Below, piece after piece: positions 1 through 64,000 of a stretch of 64,000 nt of DNA (its first letter is position 1; the number at the start of each line of letters is the position of its first letter). Under the pieces are notes generated by a model that saw only the letters and a list, made by a program, of their open reading frames with translations, was not told the origin of the DNA and ran no database searches. This DNA is from an uncultured Methanomicrobiales archaeon. GTDB taxonomy: Archaea > Halobacteriota > Methanomicrobia > Methanomicrobiales > Methanospirillaceae. The translations under genes and the position numbers were made by a program. The stretch lies in assembly GCA_963758915.1 (NCBI GenBank), contig CAVWXH010000005.1, positions 1 to 64,000 of the forward strand, in the 5' to 3' direction.

Positions 1-62
1 TTCTGTTTTATTGAATGAAGTCCAGATCCAGAGATATAGATTCCCGGCGGCATGGCAGAAGA

Positions 63-138
63 GTCATTGCGAGCACCCGCAGGGTGCGCGGCAATCTCGA
101 TCGAAACACCGAGATCGCTTCACGTGGTTCGCGATGAC
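63..138. repeat. REP/RPE-like palindromic intergenic element
   Basis: GTCATTGCGA(63-72) and TCGCGATGAC(129-138) form terminal inverted repeats with 1 mismatch. Internal GCAATCTC/GAGATCGC and GCACCC/GGGTGC stems. Lies downstream of the GT gene. Confidence 0.65.
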
Positions 139-196
139 AAATACTTATCGTTGGACGCGGTCAACGGTTGAATACCCCGAAACATGTTTCGCATGC

Positions 197-222
197 GTCA
201 TTCCCGCGGAAGCGGGAATCCA
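197..222. repeat. dRS3-like short palindrome (ATTCCC-N8-GGGAAT)
   Basis: GTCATTCCCGCGGAAGCGGGAATCCA contains ATTCCC(200-205)-N8-GGGAAT(214-219), a widespread bacterial intergenic repeat. Confidence 0.65.
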
Positions 223-241
223 TCGTGCACTCATCACAAAT

Positions 242-3200
242 TCATCGTTGCACCGAACAGCCGCTCCCCTGCCGGCTCCGGTCCGGCGATGGCGGGGTCG
301 GGCCGCAGGCGGCCTGAGGCTGCCAATCCAGCAGGCTCAGCAGTCGATCCGCCTCGTCCTTTTTTCCTGCCTTCCGCAGCTTCTCGATGACGGGAAGGAT
401 CTGGGAACGGAGCTGGAGCCCCTTCTCGCGAAGCCGCTGCAGGCATTCGGTGCTCTTCCCCGCGTGACCGGCCAGTGCGTGAGCGGCCGCAAGGAGGGTC
501 AGGGCAGGGGGATAGTCCGGTTCCTTTTTCAGGATTTTTTCCGCCATCCGGGTGGCCTTGCGGAGATCGCCTGTGAAGAATTCCGCGGCTGCGCAGTTGA
601 GCAGAAGCTCCCTCGTTCCGTTCGCCTGGCCGGCGACCTTCCGGGCTTCCTGGAGCGCCTCGTCGAAGCGATCCGCATTCAGGCAGGCATTGATGAGATT
701 CACGGTTGCCAGCTTCACGTCCTGCACCGGTTTGCCGTCGAGGAATCTCTTCCACAGCCGGATCGCGTCGTCGTACCGGCCCAGTTCGCCCGCCTGGATC
801 GCAAGCTCCAGGATCGCGCGCGGGGTGCCTCCCGATTCCTCGATCTTTTTCAGCCCGAGCAGATAGTAGCGCTTCCCCTTTTCGAGAACGCTCTCCCGGT
901 CGAGCTTTCCCGTGTGGTGGACCGGCACGTCGCATGCGGCGATGGTCATGCCGGCCCCGAGCATCGACTGCTCGACGAGTTCGTGCACGGCGCCGGAGAA
1001 ACGGATCCGGGGGTCGTTCCGGAAAAGCCGCACCTTGCCGTTGGGGTACCAGCCCGTCCCGGCCTCTTCGTCGCGGTAGGAGCCGTCATTGGCCACCCAC
1101 CCCGCGGTGTTTGCCTCGACCACGTAGTTCCGTGTGGTGAGATCATAGCCGCCGGTTCCGGCCGGGCTCTTCAGCGATGAGATCCGGAGCCTTTCATGAT
1201 CCCGGGACGATACGGTCTCGTCGGCGTCGATGACCAGGATCCAGTCGCCCGTTGCCCTTGAGAGGGAGAAGTTTCTCGCGCTGGCGAAATCATCTGTCCA
1301 GGGGAAGTCGAAGACCTTTGCCCCGAGGGACGCCGCGATTTCCTTCGTGCCGTCCGTGGAGCCCGTGTCGACGACGATCATCTCGTCGGCGAGGGTCTTC
1401 ACGCTCTCGAGGGCCCGGGCGATCGAGCGCTCCTCGTTCTTCACGATCATGCAGAGGGAAAGGCAGGGCCGCCCGCTGCCGGAGCGAGTCGATTTATGCG
1501 CTTTCTCGGGAGGAGCCTCCGTTTTTCCTGCGTCGTCGAGAGGGACCGCAGCCATCAGCGCCCCGATGTTTTCTGCCGTCGCCGGGATGCCGAGGGATGC
1601 AAGCATCGCGGACCAGCTTTTCCGTGCCGCCTCGAGAATCGTTTCGGCGTCCTCGTTCCGGCCGGCTTCGTGGAGCTTCTGTCCGTAGACCTGGTAGAAT
1701 GGGGCGCCGTTGATATTTCGTTTTCTTAATGTTTGAACCATTTCCTCTGCAGAGCCTTTCTCTCCCGACAGCAGCCGGGCCGCAGAGAGCAGGACGAACG
1801 CAGGCGGGTAATCGGGTGTTGCGGCAACCAGGCCCTCCAGGCGGCTGACGGCCTCCTTGTAACGGCCCGTGTAAAACTCGCAGAGGGCTGTGTTCAGGCC
1901 GGCCTCCTTGAGGCCGGGATCGATCGACAAGGCCGCCATAGAGGCCTCGCGGGCTTCACGCGTAGCGCCCCGTTTCGATGAGGGCGTGACCCAGGTTGAG
2001 GAAGGCAAGGTGGCGGTTCTCCCCGCAGCCCGATGCAAGGTAGCGATGCCACAGAGCGACGGCCTCGCCATATTTTTTCAACCGGGACGCCTGGACGGCA
2101 AGCTCGTAGACCGAGCGGGGATCGCCGCCCGTTTGATCGATCTTCTTTTTCCCGAGCCGGTAGTAGGACTCCCCTTTGGACGGTCCGCCGCCACCGGTGA
2201 CGGTGCCGTAGTGATGGACGATCACGTCGCAGGAACGCCACGCGAGCCCCGCCCTCTTCATGGACGGCTCCACCATCTCGTGGACGGCGCCCTCGTAGCG
2301 GATGCGCGGGTCGTTCCGGAACAGGCGGACCTTGACGCTGGGGAACCAGCCCGAAGCCGCTTCTTCCGATCCGTACGAGCCGTCGTTGGCGCGTCCAGCC
2401 CTCGAGGTTCATGTCGGGCGAATAATTCCTCGTCGTCACGAGCCAGCCCGCAGAGCCCTTCCGCTTCCCGGCATGCTTCAGGAGACCCTTGAGCTTCAAG
2501 CAGTCGGCCGGCGAGACCGCCTCGTCGGCGTCCAGACACGAGGATCCAGTCGCCCGTCGCCTTGGACAGGGCGGTGTTTCGCGCTTCGGCGAAATCGTCG
2601 TTCCACGGGGCATCGAAGACCTTCGCACCGAAAACCGCCGCAATATCCTTCGTGCGGTCCGTCGAGCCCGTGTCGACGACGATGATCTCGTCGACGGCGG
2701 CCTTGACGCTCGAGAGGCAGCGGACGAGGTTGGACTGCTCGTTTTTGACGATCATGCAGAGGGAAAGCGTTTCCCCGCCGTCTTTTTCCCGGATCTCCAG
2801 GGGACCGATCTTGCCGCGCACCTCGAGGGCGGCGGCGATGAACCCCTCGTCCACGTCGAAAGCCGCCATGGCGGCCTCGATCTCTTCCATCGCCCCGGCG
2901 TGTTTTTCCTGCGCTTATCAGGAGATCGATCAGGAGAAAGGCAATGCGGCGGCTTGATGGATAGAGCCCCCGGGCTTCTCGAAAGAGGTTCTCCGCACGG
3001 CCGTCAACCTCGAGCGATGTCGATGCCGCGTGATACCGGTCGGCAATATCCTCCACATGGGGAGAGAGGATAAAGCCCCTCTCCAGGAGAGACAGGGCTT
3101 CATTCCTGTTGCCAACGGACCACTGAAGGACACCCATGTTTGTCAAGGGTTCGCCCCAGGAGGGATCGGCCTCGGCCGCTTTCTTGAAAAAGGCCTTCGC

Positions 3201-6200
3201 TTTCTCCGCCTCACCGCGCTTGAACGCGATCACACCCTTGAGGTTCAGTGCCCGGGCTGATTGCGCACTCATCGCCAGGGCCCGATCCGCCTTGCGGCCG
3301 GCTTCCTCGTCCTCGTCTAGCCCTTCATGGATACATCCGAGCAAGGAAACGGTTTTTTCATCCTGCTCCCCGGGGTCACTTTCCCTGAGAAGATCCAGGG
3401 CCTCCCGGAAATGCTTCGTCTGCATCAGCATCTCCGCCAGGGCGAGGTAAAACTCTCTCTTCCAGGGAGCCAATTTGATCGCTTCGAGGCAGGCCTCTGT
3501 CGCGCCTTTGAGGTCACCCTGCTGGAAGCGCTCCTTTGCCTCTCTGAAGGCGAGCATGGCAAGAAAACGCTTACCGTCCGGAGTGCCGGCGTTGAGACAG
3601 CCCCCTTTCGCCGCGAAGGTACTCCGTTTCCTCTCCCCGGCTGCGCCACAGGGGATCCCCTGTCCGCTGCCGTCTCCGTTGCCTGATCGGTAGACGAGAA
3701 CGTCTCCGGCAATGAGATTCTGGTAGCCTGAATAGATCGATCTCAGGCACCATTCGTCCGGATCACATCCCTCTCTCTGCTGACCATCATGAGTGAGCCC
3801 GATTTCATCGGCCACGGTTCGTTTGAACATCATGCAGGATCTCGAGAGGCGATCGGAAAATACGCGGCGGTGCCTGTTCTGCTTCTGGAAAGCAGCGGCA
3901 TGGCTTTCAAGGTTACTCGTGGACAGTCCCTCGGTGCCGGGCACGTTCTGCCGGCCTTTCGTGTTGACCATCATGGGCCCCACAATCCCGATATCGGCGC
4001 TGCTTTCAAGCGCTTCGAGCATGCCTGCGGACCAGTTTTCCGTCACCACGATGTCCGGTTCCACAACGGCGACATATTTTCCTGTGCAGGAGCGAACCCC
4101 GAGGCGGACCGGATCGGAAACAGGGGGTTGACCGTCGGTTTGAACGACTCTGCACAAGGGATCCCTCTGGCTGATCTTTTTCAGCCATTTTTTGACGCCC
4201 GAAGCCGCCTCCGATTCCACGAAGACCATTTCATGCGGCTCCGGCGTCCATTTGCGGATCGAATCGACGCAACTCCTGAGATTCGAGGCCTCCCCGGAAA
4301 CCGGGATGATAATGGACAGAAGCTCCTGATGAATACCTTCTTTCCGGCTGGTCGGATCGCCTTGTCGTTTCTGCCGGACGATCGGTTTTCCGCACAGTTC
4401 ACGGACACGCTTCCTCACGGCCTCTGCGGCGTGGTCCCAGGTGAAGTTCGCTCGGATGAATTCAGCGGCCAGGGCACCCTTGGCAGCGGCTTCTTCCCTG
4501 TGAGTCTCCGCATGTCTCATCAGCCGGGCCAGGCCTTCTTTGTCCGGCTCGGCAAGCCAGGGGAAATCGACCGTGTCGAATTCGCCGATCCGCTTTTCCG
4601 GCAATCTCACCTCTTTCGCGGGAATCAGATAGGATGTTTTGTCATCGCAAAAGTCAAGCGCCGCTCCGTGGCCGGTCACGATGACCGGGAGCCCGCTGGC
4701 CATGGCCTCTGCGATGGGCAGGCCGAAGCCCTCGCCCCTGTAGGGGTGGACGAGGCAGTCGCAGGCCGTGTAGAGGCCGGCGATTTCCCGGTCGCTGAGC
4801 GTATGCTCGATGTACTCGATCTCGGGAGATCCCGGATCGGCCTGGAAGCGGCCGATCCAGTCCTTCGCCGTTTGCCCCTTGTAGAAGGTCTGTCCGCCCA
4901 TGTCCTTGATGACCAGGCAGACATCGTCCCCGGATGAGAATGTCTTCGTGTAGACATCGAGCAGGATGTCGATGCCCTTGCGTTGAATGGTGCCGCCCAC
5001 GAAGAGGAATTTGAATGTTTTCTTCGTCTTGAGCGGATAAGGGGCATTGTCGGGATTGAACAGGCCGATGTCCACCCCGTTGGGCACGACGAACACCCGT
5101 TCCGAGGGGACGCCGCTCTGGATGTAGCAGTCGCGGACGTAATGGCTGGGGACCCAGACCTCGTCGACGTGAGCGGACATGTTGCGGACCCATTCCCTGG
5201 GGATGCTCCCGAATTCCCATGGCTGGATGATGACCCAGTGACCCTCGGGCGGGGGGGTGAAGTTGGGCGGCCACTGATGACGGACATGCACGTCGGCGGG
5301 ACCGGACAGGGGTTTGTTCGTCCTTTCCGCGATCGGTTTGAAACGGGGTTCGTCCTTCGGGGTGAACTGGTCCCGTTCATAGGGCACGATGGAAACATCG
5401 CAGCCCCCCTCGATGAGGCGCAGGCACAATTCCCGGTTGACGAGGGCCAGGGAGTGATGGACAAACTGGGAGCCCTCCCAGCGGATTTTCAGGTCCGCGG
5501 CTGACAGAAATCTCTCCCGCCATGCCTCGTCGAAGGACTTCCGGAATTCCTTGAAATCCTTCACGACGGTGATCTCATCCCAGGGATCGAGAAAAACATG
5601 ATCGGAGGCATCCTTCCAGTCTTTCAGGTCGTCACCCCTCAGCGCGTGAAAGACAAACGTGGGGATGCCTGCCAGCGCCGAGAACGTCTTGCCCCACGAG
5701 TCGGCTCCGATGAAGAAATCACTGGCTGCAATGAGCTTCATCTGCTCGGCGAAGGAGTAGCTGCGCATGTCGATGGCATTGCCGAAACAGGGGTATTCAG
5801 CGGCTTCATCGGGCGTGCCGATGATGACCGGCCTCACGCCTTTCTTTTCCAGGTACGAGAGCAGGCGTCCCCAGTCCTGGGTGTTCAGGGCATTGCGCTT
5901 GCTTCCCACCATTCCCTTGAGGCTGCCCCTCGGCTGGAGGGTCACCTGCCGGGGCGCCAGGCGATTCTTCCCGAAGTTCACCGCCCATGCGGGCCGCTGC
6001 CGAATGCCGTAGGTCTTGAAAATGTCGAGGTCGGCATTCCATTCCTTGTAGTCGGCCGTTGTGGTCGGCGTTGCCCCGAGTCCGAGGCAGATGTCGGAGG
6101 ACTTGAAAAATCTCCGGGCGATGTAATGCCAGGTGTAATTCTTCGGGAAGGGGATGAAGTAGACCTTCTTCAGCTTCGGAAAGGCGTCAAAGAAGGACCT

Positions 6201-6466
6201 CATCATGACCGTCGAATTCGAAACGCTGACGATCGTCTGCTCCGGGTCGCTATCGTAGAACGCGGACAGCAACAGAAGGTGCGTCACCGGAACCGCCGAA
6301 GTGAACATGGCAGGAGGGAAAGCTCGACAGCAGGTTATGCATCCGGATGATTTCTTCCGGGCTGACCTCGTCAGGCCAGAAATGATCCGGCAGATAGGCA
6401 TATTTGCCTTCCTCACGGTCGATGAGGGTCTCTAGCTCAATGCTGTACAATTCCGTTTTCCAAATT
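242..6466 (-). CDS. Giant multidomain glycosyltransferase (GT9-like + GT4 + GT2 + TPR + GT2 + TPR + GT2 + TPR), 5'-truncated, ~5 frameshifts
   Basis: Joins ORFs 6250-6492, 2496-6416, 2258-2890, 1894-2643, 1956-2276 and 242-2071. Motifs: DSWGKTFSALAGIP (GT9-like), YRGEGFGLPIAEAMASG (GT4), LSIIIP (GT2), two SLCMIVKNE...VVDTGSTD...DADE (GT2), TPR helices. Indels near 6280, 2895, 2535, 2395 and 1960. Confidence 0.8.
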
Positions 6467-6754
6467 TTGCACCGCGATAGCGATATCGCCATGCCCCGTC
6501 ACGATCACGACCGGCAGGGCGATGCCCCGCCGCGCCAGCTCTGCCTGAACTTCCAGCCCGTCCATTTCCGGCATACGCACGTCGAGCAGAATGCAGCCCG
6601 GCTCCGCCCGCTTCGCTTCCTTCAGGAATGCGACGCCAGACGGCCAGCTGTTGACCCGGTATCCAGATGTTTTCAGCATGAAGGCTACCGACCGGCGGAT
6701 GCCCTCGTCATCGTCGACAATGTGGACGCAATGGCCGGGGCCGGTCTCAGGCAT
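6467..6754 (-). pseudogene. fixJ: FixJ-type response regulator, receiver fragment truncated at junction
   Basis: HIVDDDEGIRRS...CILLDVRMPEMDGLEV...VTGHGDIAIAVQ, then similarity stops abruptly. No KP motif or LuxR HTH. Confidence 0.75.
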
Positions 6755-6821
6755 CCTGGTCCTCCGTCTGCGCGTGAATCAGGGTGAAGTGAAATATAGC
6801 GCCGCCACTTCGCCCCGGTTC
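6747..6821 (-). pseudogene. C-terminal end of a FixL-like histidine kinase
   Basis: Translates EPGRSGGAIFHFTLIHAQTEDQDA*, the terminal GGxxFxFTL strand of HATPase_c. Its last codons overlap the fixJ start (ATGCCTGA). Confidence 0.6.
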
Positions 6822-7004
6822 TTTCTATTTTGACAATTTGTTGTTATTTCAAAAATATTCTCCCATTATTTCCCAACAAACACCGCCGCCTTCCTGTTCC
6901 TCCCATCCAATACAGCCAACACAGATCGTAAAGGAACCGTGTAATAAAAAGGCGAAATTGAAATATTCAATGCCCGTCCCGATGAAGATAATCGGGCGGA
7001 CCCG
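6819..7004. repeat. Direct repeat copy 1 (3' end of the element's terminal ORF plus conserved non-coding tail)
   Basis: Homologous to 13436-13602. Minus strand encodes GSARLSSSGRALNISISPFYYTVPLRSVLAVLDGRNRKAAVFVGK*. TGACAATTTGTTGTTATTTCAAAAATATTCTC is identical in both copies. Confidence 0.9.
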
Positions 7005-7110
7005 AATATGGCCTCTATGCGGGGATCATGGCCCCGCTTGGGTATTTTATATTTGCATCATCCCGCCAGGCATCGGTCGGGCCCAGTTCATCAGAAGCGT
7101 TGATGGTCGG
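7004..7110 (+). pseudogene. SulP sulfate/anion permease internal fragment
   Basis: Encodes EYGLYAGIMAPLGYFIFASSRQASVGPSSSEALMVG, the same peptide as 47216-47322, with synonymous differences only. Confidence 0.85.
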
Positions 7111-7198
7111 AGCATTTTACGGATATTTTACGAAGACGAGGGCTAGACTTACCTATTAGTGAATATCAGCCAGCCGGATTTCCCTTTAGGAAAAATAT

Positions 7199-8551
7199 CT
7201 ATGTTGATGACCCACCTTTCAGTTTCAGTTTTAATGCCTCACCATTCTTATATACCGAGAGCCGGTCCTCTTCGATCAGGGAGCCGACCTTGCTTTCCTC
7301 CTGGATGAGGGTTACGTGACGAAGGAGACTCTGTTGTGCATCGGGGGATTTTGCATCCTGGCTGATTACATCGATGGTCTTCAGCATGTGCAACAATACA
7401 CTTGCATTGTCGGAACTGGCATGACGGAGCATATCGAAGGCAGCGTTGAGTAACTCGTCAAACGTAACCGGGTCGAAAATAAGACGCAACTGCCCATTCC
7501 TGTCATAAATATTCGGGGTTATCGGGCCCTGCCTGACAAACATCGCGAGGCCGTTACCAATATGATCCAGGCATGTCATGGCCGTGAACGGGTCATTAAT
7601 CGCCGGAGACATGGCCCGGACTGCCATTTCGGTCAGCTGGTTAACCGCATATTCAGCATCCTGGGTGGGGGTACGCTGTCTTCCAAGATGGAACGTGTTC
7701 CTGATATTCTGGTCCAACTCTGTATCTATCCGTCCCGCGGGCCAGGTCCTGGCAATGACCATGCCACTTCTTACAAAATTGCCCGGCTTATTCACTATCC
7801 GTATCACGATATCGTTTTTTTCTGCGAGGGGGAGGATGGACTTAAGATCGATGTATTTGATATACCCCGTTCTATACATAACAACCAGGTGGGGTTCTGC
7901 CTCCATTATTGAATCCGGCAGATCTTTTTCGGTCTGACGTTTATATTCACCACCCCCGACATCTGTCCGGTTCTCTTCACTGACTACCTCATGCAATTCC
8001 ACGCCTGCCGCAGCTGCAATATTGGGGGCTTGTAACATTGTGCTGATATGCTGGATTAACAGGATTAATGAAGCGAATGATGCTATCAAGAGGTACAATC
8101 CTACCGTAACCGTAATATTAGGTGCATCAGGGTTTATTTCGGCCGAAGGAATAATTATGGCGGAAATAATGCTGTAGGTAAATGTAGCGACGAATATTCC
8201 AAGAACGAACTGGGTCGTGCGATCACCGAGAAATATGCGCAACAGGCGAGAGCCGTACTGGGCTGCAACTGTTGATAGTGGCAGGGTGAGGAGTGTGAAG
8301 ACCACCCCGGCGGTTGTCAGTATTACGGTGCCCATGTTCAACAAATAACCGCGTGATTCATCGACGGTGCCGGAAACCAGGAAACTGTAGGTATTCAGCA
8401 TGTCATTGGGGATTTGATTATCGAGCCAAAATATGAAAAACGCCAGGAACACCGCAATAAGTGCCATGATCCCCGGAATGAACAGGAAGTTCACTCTCAT
8501 CCGGTCCCAGGTGCGACGGCCTGCTATTCTCCTCTTTAATGAAATTTTCAT
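7199..8551 (-). CDS. DUF2254 family membrane protein (paralog of 37813-39159)
   Basis: 450 aa, 4 N-terminal TMs, AAQYGSRLL, QRTPTQD, AVRAMSPAINDPFTAMTCLD. Confidence 0.9.
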   Translation of the reverse strand: MKISLKRRIAGRRTWDRMRVNFLFIPGIMALIAVFLAFFIFWLDNQIPNDMLNTYSFLVSGTVDESRGYLLNMGTVILTTAGVVFTLLTLPLSTVAAQYGSRLLRIFLGDRTTQFVLGIFVATFTYSIISAIIIPSAEINPDAPNITVTVGLYLLIASFASLILLIQHISTMLQAPNIAAAAGVELHEVVSEENRTDVGGGEYKRQTEKDLPDSIMEAEPHLVVMYRTGYIKYIDLKSILPLAEKNDIVIRIVNKPGNFVRSGMVIARTWPAGRIDTELDQNIRNTFHLGRQRTPTQDAEYAVNQLTEMAVRAMSPAINDPFTAMTCLDHIGNGLAMFVRQGPITPNIYDRNGQLRLIFDPVTFDELLNAAFDMLRHASSDNASVLLHMLKTIDVISQDAKSPDAQQSLLRHVTLIQEESKVGSLIEEDRLSVYKNGEALKLKLKGGSST

Positions 8552-8980
8552 GCTATATTCACTCCTGTTGTTCCGTGATTGATGCTCATGCAGGATTGAT
8601 TACCATTCCTGATACCATACATAATTCATTCTTTCTACTATACATTAGGATTCGCTCATGCACGTGCACCCGATAAACGATTGCAGTTTCATCCATGTCT
8701 GGCGAGCGGAGGTGCGATATTACCGGAATGTCCCACTTTCTTTCGTCTGACAAGCAGGTCAGATCCGGATTGACAGTACCGATCCCAGATCAGCCAGGTT
8801 ATGTGCTTTTTACCGGGCATATTGAGCATGGGTATGGAATCCGTTGACCGTTTCGAACATCACTACCCCCCTCGCGCCCATAGAGCACTTAATGGATGCG
8901 ATAGTGAAGCAGAACATTTTTGTAGCACGCCTCGTACATTAGAACGATTATCTAAAAACAGCGTGATAGGGTGATTACTC

Positions 8981-10156
8981 ATGGAAAATACAGATACTAA
9001 CGATTTGAAATCTGGAGATCCCGGGTCCATGTCCCTGCCGGTGCCGGCATTTGCGGGTGGAACAAAGGCAATCACCAGGACTCCCGTTGTAGGTTCACCT
9101 CGACGGGAGTATGCCGATATGTTCGTCCCGGGCGAAGAAGCGCTCGAGGACGGCGAGATGCGGGTTACGGTGCTAGGAAGCGGCAATCCCTGGAACACGC
9201 GTGCCCAGGCCTCAGCCAGCATCCTCGTCGAGGTCGGTAATGCCGGGCGTGACCTCCTGGTTTTCGACCTCGGCAGCGGTTCCCTCGCGAACTATGCGAG
9301 CCTGAAGCTGCCGATCAACAAGCTCAACAAGGTGTTCCTGACTCACCTGCACGCTGACCATACGGGTGACCTCATCACGCTCTCGGGCAGCTGGTCGAAG
9401 GTAGGAAGGGCAGACGGGCCGATCTACGTATGGGGCCCCAGCGGCACCGAGCCCCGCCTTGGTACGCGGCACTTCGTTGAAGGGATTGAGGAAGCCCTCG
9501 CCTGGGACACCGCAGCCGGGAACGGGGTCATCAACCCGGAGAGTATGAAGATCGTGGTATCAGAGTCTGACTTCAGCAAAACCCAGGTGGTATACGAAGA
9601 GAACGGTGTCACGGTGATTTCGTTTCCCGTAGTCCACGCGCTGAGCGGTGCCGTCGGTTATAGAGTCGACTTCGCCGGCCTTTCGTTCGCTTTCTCGGGC
9701 GACACACGTGCCTGTTGGCCTCTCGTGCGTGCCTGCGAAGGTGGCGTTGACCTGCTCATCCACGAGTGTTTCCCACCCGCAGCGGCGCTCGCGGCCGCCT
9801 CGGGTCTCTCCATAGAGCGGGCGACGATCGCGCTCAATTCCGCCCACACCTCGCCGAAAGCTGCCGGCAAGGTGTTCGGGCTGGTAAAGCCGCGGGTGGC
9901 AGGCCTCTGGCATACGCTGCTTTCGCCCGAGGTGATCCGCATGGTCATGTCGGAACTTGGCGGCGTGTATAATGGCCCTGTCGTTCAGACCCAGGACCTG
10001 ACGGTATTCAACGTGACGAAGGAAGCTGTGGTCGCACGCCAGGCAAAACAATTCGACCAGCTGCCGCCGATGCCGGGCAAGCAGCGTGTCGTCTACACGC
10101 CTGTTGCACAAATTCCTCCGGATTGGTGGGCAGAGGCACTCATCCCACTCGATTAG
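8981..10156 (+). CDS. MBL-fold metallo-hydrolase (RNase Z/AtsA/GntH-like)
   Basis: VTVLGSGNP, FDLGSG, THLHADH, FSGDT, LLIHECF, AHT. Visibly higher GC than its flanks. Confidence 0.85.
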   Translation: MENTDTNDLKSGDPGSMSLPVPAFAGGTKAITRTPVVGSPRREYADMFVPGEEALEDGEMRVTVLGSGNPWNTRAQASASILVEVGNAGRDLLVFDLGSGSLANYASLKLPINKLNKVFLTHLHADHTGDLITLSGSWSKVGRADGPIYVWGPSGTEPRLGTRHFVEGIEEALAWDTAAGNGVINPESMKIVVSESDFSKTQVVYEENGVTVISFPVVHALSGAVGYRVDFAGLSFAFSGDTRACWPLVRACEGGVDLLIHECFPPAAALAAASGLSIERATIALNSAHTSPKAAGKVFGLVKPRVAGLWHTLLSPEVIRMVMSELGGVYNGPVVQTQDLTVFNVTKEAVVARQAKQFDQLPPMPGKQRVVYTPVAQIPPDWWAEALIPLD

Positions 10157-10354
10157 TTCCGGCATCCGCCATACGTGACGTATGCGGGAATCCCTGACTA
10201 CTAAAGGAGAATATTCATAAACATCACAATATGGAGAAAAGTTAATCATGGTTAACCAAGACAAGAAATTCAGCACGGTACAGCTGGATTGGAAAGAAGT
10301 GAGTTGTACCAACCGGCGAAGTGCTATCCGAAACCACCGACATGGAGCGTCCCA

Positions 10355-11315
10355 ATGAAACTACATCAGGTAAGCCAAAACTGCTATGCTGTTGAGAACG
10401 AGAAGAACCGCGTGTGCGATGCGAACTCGGGACTCATTAACTTGGGCGGCGGCGTGGTCATCGACACGCAATCGGACCTCGCCCATGCACGCCAGATGAA
10501 TACATTGTTCGGCACAGTCCGGGCGGGTATGCCGAAGCGGGTAATCATTACGCATGAAGACGGTGACCACGTCTGGGGAAACCAGCTCTTTCCTGGTGCT
10601 GAAATTATTTCGCATCGAACGATACCGGACCGCATGAAGGAAGTCGCCGACCCTGCGGAAATGCAGCATCTGATTAAAATTGCCGAGCAAATAGGGGCAA
10701 TTCACCCCGGTGCACTGGCAATCGCCCGGCAGCTTCAGCAGGACTACGACTTCGATGGGATCAACCTGGTGATGCCAACGACCTTGTTCGATGAGCGATA
10801 CACACTTGATCTTGACGGCACAGAAGTTCACCTGATCTATGTGGGGGCCTGCCACCAGCTCAGGGGATACGATCGTCCATGTACCTAAAGAAGGGGTGGT
10901 GTTCGCCGGCGACGTGATCTTTTCCGAATGTACCCCGAATGGCTGGATCGGCACCTACGAGAAATGGTTCAAGTGTCTCGATCTCATCATCTCACTCAAT
11001 CCGAAGGTCATTGTCCCGGGACATGGACCTATGTGTGGGATCGAAGGAGCGAAGGAGATGAAGGGATATCTCGAATATGTACGTGAGGAATCAGAGCGGT
11101 GCTTCAAGAAGGGGCTGACCTCCCTGGAGGCTTCTAAGCAGATTGATCTCGGCAAATACGGCACGTGGCATGCCCCGGCGAGACTCTATCTGAACGTCGA
11201 ACGAGCCTACCGGGAATTCCGCAAAGAACCGGCAGACGCACCATGGGATAAGGCAATGTGCTTCGATGTGATCGGTGAAGTGGCGAAGGCACGAGGGTTA
11301 GGACTCGAATTCTAA
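10355..11315 (+). CDS. MBL-fold hydrolase (cyclase-like), one frameshift ~10860
   Basis: ANSGLI, VVIDT, THEDGDHVWGN, then GDTIVHVP...FAGDVIF...IVPGHGP. Joins ORFs 10289-10888 and 10839-11315. Confidence 0.8.
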
Positions 11316-11499
11316 TGATCTGACAGGGATCTGAATGGATCCTCTGCCAGACCTTGACAAAACCTTTTTTTTCTCATTTCCCGGGATCCTGTTCCGGTTC
11401 ACGCTTATCTTTCAACCTGATTGAAGGGCATTCGTAATTGGGATTCTTCCGATAGCAATCCCGGCAATCTGCGGTGAAATGCCCGGGCAGGGATGGGAA

Positions 11500-12531
11500 C
11501 TACCCGTGGAACTTCTTCAGCGGTTCGCGTACCGGCCAGCGACTCGGGAGCAGCTTGCCCGTCGGTTCGGCGAAACGACAGTGGATCGTCCCGAGCCGCT
11601 CGAACGTGATCTGAATCCCGGAACCCGGGTTGATGAAATTGTCGTGGTCAAGTCCGGTACAGTCGGGGATGGTGCCAAAGCCCATCACAGAGCCAGGCTT
11701 GAGGGGAGCCATGAACTCTAACCAGGCGAAGATGGCCCCGGCCTTGTGGGCGATATCAGATGTTGATCCCTGGTACCTGACCTGCCCATTCACCACAACC
11801 GTAACCTTGAGGTTGTATGGATCGCCGACCTCATCAGGTGTGACCAGGTAGGGCCCGAGTTGGTTGCCCTTTGCCATATCCTTCGTCAGGCAGAACCCGC
11901 CGATAAATTCCGTGGCCTGGATGTCCCGGACGGAGACATCGTTGAAGATGCAGAAGCCCGCAACAGGTTGCTTATCGTTTCCATATACGACTGCAAGTTC
12001 AGGCTCGATGTCCAGGTACGACGTGTAAGCCGGCCAGGGGACGGTTTGCCCATCGCCGACGATGGAGTTCATGTTGCATTTATAATAGGAGAGCGGTTCG
12101 GGCTGACCGGCGGCGGGACTTGGTTTCGGGGCCATGATGGCTTTGGCGAACGCCTGCAACAGCGGTCCGGTCTGTGGGTTGTCCTTCTCATATTTCATCA
12201 GGGTTTCGAGAGAGTTCTTAAGATGCCGCGGCGTCAGGCCGAAGTCGAACAGGGCGGCAACCTCCACGGGTTCCAGCAGCTGGACGGCATTGAGAGAGAA
12301 GCGTTCGCCATCTCCGAGTTCGCTGATGTGTTGTTCGCCCCAGGTGTGCATCTCCTTTGCCGCGCTCTCGCTCCCGGGAAGATTGGCAAGGTAGGATCGG
12401 CTGTCGTCCAGGTGGGGTGAGGACGTGCCCGACTTTCTTTGCAGTACGGTGAACGGGACCGCCAGGTCCCGGATGACGACGCCAAAATAAGGATTCGGCG
12501 AATCGGCTGTGGTGAACCGGATCAGTTTCAT
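11500..12531 (-). CDS. Fumarylacetoacetate (FAA) hydrolase family protein
   Basis: LDIEPELAVV, FNDVSVRD, LGPYLVTPDEV, LKPGSVMGFGT, ERLG. Confidence 0.85.
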   Translation of the reverse strand: MKLIRFTTADSPNPYFGVVIRDLAVPFTVLQRKSGTSSPHLDDSRSYLANLPGSESAAKEMHTWGEQHISELGDGERFSLNAVQLLEPVEVAALFDFGLTPRHLKNSLETLMKYEKDNPQTGPLLQAFAKAIMAPKPSPAAGQPEPLSYYKCNMNSIVGDGQTVPWPAYTSYLDIEPELAVVYGNDKQPVAGFCIFNDVSVRDIQATEFIGGFCLTKDMAKGNQLGPYLVTPDEVGDPYNLKVTVVVNGQVRYQGSTSDIAHKAGAIFAWLEFMAPLKPGSVMGFGTIPDCTGLDHDNFINPGSGIQITFERLGTIHCRFAEPTGKLLPSRWPVREPLKKFHG

Positions 12532-12606
12532 AACAAAAGATTAGGATGATACTATAAATCCTTATTTTTTTAAAAAAATAAGATTAACGTAACAGAACAA
12601 CCGGTC

Positions 12607-13173
12607 TTAATCCGCCTGATTTATCACCACGTTCACCCGGGTCAGCATATCGTATACCCGGCATTTTCTCCACAGTTTCCGGTGTTCATACACAAAATAC
12701 TCGTAGGTATGCCAGACGGTCACCCAGTTGATAATAATGAAGAAGCCTATGAGAACCTGGAAGAGAAAAGGAGCCTCGGGGGTAAGATAATAGGAATATA
12801 TTACACCAATACTGACAGCCAGGGTTATTATGACGTTCTGGATACTAATCTGACCCTCGCGCCATGAGGATTTTTTTTCCCGGGCAAGGTCATCCAGGCG
12901 GAATGAGAAATGGCGCCTCACGGCATTCGCCACCTCGTCTTCGCTTCCAGGAGGAACACTCCCTTCCGGTATATGCAATATTAAATCAACATCATTACGG
13001 AGGTTTAAATCGACCACCTGGTCAAATATTGTATCCTCTGCCATATCCGTCAATTCCTTTTTGGGAAACGGAAACGGATCGGATGCATCGAACAACTGGT
13101 CCAGCATTTTAAACCACATATCAATGGCTACCTTTCCAGCACTCCTGGTCGTGGTAATTCGTATCTCTTTCAT
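12607..13173 (-). CDS. Conserved hypothetical 2-TM protein (paralog of 57035 and 59530)
   Basis: LDQLFDASDPFPFP...ANAVRRHFSFRLDDLAREKKSSWREG...two TMs...YEYFVY...RKLW. Confidence 0.85.
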   Translation of the reverse strand: MKEIRITTTRSAGKVAIDMWFKMLDQLFDASDPFPFPKKELTDMAEDTIFDQVVDLNLRNDVDLILHIPEGSVPPGSEDEVANAVRRHFSFRLDDLAREKKSSWREGQISIQNVIITLAVSIGVIYSYYLTPEAPFLFQVLIGFFIIINWVTVWHTYEYFVYEHRKLWRKCRVYDMLTRVNVVINQAD

Positions 13174-13243
13174 ACATGACTCCTGTTAACAACGATGTTA
13201 CGATTAATGCCATCGCGTACAATAAGATAATTCACTGATCTAA

Positions 13244-13426
13244 TCAATTAAAGCACAGCACCTTTGCATCCATCGGATCATACTTGGCCGGTGGACAGTC
13301 GTTTAACCCCGTGGTGTTATAGACCAGGGCTTCCAGTTTCCCGGCCTCGTTTTTCATCAGGAATATCTCGCACTGGGCATAGCCACGGGCCTTTTCAACG
13401 TAAACGGAGTTTTGTGTGTTGCTCAT
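13244..13426 (-). pseudogene. Truncated copy of hypothetical protein 51163-51837
   Basis: MSNTQNSVYVEKARGYAQCEIF...DAKVL then an abrupt end. About 144 bp with 3 mismatches to 51196-51339. Confidence 0.85.
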
Positions 13427-13435
13427 TTGCCTTCC

Positions 13436-13602
13436 TTCTTTCTGCTTTGACAATTTGTTGTTATTTCAAAAATATTCTCACCGCCCCTTTCCTGTTCCTG
13501 CCGTCCAGCACCGCCAACACCGATCGCAATGGAACCGTGTAATAATATGGCGAAATTGAAATATTCAACGCCCGGCCCGATGCAGATAACCGGGCGGACC
13601 CG
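13436..13602. repeat. Direct repeat copy 2
   Basis: Homologous to 6819-7004 but lacks the 19-bp CCATTATTTCCCAACAAAC that contains the native stop codon. Confidence 0.9.
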
Positions 13603-13769
13603 GCCAGGTCCCGGGCATCGAGCAGCCGGATATCCCGTTTATCCCCGTCGAGTACCGCGTCAATATCCTCATTGAGCAGAATAAATGCCCGGCTGTCAAG
13701 GTCAGAATGGATCTCCAGCCCTTCACCACACATCGCAATCCGGCCCACTTTCGTCAAACGATTCGGCAT
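13461..13769 (-). CDS. Hypothetical element protein
   Basis: MPNRLTKVGRI...YYYTVPLRSVLAVLDG. Coding status is supported by mostly synonymous divergence from the copy at 6866-7004. Confidence 0.7.
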   Translation of the reverse strand: MPNRLTKVGRIAMCGEGLEIHSDLDSRAFILLNEDIDAVLDGDKRDIRLLDARDLAGSARLSASGRALNISISPYYYTVPLRSVLAVLDGRNRKGAVRIFLK

Positions 13770-13899
13770 GCACCGTTTCAGTCTTCCAGTTTGGAAGTGC
13801 AGGTTCCTGGAGGACCTTGGCAACTTCACCAGGTGAATTGTCTGATAACCCGAAAAATGACCTGAAAACAGAAACTAACCGCGAAAACAAAGGATACAT
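13723..13899 (-). CDS. Small hypothetical protein (58 aa)
   Basis: MYPLFSRLVSVFRSFFGLSD...DCDVW*. Start overlaps the upstream stop (TGATG at 13897-13901). Confidence 0.4.
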   Translation of the reverse strand: MYPLFSRLVSVFRSFFGLSDNSPGEVAKVLQEPALPNWKTETVHAESFDESGPDCDVW

Positions 13900-14147
13900 C
13901 AAGCGACCCCCATTGACATCGTCCGTCTCTGTGCGTTTATTGAGCCCGATTTAGCCTTCTTTTGCTGCCGCTTCCTTTCCCGGTCTTTTTGAAGGATAAT
14001 TTCACGATTCCGGGCTCTATAGGCCTTTTTTCGGAGCAGATATGCTGCATGGTTACGCTCCCTCCATGCTTTCCACCTCGGAATACCGGCTTTTCGGGCT
14101 TTTACGATCTGAATCGCAGTCCTGATAGTAACCGTCACCGTGGTCAT
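13899..14147 (-). CDS. Small, very basic helical protein (possible nucleic-acid binder)
   Basis: MTTVTVT...WRERNHAAYLLRKKAYRARNREIILQKDRERKRQQKK. ATGA overlap at 14144-14147. Confidence 0.55.
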   Translation of the reverse strand: MTTVTVTIRTAIQIVKARKAGIPRWKAWRERNHAAYLLRKKAYRARNREIILQKDRERKRQQKKAKSGSINAQRRTMSMGVA

Positions 14148-14379
14148 TTCCGCTTCCACCTCGGGCACGACTCAGACCCGTATTTTCCCATAACTCATCG
14201 CGGTTCATGAGCCGGGTAATCCAGAATTTTTCTTTGCTATACACCCTGCCGTTCACTTGACGGGCCGTGATCTGCACACCCGCAAGGGCCATAATTCCCC
14301 ACAAAATATCATCGCGGGCTGCGAATGTTTTGCCAGCAAGAAACACCGGAAGGTGTTGTTTGATATCTTCCGGTATCAT
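14144..14379 (-). CDS. Small hypothetical protein (probable frameshift near 14180)
   Basis: MIPEDIKQHLPVFLAGK...RLMNRDELWE. ATGA overlaps at both ends. Confidence 0.45.
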
Positions 14380-14508
14380 GGGACTGCACCTTTTCTGCCG
14401 GTCCCGTTGCATACCTGGCATGGTTCGGAAAGCCGGCGTTTCCGGATGAAACCGCCCGGTCCCGCGACAGGCAACGCAGTCAATCTCCCGGTGGTACCGG
14501 TCGGTCAT
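14376..14508 (-). CDS. Small DnaJ-type zinc-finger protein (2x CxxCxGxG), one frameshift
   Basis: CVACRGTG in one frame and CQVCNGTG in the adjacent frame. ATGA overlaps at both ends. Confidence 0.55.
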
Positions 14509-17500
14509 TGACCCGCACCTCCTTCAGCTGAGCCGGAAGTCCTGGCTTCCCGGTCGTAACATTGCTGGCAAAGATGTGTCTGTGCTTCCTTGTCGGTGAA
14601 TACCGCTTTTCCGAGATTGCATACCGAGCAGCGGCCGATGTCTTTCGTGGTCCTCACCATCCGGGCCAAGGACAATAGTCCCGGGCAGGGGTGGGGCCTC
14701 GGTCTGCTCCCTTCTCTTCGATGCCAGGTAACATTTTTTGCAGATCCGCAGAGCCATCTTGTCCTTCCGTGCCTTCCGCTCCGGGGTAAGCTTCTCAATA
14801 TAGTCCACACCCTTCCGGCCACAGGCCGCACAATGGGCCCGGTGTTCTGCATAGTCGAGCGGTTTGTAATCCCGGGACGATACCTCCAGCGGGCTACCCA
14901 ATTTTTCAGCACATTCAGCAGGTTCCGATTTGCTGCTGTCAGTGTTACCGGCACTTTTCACCGGTGGTTTCAAAATCGGAGGGCTAACGGTCTGGTTGTC
15001 CACAACACTTTCAGCATTTTCCATTTCACACATGCGATCTGAGCTTGAATCCTGGGCCGGTACCGGGTGCTGTGCGTTTTCCGGTTTGCTGAAAGTAATA
15101 GCTTTACTAAATTTTTTATTTATTATACAAGGAGTATTTTGATTTTCATCACCAGTATCCTCATTTGTTTCAGTATCAGCACCTGCTGAAACCGTGCTGA
15201 AAGTTGCTGAAATGTTGTCAGTGTCGTGACTGTCCTGGTCATCGTCCGGCCTCAGCCATACGGCCCCGCCTGCCGCCCAGAGGCGATATACATCGAAATT
15301 GAACTGGTACGCATGGGACCTCCGCCGCACACTCCGGCCGGTGTCGTCTTCGCTCACCACGGTCCGGTCGGTGAAGCTGATCGCCGGACACTTGTCGAGG
15401 AGTCCTGAGTACGTCTGGCCCCTGCAGTTGTAGCCCTGGAGGGCCCGGTGGATTGCCTGGTAGGAAAGGTTCGTTTCTGCCTGGAGCTGCTGGATGGTAA
15501 ACTCCACATCACCCCGCTTCGAGATGACAAGGAGCATCTCTGCCTCCCGCCGGGTCAGCTTGGACTCCTGCCCGCCAACGGTCCCGTTCAGTTGCCCGAA
15601 AAGGATTGCAGCCGCGTAGAAATCCTCGAGTGTGGCGACAATATACGACCCGCCTGTTTCGAGCGTTCGCCGTTCCCGCTGCATGAAGAAGAGGAGGGCA
15701 TGGGCCTTGATGAGCGAGTAGAACATCTCCGGGTTCCTGCGGTTTCTCTTTGACTGGAACTCAACCCGGGTCGAATACGGGATCACCACATGCAACCGTT
15801 CCCGCCCGATAATCTCCCACATCGCCCGGCAGGTGAGGACCTCGGGCCGGGTGACGTTGAGGGTCTCCGGGACTTCCCCTTCCCGCTTTGCCATCTCCAC
15901 AAGGACCGCTGCGTCCTGCTCGGGACTGTCGTCGATCCAGCAGGTGAGCATCCGGTTGAACACCTGGTCATCACCGGACCCTTCGACTTTCGCAATCCAC
16001 CAGATACAACGCTCGGGAATACTGCACACCATCGACTTCCGTTCCGGGCTGACCGTCCGGTAGTTGATCGGCTTTTTGAACGACGAAATGGCCCCCTTCA
16101 GGATCTCCTGCATGTCCTCGGACAGGCATCTTGTCATCGAATACAATCGCGGTCCCGGGTTTCAGGTCGGGAATGTAAAACAGGGCCTTGTTCGACATAC
16201 TCCCTTCCAGCCGGTACCGTTCCGGGACCTGCAGGAGGATCTTGTTGAACGTGTCGCTCTTGCCCTTCCCGCTCTCCCCGCTGACCGAGACGTGGAGGCC
16301 GTTGGTGTTGTCCACGTACCGGGACGCAAGGCTGACAATCAGGCATTCGGCAGGAACTGCATCGCCCACATGGTCAAGGGCGAAGGTGGAAAGCATGGCT
16401 TTCAGCGGGTCCCCGTATTGCAGCACGGCCATTGCTTCATCGTAATTCGGAATGTCATTTGATGTTGGTGCGGGTGGTGGGGACCCCGGCCCACCCGGAG
16501 GAGGAGGGCGGTTGGCCACCCCCTTCTTCCGCTTCGTCTTCGGGTCAAACTTCTCCCGCAATTCCTGCCAGCGTTGGTCGCCACCTCCGCAGGAACTGTG
16601 ATGACAGCCTGCGTAAATTGCCCCGCTCGGGAACTGGATGGCGAACGCACCATCTTTATGAGAACCCGAGAACGGGACATTCGCCCAGGGTGAACAACAC
16701 GCCGCCCTGGTATGGTTTCTCATCGGCAATGTCAACCGAATGGTCCCGGAGCCACCGGCCGAGGTCAATGGCCTGCCCCGCTGGAGCCGGCTTTTTCTCT
16801 GCTTTTTCGGTAATCGGTTTCGCAGTTGCGGCAAGTTGAATGAGTTGTTCCTTCGAAACCGGGACAACCTTCTCCGGCGCTGATACCAGCATTGAACGGC
16901 GATGTGGCCGGGTCTTGGTGCTGTCGCCCTTCCTGCTCACCGTCCCGTAGAGTTTCCAGATCCGGGAAGCGTTGTGGTTTGCCGTGTCCACTTCGCTCTT
17001 TTTGTCATCGAACAACAGGGCGAGGGATTCAAGCCCCCGCTTTACAAGGTCCGTGCTCTCGGCGTCATTCGGCAGGTCGATGGCATACAGGAGGTGTGCA
17101 CCATTCCCGCTATCGCCAACAACCGGCTCGGGCCACCCTTCATCTTTGAGATACTGGGCGATCCGTGCGGCCTTGTCAAGAGCTGCCGTATGTTCCGCGT
17201 CACTCGATGAAACCCCGGACGGCCGGACCGCATCAATATCGACCGGGAACCATCGCCGTCTGGTAACATTCTCATCCCCGGTTGTCGGGTCCTTCTTCCC
17301 GAGCTTCATCTTGATCCGGTTCGATGACCGGGCAAGCAGGGCCGGGTCGAGTTCGTTCAGGGTTACATAAATGCCCTGTGCATTGGCCCCTTCGACTTTC
17401 TCCGCGTCTGCTGCGAGTTGGGCCATGTCGTCGTAATATCCCGATGCCATATTCCCGTTGTCGAGAATGGCCCGGAGTTCAACAACATTACCAGGTGAAA

Positions 17501-17537
17501 AGAGCAGGGCAAGGGCCCGCTCGGTATCTTGCTGCAT
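14505..17537 (-). CDS. AEP primase/polymerase fused to a Zn finger, P-loop helicase, wHTH and C-terminal Zn fingers (~1,010 aa, ~3 frameshifts)
   Basis: AEP motifs VDIDA, DSGNGAH and DTANHNASRIWKLYGT. Zn motif CP...H...CHHSSC. Walker A GESGKGKS, Walker B IVFDD, RNRRN. C-terminal CAAC/CKKC/CSVC/CQQC. Joins ORFs 16656-17537, 15971-16867, 14524-16146 and 14505-14954. Confidence 0.8.
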
Positions 17538-17540
17538 CGT

Positions 17541-17738
17541 TCAGGACTCCTCGCAGGGAAAGACGATAAGGCCCGTAATCTCGGCCCGGGCAACTTTTTC
17601 AAACCGGTCCCGTGGGACCAGGTAGGTATCTCCTGGTAACGTGATCACCACACCCCGACCGGCCGGATGAATGGCACAATGGGTATCTGGGGTAATACCA
17701 TGTTGTGAAAAATTTACTGTGTTACCAAAACACAGCAA
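17541..17738 (-). CDS. Hypothetical element protein (start uncertain)
   Basis: 65-aa ORF ending 3 bp before the primase start, which is preceded by GAGGAG. Confidence 0.5.
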   Translation of the reverse strand: MLCFGNTVNFSQHGITPDTHCAIHPAGRGVVITLPGDTYLVPRDRFEKVARAEITGLIVFPCEES

Positions 17739-17940
17739 ATCCCTTAATGCTTCGCGATTGAGGGAATAGACAACAGAATTCTACCTTAATGTTGAGGTGG
17801 CCTTCTTTCGTCGGCGATAGTAATGCGTATCGTCCTGATGCATACTTATTTTGCCTTAGATTGTATAGCTCGATGTATTGCTCCCTCTTCATCATTCCGT
17901 GGAAAGTCTTGATTGTTGGGGGGGCAACCTGTTTCTTTTT

Positions 17941-18069
17941 CTAGCATTCTGACTCCTCGCGGATCATGATCAGTCCCCGCTCCTGGTAGAAGTCCCCGAT
18001 ACCGTTAAAACCGGTCGCTTTCTCGTACGCGGCCACGGTATCACGTGAATAGCAGTTTATTTTCTCCAT
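17941..18069 (-). CDS. Small hypothetical protein (42 aa)
   Basis: MEKINCYSRDTVAAYEKATGFNGIGDFYQERGLIMIREESEC*. Purine-rich upstream sequence, co-oriented with the element. Confidence 0.45.
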   Translation of the reverse strand: MEKINCYSRDTVAAYEKATGFNGIGDFYQERGLIMIREESEC

Positions 18070-18214
18070 AGTCTTTCGTTCCTTTTTGCTCCGGTTCGTG
18101 CCGGAGACGTAACTCTAAGCGACACGATAAATAAAAGAGATGGGTAGCCCGTTTGGAAAAAGAACGCAAAAGCACGCGGGGTGAAAGTGAATGAACGATC
18201 TAAAACCGGCAGGT

Positions 18215-19513
18215 TTATGGTAGTGGGGTGGCTTTCTTCCACTCCGCTTCCATCGTCATTGCTACCTGTTTGGCTGCGATTTGTTGAACAAAGGCTGCCA
18301 GTGCCTTCGGGTTGCTGATCACATCGTCTTTCAGCATGTCCATTGACATCACCGCGTCTTCACTCAGGGGAGTCAAACAGGCTGCGCAGAACTCGTTTGT
18401 GTGAATGTTGAACGTAGCACACGCCGGGCACTGTTTGGGGGCCATACTCTTCATCTTCTTGACTTCCGTTTCGTCGGTCAGATTGTAGAGTTTCATGATG
18501 GCCTTGTCAAGGTCCTCCCCAGTCAGGTGGGCATAGGTCGCGAACATATTTGTCGTGATGTTGCCCCAGATCATTTTCTTGATCATGCTCTCGGGCAGGC
18601 CGGCGATGATCAGGTGGGTGATCCGGGAGTGACGGAAGATATGGGCATGGACCCTCTTTTCTATCCCTGCACGTTTCGCAATCGTTTTGATGAGTTTCGA
18701 TACTCCTCGGTGCTTCAGGGATTGGTCCGTGCAGGTTCAGGAAAACCGGGTAATGGGGTTTGACCGGGATCGGGTAATCGGTGAACCATTGGGCCAGGAG
18801 CGATTTTGAATCGATGAGCCGGATCCGCCTGGGCCTGCCGGTCTTGTGGTCCGTATTCACAATGACTCCCTTCGGGTCGAATACGAGATCGCCCCAGGTG
18901 ACCAGGCCGATCTCACCGATGCGAAATCCCCCTTCGTACATCATCGAAATCATTGCCCTGTCCCGGGACCGTTTGCAGGCAGCAATGATACTGTCAACTT
19001 CTTCAATGCTGAAGAAATCCCCGGCAACCTTGGTCATCATGTCTTTTGATGGTGGCCGGATCGCCCGGATCTTCAGCTTCTGCCTTCCGTTCGAGAAGTT
19101 TCGGGGCCACTTCGTTGTCGATCATCCAGATGAGGAAAGTTTTGAGAATCCGGACATGATCATAGAGGGTGTTTTTCGCGAACGGTGTCCCGATGTAACT
19201 GTTGCCTTCTTTCAGGTTGCTGATACCTTCGAACACTCCGACAGGATCAAGCGAGTCGAATGGACCGATGAACCTACGCCATCCGGTCAGGGTCCGGGCA
19301 ATCTTTCAGGCTCCGGATGAGTCCGATGTTTGCGGAACTTTTTGACTCAAGTAAAAACGCCTTAATGAGGGACGCGTCCCTTTCGGTCAATAAATTCTTT
19401 GCTAATCCTTTTTCGATACAGACCCGGGCACGATCACTTTTTAATCCATAAAAGCTCTCTATAGTGTTTGCCTGGGTTCCGTGGAAAGTCTGGGAGCCAT
19501 AGAAGTCAGTCAA
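18215..19513 (-). CDS. Tyrosine recombinase/integrase with C-terminal Zn ribbon (SNJ2-like), ~3 frameshifts
   Basis: Catalytic R (EGGFRIGE), K (HKTG), HxxR (HIFRHSR), WG and Y (FATYAHL), followed by CPAC...CAAC. Joins ORFs 19274-19513, 19003-19236, 18507-19040 and 18215-18586. Confidence 0.85.
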
Positions 19514-19775
19514 TTCTTGGACTGATAAAGTAGCAGGATTGGGGATGTGGGGATTCCAACTTTGCGTTTATCTTCCCGTCCGCAGCATCTGAACCTTAGG
19601 TTTAGATCCCTTTTAAAAAAAATCTATTTTTTTGAACATTTTTTTTGACTTTTTATATTGATACCTAGGCTCTGACCTACCGTCGCCGTGTCGCGTGAGC
19701 CTTCATGGTGGGCCAACCTTTCGTTACCCGATTATAAGGTGTTTGATCAGAATAAAAGAATCTTATAAATTTCAG

Positions 19776-20402
19776 TTATCCTGCCTTGTGTGCGATCATC
19801 AAGAAAATGGGGAAATCTTTTACTTCTCCCGTTTTTGAACTCACTTTCGTAAGAGTTGAAACATTTTCGAACTCAATATTGGTGAATCCGGCTTTTTTGA
19901 ATATTTCTCTCATATTCTCCCGGACAAATCCATTCTGTACGGTCATCTCTGGACCATGGGACTCTCCATTATCAGGATCCAGATCAGCAACAGCGATGAT
20001 GCCACCGGGATTCATGAGTGAATAAAATACCTCTGCTGCCTGGGCAGTATCCACTACATGATGTAATGTCAGTGATACGATTATGATATCGAATCGGGGT
20101 AATTTTTGCAGATCGTTCCCAATGCTCCATTCAAGGGGTTCGATTGTGGTAATTGATTCAGCATTGAGCTTTTTTCGGAGGAATGCAAGTACATCCTTTG
20201 ACGAATCAACTGCAACAATTTTTTTGACGGAAGGGTAAAATTCCAGTGCGATAATTCCGGTCCCGGTGCCATAATCCAATAGTACTTCAGTTCCCTGAGG
20301 AGATGTCCGGTTCAGCATTGCCTGGGCAATTTTGTGTGTCATGCTGAGACGGCCCGGATCTTTATCCCATTGTATTAGAACTTTTTCGAAGTCTTCAGAC
20401 AT
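19776..20402 (-). CDS. Class I SAM-dependent methyltransferase
   Basis: LLDYGTGTG, AVDSS, FDII..SLTLHHV, PGGIIAVADLD. Confidence 0.9.
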   Translation of the reverse strand: MSEDFEKVLIQWDKDPGRLSMTHKIAQAMLNRTSPQGTEVLLDYGTGTGIIALEFYPSVKKIVAVDSSKDVLAFLRKKLNAESITTIEPLEWSIGNDLQKLPRFDIIIVSLTLHHVVDTAQAAEVFYSLMNPGGIIAVADLDPDNGESHGPEMTVQNGFVRENMREIFKKAGFTNIEFENVSTLTKVSSKTGEVKDFPIFLMIAHKAG

Positions 20403-20529
20403 TGGTATCCTCTATTATTTGAGGAATTCTTGAATATTTAAAAGAAGGGACTTTCAACTCTCAACAGAGAATCACGACTACGAAAAAATGTTTGTTGAAT
20501 CTTTGCGCCTCCGGAATTCACCCGGGGTG

Positions 20530-20928
20530 TTACAATATCTTCTTCCCTGCGTCGGGGCCAGCCTTGACTATAAAGGCCTCTGTGATCTTCATGACCACCG
20601 CGGACTTGGGAACAAGGTTGGGCCTGAGCTCTTTCATCCAAGCCACATCCTGTTTAAAGACCTCGTCATTGGTATGGAGAGTTATCGAACCCTTGATCTG
20701 GAAGCCGCCTTTCTCACCCCAGTAGGATATGGCAATTTTCGGGTTTTCTTTCAGGTTCTTCAGCGTCTTATTGAAAAACTGGTCCGAAATAAGAAGCGTT
20801 TCGTCATCCAGAAGCTTAAACGCCCCAATCGGGACAACGTTAGGGGTACCCTCTTTAGAAGCTGTTGCCAGGAATACGATCTTGGTCCCTGTCAGCGATT
20901 CCTTGATCTCATCAGTCAGTTTAACCAT
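20530..20928 (-). CDS. Pyridoxamine 5'-phosphate oxidase-like FMN-binding protein
   Basis: FLATASKEGTPNVVP, DQFFNKTLKNLKENP, GFQIKG. Confidence 0.9.
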   Translation of the reverse strand: MVKLTDEIKESLTGTKIVFLATASKEGTPNVVPIGAFKLLDDETLLISDQFFNKTLKNLKENPKIAISYWGEKGGFQIKGSITLHTNDEVFKQDVAWMKELRPNLVPKSAVVMKITEAFIVKAGPDAGKKIL

Positions 20929-21306
20929 GTACAGATTCTCCTCGTTAGATAACTACTTCAATCAAGGCTTTTAATGGTTTGCAGTTCTTCGTTCCCGGAA
21001 GGGACAGGGAACCATCTCATAGTTGCTCCTGTACGCCCAGGTCAATTCACTGGGGAAGACATATCCCAATCTGAAGGGTAAAGGGGCAGGAAGGGGTGAA
21101 AACCGCTCCCGTTTCCGTATTTTCTTTTTATGCGAAGGGTTTCCCATGAAAACGGACATGATGACGGAAGGCCACCAGCATACAGGATGAAAATTGAATA
21201 CCCCAGGGGTCATTTTCATATTAAATGCCTGAACTGACCCCAATATATGGATATTTTGAACTAGGCATTTTCAATTGTCCGGATGTGAACATCCCGTTCA
21301 TGGCTG

Positions 21307-21399
21307 TTTCAACAAAGCGTGCTATGAGCCTTTGGCTCAAAGATGAGCATGAATAAGGTAGCATTTCAGATTGCTTTGCAGGAGTTTTTCATATCAGCC
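21307..21399. repeat. 93-bp structured intergenic repeat, copy 1
   Basis: Ungapped match to 34016-34108 (13 mismatches by eye). TGAGCC-ttt-GGCTCA hairpin. Confidence 0.85.
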
Positions 21400-21519
21400 A
21401 AAAATCAGAAAAGACAGACTAATAATATACCGGAAAAAGTAATGATAATAGAAATAATTGCGTTTATAGTAGCCCTGATGTTTCAGGCCGTTTGGAGAAA
21501 CCACTGTGGGTAACAATGG

Positions 21520-23211
21520 ATGCTTAAAAACTCAAATTTTTGGCTGATTGTAGCAATCGCAATTCTGTTAATTGTAGGTATTCCGCTTACCGTCTGGACT
21601 GCCCAGCAACACGATCGCTCTATGCATGATCAAATACTCATAAAAACCAAACTTGCAGGTAGTGGAATATCCTCAGCCCAGATAGAAGCCCTCTCTGGTT
21701 CGGATACCGATCTGAACTCTCCTGATTATCAGAAATTGAAAAAAACAATGGTTGCTTACCGGGCTGCAGACCCTGACATACGGTTTACCTATCTCATAGG
21801 ACAGCGATCTGACGGGGATTATTTCTTTTTTGTTGATTCAGAGCCTCCAGAATCCGCAGATTATTCCCCTCCCGGCCAGGATTACCCGGAGGTGACAGCC
21901 CTCATAATCAATGCGTTTTCTGCTGGAAAAGAAATGAGTGGTGGACCTGATTCCGATCGATGGGGTACCTGGGTAAGTGGAGTTGTACCGGTAATAGATT
22001 CAGAGACCGGAAAGGTAGTCGCAGTTTTTGGGATGGACGTCGATGCCAGAACGTGGAGCCGTGAGAGGGCAATGGCTACCATACCAATAGTTGCAGGAGT
22101 AATTATCCTGTTAATCCTGATATCGGCCTTCTTTTTTATTCACGAACGTAACGAACGGGAACGCCGTAGGATCAAAGAATCTGATCAGGTTCTACGTAAG
22201 AGTGAAGAGAGGTACCGATTCCTGTTCACGCATTCCCCGATTGGTATTGTCCAGTTAGATAAAAACGGCATCATTGTCATGGTAAATACCAAATACACCG
22301 AAATTATAGGCGCAAGCATCGAACAATTAATAGGATTTGACACACTTGCTCAAATCAAGGATCCTGAGTTTTTGAAGGCAATCCAGGTTGCCATGAATGG
22401 GAAGACAGGATTGTTTGAGGGTGAATACACCTCGGTAATTACAGGGAAGCGACTTAATCTTCGGATGGTTACCCAGCCACTCGGGACCAATGAGAGCAGT
22501 TTGTCAGGGGTTATAGGAATAATAGAGGACATCACCGACAGGAAACGGGCAGAGGCCGCACTGGAGCAGATGAGCAAGAGACTTTCTTTATTGAATTATG
22601 TTACATTTAATGAAATTGGGAATTCTATTTTCACAATCAGCGGATACCTTACCCTGGCAAAATCCCAAGATGGTGAACCTGTTCAGGAATATCTTGAATC
22701 TTTGGGTAAATCTATCAGGAAAGTTGAAAAATCGCTGGCCTTTGCAAAAGAATACCAGCAACTCGGAACTAACATCCCGACGTGGCAGGATGTGCAACGA
22801 TCTTTTCTTTTGGGTATTTCCCACCTGAATTTCTCATCCATTCACCGGAAGGTCCAGCTTGATAATCTTGAGATCTATACCAGCTCCCTTATTGAGCGGG
22901 TATTCTTCGCGCTTGCTAAAAATGTTCTCACCCATGCAAAAGATGCAACAGATGTAACCATAAATTATGAAATAGTCAAAGATGGTCTCCTGCTGTTTTT
23001 CCGGGATAATGGGCCCGGTATATCTGATACCAACAAAGATAAGATATTTGAACAGGGATATGGAAGCCAGAAGGGTATGGACTTGTTCCTCGTGCGGGAA
23101 ATACTCAGTATTACCGGTATAACCATCAGGGAGACCGGCACGTATGGAGAAGGCACCTGTATTGAAATTTTTGTGCCTAATGGGGCCTACCGATTCGCTG
23201 ACAACCAATAA
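21520..23211 (+). CDS. Membrane PAS-domain sensor histidine kinase-like protein (H-box His absent)
   Basis: 2 TMs around an extracellular domain, PAS ending in EDITDRK, LNYVTFNEIGN, N-box KNVLTHA, DNGPGI, GMDLF. Confidence 0.85.
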   Translation: MLKNSNFWLIVAIAILLIVGIPLTVWTAQQHDRSMHDQILIKTKLAGSGISSAQIEALSGSDTDLNSPDYQKLKKTMVAYRAADPDIRFTYLIGQRSDGDYFFFVDSEPPESADYSPPGQDYPEVTALIINAFSAGKEMSGGPDSDRWGTWVSGVVPVIDSETGKVVAVFGMDVDARTWSRERAMATIPIVAGVIILLILISAFFFIHERNERERRRIKESDQVLRKSEERYRFLFTHSPIGIVQLDKNGIIVMVNTKYTEIIGASIEQLIGFDTLAQIKDPEFLKAIQVAMNGKTGLFEGEYTSVITGKRLNLRMVTQPLGTNESSLSGVIGIIEDITDRKRAEAALEQMSKRLSLLNYVTFNEIGNSIFTISGYLTLAKSQDGEPVQEYLESLGKSIRKVEKSLAFAKEYQQLGTNIPTWQDVQRSFLLGISHLNFSSIHRKVQLDNLEIYTSSLIERVFFALAKNVLTHAKDATDVTINYEIVKDGLLLFFRDNGPGISDTNKDKIFEQGYGSQKGMDLFLVREILSITGITIRETGTYGEGTCIEIFVPNGAYRFADNQ

Positions 23212-23640
23212 GCGGGGAAATACTGGAAAACAGGCGATGACGAGGAGTATCGCGAAGAAGTCCTTGCCGTCATTATCCTCCTGCTACATTCTGAAAAACA
23301 AGGCATAAAGGAGCGGAGGAGGTTTGCCGGCGAAATGAAGTGGAGCAGGGAAACGAGGGAGCGAACATTCTGCCGGATTCGTATCAGTCAGGCCCACAAT
23401 GGTCTTCCAGACCCCCGCTCATGTGATTTCGTTGCACAGCAATCCTTTCGCGAAGTCGAAGGGTCGCGGACAGGAGGCCCCCCGGTGGTGTTGCCCCCCA
23501 CTTCAGGGTCGGGAGAGCGGGGAAGAGGGTGTTAGGCCGGTCGCAGGGGCGATTGCATTGCCTGAGAGAATCAAAGGGGACTGTCCCGGGATCGGTTTTC
23601 CGGGACCCCTTTTTTTGGGAAGGCCGGACCCCGGAAGTAA

Positions 23641-24087
23641 TCACAGTCCCAATTCAAGCAAATGCTGGTACTGCCAGTTACGTTCCCTGACTGTGGCAGC
23701 ATCGGCATCAGATACATCTGTGGCGTCACGAACAGCGGTGGCTGCATAGATAGCAGCGGCGACAGCATGACGGGGAACATGTGCAGTTGCCACCGCCTGA
23801 CCTGCAGCACGGGCCGCAGAACGAGCCGCATTATCTTCCTGGACTTCACGTGCAGCCGCATGAGCTGCAAGTGCTGCCCTGCGTATATCATCCATCTTAA
23901 ACACGCCCGTTAGTACCCACGCACGTAACATTTCGATAGCTTCCCGGGGACGATTATCTCCCGGAGATTTTTCTTCAAAATATGGTACTACACGCTCGGC
24001 ACAGTCAGCCGCCCAGATTGCCAATCTTCTATGGTCAGCTCCGGCCGCAAGATTTTCTATCGATTTATCGAGGCTCGTTACTGCCAT
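23641..24087 (-). CDS. Imm5-like putative immunity protein
   Basis: LAIWAADCAERV...DNRPREA...AHAAAR...AARAAGQAVATAHV...ERNWQ. Confidence 0.8.
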   Translation of the reverse strand: MAVTSLDKSIENLAAGADHRRLAIWAADCAERVVPYFEEKSPGDNRPREAIEMLRAWVLTGVFKMDDIRRAALAAHAAAREVQEDNAARSAARAAGQAVATAHVPRHAVAAAIYAATAVRDATDVSDADAATVRERNWQYQHLLELGL

Positions 24088-24104
24088 TTTAGGTCTGTGT
24101 CGAG

Positions 24105-24570
24105 AGACGAGTTTATATCCCGTTTCTTACCGGACGGCACCCATATCTTTGTCAATGAAGCCTACTGCCGGTATTTCGGGCTGAAACGTGAAGCGATACT
24201 CGGGCACCGGTTCCGTCCGGAGATCCCGTTGAAGACCAGGAACGCGTGAGGCAGTTTTTTGAATCCCTGACCCCGGGCAATCCTGTCGACACCATCGTAC
24301 ACCGGATTATCATGCCGGACGGTGGAATACGGTGGCAGCGGTGGAGCGACCGTGCAAACTTCGATCCTTTTGGAACGATCACCGAATACCAGTCGGTAGG
24401 CCGTGATATAACCATACGAAGGAAGCAGAAATTGCGCTCAGGCAAGCGAGCGCGGTACCGGACGCTGTTAACCTCGGTGAACGAAGGGATCTGGGTCATT
24501 GATACGGATGCTGTAACGACCTATGTCAATCCGATTATGGCGGTATGCTCGGGTACACGGTCGACGAAAT
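24105..24570 (+). pseudogene. Orphan PAS-domain fragments of a decayed sensor gene
   Basis: EFISRFLPDGTHIFVNEAYCRYFG...RWQRWSDRA..EYQSVGRDIT...EGIWVID. No start, several indels. Confidence 0.65.
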
Positions 24571-24689
24571 GGTGGTACTGCACCGTATAATCCAAGTCTT
24601 TTTTGCCGAATCCGGGTTTTTTTCATTTCATAACCCTTATCCTATAGTAGAGTATATTCCACATTGAAAAGTACTACAGGAATCAGGTA

Positions 24690-27600
24690 ATGTACCGGAT
24701 ACTTTATATCGACGATGAGCCGAGCCTGTTAGAGATAGCAAAACTTTTTCTGGAACGTTCAAACGATTTTTCCGTCGATATCGATACTTCCGCAGAGCAC
24801 GCACTCCACACGATCGGTACACAGACATACCATGCCATCGTCTCTGATTTCCAGATGCCGGATATGGACGGTATCGACCTTTTAAAAGCCGTTCGCGGCA
24901 ATCACGGGAATATCCCGTTTATCCTTTTCACCGGGCGGGGCCGTGAGGAGGTGGTGATCGAGGCGATCAACAACGGTGTGGACTTCTATCTCCAGAAAGG
25001 CGGAGACCCGAAAGCCCAGTTTGCCGAGCTGGAACATAAGATCCGGCAGGCGATAGCCCGTCGGCAGGCCGAAAATTCGCTAAATGAATCTGAAAAGCGA
25101 CTTGCCGATATCATCAACTTCCTGCCCGATGCCACGTTTGCAATCGACCGTTCAGGCCAGGTCATTGCATGGAACCACGCCATCGAAGAGATGACCGGTG
25201 TCCCTGCGGCTGATATTCTGGGGAAGGGGGAGTACGAGTATGCGATCCCCTTCTACGGAAAACGGCGCCCTATTCTTATTGACCTGATTTTTAAGCCGGA
25301 AGAAGATATCAGCAAATATTATAAAGGCATTTCACGGGAAAAAGACGTCCTCATTGCTGAAACGGACCTCCCGCAACCGAAAGGAGTGCAACGGACACTC
25401 ATGGGCAAGGCAAGCCCGCTTTATAGCCAGAAAGGCGAAATTATCGGTGCAATTGAATCAATCCGGGATATCACCCGGATGAAAGAAACGGAACTATCGT
25501 TGCAGGAGCAAAACAAGGTCCTCGCAAGCATGAACCAGTTCTCCCTGGAACTTGCATTGCTGCCGGCCGGTGCAAACCTCGGAACATTCATTGTCCGGAA
25601 GTTGATGGAGTTAACCGGGGGAGTGGCGGCCTGGTATTCGGATTATCATCCTGCTGACCGCACCCTTATTATCAGCCACCTCGAGTCCGGGCATGATTTC
25701 CTGGAAAAAGCGGTGAAGATTCTGGGAAAAGATCCCCACGAGATAAAGACTGTTATCAGTGCGGATGAGTACATGGAAATTGTCGGTAGTTCTGTAAAAA
25801 AGCTCCCGACTCTTACCGATGTCAGTTTTGGACAAATCCCGCCTGCAATAAGTTTTGCTATCCAGAAAGTCCTTGGTATTGACCATTTCTTCGGTCTTGT
25901 GTATGTTATTGAAGGGGAGCTCGTTGCTACTTCTGTCCTCGCGATCGGAAAAGGTAAGCCTGACCCGTCTGTCGGGTTCCTTGAATCATTCTCGCACATG
26001 GTGGCAGTATCCCTGCGCAGGCGCTCTGCAGAGGAAAAACTGTGTGCTGGTGAAGAAAAATTCCGTACTGTTGCTGATTTTACCTATGGCTGGGAATACT
26101 GGGAGGCACCGGATCACAGTATTATTTACATGAGTCCCTCCTGCGAAAGGATATCCGGTTATAGCAGGGAAGAATTCCAGCAGAACCCCTCTCTCCATGA
26201 CTCCATCGTTGACCCCCGTGACAGGGAGGTGTGGGAGAACCACCGGAAGGAAGCTGATGAAACAAAAACGGCACTCAGACTTAGATTTCCGTATCGTGAG
26301 AAAGGACGGCGAGGTACGCTGGATCAACCATACCTGCCACCCGGTCTTTGATTCCGCGGGGCGCCACCTGGGCAGGCGTGCAAGCAACCGTGATATCACC
26401 GAAAAGAAACGGATGGACGATGAACTGAGGGCCGCATACGAGCAGCTTTCGGCATCCCAGGAAGAACTGCAGGGCCAGTTTGAAGAGATACTCCTGAGCG
26501 GGAAGCAGATCCAGGAGAGCGGGGAGAAGTTCCGGACATTCATGGAAGCTTCAATCGATGGCGTACTGCTGATCGAGGCCGATGGCACAATCCTTGCATG
26601 GAACCCGGCTGCAGAACAAATCTTCGGGATTCCTGCATCGGAGGCACTGAAGAGCAATATTGTAGACCTTCAGGTTCGTCTGATCGTCCCTGAGCACCAA
26701 AACACGGCATATATCGAAGACTTACGGTCGCGATTTGCCACATCTTTTCCCGAGCTCTTCTCAAGAAATTCCCCTCTGTTTCTTGAAGTAGAGGTCATGA
26801 ATGCACGCGGACGCCGGATGACGGTCCAGCAGGCGCTCTTCCCTATCCCGACCTCGGTCGGGAAACGCATCGGTTGTATTGTGCGGGAAGTGACTGAACA
26901 GAGGAACGCGGAGAAGAACCTCAGGGAGAGTGAAGCCAAGTACCGTGAGCCTGCCGAGCTGCTGCCCCAGATGGTCTTTGAGATGGACCTCGATTTCAGG
27001 GTCACGTACGCGAACCAGTACGCACTGACAACCATGGGTCGTTACTGATAAGGATCTTGAGGCAGGAGTCAGTGCACTATCTTTTATCGATCCTTCAGAT
27101 CATGAGCGTATCCGGCAGAATATCGGAAAAATTATTCCGCGGGGAAACGGTTGAAAACCATGAATATACTGCAGTCCGCAGGGACGGCAGCACGTTCCCC
27201 GTCCTGATCTATACCTCTCCCTTCTCCCGGTCTGGAAAACTCGCCGGGTTCCGCGGGATCTTGATCGATATCACCGACCAGAAAAGAGCAGAAAACGCAT
27301 TACGCGAAAGCGAGCGATTCTTAAAGGAAACCCAGAAGATAGCCCGGCTGGGTGGCTGGAAGGCCAATCCCCATACGGACTTCCTTGAATGGACAGATGG
27401 GATATACGATATCATTGAAGCACCCCGCAGTTACCGGCCGGGACTTACCGAAGGGATGAAGTACTATGCACCGGAGGATATCCCGGTTATCCGTGAAAAA
27501 GTGGCTGCCTGCCTTTCGACTGGTGAACCCTTTGCTATGGAAGCCCGGATAATCACCGAGACCGGTAAACAGGTCTGGACAGAATTGCGGGGTCTGGCAC

Positions 27601-30600
27601 CGGTAATTGAGGGGATCCGTTCTTATGTCATTGGTACGCTTCAGGATATCACCGGGCGGAAACTGGCGGAGGATGCACTGCGGGAGAGCGAGGAGCGGTT
27701 CAAAACCCTGTTCGAGAAATCTTCTGAAGCGCAGTTACTCCTTGATAGCACGGGGAAGGTCTCTGACTGTAACGCTGCCTTCCTGACGCTTTTTGCAATT
27801 ACAGGATAACCAGGAGATCCTCGGGCATTCCCCTGACGATTTTGCCCCGGAGTTCCAGCCCGATGGCGTCCGTTCGTCAGAGCGTGGCGATGAGATTCTG
27901 GCTGCGGTGATGAAGGATGGGATGGTGCGGTATGAATGGGCACACCTGAAGCATGACCCTGCACGAACCCTGATCCTGACCGACGTGATCTGCACGCTCA
28001 TCCAGATCGCCGGGCAACCGATGATCCATACCAGCATACGGGATATCACTGACCGGAAAAATGCAGAGGACGCACTCCGCGATCGCGAGGCAACACTTTC
28101 CAGCATCTTCCGTGCAGCGCCGATCGGGATCGGGTTGGTCTCAAACCGGGTCATTATCAGGGTGAATGACCGGCTCTGCGAGATGACCGGGTATTCCGCA
28201 GGGGAACTGATAGGTAAAAGTGCACGCATCCTCTATCCCGACGATGAGGAGTTTGAACGCGTGGGGCGGGAAAAATATGAACTTATCCGGAAATTCGGTA
28301 CCGGGACCATTGAGACCCGCTGGCGGCGGAAAGACGGGGACATACGCGATGTCCTGCTCAGCTCGACACCTCTGGATCCGGAAAACCTTGCCATAGGTGT
28401 GACCTTTACTGCTCTGGATATCACCGACCGTAAACGGGCAGAATCAGAACTCCGGGATGCCTACGAACAGATCGCTGCAACCGAAGAGGAACTCAGGGGA
28501 CAGTACGAGGAACTGGCACACAGCGAACAGCGAATTCGTGAAAGCGAGGCAAAATTCAGGGCTATCATCGACCAGTCCTTCCAGTTCATCGGCCTGATGA
28601 CAACTGATGGCATATTAATTGAAGCCAACCAGGCCGCTCTGAAATTTGCCGGTATTTCAGAATCCGCTGTTATTAACCGGCCTTTCTGGGAGACCCCGTG
28701 GTGGTCTCATTCCGCAGATCTGCAGGAGGTGCTGAAGGATGCCATACAACGGGCTGCATCCGGTGAAACCGTCAGGTTCGAGGCAACCCATCGTGCTGCC
28801 AACGGGCATCTTGCCTATATTGATTTCTCGATTAAACCAATGGTAGATCCGACCGGCAGAATCCTGTACTTAATCCCGGAAGGCCGGGATCTCACTGAAC
28901 GCAAGCAGGCCGAAGAAAAGCTTTTACTGCGTATGGGCAGCTTTCGGCAACCGAAGAAGAGCTCCGGCAGCAGTACGAGGAACTTGCGCAGAATGAAGAA
29001 AAGCTCCGCTTAAGTGAGGAGAAGTTCCGGACGCTTGTAGAGACAACGAGCGACTTCATCTGGGAGGTAGATGAAAGCGGCACCTACTCATATGTCAGCC
29101 CTCAGGTGCGGGAGCTGCTGGGGTACGAACCTGAAGAACTTATCGGCAAGACCCCCTTTGACTTCATGCAACCGGACGAGGCGCTACGGGTGGCCGCGGA
29201 GTTCACCAGGCTTGTCGATTCCCGGCTGCCGATATCATCCCTTGAGAACAGCTGGATCCACAAGAACGGGTCGATCGTTGTCCTTGAGACAAGTGGCGTG
29301 CCCCGGCTGGCAAAAGACAGATCTTTTACCGGGTACCGCGGTATTGACCGTGACATCACTATGCGCAAGCACGCTGAAGAGGCGCTGAAGGAGAGCGAAG
29401 AGAAGTACCGGACGATCCTCGACACAACCAGCGAATGGATCTGGGATCTTGGTCTGGACGGCCGACATACCTACTCCAATAATGGCGTAGAATCTCTTCT
29501 TGGATACACAGTTGATGAATTCCTGGGATTCTATGCATTTGATCTGATGCACCCGGAAGACAAAAAACAGGGTGAAAAGATCTTCACAACGTCAATAAAG
29601 GAAAGAAAGGGCTGGCGTAATCTTGTAACCCGCTGGCAGCACAAAGACGGTACTTACCGGTATCTTGAGAGCAACGCAACAACGATCTTCAACGAGAGGG
29701 GTGAACTGACCGGATTCCGGGGTGCCGACCGTGATATTACCGACCGCAAGCTCGCAGAAGAGGCGATACGGAACAGTGAAGCAGCGCTCCGGGAGAAGAG
29801 CGCGATGCTGGAGGCATTGTTCAATGCAATTCCTGATGTGATCGGGGTACAGGATCTTCACCACGGGATCATCAGGTACAATGCCGCCGGGTATGCGATG
29901 GTAGGGAAAAACCCTGGTGAAGTGACGGGAAAGAGATGCTATGAGCTGATCGGTCATGATACCCCCTGCGAGATCTGTGCAACCTCGGAAACATACCGCT
30001 CAAAAAAACCGGCAATGGTGCAGAAATTTGTACCGGAAATCGATGCATGGCTGGATGTGAGGAGTTATCCTGTCCTTGATGATACGGGGGAAATCCGGTT
30101 TATCATTGAGCACCTCCGGGATATCAGTAATCAGAAACGTGCAGAAGAGTCGATCCGGGAAAAGACCGAGGAGATCAACCAGTATTTCTCCACCAGCCTC
30201 GACCTCTTCTGCATCGCGGATACGGATGGATATTTCCGTCGTCTGAACCCTGAATGGGAGAAGACGCTTGGCTATACACTCGCGGAACTCGAGGGCAAAC
30301 GCATCCTCGATCTCGTCCACCCGGACGACCTGCAGGCTACCCTTGCAGCAGTTGCCACCTTACGTTCCGATAAAGAGGTGCTTAACTTCACGAACCGGTA
30401 CTGCCACAAGGACGGTACCTACCGGTGGCTAGAGTGGCGTTCCATCCTCCTTGGTGACCGGATCTATGCAGCAGCCCGGGATATCACCGAACGCAGGAAC
30501 ATGGAGAACGCGGTCCGGGAAGTCAACCGGAAACTCAACCTCCTGAACAGTGTCACCCGCCACGATGTCGCAAATCAGATTATGGTCCTCCGGGGGTACA

Positions 30601-31163
30601 CCCAGATAGCAGAAATGGAAAACCCTGGTCCGGTCATTGCTGGCTTATTAGCCAGGATTGATGCATCATCACTGGCAATTGCCCGCCTGATCGAGTTTAC
30701 CAGGATGTACCAGGAACTGGGTATCCATACCCCCGCATGGTTCAGGCTTGATGAGATCATTGCAACAACAGGGAAAACCGTGGTCCTGCTCTCGGGTACC
30801 TGCAACCAGGTTGAAATTTTTGCCGACCCCTTACTCGAGCGTGTTTTTTTCAATTTATTCGATAATGCTGACCGTCACGGTGAACGGGTGACGGAGGTTA
30901 CCATTCGCTGTGAACCTGTCCAGGAAAGGCTTGTCATCATCGTTGAGGACAATGGGGTCGGTATCCCGTCAGACGAGAAAGAGAAGATCTTTGGGAGAGG
31001 GTACGGGAAGAATACCGGACTGGGCCTCTTTCTGGCACGGGAGATCCTTGCCATCACCGGCATCACTATCAGTGAGACCGGGGTTCCGGGCAAAGGGGCA
31101 CGGTTTGAGATCGCGGTGCCGGATGGGGCATACCGGTTCACGAAAGACAATACTAACCGATAG
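24690..31163 (+). CDS. Giant hybrid sensor: REC + ~12 PAS + GAF-like + histidine kinase (~2,150 aa, ~4 frameshifts)
   Basis: ILYIDDE...SDFQMP (REC), repeated DIT-ending PAS domains, TRHDVAN H-box, NLFDNA, DNGVG, GLGL. Joins ORFs 24690-26351, 26197-27048, 27057-27809, 27793-29013 and 29106-31163. Confidence 0.85.
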
Positions 31164-31355
31164 CGGTACCGGGAGAAACCTAGGAATCCGGGGGGCTCAG
31201 GGTATGGGGGAGCTCAGGGTAAGAATATGAATGGTACTGGAAGCACGGGCGCTATCAGATAACCGTGCTACCTGGGATGACTGAACATAGTATAAGCCTG
31301 ATTCGGTGAAAAACGTGAAACAATTAAAAAAATATAAATAAGATTTTGGTTCGCT

Positions 31356-31913
31356 TCACGCCCTTTTCGCTGCCCGGATCGTTGCACCCATTATGACGCT
31401 GAGAATGCCCCATACGACGAAATAGACCCCTATGAAGATTACTGCAAGGGAAACGCCGATAATAGGTCCTATAATGATTATGATACCCAGGATCAGGGAC
31501 AGTATTCCCTGAAGTGCGAAAAGCCCGCGGTGGACCATTTGCTTCTCTGAAATTGCAAGGATCAGGCCGATAAGTCCCCCGATAAACAGGGCAATACCCA
31601 CGAGGATGAAGATTACCCTACCCATCACGTAGGGTGACAGGATCGTTGCCAGCCCGAAGAAAAATCCGATAATCCCAAGGACTGCAAGAAGTATCGATCC
31701 CTTCAACCCGCCGGGTGCAACCGCGGACATCATTATTACACCGAAGGAGACGAGGATAAGGAATATCCCGATCAGTTCAATCAGCACTGTTGCCGTAAGC
31801 TGAGGAAACATTGCGATAACGAGACCAAATATCATTGCGACTAAACCGAGAAGGACAAATGATCCCCACCTGAGGTCATTGACCTGACCTTCCATAACAA
31901 CATCGTTTGCCAT
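31356..31913 (-). CDS. HdeD/DUF308 family membrane protein
   Basis: Six Gly-rich TM hairpins with GxxxIxxGxxxxxxP repeats. Confidence 0.85.
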   Translation of the reverse strand: MANDVVMEGQVNDLRWGSFVLLGLVAMIFGLVIAMFPQLTATVLIELIGIFLILVSFGVIMMSAVAPGGLKGSILLAVLGIIGFFFGLATILSPYVMGRVIFILVGIALFIGGLIGLILAISEKQMVHRGLFALQGILSLILGIIIIIGPIIGVSLAVIFIGVYFVVWGILSVIMGATIRAAKRA

Positions 31914-31945
31914 AATATTACCATCTTAATTTTCATAAACTACGA

Positions 31946-31960
31946 TATATAAATATTCCG
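31946..31960 (-). promoter_or_regulatory. Archaeal BRE/TATA promoter of the HdeD gene
   Basis: Minus strand CGGAATA-TTTATATA, ~33 nt upstream of ATG 31913. Confidence 0.6.
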
Positions 31961-32180
31961 CCGGATTTTGTTAGTTACGCCCAAAACATCGTATTGGCTG
32001 GAAAAATATTGGTTTCTATCAGTTTTTTTGGAATGAAAACCCGGCATAAAGAGAAGTAGTCTGCTCCCTCCCGCTTGATCTCAATGTCAGGAAACCTTTT
32101 TTTCCCACATTTCAAACTGAGTATATGTTTCCATATCGATAAATCCCTTTGATTAGGTTGTTATTGTCCATCGAATTAAT

Positions 32181-32194
32181 AGGCAATTATATAA
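32181..32194 (+). promoter_or_regulatory. Archaeal TATA promoter of the META gene
   Basis: TTATATAA at 32187-32194, ~26 nt before ATG 32220 (near-leaderless). Confidence 0.55.
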
Positions 32195-32219
32195 TAGTAA
32201 AAAAAGATCACATTAATAT

Positions 32220-33494
32220 ATGAAGAAAATACTTGCGCTGGTAGGCGCCGTGCTCATGCTTGCAATTCTACTCTCCGGTTGTACCAGTCAGCCGGTGACA
32301 CCGGCACCAGCAACAACCGCGGGACCAACAGAAATTCCGACCGGGGTATCGGCAGCGACAGGGGCAACGGGTTCATCATCGTTTCCCACCGGGGTGAACT
32401 GGCGGCTGTTTTCATATACTGATGGAAAAGGCGGGATGGCCAATGTAATCGGAGAACAGCCTGTTACTGCCCTCTTCAGGACGGACGGAACTGTGACCGG
32501 CTCTTCGGGCTGTAACCAGTACACTGCGGGGTACACAACGAGCGGGTCATCGATAACGATTACCCCTGGGATTTCCACGCTGATGGCCTGTGCACCGGCA
32601 GTTATGGACCAGGAATCACTGTACTTCTCATTAATGGCTGCTGCAACCACATACTCGGTAAATGGGGACACTATGTTGTTATTCGACAGTTCAGGGAAGG
32701 CAATCCTCGCCTACAAGCGGCCCCTCGATATCCCTGTAACCCTTCCGGCACAGGCACCGGTGGTTGGCCCATGGGACCTGTTAACCTACTATAACGGGAA
32801 TAATGCAATGGTTTCGGTCCTGTCAGGCAGTAATATTACGGCAATTTTCACTCCCGATGGAAGAATTAACGGATCTTCGGGATGCAATGGGTATTCTGCA
32901 TTCTACTCGCTGAACGGCCAGACCCTGGGGATCAGCCAGGTTAAAAGTACAAAGATGGCATGCGGACCCGAAATTATGCAGCAGGAAAACCAGTACCTGG
33001 CACTGCTGGAGAAAGTGAATACCTACGAAATGAATGGTGACCAGATGGTCCTGTATACGGTGCTGGGACAGAAAGTCCTCCAGTATAAGAAGGGACAGGC
33101 CGGGACAATCACCGCTCCTCCGAAATCAACCCCCTCTACCTCCCCGCGAACCCTGGTCGGTACATGGGTCCTGAAATCATATACTGACGGAAAAGGCGGG
33201 GCTGTCCCGGTCATGGCGGCCGCCCCGGTCACTGCGAAATTCCAGTCAGACGGGAGTCTCTCCGGGTCTTCGGGGTGCAACCAGTACTCCACCACCTATT
33301 CAACGAGTGGCGAAAGCATCAGTATCAGCCATGCCGCCGCGACCACGCGAATGGCCTGTGAACCGGCTGTTATGGCACAGGAGACTGCATACCTCACACT
33401 CCTTCCGAAAGCAGGGATATTTGTGATCTTTGGCGAATCCATGACATTATACGATTCGACAGGGACTGCCCTGCTAAGTTATAAGGCGCCCTGA
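32220..33494 (+). CDS. Lipoprotein with three META/HslJ domains
   Basis: Lipobox LLSGC, P/T linker, three repeats of W.L..Y...GSSGCN.Y...TxMAC...M.QE..Y. Confidence 0.9.
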   Translation: MKKILALVGAVLMLAILLSGCTSQPVTPAPATTAGPTEIPTGVSAATGATGSSSFPTGVNWRLFSYTDGKGGMANVIGEQPVTALFRTDGTVTGSSGCNQYTAGYTTSGSSITITPGISTLMACAPAVMDQESLYFSLMAAATTYSVNGDTMLLFDSSGKAILAYKRPLDIPVTLPAQAPVVGPWDLLTYYNGNNAMVSVLSGSNITAIFTPDGRINGSSGCNGYSAFYSLNGQTLGISQVKSTKMACGPEIMQQENQYLALLEKVNTYEMNGDQMVLYTVLGQKVLQYKKGQAGTITAPPKSTPSTSPRTLVGTWVLKSYTDGKGGAVPVMAAAPVTAKFQSDGSLSGSSGCNQYSTTYSTSGESISISHAAATTRMACEPAVMAQETAYLTLLPKAGIFVIFGESMTLYDSTGTALLSYKAP

Positions 33495-33537
33495 TGATTT
33501 TTGTAACAATAAAAAATATTTTTTTTAATTGGAAATT

Positions 33538-34027
33538 GGCCCTGTTGAAAAGCTATTACAGGCCCCCCGTATCCTGATTATTCTAAAATTTATCTACGCT
33601 CCCGGGGCTCCGCCTCACCCCTGTGGGGCCCCGTTTGGGACAGGGACCGGACCTTGAATTTCTTAGTATGCCGCTCTGTAGAAACACACATGAACGGGAA
33701 GTTCATACCCGGGCTATGAAAATACCTCGTTCAAAATTTCCTATATATAGGGATCCGTTTTGTTATTGACATGGGAAATCCTCTCAAATCTATCCTGCAG
33801 ATTGGGAATTCCAAAATTTCGTCACGCTCCCGGGGCTCATGGCCCGCCGCTTTGGCGACCCCGGTTGGGATAGAGACGATTCCCCCAATACTCTGAATTT
33901 AATGGGCCTTCGGGATACCCTGCCCGAAGAATATCTTAATGGGGGTGGGGCAGGGAGGGAGTGAAACCCCCTCCTGTTTAAGTGACCATCGTACCTCTTT
34001 CTATACTACTGATGATTTCAACAAAGC
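33538..34027. mobile_element. Putative MITE-like composite repeat
   Basis: GGCCCTGTTGAAA ... TTTCAACAAAGC imperfect terminal inverted repeats. Internal direct repeat ACGCTCCCGGGGCTC at 33596 and 33824. No ORF. Confidence 0.5.
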
Positions 34028-34108
34028 GTGCTATGAGCCTCTGGCTCATAGATGGGCATGAAAAAATTGGCATTTTTGATTGTTTTGCCGGGGTTTTTCA
34101 TACCAGCC
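34016..34108. repeat. 93-bp structured intergenic repeat, copy 2
   Basis: Matches 21307-21399. Perfect CTATGAGCC-tct-GGCTCATAG hairpin and an ATGAAAAA/TTTTTCAT stem. Confidence 0.85.
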
Positions 34109-34359
34109 TGGAAATAAAAAAAACCATATTCTGATCTCTGGATTATCGGGCATATGGCATACCGTGTCCTCTTAAATTCCGGGAATTGAATTCTTGCGGC
34201 CATTATCCCCGGAATCAGCATTGTCAGACTGGTTCAAGGTGGGCATAGAGGGTGAGGGCCTGAATATTTTTTGAGCCCTTGGTGGTCAGGGAATACATAA
34301 TTGACCCGGAATGGTAGAAATCTTAATTAACGTGTAAATGAAGTACTCACCGTATTACC

Positions 34360-34926
34360 ATGTCTGAAACAATGACCCCTTCACTGGATGTGACACCCGG
34401 GACGCATGTGTTCCCCTGGTGGCTTGTCCTCATCATGGGTTTCATCACCCTGATCCTGGGGATATTCCTGTTATACTACCCGTACGGGACACTCCTGGTG
34501 CTGGTCACCTTCCTCGGTGCCTACTGGTTTATCAGCGGCCTGATTGGCCTTTGCAGTCTTTTTGTTGACCGTACGAATGCAGGTTGGAAGATCCTCTTTG
34601 GTATCCTCGGTATTATTGCCGGTATCGCTATCCTGACGTACCCCCTGTACAGTACCTTCGTCGTCCCCTACATCTTCATCATCTTCGTTGGTGTGTGGGG
34701 CCTTATTATGGGATTCATGGGTCTTTTCGCAGCCTTTAAAGGGGGCGGGTGGGGTGCAGGTATTATCGGGATCCTCCTGATTATCTTCGGGTGTCTGATC
34801 CTTGCCAACCCGGTTGTAAGCACCTTAATGCTGCCGTTTATCCTCGGGGGTTTCGGTATTATCGGTGGAATTTTTGCAATTGTTGGCGCTTTCATGATCA
34901 AGGGCCAGACCGAAAAGGCCGCCTGA
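34360..34926 (+). CDS. HdeD/DUF308 family protein (close paralog of 57912-58469)
   Basis: FPWWLVLI.G, LGAYWF, KGGGWGAGI. Six TMs. Confidence 0.9.
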   Translation: MSETMTPSLDVTPGTHVFPWWLVLIMGFITLILGIFLLYYPYGTLLVLVTFLGAYWFISGLIGLCSLFVDRTNAGWKILFGILGIIAGIAILTYPLYSTFVVPYIFIIFVGVWGLIMGFMGLFAAFKGGGWGAGIIGILLIIFGCLILANPVVSTLMLPFILGGFGIIGGIFAIVGAFMIKGQTEKAA

Positions 34927-35524
34927 ACTCCGCTTCAGTTAATCTTTTTTTTAACCAGTGGTTCATCGAAACAGCCGTATAAAGGAAGTTACCGGGACTA
35001 TCCGCTCCCGGCTGTGACAGAGGCAATCTTACGACATTTTAATTCTGGTATGAACCACTCTCGAGGAGTGGTCGTGGAAAAACATGCCCTGTTGGTATTA
35101 CAATACCCTCCTTCCCGGGCATTCCCGGTGTGATTCATACATTATTTTATACCAGGCAGATATTTTAGGATTATTGCGCTTTTCATTGTTCCGGTTGCAA
35201 TTTTCACGCTCAGCTGTATCGGTACCTTTTTCTTTAGCCTTCAGAGTCCTCAAATGTTCCGGGTGCTCAGGATGTCGGGTGATGCCAATCCCCCCGGGGA
35301 TGTCCGTAACGCTGCCATGGTTACATTGGAATGAGCCGCATGGTGATGGAAAAGAGGGATCCGGGCGATAATACCTCCAAAGGTGGTCATGTACGTCATA
35401 ACTCATACAAAATGCCATTTAACGATCATACAACCCGATAATCCATTGGATAATACCAGGGGAAAAACCGGGGAGATCAATGGTCTTATAACCAATAAGT
35501 TATGATTGCTGTAACAGGAATATC

Positions 35525-35983
35525 ATGAAGGCAATACGCTGGTTATTACTCATATTTTTCATTGGAACTGTGATATGGGGTTTTGCAGGAGCGGAAACCT
35601 CCTCCAATGCCGCAGGATACCTCCAGGTTTCATCCACACCTTCCGGAGCATCAGTTTACCTGGATGAGGTGTACCAGGGGATCACCCCTGAATCGAACGG
35701 GTTTATCAATATTACTGTCCTGAACCCCCGGGAATACAGACTTGTTCTTAAGAAACCCGTTTACCTTGATTATATTTCAACGGTGAATATCGTTTCCGGA
35801 CAGACTGTGAAAGTCTCTGCAACCCTTCAGCCCGCTGATGTGAGCGCCCAGGAAAACCCCGGAAACTCCGTGATGACGGGTGTACTGGTAGTAATAGTTG
35901 TCCTAATCATTGTCGGGTTCCTTGTCCTGTATATCAGGCACCGCAGGAAACCAAAAGGACCCGCGAAGATTGAGCTGGATTGA
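35525..35983 (+). CDS. PEGA-domain cell-surface protein
   Basis: Signal peptide, LQVSSTPSGASVYLD...YQGITP, C-terminal TM with a basic tail. Confidence 0.85.
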   Translation: MKAIRWLLLIFFIGTVIWGFAGAETSSNAAGYLQVSSTPSGASVYLDEVYQGITPESNGFINITVLNPREYRLVLKKPVYLDYISTVNIVSGQTVKVSATLQPADVSAQENPGNSVMTGVLVVIVVLIIVGFLVLYIRHRRKPKGPAKIELD

Positions 35984-36041
35984 TTATAGTAATTGCACCA
36001 ACTTTTTTCCGGGAATGACCCCTATACTCGTTTATCCATAT

Positions 36042-37034
36042 TCACGATCTTCTGTCATTTCGCACGCTCCAGGAAAGCCTGGACTGAAGGTCATGCAACT
36101 GGTCCGGGCATTCCTCCTGGGGGACATGCCCGCAGTCGTTCAGTACCACCAGCTCAGATCCGGGTATTTCCCTGGATAGTTGAATACTCCGGGCAGCGGG
36201 TACAATCCGGTCGTCATCCCCGGTGATAACAAGCACCGGCATAGCCAGGTCCTTCAGGTGTCCGGAATAATTGACTGGATTGCCTGCGATGGTGAACTCG
36301 TAGAGTGCTTTATCCCAGTTATCCGCCCTGAGCGGCCTGCGATAGCCCTCATACACCGCCGGGTCTATCCTGGATGGATCATGCCATGCCATCCGGATGG
36401 TGTCATTTCCTAAATCCCCTGCGATAGTACGCACGAGCAATGGAGCCATGTTCCGTATTTGCGGTAACGTCATGAGAGGATATGCCCATTGTGGTAACGG
36501 ACCTTTATTCCCGTTTCCCACGGCTGGATCCACGAGTACTAATCCCTGCACGCGTTCCGGATGTTCCACGGCGTACGCAGCTGCGACTTCCCCACCCGCT
36601 GAATTCCCCACAAGGATGGCTTTCTCAATACGGAGTTCGTCCATCAGCCCGTCCAGCAGTTCCACGTTTCCCTGGACGCTGTAGGGATTTGTACCCGTCC
36701 AGTTCCCATCCATGGGGCGTTCAGTAAGACCAAATGCGGGACGGTCATATGCAATGACACGACCGGACTCCGAGAGGGGCCCCATCACTTCACGCCATGA
36801 ATACTCGCTGGCACCAAAACCATGAAGGAGGATAATCACCGGCCCCCCCTGTCCCATTTCCTTGTAATGAACGGTCGTTCCGTTCACATCCACAAAATGG
36901 CTGTCCGGGTCGGCAAGTTCATGTTCAGGAACGGTCCCGGCCAGGGGTGGGACCGGGTAAATGAGTGGAACAATGAGCAGGGTTACGGTAATGCCAAGAA
37001 TAACGATGCCGAGGATTTTCCAGAAGTGCTTCAC
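36042..37034 (-). CDS. Membrane-anchored alpha/beta hydrolase (probable indel near the C-terminus)
   Basis: GTG start at 37034 then a TM. LLHGFG, YDRPAFG, GNSAGG, GDDDRIVP, CGHVPQEE. Confidence 0.9.
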   Translation of the reverse strand: MKHFWKILGIVILGITVTLLIVPLIYPVPPLAGTVPEHELADPDSHFVDVNGTTVHYKEMGQGGPVIILLHGFGASEYSWREVMGPLSESGRVIAYDRPAFGLTERPMDGNWTGTNPYSVQGNVELLDGLMDELRIEKAILVGNSAGGEVAAAYAVEHPERVQGLVLVDPAVGNGNKGPLPQWAYPLMTLPQIRNMAPLLVRTIAGDLGNDTIRMAWHDPSRIDPAVYEGYRRPLRADNWDKALYEFTIAGNPVNYSGHLKDLAMPVLVITGDDDRIVPAARSIQLSREIPGSELVVLNDCGHVPQEECPDQLHDLQSRLSWSVRNDRRS

Positions 37035-37035
37035 G

Positions 37036-37785
37036 TTATTCGCCCTCCACTGCCCGTACCAGCCGCACGGTAAGGTTAGTCGCCTGTGCCTGCTGGTCTT
37101 CAGCAGAGATCGTTGCGATGCCATCTCCCGGTTGCGGACCGTAATTACCAAACTGGGCATGGTTACCCCCTTCAATTACCTGTCTGATCGTCCCCGGCGG
37201 GAGCAGGACGAGCGTTGAATTGAAATTTTCCAAGTTTAGAACCATATCTTCCGACCCGTATGTTGAAAGACCCTTCAGGTCGGTTGCTGACAGGTCATCG
37301 CTCTCCGGAGGGTATGACGCCCATAAAAACAATCCCTGCACCCTGTAGGGGTGGCTCCTGGCATACGAAGCAGCCACTGACCCCCCGAGGGAGTGCCCCC
37401 CGATAACCCAGTACCTGATACCGGGAAATGCCGCAATCACCTCATCCGCCTTATTCACGCCAAAAACCGGCAGGGATAACGGCATCCTTACAATTGAGAC
37501 CATGTAACCACGGCTGGCAATCCGGCGTGCAACCGGGGCATACGAGCGATAATCGACATGCCCGCCGGGGTAGATAATGAGGGCTGTTATGGGCTGATTT
37601 GTGACCGGGGTAAATACCACGAAATTACCATTATCCACAACACTGACAACTCCCCCCGGCTCCATCGCTGCCAGGGCCTGGTCGGTTGGACCGAGAGGGG
37701 TCATCCCCCAGGCGATAAAAACGACGACGCCGAAGAGTAATGCGCCTGCCAGCACCATTAGGGCGTTTTTCAGGACGTTATTCAT
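37036..37785 (-). CDS. Alpha/beta hydrolase (Abhydrolase_5-like) with N-terminal TM
   Basis: IYPGGHVD..SY, GGHSLGG, GGNHAQFGNYGPQPGD. Confidence 0.9.
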   Translation of the reverse strand: MNNVLKNALMVLAGALLFGVVVFIAWGMTPLGPTDQALAAMEPGGVVSVVDNGNFVVFTPVTNQPITALIIYPGGHVDYRSYAPVARRIASRGYMVSIVRMPLSLPVFGVNKADEVIAAFPGIRYWVIGGHSLGGSVAASYARSHPYRVQGLFLWASYPPESDDLSATDLKGLSTYGSEDMVLNLENFNSTLVLLPPGTIRQVIEGGNHAQFGNYGPQPGDGIATISAEDQQAQATNLTVRLVRAVEGE

Positions 37786-37812
37786 GTAATCCCCATACCA
37801 GAACTCCTTTAC

Positions 37813-39159
37813 TTATGAATGGCCTTTCAATTTCAGGACCAGGGCCTCAGCAGTACGGTGTATCGACATCCGGTCCTCTTCGATCAGGGAACCAGCCCCG
37901 CTCTCCCGCTGGATGAGGGTTACATGACGAAGCAGGCTCTGGCGTGCACCGTCGGATTTCGCATCATGGCTGATCACATCGATTATCTTCAGCATATGCA
38001 TGAGTACATTTGCGTTGTCGGAACTGGCATGCCGGAGCATATCGAAGGCAGCGCCGAGTAATTCGTCGAACGTAACCGGATCGAAAAGAAGGCGCAACCT
38101 GCCCTGGCTGTCATACACATCCGGGCTGACAGGCCCCTGCCTGGCAAACAACGCGAGGCCGTTACCAATATGGTCCAGGCATGTCATGGCAGTGAAGGGG
38201 TCGTTGATCGCAGGGGACATGGCACGGACTGCCATTTCGGTAAGCTGGTTAACGGCATATTCAACATCCTGCGTGGGTGTCCGCTGGTTTCCGAGATGGA
38301 ATGTGATCCTGATTATGTCATCCAGTTCTTTATCGATCCGTTCCCCGGGCCAGACCCGTGCAATGACCATGCCGTCCCGTACAAAGTTGCCTGGTTTGTT
38401 CACGATGCGGATCACAATATCATGTTTTTCGGCCAGGAGGAGGAGGGACTTCTGGTCAATGTATTTAATATACCCCGTCCTGCCAGCAACAACGAGGTGG
38501 GGATCTCCCACCATTGATGAATCCGGAAGATTTTTTTCGGTTTGAGGTGTATGTTCACCACCTGTTATTTCAGTTCGGTTCTCTTCGCTGACTACTTCCT
38601 GCAATTCTGCCCCCGCTGCGGCCGCGATGTTGGGTGCCTGAAGCATGATGCTGATATGCTGGATCATCAGTATAATCGATGCGAAAGAGGCAATTAACAG
38701 GTACAGTCCAACGGTAACAGTGATTTGAGGCGCATCAGGTTGTACTTCGGCAGACGGAATGGCCATTGCACCAATCACGCAGTAGGTAAAGGTAGCGACG
38801 AATATGCCCAGCACGAGCTGGGTCGTGCGATCACCGAGAAATATGCGCAACAGGCGTGATCCATACTGGGCGGCTACGGTAGAAAGAGGCAGGGTAAGGA
38901 GTGTGAAGACAACCCCGGCTGTCGTCAGCACAACCGTGGCCATACTAAACAAATAGCCACGTGCCTCGCCCACGCTCCCTGAAATGACGAAACTGCTGTT
39001 GTTCAGGACTTCATTTGGGACCTGACCATCCACCCAGAACATTAACCACGCCAGCAATACCGCACCAAGTGCCATGACTCCCGGAATAAACAGGAAGTTT
39101 ACCGCTATCCTGTCCCAGGTCTGACGACCTGCTATCCTGCGCTTCAATCGAATGATCAT
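37813..39159 (-). CDS. DUF2254 family membrane protein
   Basis: AVRAMSPAINDPFTAM. Collinear paralog of 7199-8551. Confidence 0.9.
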   Translation of the reverse strand: MIIRLKRRIAGRQTWDRIAVNFLFIPGVMALGAVLLAWLMFWVDGQVPNEVLNNSSFVISGSVGEARGYLFSMATVVLTTAGVVFTLLTLPLSTVAAQYGSRLLRIFLGDRTTQLVLGIFVATFTYCVIGAMAIPSAEVQPDAPQITVTVGLYLLIASFASIILMIQHISIMLQAPNIAAAAGAELQEVVSEENRTEITGGEHTPQTEKNLPDSSMVGDPHLVVAGRTGYIKYIDQKSLLLLAEKHDIVIRIVNKPGNFVRDGMVIARVWPGERIDKELDDIIRITFHLGNQRTPTQDVEYAVNQLTEMAVRAMSPAINDPFTAMTCLDHIGNGLALFARQGPVSPDVYDSQGRLRLLFDPVTFDELLGAAFDMLRHASSDNANVLMHMLKIIDVISHDAKSDGARQSLLRHVTLIQRESGAGSLIEEDRMSIHRTAEALVLKLKGHS

Positions 39160-39400
39160 GCAATCTCACCCCCGTTTAGATACTTCAATAGTCCAGTTAA
39201 GATTGATTGCGGCATCCGATAAATTGGTATGGATTCATCATCCTGCCTGAGCAGATCTTACCGGAGCCGGCTCTATACCCTGAAAGAGAATAAAGGGACG
39301 GATCCTATTTTATTTTTCGAGGCACTATCCGGACGGTGAAACAGGATAGAATTATATTGTACCAATCCAATTGGAAAAGGGTCAAAATGAGGGAAAAATC

Positions 39401-39499
39401 ATGAAAAAGATCTGGTGGATCATATTACTCGTGCTCCTTGGAGTGGTGATAATCGGTGGTGCATACCTGCGGTGGGAATTCTGGACCGGGCTTTTTTAA
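39401..39499 (+). CDS. 32-aa single-TM small protein
   Basis: MKKIWWIILLVLLGVVIIGGAYLRWEFWTGLF*, with GAGGGA upstream. Confidence 0.55.
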   Translation: MKKIWWIILLVLLGVVIIGGAYLRWEFWTGLF

Positions 39500-39670
39500 G
39501 TGTGAAGGACATGGTGTAGCTGCCGGTACCGGGTTGAATCATCAACATCAATTTTTACCAGTCTAAACATGCTTAACGCGTTCCTGGTTTTGATTCGTCA
39601 TTATCGGGAATATTTCTTTAATTATCTCTGTCCTGTTTTTGTGAATAAAACGCATAAAAGAAGAATGGTA

Positions 39671-41278
39671 TCAGGCCCCTTCTTCTGCTACCGCTTTTAC
39701 CGCAGGTAAACGCCGGGCCAGAAGATAGGCGACAAACGCCGAGAATGCCATAAACATCAACGTAATAATAAATGCATTCTGCCTGGAAGTATTGTAGATC
39801 CGTAATGCCTCAGCTTCGTATGCTCCGTTATCCTGGATTTTTTCCGAGACTACATCGGTTGATACCACCTCCATGCTTGTTTTCATGTCCTGGCTAATCT
39901 GCTCCTTTATTTCGCAGGGAAACACACTGCTTTGTTCCACCATCATCCCCACCCCGCCGGTTAACGCCACCACCAGGATAGTACCGATCACTGCGGTTCC
40001 AACCGAGCTCCCTAACGTCTCCAGGGTCGAAGCGATCCCCGATGCCTCCGCAGTCTGCCCGGGCTTCACTGCAGACATGATCAGGTTAACAACCTGCGAT
40101 ACCACTAGGCCCATCCCCAGACCGTACACAAATAAACCCGGCATCAAACCCGCGGGGGCATTTCCGATGAACAAATACACTATCATCATGAGGATCCCGG
40201 TAATAGCCGTTAAAAATCCCCACATGACCTTCTTTCTCGGTAAAATACCGAGTCCCCTTTTTGCCCCACCAAGGGCCGTCAACAAAAGGCCGGCAGTTAA
40301 CGCTATGAGAATAAACCCGGTTTCAAAAGCGCTGATACCATAGGTCACCTGTAAAAACAGGGGTACCGCAAAAGTTGTTCCGGCAATCAGGGCTACCTGG
40401 ATAAATCTCACATCCAGGCCGGTCACAAAATTCCTGATATTAAATATCGCCAGGTCTACCAACCGGTCCCTGCCGTTTTCTTCCAGGTGCCGCTCCCAAT
40501 GGACAAACTGGATTAAACATACCACTGCAGCTCCGTATAAAAATGGGACGATGGAAAGGCCTAACGGGGCGAACTCGTAACCAGCGATAATAAGCGGTTG
40601 CTTGGCGAAAATTAATCCGTAATCTGCTATCAGGAGCGTCCCCAAGACGAACATCACCATTGCCCCCGCCTGCCATAATACCCCCACTTTATCCAGTACC
40701 GGCCTCACGCTGCCCATTACATCCCGGGGTATTACTTTGCTCATCAGTAAGACCCCCAACAGCACCAGCACTTCCAGACGAAAAGCCCAGCGCCATGAAA
40801 AATACGTGGTTAAAAACCCGCCAATTAATGGCCCTACTGCCATGGCCATGGCATTCATTCCGCCCATTATCCCGTAAGCCCTGACCCGGTCCATCCCGGT
40901 AATATAAGCCCTGATAATGGTATTCACGTTTGGCAGCATCATGGCAGCTCCAAAGCCCTGGATAGCACACCACCCCAGAATAAAAACCGATAAATTATTA
41001 CTCACTGAGGCCAGCAGGCTGCCGGCGATATAAAAAAGGGCCCCGGTCAGAAAAGTTTTTTTCATCCCGATAATATCTGCGAGTTTCCCGCCCATCAGGA
41101 CAAACGCAGCCATCATCAAAGCGTTGAGTGCAATTGCGGCCTGTACTCCGGATGCGGTTGTCTGTAAATCGTTGACCAGCGCCGAAATGGATACATTCAT
41201 GATGGTATTGTCGAGGACCACCACAAATGTTCCCAGGGCCATTACAACAACCAGACTTTTTCCCACCGTCGAGGACAT
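39671..41278 (-). CDS. MFS transporter, DHA2-like (14 TM)
   Basis: LDNTIMNVSI, GGKLADIIG, GPLIGGFLTTYFSWRWAF. Confidence 0.9.
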   Translation of the reverse strand: MSSTVGKSLVVVMALGTFVVVLDNTIMNVSISALVNDLQTTASGVQAAIALNALMMAAFVLMGGKLADIIGMKKTFLTGALFYIAGSLLASVSNNLSVFILGWCAIQGFGAAMMLPNVNTIIRAYITGMDRVRAYGIMGGMNAMAMAVGPLIGGFLTTYFSWRWAFRLEVLVLLGVLLMSKVIPRDVMGSVRPVLDKVGVLWQAGAMVMFVLGTLLIADYGLIFAKQPLIIAGYEFAPLGLSIVPFLYGAAVVCLIQFVHWERHLEENGRDRLVDLAIFNIRNFVTGLDVRFIQVALIAGTTFAVPLFLQVTYGISAFETGFILIALTAGLLLTALGGAKRGLGILPRKKVMWGFLTAITGILMMIVYLFIGNAPAGLMPGLFVYGLGMGLVVSQVVNLIMSAVKPGQTAEASGIASTLETLGSSVGTAVIGTILVVALTGGVGMMVEQSSVFPCEIKEQISQDMKTSMEVVSTDVVSEKIQDNGAYEAEALRIYNTSRQNAFIITLMFMAFSAFVAYLLARRLPAVKAVAEEGA

Positions 41279-41559
41279 ACCTTCGCTCCTTCAATATCAC
41301 TATTTTTTTTAAGTTGTTATCATTTCCGGTCCAATGCGTAGGCCATGCCTGGGCGGAATTGCAGATTTTGTACGTGTTAAACGATGGTTTCTGCATGATA
41401 TCCAGCCACCATCAGTCGGGGACTGTCCCACCTGTGAGACTGGACTCCTTTTCAGACAGGAGTGCGGAATGCAACATTAGGGTCCATAATAACAATATTA
41501 AAAAAAAACCGTCAATTATGTACTTTTTTTAAAAAGAATAATTTTCCTGAATCACCATC

Positions 41560-42069
41560 TTACGGGTTAATCCCCTTGAACGCGACTATCTGGTCGTATG
41601 TCTTGACTTTTCCTACCGTCGGAGCAGTCACCCATATCTCTACCCTGTTCTGATACTCGCTGGACGGGAATGTTACATTTTGTCCGACATAGAACGGCGG
41701 TAACATGTAGCTCTGCTGTGATGTCCCGTCCGGTTTTGTGAAGGTCACATCAACGCGGGAATCGGTATTCATACCATTTCCTCCCCTGATTGATACGCCC
41801 ATGTAGGGGTTTGCGGTATTACCGTTACCCTGCACCATGAAATCAAGTTGGTAACTGGCGGGGAGTGTCTCTGTTGGCCCCGGAATACCCATTCCATCCT
41901 TCGTAACGGTTGCTGCCGGTGCCGTTGTCTGGGGTGGGACTGGTGTTGCAACGGGACTCGCAGCGGGAGTTGGTGTTACTACCGGGGGGGTTGCATTCTG
42001 GGTACATCCTGCTGTTACTACGAAAGCAACAGCGAGTACCAGGCATACTACAATCATTGAAAATTTCAT
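41560..42069 (-). CDS. Hypothetical lipoprotein with P/T-rich linker
   Basis: Signal peptide ending TAGC, PGPTETLP, GGNG. Confidence 0.8.
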   Translation of the reverse strand: MKFSMIVVCLVLAVAFVVTAGCTQNATPPVVTPTPAASPVATPVPPQTTAPAATVTKDGMGIPGPTETLPASYQLDFMVQGNGNTANPYMGVSIRGGNGMNTDSRVDVTFTKPDGTSQQSYMLPPFYVGQNVTFPSSEYQNRVEIWVTAPTVGKVKTYDQIVAFKGINP

Positions 42070-42442
42070 AACGGTGTTATCGTGTGAACATACCTATAAG
42101 AGTATCGTACCTGAGTTTTCAGCCAGACTGTCAGTAAGAAATCGTCTTAAACAGGTAAAATAGTAATGAAATCGTTAAATAAGCCTGAAAAACAATTCTC
42201 CGTAATAATTACCCTGATAAACAAGGATGACAATGCCCGTTTTTACATGGAACAGATAGTCTATTCGGGGGGCACTGATCAATTTAAAGCCCGGATATCA
42301 ATTGAACAGGTTCACCAAACAGGTAAAAAAGAGTTCGTGGGAATATCAACCCGGGAATACGGTTTATCCCGGAGATGAGGCGGGCATAAACGGTCCACCT
42401 GCCAGACTATCAATATATCCTCATTCAGGAGCCTTCGGGGCC

Positions 42443-43801
42443 TCACTCTTGCGGATCTGTTTGCCGAAATAAGATCAGCATGATCATACCGATTACCCCG
42501 GTTACCATTACCATAACAAGTATCGAATGGTCCGTGAACCCAAGAACTGCGATTACCCCGGCAATAGCAAGATTTCTCTGTGCTGTTCCGAATGCGAGGA
42601 CTTTTTTCATCCCGGGACTGCCTCCGAACAGCCAGCCGATACCGAAGGCCAGGAGAAGAAGGATTATCGCCGCGAACAACCCCTTCGTGCCGATTATCTG
42701 CTGCAATTCGTCGAAATAAACCCAGAAGACTGCCCCGAAACTGACAATAATGGCGGCATAGGATATTTTCGATAACCACGGACCGAATTTAACCGCGGCT
42801 TGTTCCTTCTTTGACCGTACCATGAGGCCAGCTGCAAGGGGGACAACCAGGAGCAGGAGCAGGACGAGGATGATGACCGGGAGATTCAAGTTCCCGGCGG
42901 GAACGAGTGCGTAGAGGATGAACGGGATATAGACGACACTCAGGACTGTCAGGAACAGGGCGATGACACCCGCTATGGAATAATTATCCCCGCCCACCTG
43001 AACGATCCGGGGAAGGAACGGTACACCCGCAGCGGCAGCCATGATGATAAGGCCAACAGCGATCCCGGGCGGAAGACTGAGAGTGGTTGCCAGGAGGTAT
43101 GCCACAAGCGGTAGCACGATAAAGTTGATGACCAGGACGAGGATTACAAGTTTTTTATCCGTCAGCGGACCGGGGAGAACTTTCCTTGGAATCGAGAAAC
43201 CCAGTGCGAGCATCCCGGTAATGGCAAAGATAATGATCCCGGTATACGATGCGAACAGGAGTATCTCGTTAATTTTCGATGCAAAGAACAGTACAAAGAA
43301 CGCTGCAATCAGGAACCCGGAAACGGTGAAGATGAGTGATGGCAACCGCTTCCATTTGAACACCCATGCGATGACGGGTGTCCCGTAGAGGCCGATACCC
43401 GGTATCCAGGCAATGAAACAGCAGGAAACAGCCCCATATTTCTTTATTAACGGGTGTTTATCAGAAATTTTTGATACCTTGTCGATCCAGTTCCTGACCT
43501 TTTCGGATGAGGCTGACAACCCGTCGCAGATCTCAAAAATTGCCATTACCATTCCAACAGCGAAACAGCCCATTATGACAAGGATTACAGCGGGGGATAA
43601 CCCCATGGCCATCCCGACAGGGGGTGCAGCAGCCTGGAGCAGTAATGTCGAGGTGACCATTGCCAGGATTTCTGCACTGCTCACCCCAATCACGGCACCA
43701 ATCAGCAGGGGGAGTACTACCGCAATCCCAATAAACAGCAGTAGCGCCTTTGATAACTTTTTTAACACAAGTCTTCCGGTACGGGGCCCTTTCTCATCCA
43801 T
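42443..43801 (-). CDS. Bile acid:sodium symporter (BASS) family protein with N-terminal small-multidrug-export-like domain
   Basis: N-terminal KKYG...IPGIGLYG module. C-terminal MLALG...NFIVLP...AAGVPFLP...GTAQRNLA. Confidence 0.8.
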   Translation of the reverse strand: MDEKGPRTGRLVLKKLSKALLLFIGIAVVLPLLIGAVIGVSSAEILAMVTSTLLLQAAAPPVGMAMGLSPAVILVIMGCFAVGMVMAIFEICDGLSASSEKVRNWIDKVSKISDKHPLIKKYGAVSCCFIAWIPGIGLYGTPVIAWVFKWKRLPSLIFTVSGFLIAAFFVLFFASKINEILLFASYTGIIIFAITGMLALGFSIPRKVLPGPLTDKKLVILVLVINFIVLPLVAYLLATTLSLPPGIAVGLIIMAAAAGVPFLPRIVQVGGDNYSIAGVIALFLTVLSVVYIPFILYALVPAGNLNLPVIILVLLLLLVVPLAAGLMVRSKKEQAAVKFGPWLSKISYAAIIVSFGAVFWVYFDELQQIIGTKGLFAAIILLLLAFGIGWLFGGSPGMKKVLAFGTAQRNLAIAGVIAVLGFTDHSILVMVMVTGVIGMIMLILFRQTDPQE

Positions 43802-44054
43802 GATATGTAGTCATTGTGATTCCAGATCTTAATAATAGATTCGAATATTCCTATAACTCCAGGAAGCGGGGACCGGGTCTTCCCACCAGGCCCACATGGG
43901 GCCGGTGTTATTCCTGCCGGATCCGAAATATGGGAAAAAAGTCCCTGGGGGTTTTGAAAAATGAACCCGATGATCGGGGAATAACCAGGTTAATGCTTTA
44001 CCTTCCAGCCCGGAATGATTTCAAATTCCCAGGAAAAGAATTTCCCCGGGTGTA

Positions 44055-44329
44055 TTAACCCAGGATCTTTTTCTTGGCAGCTGCGAACTCTTCGTCGGAT
44101 AAGACACCCGATGTATGAAGGTCTGCCAGTTGTTTCAGTTGGGCAATAGTAGCATCGCTCATACCACCAGCCGCCGGGGCAGGGGCTGCTGCCTGGGCCT
44201 GTGCTGCCCCATCCTGTCTTGCCTGTTCTACTGCTGCCTGCTGGTTGCTGCCTGTGCCTGCATCTGCTGCTGGGCCTTCTGCTCACCCATCTTCATCCCG
44301 GCTGCCATCATTAACATCCTTCCTCTCAT
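44055..44329 (-). CDS. SHOCT-domain protein (Q/A-rich; one frameshift ~44245)
   Basis: MRGRMLMMAAG...QQQMQAQAA / QQAAVEQ...IAQLKQLADLHTSGVLSDEEFAAAKKKILG*. Starts 1 bp after the DUF6325 stop. Confidence 0.8.
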
Positions 44330-44330
44330 T

Positions 44331-44795
44331 TCAAACCCCTCCTTGTCCAAACAATACTTTTTCTGCGTACGTCACAATTTCGGGTGGAATGCGTCCCATG
44401 TCGACAAGCTCTGCATCTGCCTCAAGTAATGCCTTTTTAAACCCGATAGCCCAGACGTTTTCAAACAACAGGAGCGCCGCAGCGCTGTTCTTTGGTAATG
44501 ACTCCGCGATTACTTCGATATCCGGCTCAGTGAACCATTCGCTCGTATTCTTGACCAGTTCACGAAATGCGTTGCCAACCTCTCCTTCGAGGTTCTTCGG
44601 CTCAACCGTTCCGAGTTTTCCATTTGCGTCCCTTATAAGAAAGACGAGATCAATCACGCGGACGATTCCTGCTTTTTCCAGTCGCAGGAGTTCAGGGGCA
44701 ATCTTTCCGGTAAATTTATTGCCCGGAAACCTGACCATCAGGTAGTCTACCGGACCGTTAACCCGCCCCGGTTTTTTGGTATCCATTTGTGTCAT
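44331..44795 (-). CDS. DUF6325/DUF1269 family protein
   Basis: GPVDYLMVRFPGNKFTG...GIVRVIDL...SAAALLLFENVWA...GRIP. Confidence 0.85.
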   Translation of the reverse strand: MTQMDTKKPGRVNGPVDYLMVRFPGNKFTGKIAPELLRLEKAGIVRVIDLVFLIRDANGKLGTVEPKNLEGEVGNAFRELVKNTSEWFTEPDIEVIAESLPKNSAAALLLFENVWAIGFKKALLEADAELVDMGRIPPEIVTYAEKVLFGQGGV

Positions 44796-45079
44796 AGTCA
44801 AACCTCTACTATCCTCAATGTTGAGTGTAGTTATTGGAGAGAGCACTTCTCGTATAAAATTTTCTATGATGGATCCGGATCAAAAGCAATATTCTGAATT
44901 ATTGCGGAAGTTACCACCTCTGCTTGGCGGTTCACATCTTGAAATCACGGGTTGTTCAATCCACCCTTGGTATGCGAAACGGGTTTTTTGACCAGTAATA
45001 AAAAATCCTGCATCATAACCTTGTGTGTCGTTAAGAAAGCCCGGGTATTAAAAGTTACACATTTTCCAATTAAAAAAGG

Positions 45080-45910
45080 TTAGGTCCTGACCATCCTGGT
45101 TCTAAGCCTGAACCCGTTAACCGAGAGCATAAGCCCCAGTAAAAGGGCGATGACACCGACAATTGCCATGAGCGTCAGCAATACGCTCACCGGGTCTATG
45201 AATATCAGGACCCCGATCAGCAGTGAGAGGACTGCGATGATTACCCTGCTGGTAAAACCTTCAGGAATTGCAGCACGACCTTTTCCCGCCCTGATCAGCA
45301 GGATAATGGCGCTCGCAAACATCCATAGTGCAAGTATCCCGAGGAGTACAACAATCCACAGGGCAAGGGGCAGGTAAAATGCGATAATTCCAACCACCAT
45401 GATCCCGATCCCGTGATACAGGAGACTGCCGGGAAGTACCCTGAAGGGACTGAATGCTATCCCCTGGCCTGCGGTAATGATGCCGAGGGAAATAATTGCC
45501 AGCGGGACCATGAGATTCATGAGGCCTTTGAACGACAGCATCGGGTTGACAACAATGAATATCCCGATGAGCATGAGAAGGGCCCCTACAAGGACCTGCT
45601 CTTTCCAGGAACGTTTCTGGTCTTCCAGGATTTCCTTTTCGTTACCCGTCTTTTTCCTGGTCCCGGCAATCAGGGTTATCACGGTATCCCCGATCATCAG
45701 GAGAAGCGGGGCATCGTCAATGAGATGGAGGTAGGGGTGGACCTTCGGGTCATGGTTGTCGAGGTGAACGTGCCATTCTGCCTGCTGTTCATGGACATGG
45801 AACTGCCCCTTCCGGTAACTTGCGATGGTCCCCGGGGTGGGGACATTTATCGGGGATTTGACCCAGCCGGCATCGAGCGGTTCGGTGACCGATTCTTTCA
45901 GCACGATCAC
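45080..45910 (-). CDS. His-rich soluble domain fused to DUF308 membrane domain (start uncertain)
   Basis: FHVHE...WHVHLDNHDPKVHPYLHLIDDAP followed by six DUF308-like TMs. Confidence 0.75.
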   Translation of the reverse strand: MIVLKESVTEPLDAGWVKSPINVPTPGTIASYRKGQFHVHEQQAEWHVHLDNHDPKVHPYLHLIDDAPLLLMIGDTVITLIAGTRKKTGNEKEILEDQKRSWKEQVLVGALLMLIGIFIVVNPMLSFKGLMNLMVPLAIISLGIITAGQGIAFSPFRVLPGSLLYHGIGIMVVGIIAFYLPLALWIVVLLGILALWMFASAIILLIRAGKGRAAIPEGFTSRVIIAVLSLLIGVLIFIDPVSVLLTLMAIVGVIALLLGLMLSVNGFRLRTRMVRT

Positions 45911-46162
45911 CTCCCATACCCCGTCATTCAGCGGACCCAGGAATTCGTCTAATGTTGTCAGGATCTCTGTCTCCTGTTCGTAATAATGATAGAGATTTGC
46001 CCTCTATTAATAGCCTCATGTTATAATTCCTGTGAACCCGGGAACAACAATGTGCCTCCTGAAACAGGGATAGCGAACATATTTTTTCCTTCACTGCAGG
46101 TTCACAAAACTATAAATTCTCGCAGGAGTCATTAGGCGAACGTAATATCTGGAGGAATTAAC

Positions 46163-46693
46163 ATGGTAGAATTTGGACCGATATCACTGTTAGCGATTGG
46201 ATTCCCGGAAATCAAGAACCTGGATGGAGCATTGATCAAGGAATTATTCGCACTGAGTGATGCAAGGATAATTAGTATCATCGGACTTATGGCAATTGTA
46301 AAGGATGATAAAGGAAAAATTGCATCTGTCCAGCTTACCGAATATTCTGATGAAGACAGGATTCGCCTGGGAGCTGCAATCGGAGCACTCATCGGCTATG
46401 GTGCCGCCGGTGAAAAGGGTGCCATAGCGGGTGCAAATGCCGGTGCTGAGGCTGCGTATTACAAGGAATTTGGACTGAGCCACGAACAGATTAAGGACAT
46501 TGCAAAGGATATGCCGAAAGGTACTGCTGCCGGCTTCCTGCTCATCGAGCACCTGTGGGCCAAGAAATTCAAGGAGATCGCCATGGAAAAGCACGGGGTT
46601 GTTCTCGCCAACGGTTTCGTATCTCCGCTGGCATTCGTTGCGCTCGGTGCAGAACTTGCTGAAGGGAAAAAGACCGCAGCAAAATTAAAGTAA
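46163..46693 (+). CDS. DUF1269/DUF6325-like protein with glycine zipper
   Basis: GPI.LLAIGF, LGAAIGALIGYGAAG, LLIEHLWA. Paralog of 54623. Confidence 0.85.
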   Translation: MVEFGPISLLAIGFPEIKNLDGALIKELFALSDARIISIIGLMAIVKDDKGKIASVQLTEYSDEDRIRLGAAIGALIGYGAAGEKGAIAGANAGAEAAYYKEFGLSHEQIKDIAKDMPKGTAAGFLLIEHLWAKKFKEIAMEKHGVVLANGFVSPLAFVALGAELAEGKKTAAKLK

Positions 46694-47029
46694 CTGGGGT
46701 GGTATCCACTCACACCCGGATTTTTTCCGGTTTTAACCTTTACAGCAGAACAATTTTTTAGAATTCCCAAAAGTTATTACCCAATGGTTGCCGTTCTGGA
46801 AAACGAAGTATTTTTGCGGAAACTGGCCTAATTGTGTGAAATTAATCAGTATGTTACCGTTTTTTATTGACAGATCCCTGTCCGTTTCGTTTCCTTTCAT
46901 CCTGCCAGGAGGAAGGAGATCCTTTTTCGTCAATGAAAACCTCTATCAGTTGAGAATCGGCGGGAAACCTGCGAAAGGTATATCCAACGTCATCTGAATA
47001 CTACACTAGATATAAGACCCCGGTGTGAC

Positions 47030-48748
47030 ATGGCCGACCCTGACCGACCCTCCCCCGTTCCCGAATCAAAGCTCACCCGGGCGATTCCGATCCTGAAATG
47101 GCTTCCCTTATATAACCGCAGGTGGCTGAAATTTGACCTGGTTGCCGGTCTTACCCTTGCCATGTTCGCCATCCCGGACAACATGGCATATGCAACGCTT
47201 GCAGGCCTGCCCCCTGAATATGGCCTCTATGCGGGGATCATGGCCCCGCTGGGATATTTTATATTTGCCTCCTCCCGCCAGGCATCCGTCGGGCCCAGTT
47301 CATCCGAAGCATTAATGGTCGGGTCTTTCCTCGGTGTCCTTGCAATCACCAGTTTCACGCAGTACGCAGCACTTGCCGGCCTGACGGCAATCCTCGTCGG
47401 GATCATCGCAATTATCGCCTGGGCGCTCCGGATGGGGTTTTTAGTAAACCTGATCTCCGGGCCGGTCCTGAAGGGATTCCTTGCCGGGGCAGGGATAGTA
47501 ATCATCGCTTCACAGATCCCGAAACTTCTTGGTATTTCCGGTGCCCCATCTGATTTCTTCCCGAAAATCGTATATGTCCTCCAGAACCTGGACCAGACAA
47601 ATATCTACTCACTCACTCTTGGTATTCTCGCAATCGTCGCCATACTGGCAATTGAAAAGAAGTACCCCCGGGTGCCCGGCTCACTCATCATTGTTATCGC
47701 GGCCATCATTTTCATGACGTATTCGAGTTTTGTGGAGAAAGGAGTTGAGATACTGGGGTATATCCCCCCCGGTCTTCCAACAATTGGCATCCCTGAGTTC
47801 ACCGCCGCAGATGTAGGGACCGTGTTTCCTCTTGCGGTAGCGTTATTTATCCTGTCGTACGTGGAGCTCAGCACCATCGCCAAGACCTATGCCCAGAAAA
47901 ACAGGTACCAGGTCGATATGAACCAGGAACTTCTGGCCCTTGGTGCAGGCAGTGTTGCTGCAGGTGCGGGACAGGGTTTTCCTGTTGCCGGAAGTTTCAG
48001 CAAGTCGGCAGTAAATGACCGCAGCGGGGCAAAAACCCCCATGGCCGGGGCAATTGCCGCAGGTGTCACGATAATCGTCGTCCTGTTCTTCACCAGTTTT
48101 TTTTACAACCTCCCGGAGTGTGTCATTGCCGCTCTTATCATCGTTGCCGTGGTAAACATGGTAAATATCTTTGAACTTCAACGGATCCGGTCACTCGACA
48201 GGACTGAATTTTCAATTGCGATTGTGACCCTGCTCAGTGTGCTGGTTTTTGGAATCCTGCAGGGTGTCATCATCGGAACAGGGCTTTCACTCGTTGCCCT
48301 CCTGTACAGAATTGCATTTCCCCATATGGCGGTAATGGGGAGAGTTCCCGGTACTGAAATATTCGGGGATATCGAGAGGAAACCGGCGAAGGACCAGGTC
48401 CCGGGAGTACTGATATTCAGGGTGGATTCCCCGGTGTTGTTTGCGAATGCAAACGTGATCAGGGAACAACTCGATGAACTCATGGGAACAACAGTCCCGG
48501 CGGTGAAACTGGTAATTCTCGATTTCTATTCCTCCCCGATGCTTGACGTCACGGGAGCAGATATGATACGGGACCTGCTTACTGACTTTTCCCGGAAAGG
48601 GATCGAACTCCGGCTTGCCAATACAACCGGCCAGGTCAGGGACCTGATCAGGAAAGCAGGCCTCGTAGAAAAACTTGGAGGATTAACTGCAACAGATACG
48701 ATTTCAACAGTCCTTGATGAATGGGAGGGCAAAAATCATAGGAAATAG
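47030..48748 (+). CDS. SulP/SLC26 anion permease with STAS domain
   Basis: DLVAGLT, AYATLAGLPPEYGLY, NQELLALG, GSFSKS. STAS: FRVDSPVLFANA...DVTG. Confidence 0.95.
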   Translation: MADPDRPSPVPESKLTRAIPILKWLPLYNRRWLKFDLVAGLTLAMFAIPDNMAYATLAGLPPEYGLYAGIMAPLGYFIFASSRQASVGPSSSEALMVGSFLGVLAITSFTQYAALAGLTAILVGIIAIIAWALRMGFLVNLISGPVLKGFLAGAGIVIIASQIPKLLGISGAPSDFFPKIVYVLQNLDQTNIYSLTLGILAIVAILAIEKKYPRVPGSLIIVIAAIIFMTYSSFVEKGVEILGYIPPGLPTIGIPEFTAADVGTVFPLAVALFILSYVELSTIAKTYAQKNRYQVDMNQELLALGAGSVAAGAGQGFPVAGSFSKSAVNDRSGAKTPMAGAIAAGVTIIVVLFFTSFFYNLPECVIAALIIVAVVNMVNIFELQRIRSLDRTEFSIAIVTLLSVLVFGILQGVIIGTGLSLVALLYRIAFPHMAVMGRVPGTEIFGDIERKPAKDQVPGVLIFRVDSPVLFANANVIREQLDELMGTTVPAVKLVILDFYSSPMLDVTGADMIRDLLTDFSRKGIELRLANTTGQVRDLIRKAGLVEKLGGLTATDTISTVLDEWEGKNHRK

Positions 48749-48864
48749 AATTCTGGATTTAATTATATTTTTTTAAAGATTATTCATCCTGGCACGTGCT
48801 CAATTATTTATGCAGGAACGGGAAATAGCACATTCATAATTTATTGTCTTTACGGTGATCAACA

Positions 48865-49611
48865 ATGGAAAAAACATCCGGTAAGCCTAACGTCACAATT
48901 TCAAACAGCGGCTGTGAAATGAACGAACAGGACAAAGCGACCATGGTCATGATGACATTTTCAAACCTGCGTCGTGTCAGTTTCTGCGAAGTCATACTGT
49001 GGTGCGGTTTTGGCGGGACGTACGGTACAACCGGGCTGAATGACCCGAAAGATTCATGCCCGGAAGCCCTTTACAAGGGCCTCAGTAATGAGACGCTGGC
49101 TGCACAGTACCAGGTAAAGAGTGCCTCCCTCAACCCTCCCCGGGGCCGCAGGATCTGGTTATTGGACATATTGGAGATACCTGCGTCGACGACGGTGCGG
49201 GATTTCAACGGCCTCAAGGCACATTACTGGGGCCAGGTGGGGCCGGGACCCGACGGCGAACCATTGAAACTCGATCCCAGGAAACTCCAGTATAAGCCAC
49301 TGTATTTTGAACGTAATTCGGTCATCACCTTTGAAAAAGGGAAACCGGTCTTCCTGCTGGAGGACAATGAGGGCACAACATGGGTCTATAAGAACTACAC
49401 GACCGCCATGGACCCGACCATTACCTATGAGGACCTTCCGAACCTCGACAAAAGACTTAAGGACCTCCCTGCAGGGTTTAAATTCCGGACTAAAACCCTT
49501 GATAAGGATCTCGTCATAAAAGCAGTTGACGGGAAGGCACGGATCATGTGGGACGAACTGGGTGGTTCCTGGGACGCACTGGACCCCGGCGTGGCAAATT
49601 ATGTGCCCTAG
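48865..49611 (+). CDS. Conserved hypothetical protein (homolog of 51163-51837)
   Basis: FCEV...TTGLND...CP...NPPR...W.LD...GKPVFLL...DLPNL.KRL..LPAGF.F..KTLDKDL. Confidence 0.8.
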   Translation: MEKTSGKPNVTISNSGCEMNEQDKATMVMMTFSNLRRVSFCEVILWCGFGGTYGTTGLNDPKDSCPEALYKGLSNETLAAQYQVKSASLNPPRGRRIWLLDILEIPASTTVRDFNGLKAHYWGQVGPGPDGEPLKLDPRKLQYKPLYFERNSVITFEKGKPVFLLEDNEGTTWVYKNYTTAMDPTITYEDLPNLDKRLKDLPAGFKFRTKTLDKDLVIKAVDGKARIMWDELGGSWDALDPGVANYVP

Positions 49612-49747
49612 AATGGGATCCCCTTCTATTTTTTTGGTAGTTATACCTTGAAGACCGGGTATTTGTTGTAAAAAAATGAAGAATATCTGATGAAGGTCTT
49701 ATAAGACCGGATGAAACTGGTTAAGTACTACGTTGGTGATGTTTGAA

Positions 49748-51132
49748 ATGGAAAACAGTTCGAAACGACCGGGAGATACAATCAGCCTCGCTGATGCCCG
49801 TGAGATTGCCAGGGAGGCCTATATTTTCGGTTACCCGATGGTAGCCAACAACCGTGTCCAGTATACCTACTTTGTCAACCGGCAGAGCCCCGAATTTAAG
49901 GCGCCCTGGAACCATATCTGCAATATCCCCCGGGTTTATACGCCGGATGACCGGGCAACGGTGGCACCGAACTCGGACACGCCGTACTCCTTCCTCGGCA
50001 TGGACCTGCGGGCTGAACCGATCGTGCTTACCGTGCCCCACGTCGATGAGGGGCGTTATTTCAGTATCCAGCTCGTTGATTTATTCACGTTCAACTTCGA
50101 CTATATCAGCAGCCGGATGACGGGGAACGATGGGGGCCATTTCCTGGTTGCCGGTCCGGGATGGAAAGGGACAATCCCCGATGGGATCAGGAAGGTGTTT
50201 CACTCGGAGACCGAACTGGCGATGGCAATGTTCCGGACGCAGCTCTTTGGCCCTGACGATCTGAATAATGTAAAGAAAATCCAGGAGGGCTACAACGTAC
50301 AGACATTGTCAGAATTCCATGGGTAAGCCCGCACCCCGGGACGCTCCCAAAATCAATTTTATTGAACCATTAACCCCCGAACAACAAAAGACATCTGCCG
50401 AATTTTTCTCGGCCTTAAACTTTGTCCTTAACGTTCTGCCCGGTCCATCCTTCGGAGAAGGGGCTCATGGACCGGTTTGCACAAATCGGTGTAGGGGCTG
50501 GCAGGGATTTTAATGCAGGGGCCCTCTCTCCTGAAATGAGGGGGGCCATCGAACAGGGAATTGCCGGTGCCTGGGCCGAGTTCGCTGACCTCAAAAAGAA
50601 CCGTTTCGACACCCATGAAGTGGTCTTCGGGGATGTCTACGGTACACGGGAGTACCTGAAGAATAACTATCTCTACCGTATGGCAGGTGTCGTCATGGGC
50701 CTCTTCGGGGCATCGAAAGAGGAGGCGATGTACCCGTTATATGCCGTTGATTCAGACGGGGGTGCACTGGACGGGGCTAACCATTACTCACTGCGGTTTG
50801 AGCCGGGCGACCTTCCGCCCGTGAATGCCTTCTGGTCGCTGACGATGTACGGGTTGCCTGAGTTCCTCCTGGTAGCCAATCCCATCAACCGGTACCTGAT
50901 CAACTCCCCGATGCTGCCACAGCTCAGGCGGGATCCCGATGGCGGACTGACCCTGGTTATCAGTCACGATCCCCCGGGCAGGGACTGGGAGACAAACTGG
51001 CTTCCCGCACCAAAGGGGGCCTTTATCATGGCGTTGCGTCTCTACTGGCCGAAAGAAGAGGCGATAAACGCCACCTGGACCGCCCCGGAACTCGTGAAGG
51101 ATGATCCGGTGAAGGCTGCGAAGAATAAATAA
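49748..51132 (+). CDS. DUF1254/DUF1214 domain protein (~2 frameshifts, ~50315 and ~50432)
   Basis: EAYIFGYP, PNSDTPYS..DLRAEP, PPVNAFWSLTMY, NPINRYLINS, NWLPAP, LRLYWP. Confidence 0.85.
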
Positions 51133-51162
51133 GTCAGGTCGCCCATTAAGAAAAAAGAGTGG

Positions 51163-51837
51163 ATGATTATGAGCAAAACTGAAAATACTCTCTATGTTGA
51201 AAAGGCCCGTGGCTATGCCCAGTGCGAGATATTCCTGATGAAAAACGAGGCCGGGAACCTGGAAGCCCTGGTCTATAACACCACCGGGTTAAACGACTGT
51301 CCCCCGGCCAAGTATGATCCGATGGATGCAAAGGTGCTGGCACAAAAGACCCAGTCTGATGTGGTATGGAAGAACCCACGGCGCTTCTGGATGATGGACC
51401 ACCTGACGTTTTCCATTATCGGCGATCCCCGTGATTTCGACGGTCTCTCGTTTAATTTAGCCGCTAAAATGCAGATGCCCCCGGGATTCGACACATCGAA
51501 AGACCAGTCCTCACAGGCATATTCGCCGATGAAGATCCACCGTGTCTCCACGTACGAGTTCCTGGCAGGACGGATGGTCTTTATGCTGCGGTCGCCGGAT
51601 AACCACACCTTTGTCATGCAGACCTACACGAACCACGTTGACCACAGCCTGACCGAGGACGAACTCCCGGACCTGGGGAAACGGCTGAAACTTGCTGCCG
51701 GCTGGCAGTTCAAGGCAAAGACGCTCGACAAGAACCTGGTCATCAATACGACCGGCCTGGCCAACATCGTCCCGGACGACCTTGCGAACATGTACCAGGG
51801 CTGCATTGACGGCGTCAACAACTATGACCCCTGGTAG
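51163..51837 (+). CDS. Conserved hypothetical protein
   Basis: QCEIF...YNTTGLNDCP...NPRRFWMMD...FVMQTY...LPDLGKRLKL..GW...DDLANMYQ. Confidence 0.85.
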   Translation: MIMSKTENTLYVEKARGYAQCEIFLMKNEAGNLEALVYNTTGLNDCPPAKYDPMDAKVLAQKTQSDVVWKNPRRFWMMDHLTFSIIGDPRDFDGLSFNLAAKMQMPPGFDTSKDQSSQAYSPMKIHRVSTYEFLAGRMVFMLRSPDNHTFVMQTYTNHVDHSLTEDELPDLGKRLKLAAGWQFKAKTLDKNLVINTTGLANIVPDDLANMYQGCIDGVNNYDPW

Positions 51838-51989
51838 AGGTTTTGATATAAACATTTAGTCTGTAACGGGATGAAAAAAATACGAAGAATTGAATAGTAA
51901 TACATCTCCCGTCTCTTTTTATTGTTACCGGATACCGGTTTGGATTTAGTTCCCCATCATCATCTGTTCGGGGAATGGACCCGGGTTTT

Positions 51990-52683
51990 CTATGCCTTCA
52001 TATCTCCAGCATCCTGGTCGCGTGGCGGGTTGTGCAGGTTTCGGACAAGTATATACCCGCTGACCCCGAGCACCCATACCGGAAAGATCAGGGTTATCCA
52101 GGGGGAAATATCGATACTCAGCAACAGCACCAGCGCCAGCACGTATGTCAGGTAAGCCCAGCGACGGCGCATCGTACCGGTCCGGAGCCATATACTCGCC
52201 AGTGATATCATGAACACTCCTGCCATGCGGATGGCGTAGATATTGAAGATCTGGTACAGAATCGCCCTGTTGTAGACCAGTAAACCGCTTTGAAAGATAA
52301 TGTTCGAATCGATCGCATAACTGCTGAGCACACCTGCGGACAAGGCTGACCCGATGAAGGTTAATGCAAGAAATAACAGGCCACTGCCAAGGAAAACGGT
52401 TGCGAAGAGCCTGTCCTCCAGGTCACTGAGCCGGTCGCGGATCACCCCGATGAACCATAAAAATGCAATCCCTGAGTAAGGGATCAGGTTAAAGGCCAGG
52501 GCAACTGTTCCTGCAGCTTCTGATATTCATCCTGGTAAAGCCAGATACGGACTCGCTGGTAAGAGAGAGATTGATGAGCACCATGCTGGTACCGTAGAGC
52601 AGGGCAAAGATGATGCCGGCCAGAGCCGCAGACCGGGGTGTCTTGAGCGACTCCCGGTTGAAGGAAATTTTTGTCTCTGTCAT
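51990..52683 (-). CDS. Conserved hypothetical membrane protein (frameshift ~52530)
   Basis: LKTPRSAALAGIIF / GIAFLWFIGVIRDRL..EDRLFATVFLGSGLLF...RMAGVFM. Confidence 0.75.
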
Positions 52684-53121
52684 ACTGTTACTCTCTCAAT
52701 GTAGTTACATGGGGCGATGAATGACTCCCCTGACCTGAAGAATTTGTTTCTTGGAAAGAGTTCTCCTTAAAGTATATAAAACAATAATGGCAGGTAAGTT
52801 ACGAGTAGGCCCTCTTTTTGCCCGGCTTGTAACGAAATTTTCCTTTTCCGTAAAGGTACATGCAGGGGTCATGCCAAATGTATCCTGTTTCTGATATTCA
52901 CGGTGAAAATAAAAACCCACTAAATGACACCGTGAAAGAACTGATCGGGCAACATTCCAAAGCAGGTAACAACCGCCACGCTACTGACATAACTGACTGC
53001 TGGCGATAACGCAGCGGATCGGGTAGTCTGCAGGAAGGTCAGGCAGATCGGTTAACGTCACCGGGTGTCCCGCGAAAACATCCTGGCCGCAAGCAACACA
53101 AATCCGGAGAAAACAATAATC

Positions 53122-53662
53122 ATGACAACGAAAGGATCAGACTCTCAACCGGGCAACGAGCTGCCTGAACATAAGCGGACAAGCCTGGGACTCTACGTTA
53201 CCTCAAAAGAGGCATACGAGATGTGGAGGACCGAAGCCCGGGGAGGTCCACGTCGTCGATGTCCGTACCCCGGAAGAATACATATTTGTCGGCCACCCGG
53301 AGATGGCAAGGAACATTCCCCTCCTCTTTGTAAAACACCAGTGGGACACAGACAGGAAAGAGCCAGTAGTGGAACCCAATCCCGATTTCATCCGCCAGGT
53401 GAAAGGCTTGTATGCTCCCACCGATACGCTCCTTGTCATGTGCCGGTCAGGGGGCCGTAGTGCCATTGCGGTCAACCAACTGGCAAAAGCCGGGTTTTTG
53501 AACGTTTACAACATCACGGATGGTATGGAAGGGGACAAGGTGGACGACCCGGGCAGCGTATATTATGGGAAGCGGATGCGGAATGGCTGGAAAAATTCCG
53601 GGTTGCCCTGGACGTATGATATCAACCCCGGGATGTTATGGCCTGCCAGCGTTAATAGATAA
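53122..53662 (+). CDS. Rhodanese-like sulfurtransferase (frameshift ~53240)
   Basis: TSLGLYVT.KEAY / VDVRTPEEYIFVGHP, active loop MCRSGGRS, GMEGD...GWKNSGLPW. Confidence 0.85.
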
Positions 53663-54238
53663 CATCGCCAGGACCCCGGTGAAGAACGGATTTCCGACAA
53701 TGCCATTGTATGCCGATGACAAGGCGGCCATGTCAAATCCCAGTTGTTTTGCAGCTGATCCCCGGGCGATGCGGAATTTGTCCCGGATCCATGAAGAGAT
53801 CTGGGGGACCAGGATGTTGAGCGTCCCCTCAGGTCCGACACTCGCACCGGAGATGAGTGTGATGATGGAAGAGAGGAAAGCGCCAGGAAAGACACGGTAG
53901 TTGGTTACCAGTTTTTGTTCCTTCATGTTTTCCACGAAACCGCCATTGATCACGGTTGGTGCATGCAGGTATTTCTGGCAAAGCCCGACCAGGAGCGAGA
54001 AAAAGAGCACTCCCACGGGTATCGTCCACCGGTTGGCCAGGACAAATTCATTCTCGACCCAGATTGCCTTGGTAAGAAACGCGTACAGGGCCATGAACCC
54101 CGCGGTAAAGGCAATGGCAATGAGCGCAATGATGATGATTGCCAGAAAGAACGTGCCTGTCCACTGGAATGGCTGATCATCATCAATCCGTGGCTCCGGT
54201 GGTACCGGGTTACCTGGTGTGTCTTCCTGAACTGGCAT
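53636..54238 (-). pseudogene. ClC chloride channel/antiporter, N-terminal half only
   Basis: TLISGASVGPEG (gating-Glu motif), AYNGIVGNPF. Ends after ~190 aa where it collides with the rhodanese 3' end. Confidence 0.7.
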
Positions 54239-54622
54239 ATTTGTTCTACTCTTCTTTTCTTCTTCCCTGATTTATAAGAACCGATTCATATATTTGGTCG
54301 ATTCCTGGTTACTATTCCCATCATATTGTTGGGGCCACGGGTCCCTGCCATGATGTTTCAGGGTTACATTTCAACAGCCACCAATGGAATCCTGATTGTA
54401 TGTCTGATATTCGCCATCTGGCGATAATTAATGCAATCGTATCTGTTCTAAGTAGTTGTGTCCAAAGGTCAGATTGAGAAAAAACCCTGGAGATTCACGG
54501 ATCTGTTCTGAAATAAAACCTTGTCCAGAAAAAAAGAAAATCACCAGGAGACGATTAAAAAAATATGAACAGATAAATACTAAAAAATCAATTAAACCAG
54601 ATTGCATAAGGAGGAATAAAAA

Positions 54623-55204
54623 TTGGTAGAATACGGCCCGATACAGATGATTGCGATTGGATTTCCAGACATTGAGAAACTTGATGGTGCACTTCTCAAA
54701 GAGATTTTCCAGCTGAGTGAAGCAAGGCTGATACGAGTACTGGGGCTTCTCGCGGTTGTAAAGGATGAAAAAGGAAAAATTGCATCAGTCCAGATTACGG
54801 AACTTTCGGATGAAGACAGGGTAAAACTGGGTGCCGCAGTCGGAGCACTAATCGGTTTTGGTGCTGCCGGCGGGGAAGGTGCAATCGCCGGTGCACAAGC
54901 CGGAGCGGAACGGGCTGCCCATAAGGATTTTGGACTTACCAGGAACCAGATTAATGATATTGCAAAGAATATACCCAATAACACAGCCGCCGGTCTCCTG
55001 CTCATCGAGCACCTGTGGGCGAAGAAATTCAAGGAAATAGCCATGAAAAAGCACGGGGTCGTCCTTGCCAACAGCTTCATATCGCCCCTGGAACTCGTTG
55101 AACTCGGTGCAGAACTTGCAGACGGAGCCAGAGCCGCTGAAAAAGCACTCGATCAGTTACGAATTACAAGGCGGCCCATGTGGTTAAAAAGATTCTCAAC
55201 ATAG
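54623..55204 (+). CDS. DUF1269/DUF6325-like protein with glycine zipper
   Basis: Paralog of 46163-46693. TTG start after AGGAGG. C-terminal tail may be a frameshift artefact. Confidence 0.85.
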   Translation: MVEYGPIQMIAIGFPDIEKLDGALLKEIFQLSEARLIRVLGLLAVVKDEKGKIASVQITELSDEDRVKLGAAVGALIGFGAAGGEGAIAGAQAGAERAAHKDFGLTRNQINDIAKNIPNNTAAGLLLIEHLWAKKFKEIAMKKHGVVLANSFISPLELVELGAELADGARAAEKALDQLRITRRPMWLKRFST

Positions 55205-55370
55205 TTCAACTCATCATACCTTTTTAACACCCGTTTTTTGGAAATTTTAGATTGATTGATTACAGGTTGTTACGTAAGATTTTCCTTGGTTTTTTCTATC
55301 GGTATCTTTTAAATGAATCTACCAATATGTACTGTTGTTACCCATTGAATGGGTTCAGGAGACGACATCT

Positions 55371-56093
55371 ATGATGGAAGCACCGATGAAGATTACAATG
55401 GATTATGCCCAGGCATCTGAAACCCTAAAAACCTCCCTGAAGTTGAAGGGATCCCCCGTTGCAGTGGGTTTTGCAACAACCGCGGATGAGATCCCACCCG
55501 GGATGCCTGAAATCGATAAAGCAATCAAGCACTGCATGATGGTCGGCCTTGCCAGGAACGAAGGGAAAATCTTCTATGCCACTGCAGAGAAGCACGAGTG
55601 CAATGGCGGTGCCTGGGCGTTGGGACTCAAAGACCTCTCCCCGACCCTGAAAACCGGCAAATTTTATTTTAAACTGGGAAAATATGCGAGTACACCAGCC
55701 TGTAAAAGGACGATGAACAGCATACCACACCTTGGCACGGGAGATATTTATGCAACCATGTATGCTCCGCTCGAAAAGACACCGTTCACCCCGCATGTCA
55801 TCCTTGTTATTACCACCCCATGGTCAATGCTGAAACTTGCACAATCTTCATTATTCAAGCTGGGCGGCCGGGCACATGCCGAGTTCTCAGGGATCCAGTC
55901 TGTCTGTTCGGACTCAGTTGCAAAAGTCTACCTCAGCGGAAAGCCGAACTTCTCCCTCGGTTGCGATGGTTCCAGGAAATTTTCCGGTATTAACGATGAT
56001 GAAATGGTAATGGGCTTCCCTGCTGAAATGCTGCCAGAGATGGTGGACGCTGTGAAAATTATCACCCAGGCGCCAGGGTCAAAGAAGATTTAA
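55371..56093 (+). CDS. DUF169 family protein
   Basis: LKGSPVAV, HCMMV, HECNGG..ALG, GIQSVC, SLGCDGSR. Confidence 0.9.
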   Translation: MMEAPMKITMDYAQASETLKTSLKLKGSPVAVGFATTADEIPPGMPEIDKAIKHCMMVGLARNEGKIFYATAEKHECNGGAWALGLKDLSPTLKTGKFYFKLGKYASTPACKRTMNSIPHLGTGDIYATMYAPLEKTPFTPHVILVITTPWSMLKLAQSSLFKLGGRAHAEFSGIQSVCSDSVAKVYLSGKPNFSLGCDGSRKFSGINDDEMVMGFPAEMLPEMVDAVKIITQAPGSKKI

Positions 56094-56356
56094 TCCACAT
56101 AGTTTTTATTTTACCCGGTACCCATTCATCCAGGCTACTTCAGAAAGAGCAATTTCTCCCGTTTTTTTGAAAACAACACCTTTAAAGCGGGTATTGATGG
56201 TCATAGCGTCATCAGATCATAGTGCTTGGAAAAAATATTAAAATCAATAAGAACGACAATCATGAGTTCACACTAATACAGCCGGATTTTGAAGGAATCT
56301 ATCGAACAGTAACAAAAAAGAATATCCCGGAATAACCCCGGGTGTAATTCAGATAA

Positions 56357-56464
56357 TTATTTTTTCTCTTCCTTTTTTGCTTCTTCCTTCGCTTCTTTCT
56401 TGTCTTCTTTCCGTCCTTTCACTGCTTTAACCGCTGCTACTTTTCCAAGAAGTCCCATGTTCAT
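56357..56464 (-). CDS. 35-aa K/E-rich small protein
   Basis: MNMGLLGKVAAVKAVKGRKEDKKEAKEEAKKEEKK*, with GGAGAG RBS. Confidence 0.55.
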   Translation of the reverse strand: MNMGLLGKVAAVKAVKGRKEDKKEAKEEAKKEEKK

Positions 56465-57034
56465 CTCTCCTGCCACAACTGGAACTCTTTTGATCAGTTA
56501 TCTTTCCGTTGGGCTAAAGGTAAACTGTTCTTTATACGGTTTAAACCTTTGGGTGTTACAACGCTAAATTAGTGTTAATCCTGCGAAAATCAATACGCAA
56601 ATCGAAGTTGTCCAGGGAAACGATTCAGAGGTCCGGGGGGTGGAGACCGTATGGTGCTATGGATCCGGAATGGCACATGTGGGAAATAAAGGCAATTTTC
56701 AGGTATTTTAGTCCTAAATCCCTCTTAAACAGGCCTGTTGAATATTGACTCAAAAGGGACATAATTCGGGCTTTTTATAGGTGTAAGGGGGGGTGAAATT
56801 CCTTGAGGATGATGAATCCCTTCTTGGGTAGTTACATCAGGGGGTTATTGCCCGCTAATTCGGTCATACTTCAGGTATTTGCTCCAACAACCCTGCGGAA
56901 TTCAGGGCTGGAATTTGTTGAGCCGGATCAAACGTTACTGGCATCGGACCGTGCCTGAATTAATATAAGTGGCTGGATCACTATACCCTATACCACAGGT
57001 ACGTCTGTACGGCGTAGTTCCCGGGTGTGTCGGT

Positions 57035-57604
57035 ATGAAAGAGATAAAAATCGCAAAAACTCTGACAAATGGAAAGATCGCGATTGATATGTGGTTTAAA
57101 ACGCTTGACCAGCTGTTTGATGCATCAGATCCGTTTCCGTTTCCGGAAAAGGAATTAACAGACCTTGCAGAAGACTCGATATTTGAGTCGGTCATCGATC
57201 TGTACCTCCGGAAGGATTTCGATCTGGTATTACACATCCCGAGTGGCAGTGTTTCACCTGCAGATGAAGACCAGCTTGCGAATGCCGTGAGACGCCATTT
57301 TTCTTTCCGCCTGGACGACCTTGCACGCGAAAAAAAATCTTCATGGAGAGAGGGGCAGGTAAGTGTCCTTCTCGCCATAATGAACGCATTTATTGGCGTC
57401 TTTGTGTTCTATTATCTCTATTATGTCAATTCCGCTACATCGTTTATCTCAAGTCTCGTTGTCGGGGTCTTTGTGATCATCAACTGGGTGACAATCTGGG
57501 ACACGTATGAGTATTTTGTCTATGACTGGCGAAAACTCTGGAGAAAATACCGGGTATATGAAAAACTGACCCGGGTGAACGTGATCATACGACAGACATA
57601 CTAG
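57035..57604 (+). CDS. Conserved hypothetical 2-TM protein (paralog of 12607, 59530)
   Basis: MKEIKI...DPFPFPEKELTD...RRHFSFRLDDLAREKKSSWREG. Confidence 0.85.
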   Translation: MKEIKIAKTLTNGKIAIDMWFKTLDQLFDASDPFPFPEKELTDLAEDSIFESVIDLYLRKDFDLVLHIPSGSVSPADEDQLANAVRRHFSFRLDDLAREKKSSWREGQVSVLLAIMNAFIGVFVFYYLYYVNSATSFISSLVVGVFVIINWVTIWDTYEYFVYDWRKLWRKYRVYEKLTRVNVIIRQTY

Positions 57605-57911
57605 TGTCTCACCATTAGCCTATAAAGGAGCCCAACCACCTGGTTTCCAGGGGTTCCATTGGTGTGGGTGTGGCAGTGATACCGGTGGGCAGCAATGAAA
57701 AGGCCCGCCGTACCTCACCTTACCATCTGATGGTGACCCTGAAACGGGGCTTATCAACCCAAAACCCGTTATCATTCCGGATGGCCCAACCGAAAAAATA
57801 ACAGCGGGCAATTAAAAAAATTCACCTGGGTGAAGAGGTCGGCGATGAACGGGGACCTGATAATCAGAAATCTTAATCAGGATGGCAGATGAAGATACTG
57901 CTGGTATTACT

Positions 57912-58469
57912 ATGTCTGAAAACATGACCCCGTCGCTCAATGTGACACCGGGAACACACCTGTTCCCCTGGTGGCTTGTCCTTATCCAGGGTATTATTAC
58001 CCTTATCCTTGGGATATTCCTGCTTTACTACCCGTATGGGACTCTCCTGGTGCTGGTCACCTTCCTCGGTGCCTACTGGTTCGTCAGTGGCCTGTTTGGT
58101 CTCATAAGCCTGTTCGTCGATCGAACGAATGCTGGTTGGAAAATTCTGTTTGGTATCCTCGGTATTATTGCCGGTATCGCTATCCTGACCTACCCGTTGT
58201 ACAGTACGTTCGTCGTCCCCTATATTTTCATTATCTTCGTTGGTATTTGGGGACTCATTATGGGATTCATGGGCATCTTTGCAGCCTTTAAGGGTGGCGG
58301 ATGGGGTGCCGGTATTATCGGTATCCTCCTGATTATCTTCGGTTGCATAATCCTTGCCAACCCGGTTGTAACCGTCCTGATGCTGCCGTATATCCTCGGG
58401 GGTTTCGGGATTATCGGTGGAATAGCTGCCATTATCGGCGCTTTCATGCTCAAGGGCCAGACCGCATAA
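57912..58469 (+). CDS. HdeD/DUF308 family protein
   Basis: Near-identical protein to 34360-34926. Confidence 0.9.
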   Translation: MSENMTPSLNVTPGTHLFPWWLVLIQGIITLILGIFLLYYPYGTLLVLVTFLGAYWFVSGLFGLISLFVDRTNAGWKILFGILGIIAGIAILTYPLYSTFVVPYIFIIFVGIWGLIMGFMGIFAAFKGGGWGAGIIGILLIIFGCIILANPVVTVLMLPYILGGFGIIGGIAAIIGAFMLKGQTA

Positions 58470-58733
58470 ATTGCCCGGAAACCCGGGCCTGTTTAATCTT
58501 TTTTATTTAAGTGTTTGAAAACCGTCCTATAACCCGGTCAAATTTCTTAATCCTGCCAACAGGAGATCCTCACGAATAGTGAAGAACCGGCTTGCCGGCA
58601 GAGAGAAAAAAGATCTATGGTAATCTGTTTTGAATTCTTTCCCTGGTTGATAAGGGATCTAACTATGAATAAACGTCTGATAATTTTTGGGAAATGAAAA
58701 ACAGGTCCCTCCTGCAGGATAAAAAAATTCCCC

Positions 58734-59273
58734 TTATTCTCCTGAACTTCTCTCCATCAGCCCCACGATAACACTGAGGACTCCGAGGAAAACCAGGTAT
58801 ATCCCGAATACCTGCAGGAGAAGAACGGCAGAAGAAAGTGGCGGATAGAACAGGATAAGTAATCCGAAAATTGTGGATATTATCCCTTTCAATGCAAGAA
58901 GGCCCTTTCGCGTTTCAGCGTAGGTAATGGACAGGATCATGTTCTGGAAACCCATTACAATTGCCCAGATGGCAATTACATACACGACGATTGTGGCGGA
59001 CTCCTGTGGAAAGATGATAATGATACAACCAAGTACGAGTAACAAAATTCCAATGATCATTAACGGCCACTGGAGATAGGAATCCTCCTCAGAAACGCTG
59101 TATCCGGATATGATAAGGCCGATAGAGGTGACTATCACCACGAATGAAACAAGGAGGAGCAGGAAGGGACCTGCAATGGATGGGAACAGCAGGGCAAAAA
59201 ACCCGACAATTACTGCGAATAACCCGGTAAGAATACTGGTCTTCCAGTTCAGGCTTCCGAGTCCAGGGATCAT
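58734..59273 (-). CDS. HdeD/DUF308 family protein
   Basis: W.TSILTG...P; IAIWAIVMG; GIISTIFG. Six TMs. Confidence 0.85.
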   Translation of the reverse strand: MIPGLGSLNWKTSILTGLFAVIVGFFALLFPSIAGPFLLLLVSFVVIVTSIGLIISGYSVSEEDSYLQWPLMIIGILLLVLGCIIIIFPQESATIVVYVIAIWAIVMGFQNMILSITYAETRKGLLALKGIISTIFGLLILFYPPLSSAVLLLQVFGIYLVFLGVLSVIVGLMERSSGE

Positions 59274-59529
59274 GTAATCCACCTTGAATGAACTGCCATA
59301 GTAAACCACCAGTTAATCAGGGAGATATGAATACCTGTACCAGCCCTGATTTGTCCTTAATTGATCACGTCAATATTTAATACTCGTTATATCAGGAATA
59401 CCTGACGGAACGGTGGGAGCCTTGACAAACTTGTCCGGGACTTTTGTGTACTTCAATTGATATAGGTAACGAAATTATCATAGTATACGCAATAATTATG
59501 TCCGTACGTTATTACTCACAGGTGTTGGA

Positions 59530-60096
59530 ATGAAAGAGATCAAAATTACCCAGACCACGACCGATGGCAGGGGAGCTGTTGAGATGTGGTTTAAATCGCT
59601 GGACCAGCTCTTCGATACATCCGATCCCTTTCCGTTCCCGGAAAAGGAGTTGACGGATATGGCCGAGGATGCAATATTCGAGTCGTTCATCGATTTATCT
59701 CTCCGGAAAGATGTTGATTTGGTAGTACATATACCAAAAGGGAGTGTGTCTCCAGGTGAAGAAGACCAGCTGGCTAATGCCGTGAGACGCCATTTCTCGT
59801 TCCGCCTGGATGACCTTGCCCGGGAAAAAAAATCATCCTGGAGAGAGGGAAAGGTAAGCGTCCAAATCGCCATCCTCACCCTGGCATTAAGCATTGTTGT
59901 GTTTTATTTCTATTATCTCTCTCCGGTGGTCGGTTTTGCCTTCCAACTGCTGATTGGAGTCTTCATTATTGTCAACTGGGTAGCAATCTGGCATACCTAC
60001 GAGTATTTTGTGTATGATTACCGGAAACTGTGGAGAAAATTCCGGGTATATGACAACCTGACCCGGGTGAACGTGGTCATCCGGCAGACGATATAA
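59530..60096 (+). CDS. Conserved hypothetical 2-TM protein (paralog of 12607, 57035)
   Basis: Same DPFPFP / RRHFSFRL / YEYFVY motifs. Confidence 0.85.
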   Translation: MKEIKITQTTTDGRGAVEMWFKSLDQLFDTSDPFPFPEKELTDMAEDAIFESFIDLSLRKDVDLVVHIPKGSVSPGEEDQLANAVRRHFSFRLDDLAREKKSSWREGKVSVQIAILTLALSIVVFYFYYLSPVVGFAFQLLIGVFIIVNWVAIWHTYEYFVYDYRKLWRKFRVYDNLTRVNVVIRQTI

Positions 60097-60230
60097 GAAG
60101 GTAGGCGGAATCCCTGCCTTAATTACTGTTTTCCCTTCTGCCAGCCCCAGCTTTCGGGCCCAATCAGGAACATACGTGGGTACCGGTTCACGGCACCAGC
60201 GAATCCCTAAAAAAAGCACCTGCCCGGGGG

Positions 60231-63047
60231 TTATACCTGGGCGGGCACTGCGACGGGAGGAGTTGCCGGATTGTGCTTGCGACGGCTGCGCAGGAAGACC
60301 TTCATGATCTCGTAGACCAGGAGCAGGGCGATTGCTAACCCGATGCAGAGCAGCCACTGGCTTCCGTTCAGCGAGGTCAGGCCAAGTCCTGCCTGCAGGA
60401 AATTCAACTGGGTCGGCAGGAAGATGAGCAGCAGGGCCAGGCCGTTGAGCATCAGCTGGTGCCGATCGTCTAAGATATTCCGGTTGAATGCTGTCAGGGT
60501 TTCACTGTGGCAGCTGATACCACTCATAACAACGAAGAGTGAGAACATGACGAACGCCATGGTAGCGGCCACCGCGGCTCCCACCGGCGCAGCGACTGCT
60601 TCCACGACCAGGGTACCAGCCGCCATGAGTATCCCGATAAAGCCGATGCGGACCCATTGCGAACCCGAGAGAACGGGCTGGCTGATCGGGCGTGGCTTGC
60701 GGTCCATCAGCCCGGGTGCAGGCTTGTCGAAACCAAGGGAGACGGCGACCGGTACCTGGACCAGGAAGTTGATCCACAGGACGACGAATGGTGCAAACGG
60801 CACACCGCCGGCGATGTAGAAGAATGCTGCACCCAGGTATGCCACGATGTATGCCACCAGGTTTGTCATCTGGAAGCGAATGAAATTGGACAGGTTTTCG
60901 TAGATCCCCCTGCCAAACTCCACTGCTTTGACAATGGTGGCGAAGTTGTCGTCTGTCAGGATCATCACGGCGGCCCCTTTCGAGACCTCGGTCCCCGTGA
61001 TCCCCATTGCAACGCCAATGTCCGCCTTCTTGAGGGCCGGCGCATCGTTGACGCCGTCCCCGGTCATGGCGACGATGTTCTGCTGGCGCTGCAGGAGGTC
61101 CACCAGGCGGATCTTGTCCTCGGGGGCCACACGTGCCACCACACCGATTTCCGGCAGCTCTTTCATCAGCTGGTCATCACTCATGGCTTTGAACTCTGCG
61201 CCGGTGAGCGCCTTACCCCCGATACCCAGCTCATGCCCGATGGCTGCGGCCGTCACCGCATGGTCACCGGTGATCATCCGTACCTGGATGCCGGCGCTGT
61301 GGCACCTGGCGATAGCGTCCCGTGCCTCGGGACGTGGCGGGTCGACGATACCTACCATGGCCAGAAGCGTGAGGTCGGTCACCTGGTCGACCAGCTTAGC
61401 CGTCGGATCGAAGGTCTGCGGGTCGAAATCGCGACGTGCGACTACCATCACCCGTTCACCTGCCTGCGCCATGCGGTCGTTTTCCTCGTATGCAAGGGGA
61501 AGTTTCTCTTCAGTAGCCGGCATGACCTCCCCGCCTGGCATCCAGTACCAGTTGCTGCGGGCGATCAGTACATCCGGGGCACCTTTAACAAAGCAGCGGA
61601 CAACCGGCCTGCCCTGCTCATTGGTCATGTTGTGAAACGTCGCCATGAACTTGTAGTCAGAATCGAACGGCACCTCGGCCAGACGGGGGTACATTTCTCG
61701 TGCCCCATCCACGCTGATCCCGCCTTTCTCTGCCAGAACAATTAACGCACCCTCGGTAGGATCGCCGATTAAGGTACCGTTGTCGAGCCGGGCGTCGGCG
61801 CACAATGCCATGGGAAGGAGGATCGGATCGAGGTCAACCCTTGCTCCACCGGAGCTCAGCAGCTTGCCTTCAGTACTATAGGTCAGCGTATTCTTCTGCC
61901 AGGGTTGTAATCCTGCTATACCTCCGGCCAGGGCCATGGCCCCCTGTGTGCCGTAGCCTTCCCCGGTTACCCGGAAACGGTTCTGGCCGGGGATGGTAAA
62001 CTCGCGGGCTGTCATCTTGTTGAGGGTCAGGGTACCGGTCTTATCGGAGCAGATTGCCGATACCGAGCCCAGTGTCTCGACCGATGGCAGCCGTTTGACG
62101 ATGGCGCCAAGGCTTGCCAGTGCCCGCGTCCCCATGGAGTACATCGTGGTCACGACAGCAGGCAGGCCGGTGGGTATAGCCGCAATAGCGAGGGCAATGC
62201 CTGCGAGGAATATCGTCTCGAAGGAATCCCCGTGGCCCAGGCCCAGGATAACCATCAGGACAAATGCCAGACCGGCCATGCCGGCGATGATGATGATCAA
62301 CTTGTCCAGCTGTTTCTGCAATGGCGTCTTGTCGGATTTTGTCTTGTTGAGCAGGTCGGCGATGTGGCCCATCTCGGTGCCCATCCCGGTGGTGGTCACG
62401 ATCATCTCGCCGCGGCCGCGGGTCACTGCGGTGTTCATGAAGGCCATGCAAAGGCGGTCGCCGAGCGGGACATCAGGACTGGTAATTGCCCCGGTGTCCT
62501 TGGGAGAGGCAACGCTCTCGCCGGTCAGGGCCGCCTCCTCGATCTCGAGGGTCGCCGTAACGAACAGGCGCCCATCGGCCGGCACGCGGTTGCCTGCCTC
62601 CATCAGCACGATGTCGCCCGGGACCAGCCCCTCCGCTTCGATCTCAACCGCTACGCCGTCGCGGCGTACACGGGTGATGTTCTTCATCATCTTCTCGAGT
62701 GCGGCAAGGCTGGCCTCGGCCTTAGCCTCTCCGTGCAGCCCCAGTATTGCGTTGAAAACTGTCAGGCCCAGCAGCACCACGGTCGTGCCCGCTTCGCGGG
62801 TGACCACCAGGCTGATCAGGGCCACACCTACTAAGAGGATCTGCATGAAGTCCTTGTACTGGCGCAGGAAAGCCTGCCAGCCCTTCTCCTTCTTCTTGGC
62901 GGCCAGGACGTTGGGGCCGTACTGTTGCAGGCGCTGCCCGGCCTCGGCCGTGTCGAGCCCTTTTGCCGGATCAACCTTCAGTTGCTCTGCAACTGCCTCC
63001 GGTGTCATCGAATACCATTTCAGTTGTTCCTGTACCGTGTCTGCCAT
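60231..63047 (-). CDS. P-type ATPase, type II-like fold with atypical transport site
   Basis: LTGES, DKTGTLT, GDPTE, KGAPD, DPPR, MITGDH, TGDGVNDAPAL, 10 TMs. M4 reads IPTGLP. Confidence 0.95.
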   Translation of the reverse strand: MADTVQEQLKWYSMTPEAVAEQLKVDPAKGLDTAEAGQRLQQYGPNVLAAKKKEKGWQAFLRQYKDFMQILLVGVALISLVVTREAGTTVVLLGLTVFNAILGLHGEAKAEASLAALEKMMKNITRVRRDGVAVEIEAEGLVPGDIVLMEAGNRVPADGRLFVTATLEIEEAALTGESVASPKDTGAITSPDVPLGDRLCMAFMNTAVTRGRGEMIVTTTGMGTEMGHIADLLNKTKSDKTPLQKQLDKLIIIIAGMAGLAFVLMVILGLGHGDSFETIFLAGIALAIAAIPTGLPAVVTTMYSMGTRALASLGAIVKRLPSVETLGSVSAICSDKTGTLTLNKMTAREFTIPGQNRFRVTGEGYGTQGAMALAGGIAGLQPWQKNTLTYSTEGKLLSSGGARVDLDPILLPMALCADARLDNGTLIGDPTEGALIVLAEKGGISVDGAREMYPRLAEVPFDSDYKFMATFHNMTNEQGRPVVRCFVKGAPDVLIARSNWYWMPGGEVMPATEEKLPLAYEENDRMAQAGERVMVVARRDFDPQTFDPTAKLVDQVTDLTLLAMVGIVDPPRPEARDAIARCHSAGIQVRMITGDHAVTAAAIGHELGIGGKALTGAEFKAMSDDQLMKELPEIGVVARVAPEDKIRLVDLLQRQQNIVAMTGDGVNDAPALKKADIGVAMGITGTEVSKGAAVMILTDDNFATIVKAVEFGRGIYENLSNFIRFQMTNLVAYIVAYLGAAFFYIAGGVPFAPFVVLWINFLVQVPVAVSLGFDKPAPGLMDRKPRPISQPVLSGSQWVRIGFIGILMAAGTLVVEAVAAPVGAAVAATMAFVMFSLFVVMSGISCHSETLTAFNRNILDDRHQLMLNGLALLLIFLPTQLNFLQAGLGLTSLNGSQWLLCIGLAIALLLVYEIMKVFLRSRRKHNPATPPVAVPAQV

Positions 63048-63064
63048 CTTGTGGGCCTCCTTTT

Positions 63065-63952
63065 TTAGTATTTCTCCGGAATCCGGCGGAATGGATAGTC
63101 CGGTTCGACGTAGTCGCCCTTCGGCTGGCGCTTGGGAAGTTTCACCTTCTCACGAGGGACTTCCTTGTAGGGGATCAGGCTTAACAGGTGGGCGATGCAG
63201 TTCAGTCGCCCGCGCCGCTGGTCGTGAGAATCCACAACATACCAGGGCGATTCAGGGGTATCAGTGGCAGCAAACATATCGTCGCGGGCCCGCGAGTAGT
63301 CGTACCAGCGGCGATGGCTCTCGAGGTCCATCGGGCTGAGCTTCCAGATCTTGCGGTAGTCATTGATACGTTCCTCGAAGCGTTCGGTCTGGTCTTCCAT
63401 GGTCTCTTCCAGCCAGTACTTCACCAGGATAATCCCGGATCCAATGATCGCCTGTTCGACCGGGGGCACCCAGTTCAGGAACTTTTCCACCTCTGCCTCC
63501 GGGGTAAATCCCATTACCCGCTCAACACCCGCCCGGTTGTACCAGCTGCGGTCGAAGAGTACCACTTCGCCGGCGGCCGGCAGGTGCGGAATGTAGCGCT
63601 GGATGTACATCTGGGACTTCTCCCGCTCTGTGGGTGACGGCAGGGCCACCAGCCGGAAGACTCGCGGGCTCGTGCGTTCGGTGATGCGTTTGATGACGCC
63701 GCCCTTGCCGGCTGCATCGCGGCCTTCGAAGAGCACGCAGACCTTGGCGCCGCTGACCTTCACCCATTCCTGCATCTTGACGAGCTCGATCTGGAGCTTC
63801 TCCAGCTCCTTTTCGAATTCCCTGCGACTCATCTTTGCCTGGGGTTCCACCGCGGCCTCAGTTGTCTGGCTGTCAGGTGCAGCCGGGATGCCGTCCCGCG
63901 GCCCGGCCTTTGCCTGGTGCTTCACTTTCTTCTTGTCTTTCTGCTTCGCCAT
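63065..63952 (-). CDS. ppk2: Polyphosphate kinase 2
   Basis: FEGRDAAGKGG, PTERE, FDRSWYNRAGVERVMGF, WKLSPMD. Confidence 0.95.
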   Translation of the reverse strand: MAKQKDKKKVKHQAKAGPRDGIPAAPDSQTTEAAVEPQAKMSRREFEKELEKLQIELVKMQEWVKVSGAKVCVLFEGRDAAGKGGVIKRITERTSPRVFRLVALPSPTEREKSQMYIQRYIPHLPAAGEVVLFDRSWYNRAGVERVMGFTPEAEVEKFLNWVPPVEQAIIGSGIILVKYWLEETMEDQTERFEERINDYRKIWKLSPMDLESHRRWYDYSRARDDMFAATDTPESPWYVVDSHDQRRGRLNCIAHLLSLIPYKEVPREKVKLPKRQPKGDYVEPDYPFRRIPEKY

Positions 63953-64000
63953 AGTTACTTCTCCATGATCTTATAGTCTTAATAAATTCTGCCTTAACGA

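Follow-up and report, generated by a model that had tools for sequence, protein, structure and literature searches.

The window analysed here, a 64,000-nucleotide stretch of DNA from an uncultured Methanomicrobiales archaeon, carries two adjacent minus-strand genes close to its end. The first gene of the pair (P0002, 63065..63952, minus strand) encodes a single-domain class I PPK2 of 295 amino acids with a Lys-rich N-terminal tail, identified by its match to PF03976 (1.1e-90, 303.6 bits) and to the class I equivalog TIGR03707 (338.8 bits against a cut-off of 301.8); the type of this class is PA0141. The second (P0001, 60231..63047, minus strand) encodes a P2-like P-type ATPase of 938 amino acids. 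A 17-nt spacer (63048..63064, minus strand) runs from the PPK2 stop to the ATPase ATG and includes a GGAGG Shine-Dalgarno ribosome-binding site 8 nt ahead of that ATG. The octamer TTTATTAA (63979..63986, minus strand), 27-34 nt upstream of the PPK2 ATG, is a candidate TATA box. Archaeal transcription is terminated by oligo-T, and a run of seven T residues (60209..60215, minus strand) that begins 16 nt past the ATPase stop is a candidate terminator. An ORF of 156 amino acids (59887-60357, minus strand) overlaps the 3' end of the pump gene; its similarity to other loci is confined to the stretch it shares, in a different frame, with the ATPase gene, and it was therefore treated as spurious. No Rfam family reached the gathering score in the 20 kb examined.

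The ATPase reading frame is unbroken and, as the preliminary description had stated, contains all the catalytic motifs: TGES (residues 175-178), the DKTGT phosphorylation motif (residues 335-339; 62031..62045, minus strand), KGAP (488-491) and TGDGVND (662-668). The corresponding columns are invariant or near-invariant in a 148-sequence alignment. Membership in the P-type ATPase superfamily (HAD-IC, TIGR01494) is clear at 281.2 bits against a cut-off of 62.3, and the Pfam domains are E1-E2_ATPase, Hydrolase, Cation_ATPase, Cation_ATPase_N and Cation_ATPase_C. The AF2 model (pLDDT 84) exhibits the ten membrane helices and unwound M4 of the P2-type fold, with helix breaks at residues 291-294. 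The best sequence and fold matches are the P2A Ca2+(/Mn2+)-ATPases LMCA1 of Listeria (6zhf; HMMER E 5.5e-155), human SPCA1 (8iwp) and SERCA1a, with Foldseek TM-scores of 0.85-0.89 against LMCA1, SPCA1 and SERCA in E2 states and 35% identity over the fold alignment; a comparison with the ESM Atlas returned generic P-type clusters only. The domain order, the ten membrane helices, the unwound M4 with its Pro, the M6 Asn and the catalytic motifs are common to the query and the P2A pumps. Taken together, the intact ORF and motifs, the ribosome-binding site, the low dN/dS and the modelled P2 fold indicate that the gene encodes a working P-type pump. Scores against the P2A equivalogs nevertheless fall below the cut-offs (TIGR01522, 575 vs 798.3; TIGR01116, 510.3 vs 703.4; TIGR01517, 434.5 vs 507). 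The database annotation of the family is 'Ca2+-transporting ATPase'.

The specificity of P-type ATPases is taught as carboxylates in M4, M5, M6 and M8. The M4 motif of the query, located in the unwound stretch, is Pro292-Thr293-Gly294-Leu295 (62163..62174, minus strand; codons ccc acc ggc ctg), where canonical pumps have PEGL. In the M5 segment (residues 722-738, FIRFQMTNLVAYIVAYL; 60834..60884, minus strand) Leu730 and Tyr733 occupy the canonical Asn and Glu positions, and in the M6 segment (residues 756-770, VLWINFLVQVPVAVS; 60738..60782, minus strand) Asn760 is retained while Val763-Gln764 stands for Thr-Asp. The replacements in M4, M5 and M6 were assigned by HMMER alignment to LMCA1 and by MAFFT alignment to canonical P2A representatives, which carry PEGL, SSNVGE-like and NLVTD motifs. 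The MAFFT alignment also places Val839 of the M8 segment (residues 829-849; 60501..60563, minus strand) at the canonical Glu/Gln position. In what we take to be SERCA numbering, the changes beyond M4 are N768->L, E771->Y, T799->V, D800->Q and E908->V. The manual SERCA alignment from which these replacements had originally been read is thus borne out. Every P2A carboxylate or Asn in question (M4 Glu, M5 Asn and Glu, M6 Asp, M8 Glu) has an uncharged substitute in the query, Thr293 and Gln764 taking the places of the M4 Glu and M6 Asp of Ca2+ site II. The alignments reveal no carboxylate conserved elsewhere in M4, M5, M6 and M8 of the ATPase, and no Arg or Lys is conserved in the membrane core among 118 homologues. 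As read from the sequence, the pocket appears to hold neutral oxygen donors alone, namely the M4 backbone, Thr293, Gln726, Thr728, Asn729, Asn760, Gln764, Ser836 and Ser842. The conserved donors, Thr, Gln, Asn, Ser and Tyr, suit Na+ or K+; pockets of Ser, Tyr, Asn and Gln are also able to bind anions, as in ClC.

The neutral site is widely shared. Among 118 full-length close homologues (74-100% identity), position 293 is Thr in 116 and Ser in 2, and Gln at position 764 (107 sequences) gives way to Thr in the remaining 11. Asn760, Gln726 and the M4 prolines Pro292 and Pro296 are present in all 118, Tyr737 in 116 and Ser836 in 106. Asp66 and Glu107, whose SERCA counterparts presumably line the cation entry funnel, are likewise found in 118 of 118, and Glu816 of M7, specific to the query subfamily, in 114. 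At M5 position 728 a Glu that is absent from the query gene occurs in 26 of the 118, and polar residues trade off between M5 and M8 in the combinations (E728,S729 / V839,L842), (T728,A729 / N839) and (T728,N729 / V/A839,S842). Comparison with five relatives yielded a dN/dS of 0.08-0.16 for the whole gene and 0.10-0.25 for the membrane segments, which places the neutral site, conserved across the family, under purifying selection. A one-off decayed allele, or a sequencing error, of an ordinary Ca2+ pump has a vanishingly small probability and is refuted by three observations: Thr293 and Gln764 recur, in 116 and 107 respectively of the 118 homologues, across many assemblies, the ACC codon of Thr293 has no position in common with GAA or GAG, and dN/dS is well under 1. 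The preliminary description had proposed that a single read error could not explain PTGL, as the codon comparison confirms, and had named PEGL in all close homologues as the sign of a one-off decay; the loss of all four canonical carboxylates proves instead to be real, family-wide and selected.

Phylogenetic analysis placed the gene in a well-supported clade of 61 rows that lacks the M4 Glu, is separate from the P2A pumps, and spans methanogens, Chloroflexota, Actinomycetota and Bacillota. Sister subfamilies retain one Asp and one His, located respectively in M6 and M8 or in M4 and M6, whereas in the query subfamily the Asp is replaced by Gln, Thr or Ser and the His by Asn, Val, Ala or Ser. 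The presence of Asp and His in the same pocket of the nearest subfamilies suggests small ions as the cargo of the clade. Identity between archaeal and bacterial members is 72-78%, and of 12 genomes from the same genus just 4 carry a close orthologue. The clade appears to be an uncharacterised and horizontally mobile one that branched from bacterial P2A-like pumps, and its database name, 'Ca2+-transporting ATPase', is very probably wrong. Cultured carriers include Methanosarcina sp. T3, Nocardioides pini, Catellatospora sichuanensis, Arthrobacter spp. and Cellulosimicrobium sp. A literature search found no paper on the clade or on a PTGL-type pump, nor on a link to PPK2 or to the arginine deiminase (ADI) pathway. 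TCDB is said to hold families of 'functionally uncharacterised P-type ATPases' (FUPA, 3.A.3.23-32), reportedly from Chan et al. 2010, and the clade may already stand in that catalogue without a function. The accessible part of PMC3573892 cites the FUPA families of Chan et al. 2010 and names FUPA24; the clade is not mentioned in the accessible parts of the Palmgren 2023 review (PMC10654040) and of the classification paper PMC3896382.

The PPK2 and pump genes, with their 17-nt intergenic gap, form a 3.7-kb island of high GC content (57-62%, compared with 42-47% in the flanks). No convincing direct or inverted repeats flank it. Of 55 clade loci, 37 adjoin PPK2 (26 loci) and/or genes of the arginine deiminase pathway, ADI/OTC/carbamate kinase (15 loci), in contrast to none of the 5 PEGL-sister loci and none of 19 loci of ordinary P-type ATPases in relatives, where PPK2 and ADI-pathway genes were sought within 4 kb. 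The conserved linkage to ppk2 anticipated by the preliminary description is thus present and specific. It is not universal: 29 of the 55 clade loci are without PPK2, which is present at 33 of 79 genome loci, and in metagenomes, where 11 query-type loci extend 1 kb or more upstream, it is found at 7 and missing from 4. Its position also varies: some subclades have it upstream of the pump gene and others downstream, in most cases at a distance of 3-152 nt. The Walker-type GRDxAGKGG stretch is invariant across 23 linked PPK2s, and many linked PPK2s have a Lys-rich N-terminal tail. Three further PPK2 genes are present in the same genome. The GC island, the cross-domain identity and the patchy orthologues together suggest that PPK2 and the pump move between microbes as a two-gene unit. 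As judged from gene order, the adjacency shows shared use and is not proof of recycling. PPK2-ATPase fusions were found neither among 18 long representatives, nor among 115 matches of at least 1643 amino acids, nor among the 120 listed of 368 long PPK2 relatives; a fusion of ~1230 amino acids could exist beyond the matches listed.

The other neighbours contribute less. An anion or pH role had been proposed from PPK2, SulP, ClC and HdeD genes in the vicinity, and of these the PPK2 link alone stands. The 'ClC' gene is a 200-amino-acid ORF below the Pfam cut-off (22.8 vs 24.8 bits), an HdeD-like DUF308 gene is near 1 of 79 loci, and the anion carrier SulP, whose copy in the window lies at 47030-48748, is near 11 of 79; all three are outside the high-GC two-gene island. 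RNA-library contigs from four runs cover PPK2 and the ATPase, and one contig of 259 nt with a single mismatch spans the junction. These contigs are a weak hint of expression that cannot prove transcription or a single transcript; their depth and gaps are uninformative on expression level, and holes in X16 and X19 do not signify silence.

We tentatively favour, at somewhat under an even chance, a pump that is electrogenic, carries a monovalent cation through an all-neutral site and draws on ATP derived from polyphosphate. The ATPase, predicted to be co-transcribed with the class I PPK2, would export one monovalent cation per cycle, most likely Na+ in a methanogen host, with K+ as the alternative. 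Since carboxylates are absent, no H+ counter-transport would be expected. PPK2 would convert the ADP released by the pump back to ATP using polyphosphate, and the carbamate kinase of the arginine deiminase pathway may play the same role in relatives. The pair could in this way energise the membrane, or clear an ion, when normal energy conservation is off. Two known systems provide partial models. The P3A H+-ATPases of fungi, plants and archaea offer a working analogy as single-site electrogenic energisers without a counter-ion; P3A pumps require an M6 Asp, which is missing in the query subfamily, and the query scores 377 bits against the TIGR01647 cut-off of 615.5. KdpB (P1A), in the copy that the genome itself carries elsewhere (G000:C6:7740-9783), has Thr in place of the M4 Glu of P2 pumps (PTT within LAPTTIGGL, compared with AIPTGLP in the query), which shows that Thr at this point of a P-type site is compatible with transport of a monovalent cation. 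KdpB is, however, a seven-helix subunit of KdpFABC with an M5 Asp/Lys pair, and the query resembles it weakly (TIGR01497, 121.7 bits vs 527.9) and has no KdpA-like neighbour. A role as a Kdp substitute for K+ uptake was considered and rejected because kdpB exceeds the cut-off in 4 of 6 carrier genomes checked, and the two distributions are not complementary. To our knowledge, every characterised cation-pumping P2/P3 ATPase keeps at least one pocket carboxylate, which counts against the monovalent-cation reading.

The preliminary description had argued, by analogy with pumps that lack these carboxylates, for a non-metal, neutral, anionic or lipid/peptide cargo. We regard a non-cation substrate, be it an anion such as Cl-, bicarbonate or phosphate, a solute that is neutral or organic, a lipid or a peptide, as unlikely. 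The loss of four carboxylates with none conserved elsewhere in M4, M5, M6 and M8 agrees with it, as does a pocket rich in Ser, Thr, Tyr, Asn and Gln, residues that coordinate anions in other proteins; a membrane core without conserved Arg or Lys does not, nor do the invariant acidic residues Asp66 and Glu107 of the entry funnel, the Asp and His of the sisters, or the Glu728 of 26 close relatives. The KdpB of the same genome, moreover, has Thr at the same M4 position. SulP genes occur near some loci and in the window, but outside the island. P4 flippases and P5 ATPases resemble the query in an M4 without the PEGL Glu and in a cargo that is probably not Ca2+, and those with a non-Glu M4 carry non-metal cargo; the query M4 is PTGL, however, neither PISL (P4) nor PPxLP (P5), its model scores are far too low (TIGR01652, 74.5 bits vs 431.25; TIGR01657, 197.5 bits vs 618.25), and no Cdc50-like or beta-subunit-like partner recurs among the neighbours of the loci. 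If the non-cation reading were true, it would establish a new transport class of P-type ATPase.

Among cations, it is quite improbable that the cargo is the proton, exported via bound water or a non-pocket residue such as Glu816 so that polyphosphate- or arginine-derived ATP rebuilds the proton-motive force. Linkage of the gene to two substrate-level ATP sources, the protonatable Asp/His pair of the sister subfamilies, the subfamily-specific Glu816 and the HdeD-like and other acid-stress-type genes nearby in the window are in keeping with H+ export, yet the query subfamily has lost exactly that pair, and Glu816 sits towards the outer end of M7 (helix 795-822 in the AF2 model) and is not known to line a pathway. 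A rebuilt divalent-metal site with water or backbone coordination, for Mg2+, Mn2+ or Ca2+ needed by PPK2 or freed from polyphosphate, is given an equally low probability. Its closest solved relatives are Ca2+/Mn2+ pumps, the database label agrees, polyphosphate is a chelator of divalent cations and PPK2 is metal-dependent; against this, we know of no precedent for a divalent ion in a carboxylate-free pocket, and the query falls short of all Ca2+ and Mg2+ equivalog cut-offs (575 vs 798, 510 vs 703 and 323 vs 611). The genome also holds canonical PEGL pumps for that job, so that the query ATPase does not fill the calcium-pump role; its cargo is probably other than calcium. Loss of the canonical ligands with full retention of the catalytic motifs, together with tight pairing to a soluble enzyme, could alternatively mean that the ATPase cycle has been recruited for sensing or regulation, of polyphosphate use for instance, with the membrane domain as no more than an anchor. 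This is highly improbable in view of the purifying selection on the membrane segments (dN/dS 0.10-0.25), the invariant pocket positions with their M5/M8 polar compensation, and the Pro292 and Pro296 of the unwound M4 in all 118 homologues.

A bolder reading is that of a mobile, self-contained 'polyphosphate-driven ion pump', which we consider possible but doubtful: PPK2, perhaps held at the membrane or at the polyphosphate chain through its Lys-rich tail, would recycle the ADP of the pump, polyphosphate (arginine in relatives) would energise the membrane without ATP synthase, and the carboxylate-free pocket would define a new specificity class. Phosphagen kinases are known to couple to pumps, as creatine kinase does with SERCA, a eukaryotic precedent for local ATP regeneration at a P-type pump; unlike that system, the putative PPK2-pump coupling sits in an operon mobile between phyla. 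In its boldest form, with an anion as the cargo, this would give the first molecular identity to an anion-pumping P-type ATPase.

A large, conserved and domain-crossing clade without the M4, M5, M6 and M8 carboxylates breaks the specificity rule as it is taught, and offers a clean target for new coordination chemistry or new cargo. The existence of cultured carriers makes its function testable. The pairing with PPK2 and the arginine deiminase pathway suggests that stored polyphosphate may be spent on membrane work by non-respiring or starving cells, soil actinomycetes and wetland methanogens among them.

The pump is encoded at 60231-63047 on the minus strand by an ORF of 938 residues, with a GGAGG ribosome-binding site 8 nt 5' of the ATG; the preceding gene ends in a stop codon only 17 nt from that ATG. 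The preliminary description of an uninterrupted frame with intact catalytic motifs was borne out: TGES, DKTGT, KGAP and TGDGVND are all found, in columns that are invariant or near-invariant in a 148-sequence alignment. Pfam recognizes the full P2-type domain set, and the generic P-type model TIGR01494 is the only NCBIfam model for which the pump scores above cut-off. Every substrate-specific NCBIfam equivalog leaves it below cut-off, with 575 bits versus 798 for the PMR1-type, 510 versus 703 for the SERCA-type, 434 versus 507 for the PMCA-type, 377 versus 615 for H+, 323 versus 611 for Mg2+, 122 versus 528 for KdpB, 74 versus 431 for flippases and 197 versus 618 for P5.

Binding-site positions were read from a HMMER alignment with LMCA1, the Ca2+ pump of Listeria (6zhf; E 5.5e-155), and from a MAFFT alignment with canonical representatives bearing PEGL, an SSNVGE-like M5 and NLVTD. 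Both place AIPTGL in M4 where canonical pumps have AIPEGL, Leu730 and Tyr733 at the M5 Asn and Glu positions, Val763-Gln764 in place of the M6 Thr-Asp, and Val839 at the M8 Glu/Gln position, concurring with an earlier manual alignment to SERCA. The universal M6 Asn is retained as Asn760. The Thr293 codon, ACC, is three changes away from either Glu codon, as had been pointed out. An AlphaFold model built on the 148-sequence alignment (mean pLDDT 84) places a helix break at residues 291-294, the usual unwound M4, and superposes on LMCA1, SPCA1 and SERCA, with top Foldseek TM-scores of 0.85-0.89 to E2-type states. What remains in the pocket is the M4 backbone together with several neutral oxygen donors.

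A word-index search returned at least 120 proteins that share 74-100% identity with the query; the 118 measuring 880-960 aa were aligned. Position 293 is Thr in 116 of the 118 and Ser in 2; Gln726, Asn760, Pro292 and Pro296 occur in all 118, Tyr737 in 116 and Ser836 in 106, and position 764 is Gln in 107 and Thr in 11. No conserved Arg or Lys lies in the pocket in this alignment, in which Asp66 and Glu107, which we take to be counterparts of the acidic residues lining the SERCA cytoplasmic entry funnel, are invariant. The loss of the canonical acidic site residues holds in both alignments and in the homologue counts. Two features speak against describing the family as strictly free of carboxylates: Glu at M5 position 728 in 26/118 homologues (Thr in the query) and Glu816, close to the outer end of M7, in 114/118. 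Polar residues of M5 and M8 swap as blocks (E728,S729 with V839,L842; T728,A729 with N839; T728,N729 with V/A839,S842), which suggests that the old "site I" region is still under selection for some polar groups. Nei-Gojobori dN/dS against five relatives is 0.08-0.16 for the whole gene and 0.10-0.25 for the membrane segments. The homologue conservation and the whole-gene dN/dS rule out a decayed allele, and decay or sequencing error of the gene can be given almost no credence.

An exhaustive search of 50%-identity representatives yielded 14,682 proteins at E <= 1e-30. Classed by motif regex, the best 150 of these have the M4 Glu in 130 cases and clearly another residue in 10 (PTGL in six; PTGM, PTAL, PMAM and PVAL once each), with one doubtful match and nine lacking a pattern match. 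A scan of one genome per species gave 601 relatives, and 79 loci were retained. A FastTree phylogeny combined the query with 60 loci and 27 representatives (88 rows in all), took canonical P2A sequences as outgroup, and excluded 18 loci with ORFs below 800 aa and the frameshifted locus L081. In it, 61 rows that lack the M4 Glu form one clade (support 100), and a PEGL group with an M6 Asp is their sister. The query falls in an 11-row subfamily (support 100) of members 72-92% identical to it, mixing Methanoregulaceae, Methanosarcina sp. T3, another Methanobacteriota MAG, a Sporomusaceae MAG and Chloroflexota.

Sister to the query subfamily is one that retains the M6 Asp and carries His at the M8 site; its members are actinobacterial except for one Chloroflexota and one Thermomicrobiota MAG. 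A second subfamily shows the same two residues. In these subfamilies the M6 Asp is always accompanied by His where SERCA has the M8 Glu (columns read in loci L015-L022, L030-L033, L038, L039, L041, L059, L066, L071-L074, L079 and L082). A subfamily of Arthrobacter and methanogens has PDAL in M4 and His at the M6 Asn position, a different pairing of an M4 Asp with His, and in further subfamilies M6 has no polar residue. The Asp/His pairs suggest proton or transition-metal chemistry in these relatives. Given these differences, the pocket is unusually variable within the clade, and the query sits on one of the branches from which the ionisable pair has been lost.

A single-domain PPK2 gene lies upstream of the pump (63065-63952, minus strand; 338.8 bits versus a cut-off of 301.8 for the PA0141-type equivalog). 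By tblastn it matches 33 of the 79 loci, 27 of them at >=56% identity, and wherever the gap is readable the match adjoins the pump and shares its strand, preceding it in some subclades and following it in others, with gaps mostly of 3-152 nt. An arginine deiminase operon (ADI, ornithine carbamoyltransferase, carbamate kinase, a DcuC-type carrier and often NhaC) is the other neighbour that recurs, with ADI itself in 19/79 loci. Among the 55 loci in the tree of the clade lacking the M4 Glu, 26 have PPK2, 15 ADI-pathway genes and 37 either; for the 10 loci of the query subfamily the counts are 10 (seven close, three of a distant type), 2 and 10. The five PEGL sister loci have neither. As controls, the 4 kb to either side of 20 further P-type ATPase genes were inspected in relatives of the window's genome. 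Nineteen of these loci are ordinary (18 with PE in M4, the other with NLVTD in M6) and lack any PPK2 or ADI-pathway neighbour; the remaining one, of PDAL type, has a distant PPK2. The window's genome itself carries three other P2/P3 pumps and three other PPK2 genes, no such pump lying near any of these PPK2 genes. The proposed conservation of ppk2 linkage therefore stands, at 26/55 clade loci versus 0/5 sisters and 0/19 controls. Metagenome contigs make it usual, not invariable: of the 11 query-type loci whose upstream sequence reaches 1 kb or more, seven have PPK2 there; in one, ADI, carbamate kinase and DcuC take its place, and three have neither.

About 13 of 23 pump-linked PPK2s aligned, the window's included, carry a Lys-rich tail within the N-terminal ~40 residues (e.g. 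MAKQKDKKKVK), as read, at the other loci, from start codons that we picked. Such tails span Chloroflexota, Actinomycetota and Methanoregulaceae, and could bind polyphosphate or acidic lipid. An unlinked PPK2 (312 aa) of the window's genome (L092, G000:C2:136661-140350) has no such tail and directly precedes a gene that resembles a carbamate kinase on visual inspection; if that assignment is right, ATP-regenerating enzymes of two kinds are encoded side by side.

The host is a methanogen (mcrA present) whose best relatives are Methanoregulaceae MAGs. PPK2 and pump have 57-62% GC and their flanks 42-47%; PPK2 identity follows pump identity from locus to locus. Of 12 other genomes in the genus, four hold close orthologues (83-98% identity), and the 18 further relatives searched gave no match above 54% identity; the lack of a match in an incomplete genome does not prove absence. 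No mobile-element repeats or RNA families were found around the pair. A run of seven T starting 16 nt past the pump stop codon and TTTATTAA ~30 nt before the PPK2 start would be compatible with a two-gene archaeal transcript. Both genes are covered by RNA-library contigs from metagenomes of sediment and wetland. A 259-nt contig spans the junction (62881-63139) with a single mismatch; contigs of this kind prove neither transcription nor a single transcript. Just past the window end, a hydrophobic ORF of ~70 aa (L009:8295-8510, minus strand), seemingly with two membrane helices, precedes PPK2 by 350-560 nt and has the same orientation.

The region 44200-59400 is dense in membrane proteins of unknown function: three DUF308 (HdeD-like), three DUF6325 or DUF1269, SulP, DUF1254 with DUF1214, and DUF169. 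DUF6325 (9/79 loci) and SulP (11/79) recur by clade pumps in other phyla. The ClC neighbour reported previously is a 200-aa ORF (53636-54238, minus strand) with a Voltage_CLC score of 22.8 bits, below the Pfam cut-off of 24.8, and is probably a fragment or false call. Five Chloroflexota loci carry, 0.1-1.3 kb downstream of the pump, a membrane protein of ~95-99 aa (MCC...GPR...PWT.LMYV...; L010:5908-6201, L011:8819-9103, L013:9170-9457, L024:10058-10357, L027:9241-9537), seen also at L061, L076 and L079; it has no Pfam match and is absent from the window.

The neutral oxygen donors, the missing Arg/Lys, the invariant Asp66 and Glu107, the KdpB Thr and the Asp/His pairs of sister subfamilies together favour a monovalent cation. 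We tentatively propose, at somewhat less than even probability, that the pocket would take one small monovalent cation without charge compensation, making the pump electrogenic. PPK2 would regenerate its ATP from polyphosphate and, in relatives, carbamate kinase would do so from arginine; this functional reading is based on PPK2 and the ADI pathway both making ATP by substrate-level phosphorylation. Against it count SulP near 11/79 loci, the fact that PPK2 is not universal in the clade, and Kdp in 4 of 6 carrier genomes checked.

To our knowledge every cation pump keeps at least one carboxylate, and neutral Ser/Tyr/Asn/Gln pockets are able to bind anions. Both points weigh against a cation; a non-cation cargo is nevertheless unlikely. 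The earlier interpretation is supported in part: its site loss and ppk2 link stand, and its non-metal cargo would be this rival. A proton pump is improbable, and a rebuilt divalent-metal site equally so. A non-transporting regulator is slightly less credible again.

The query shares working mode and fold with P2A pumps but lacks their defining site residues and falls below curated cut-offs, and is therefore not filed as a Ca2+ pump. Thr at the M4 position is also found in KdpB of the window's genome (LAPTTIGGL); that kdpB (L174, G000:C6:7740-9783) is read as a 541-aa ORF overlapping one of 209 aa, which may reflect a frameshift or assembly error. Distant P2-type ATPases (34% identity) are fused, in gene calls as annotated, to pyruvate,water dikinase domains (P0333-P0344), another pairing of pump and energy-transfer enzyme; other long relatives (P0139, P0136, P0180, P0226, P0206), likewise as annotated, include fusions to a Na+/H+ exchanger with TrkA_N, AI-2E, a formate/nitrite transporter, CDF and HlyD. 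Full-text searching of main texts found no description of the clade or its PPK2/ADI link. The portions consulted of a 2023 review (PMC10654040) do not mention it, and no new classes are reported in those of a classification paper (PMC3896382). A 2010 TCDB survey introduced "functionally uncharacterised" families, and the clade may figure there with no function assigned. Within the P-type ATPases, the pump belongs to an uncharacterised P2-like clade, and it deserves bench work, for which cultured carriers exist.
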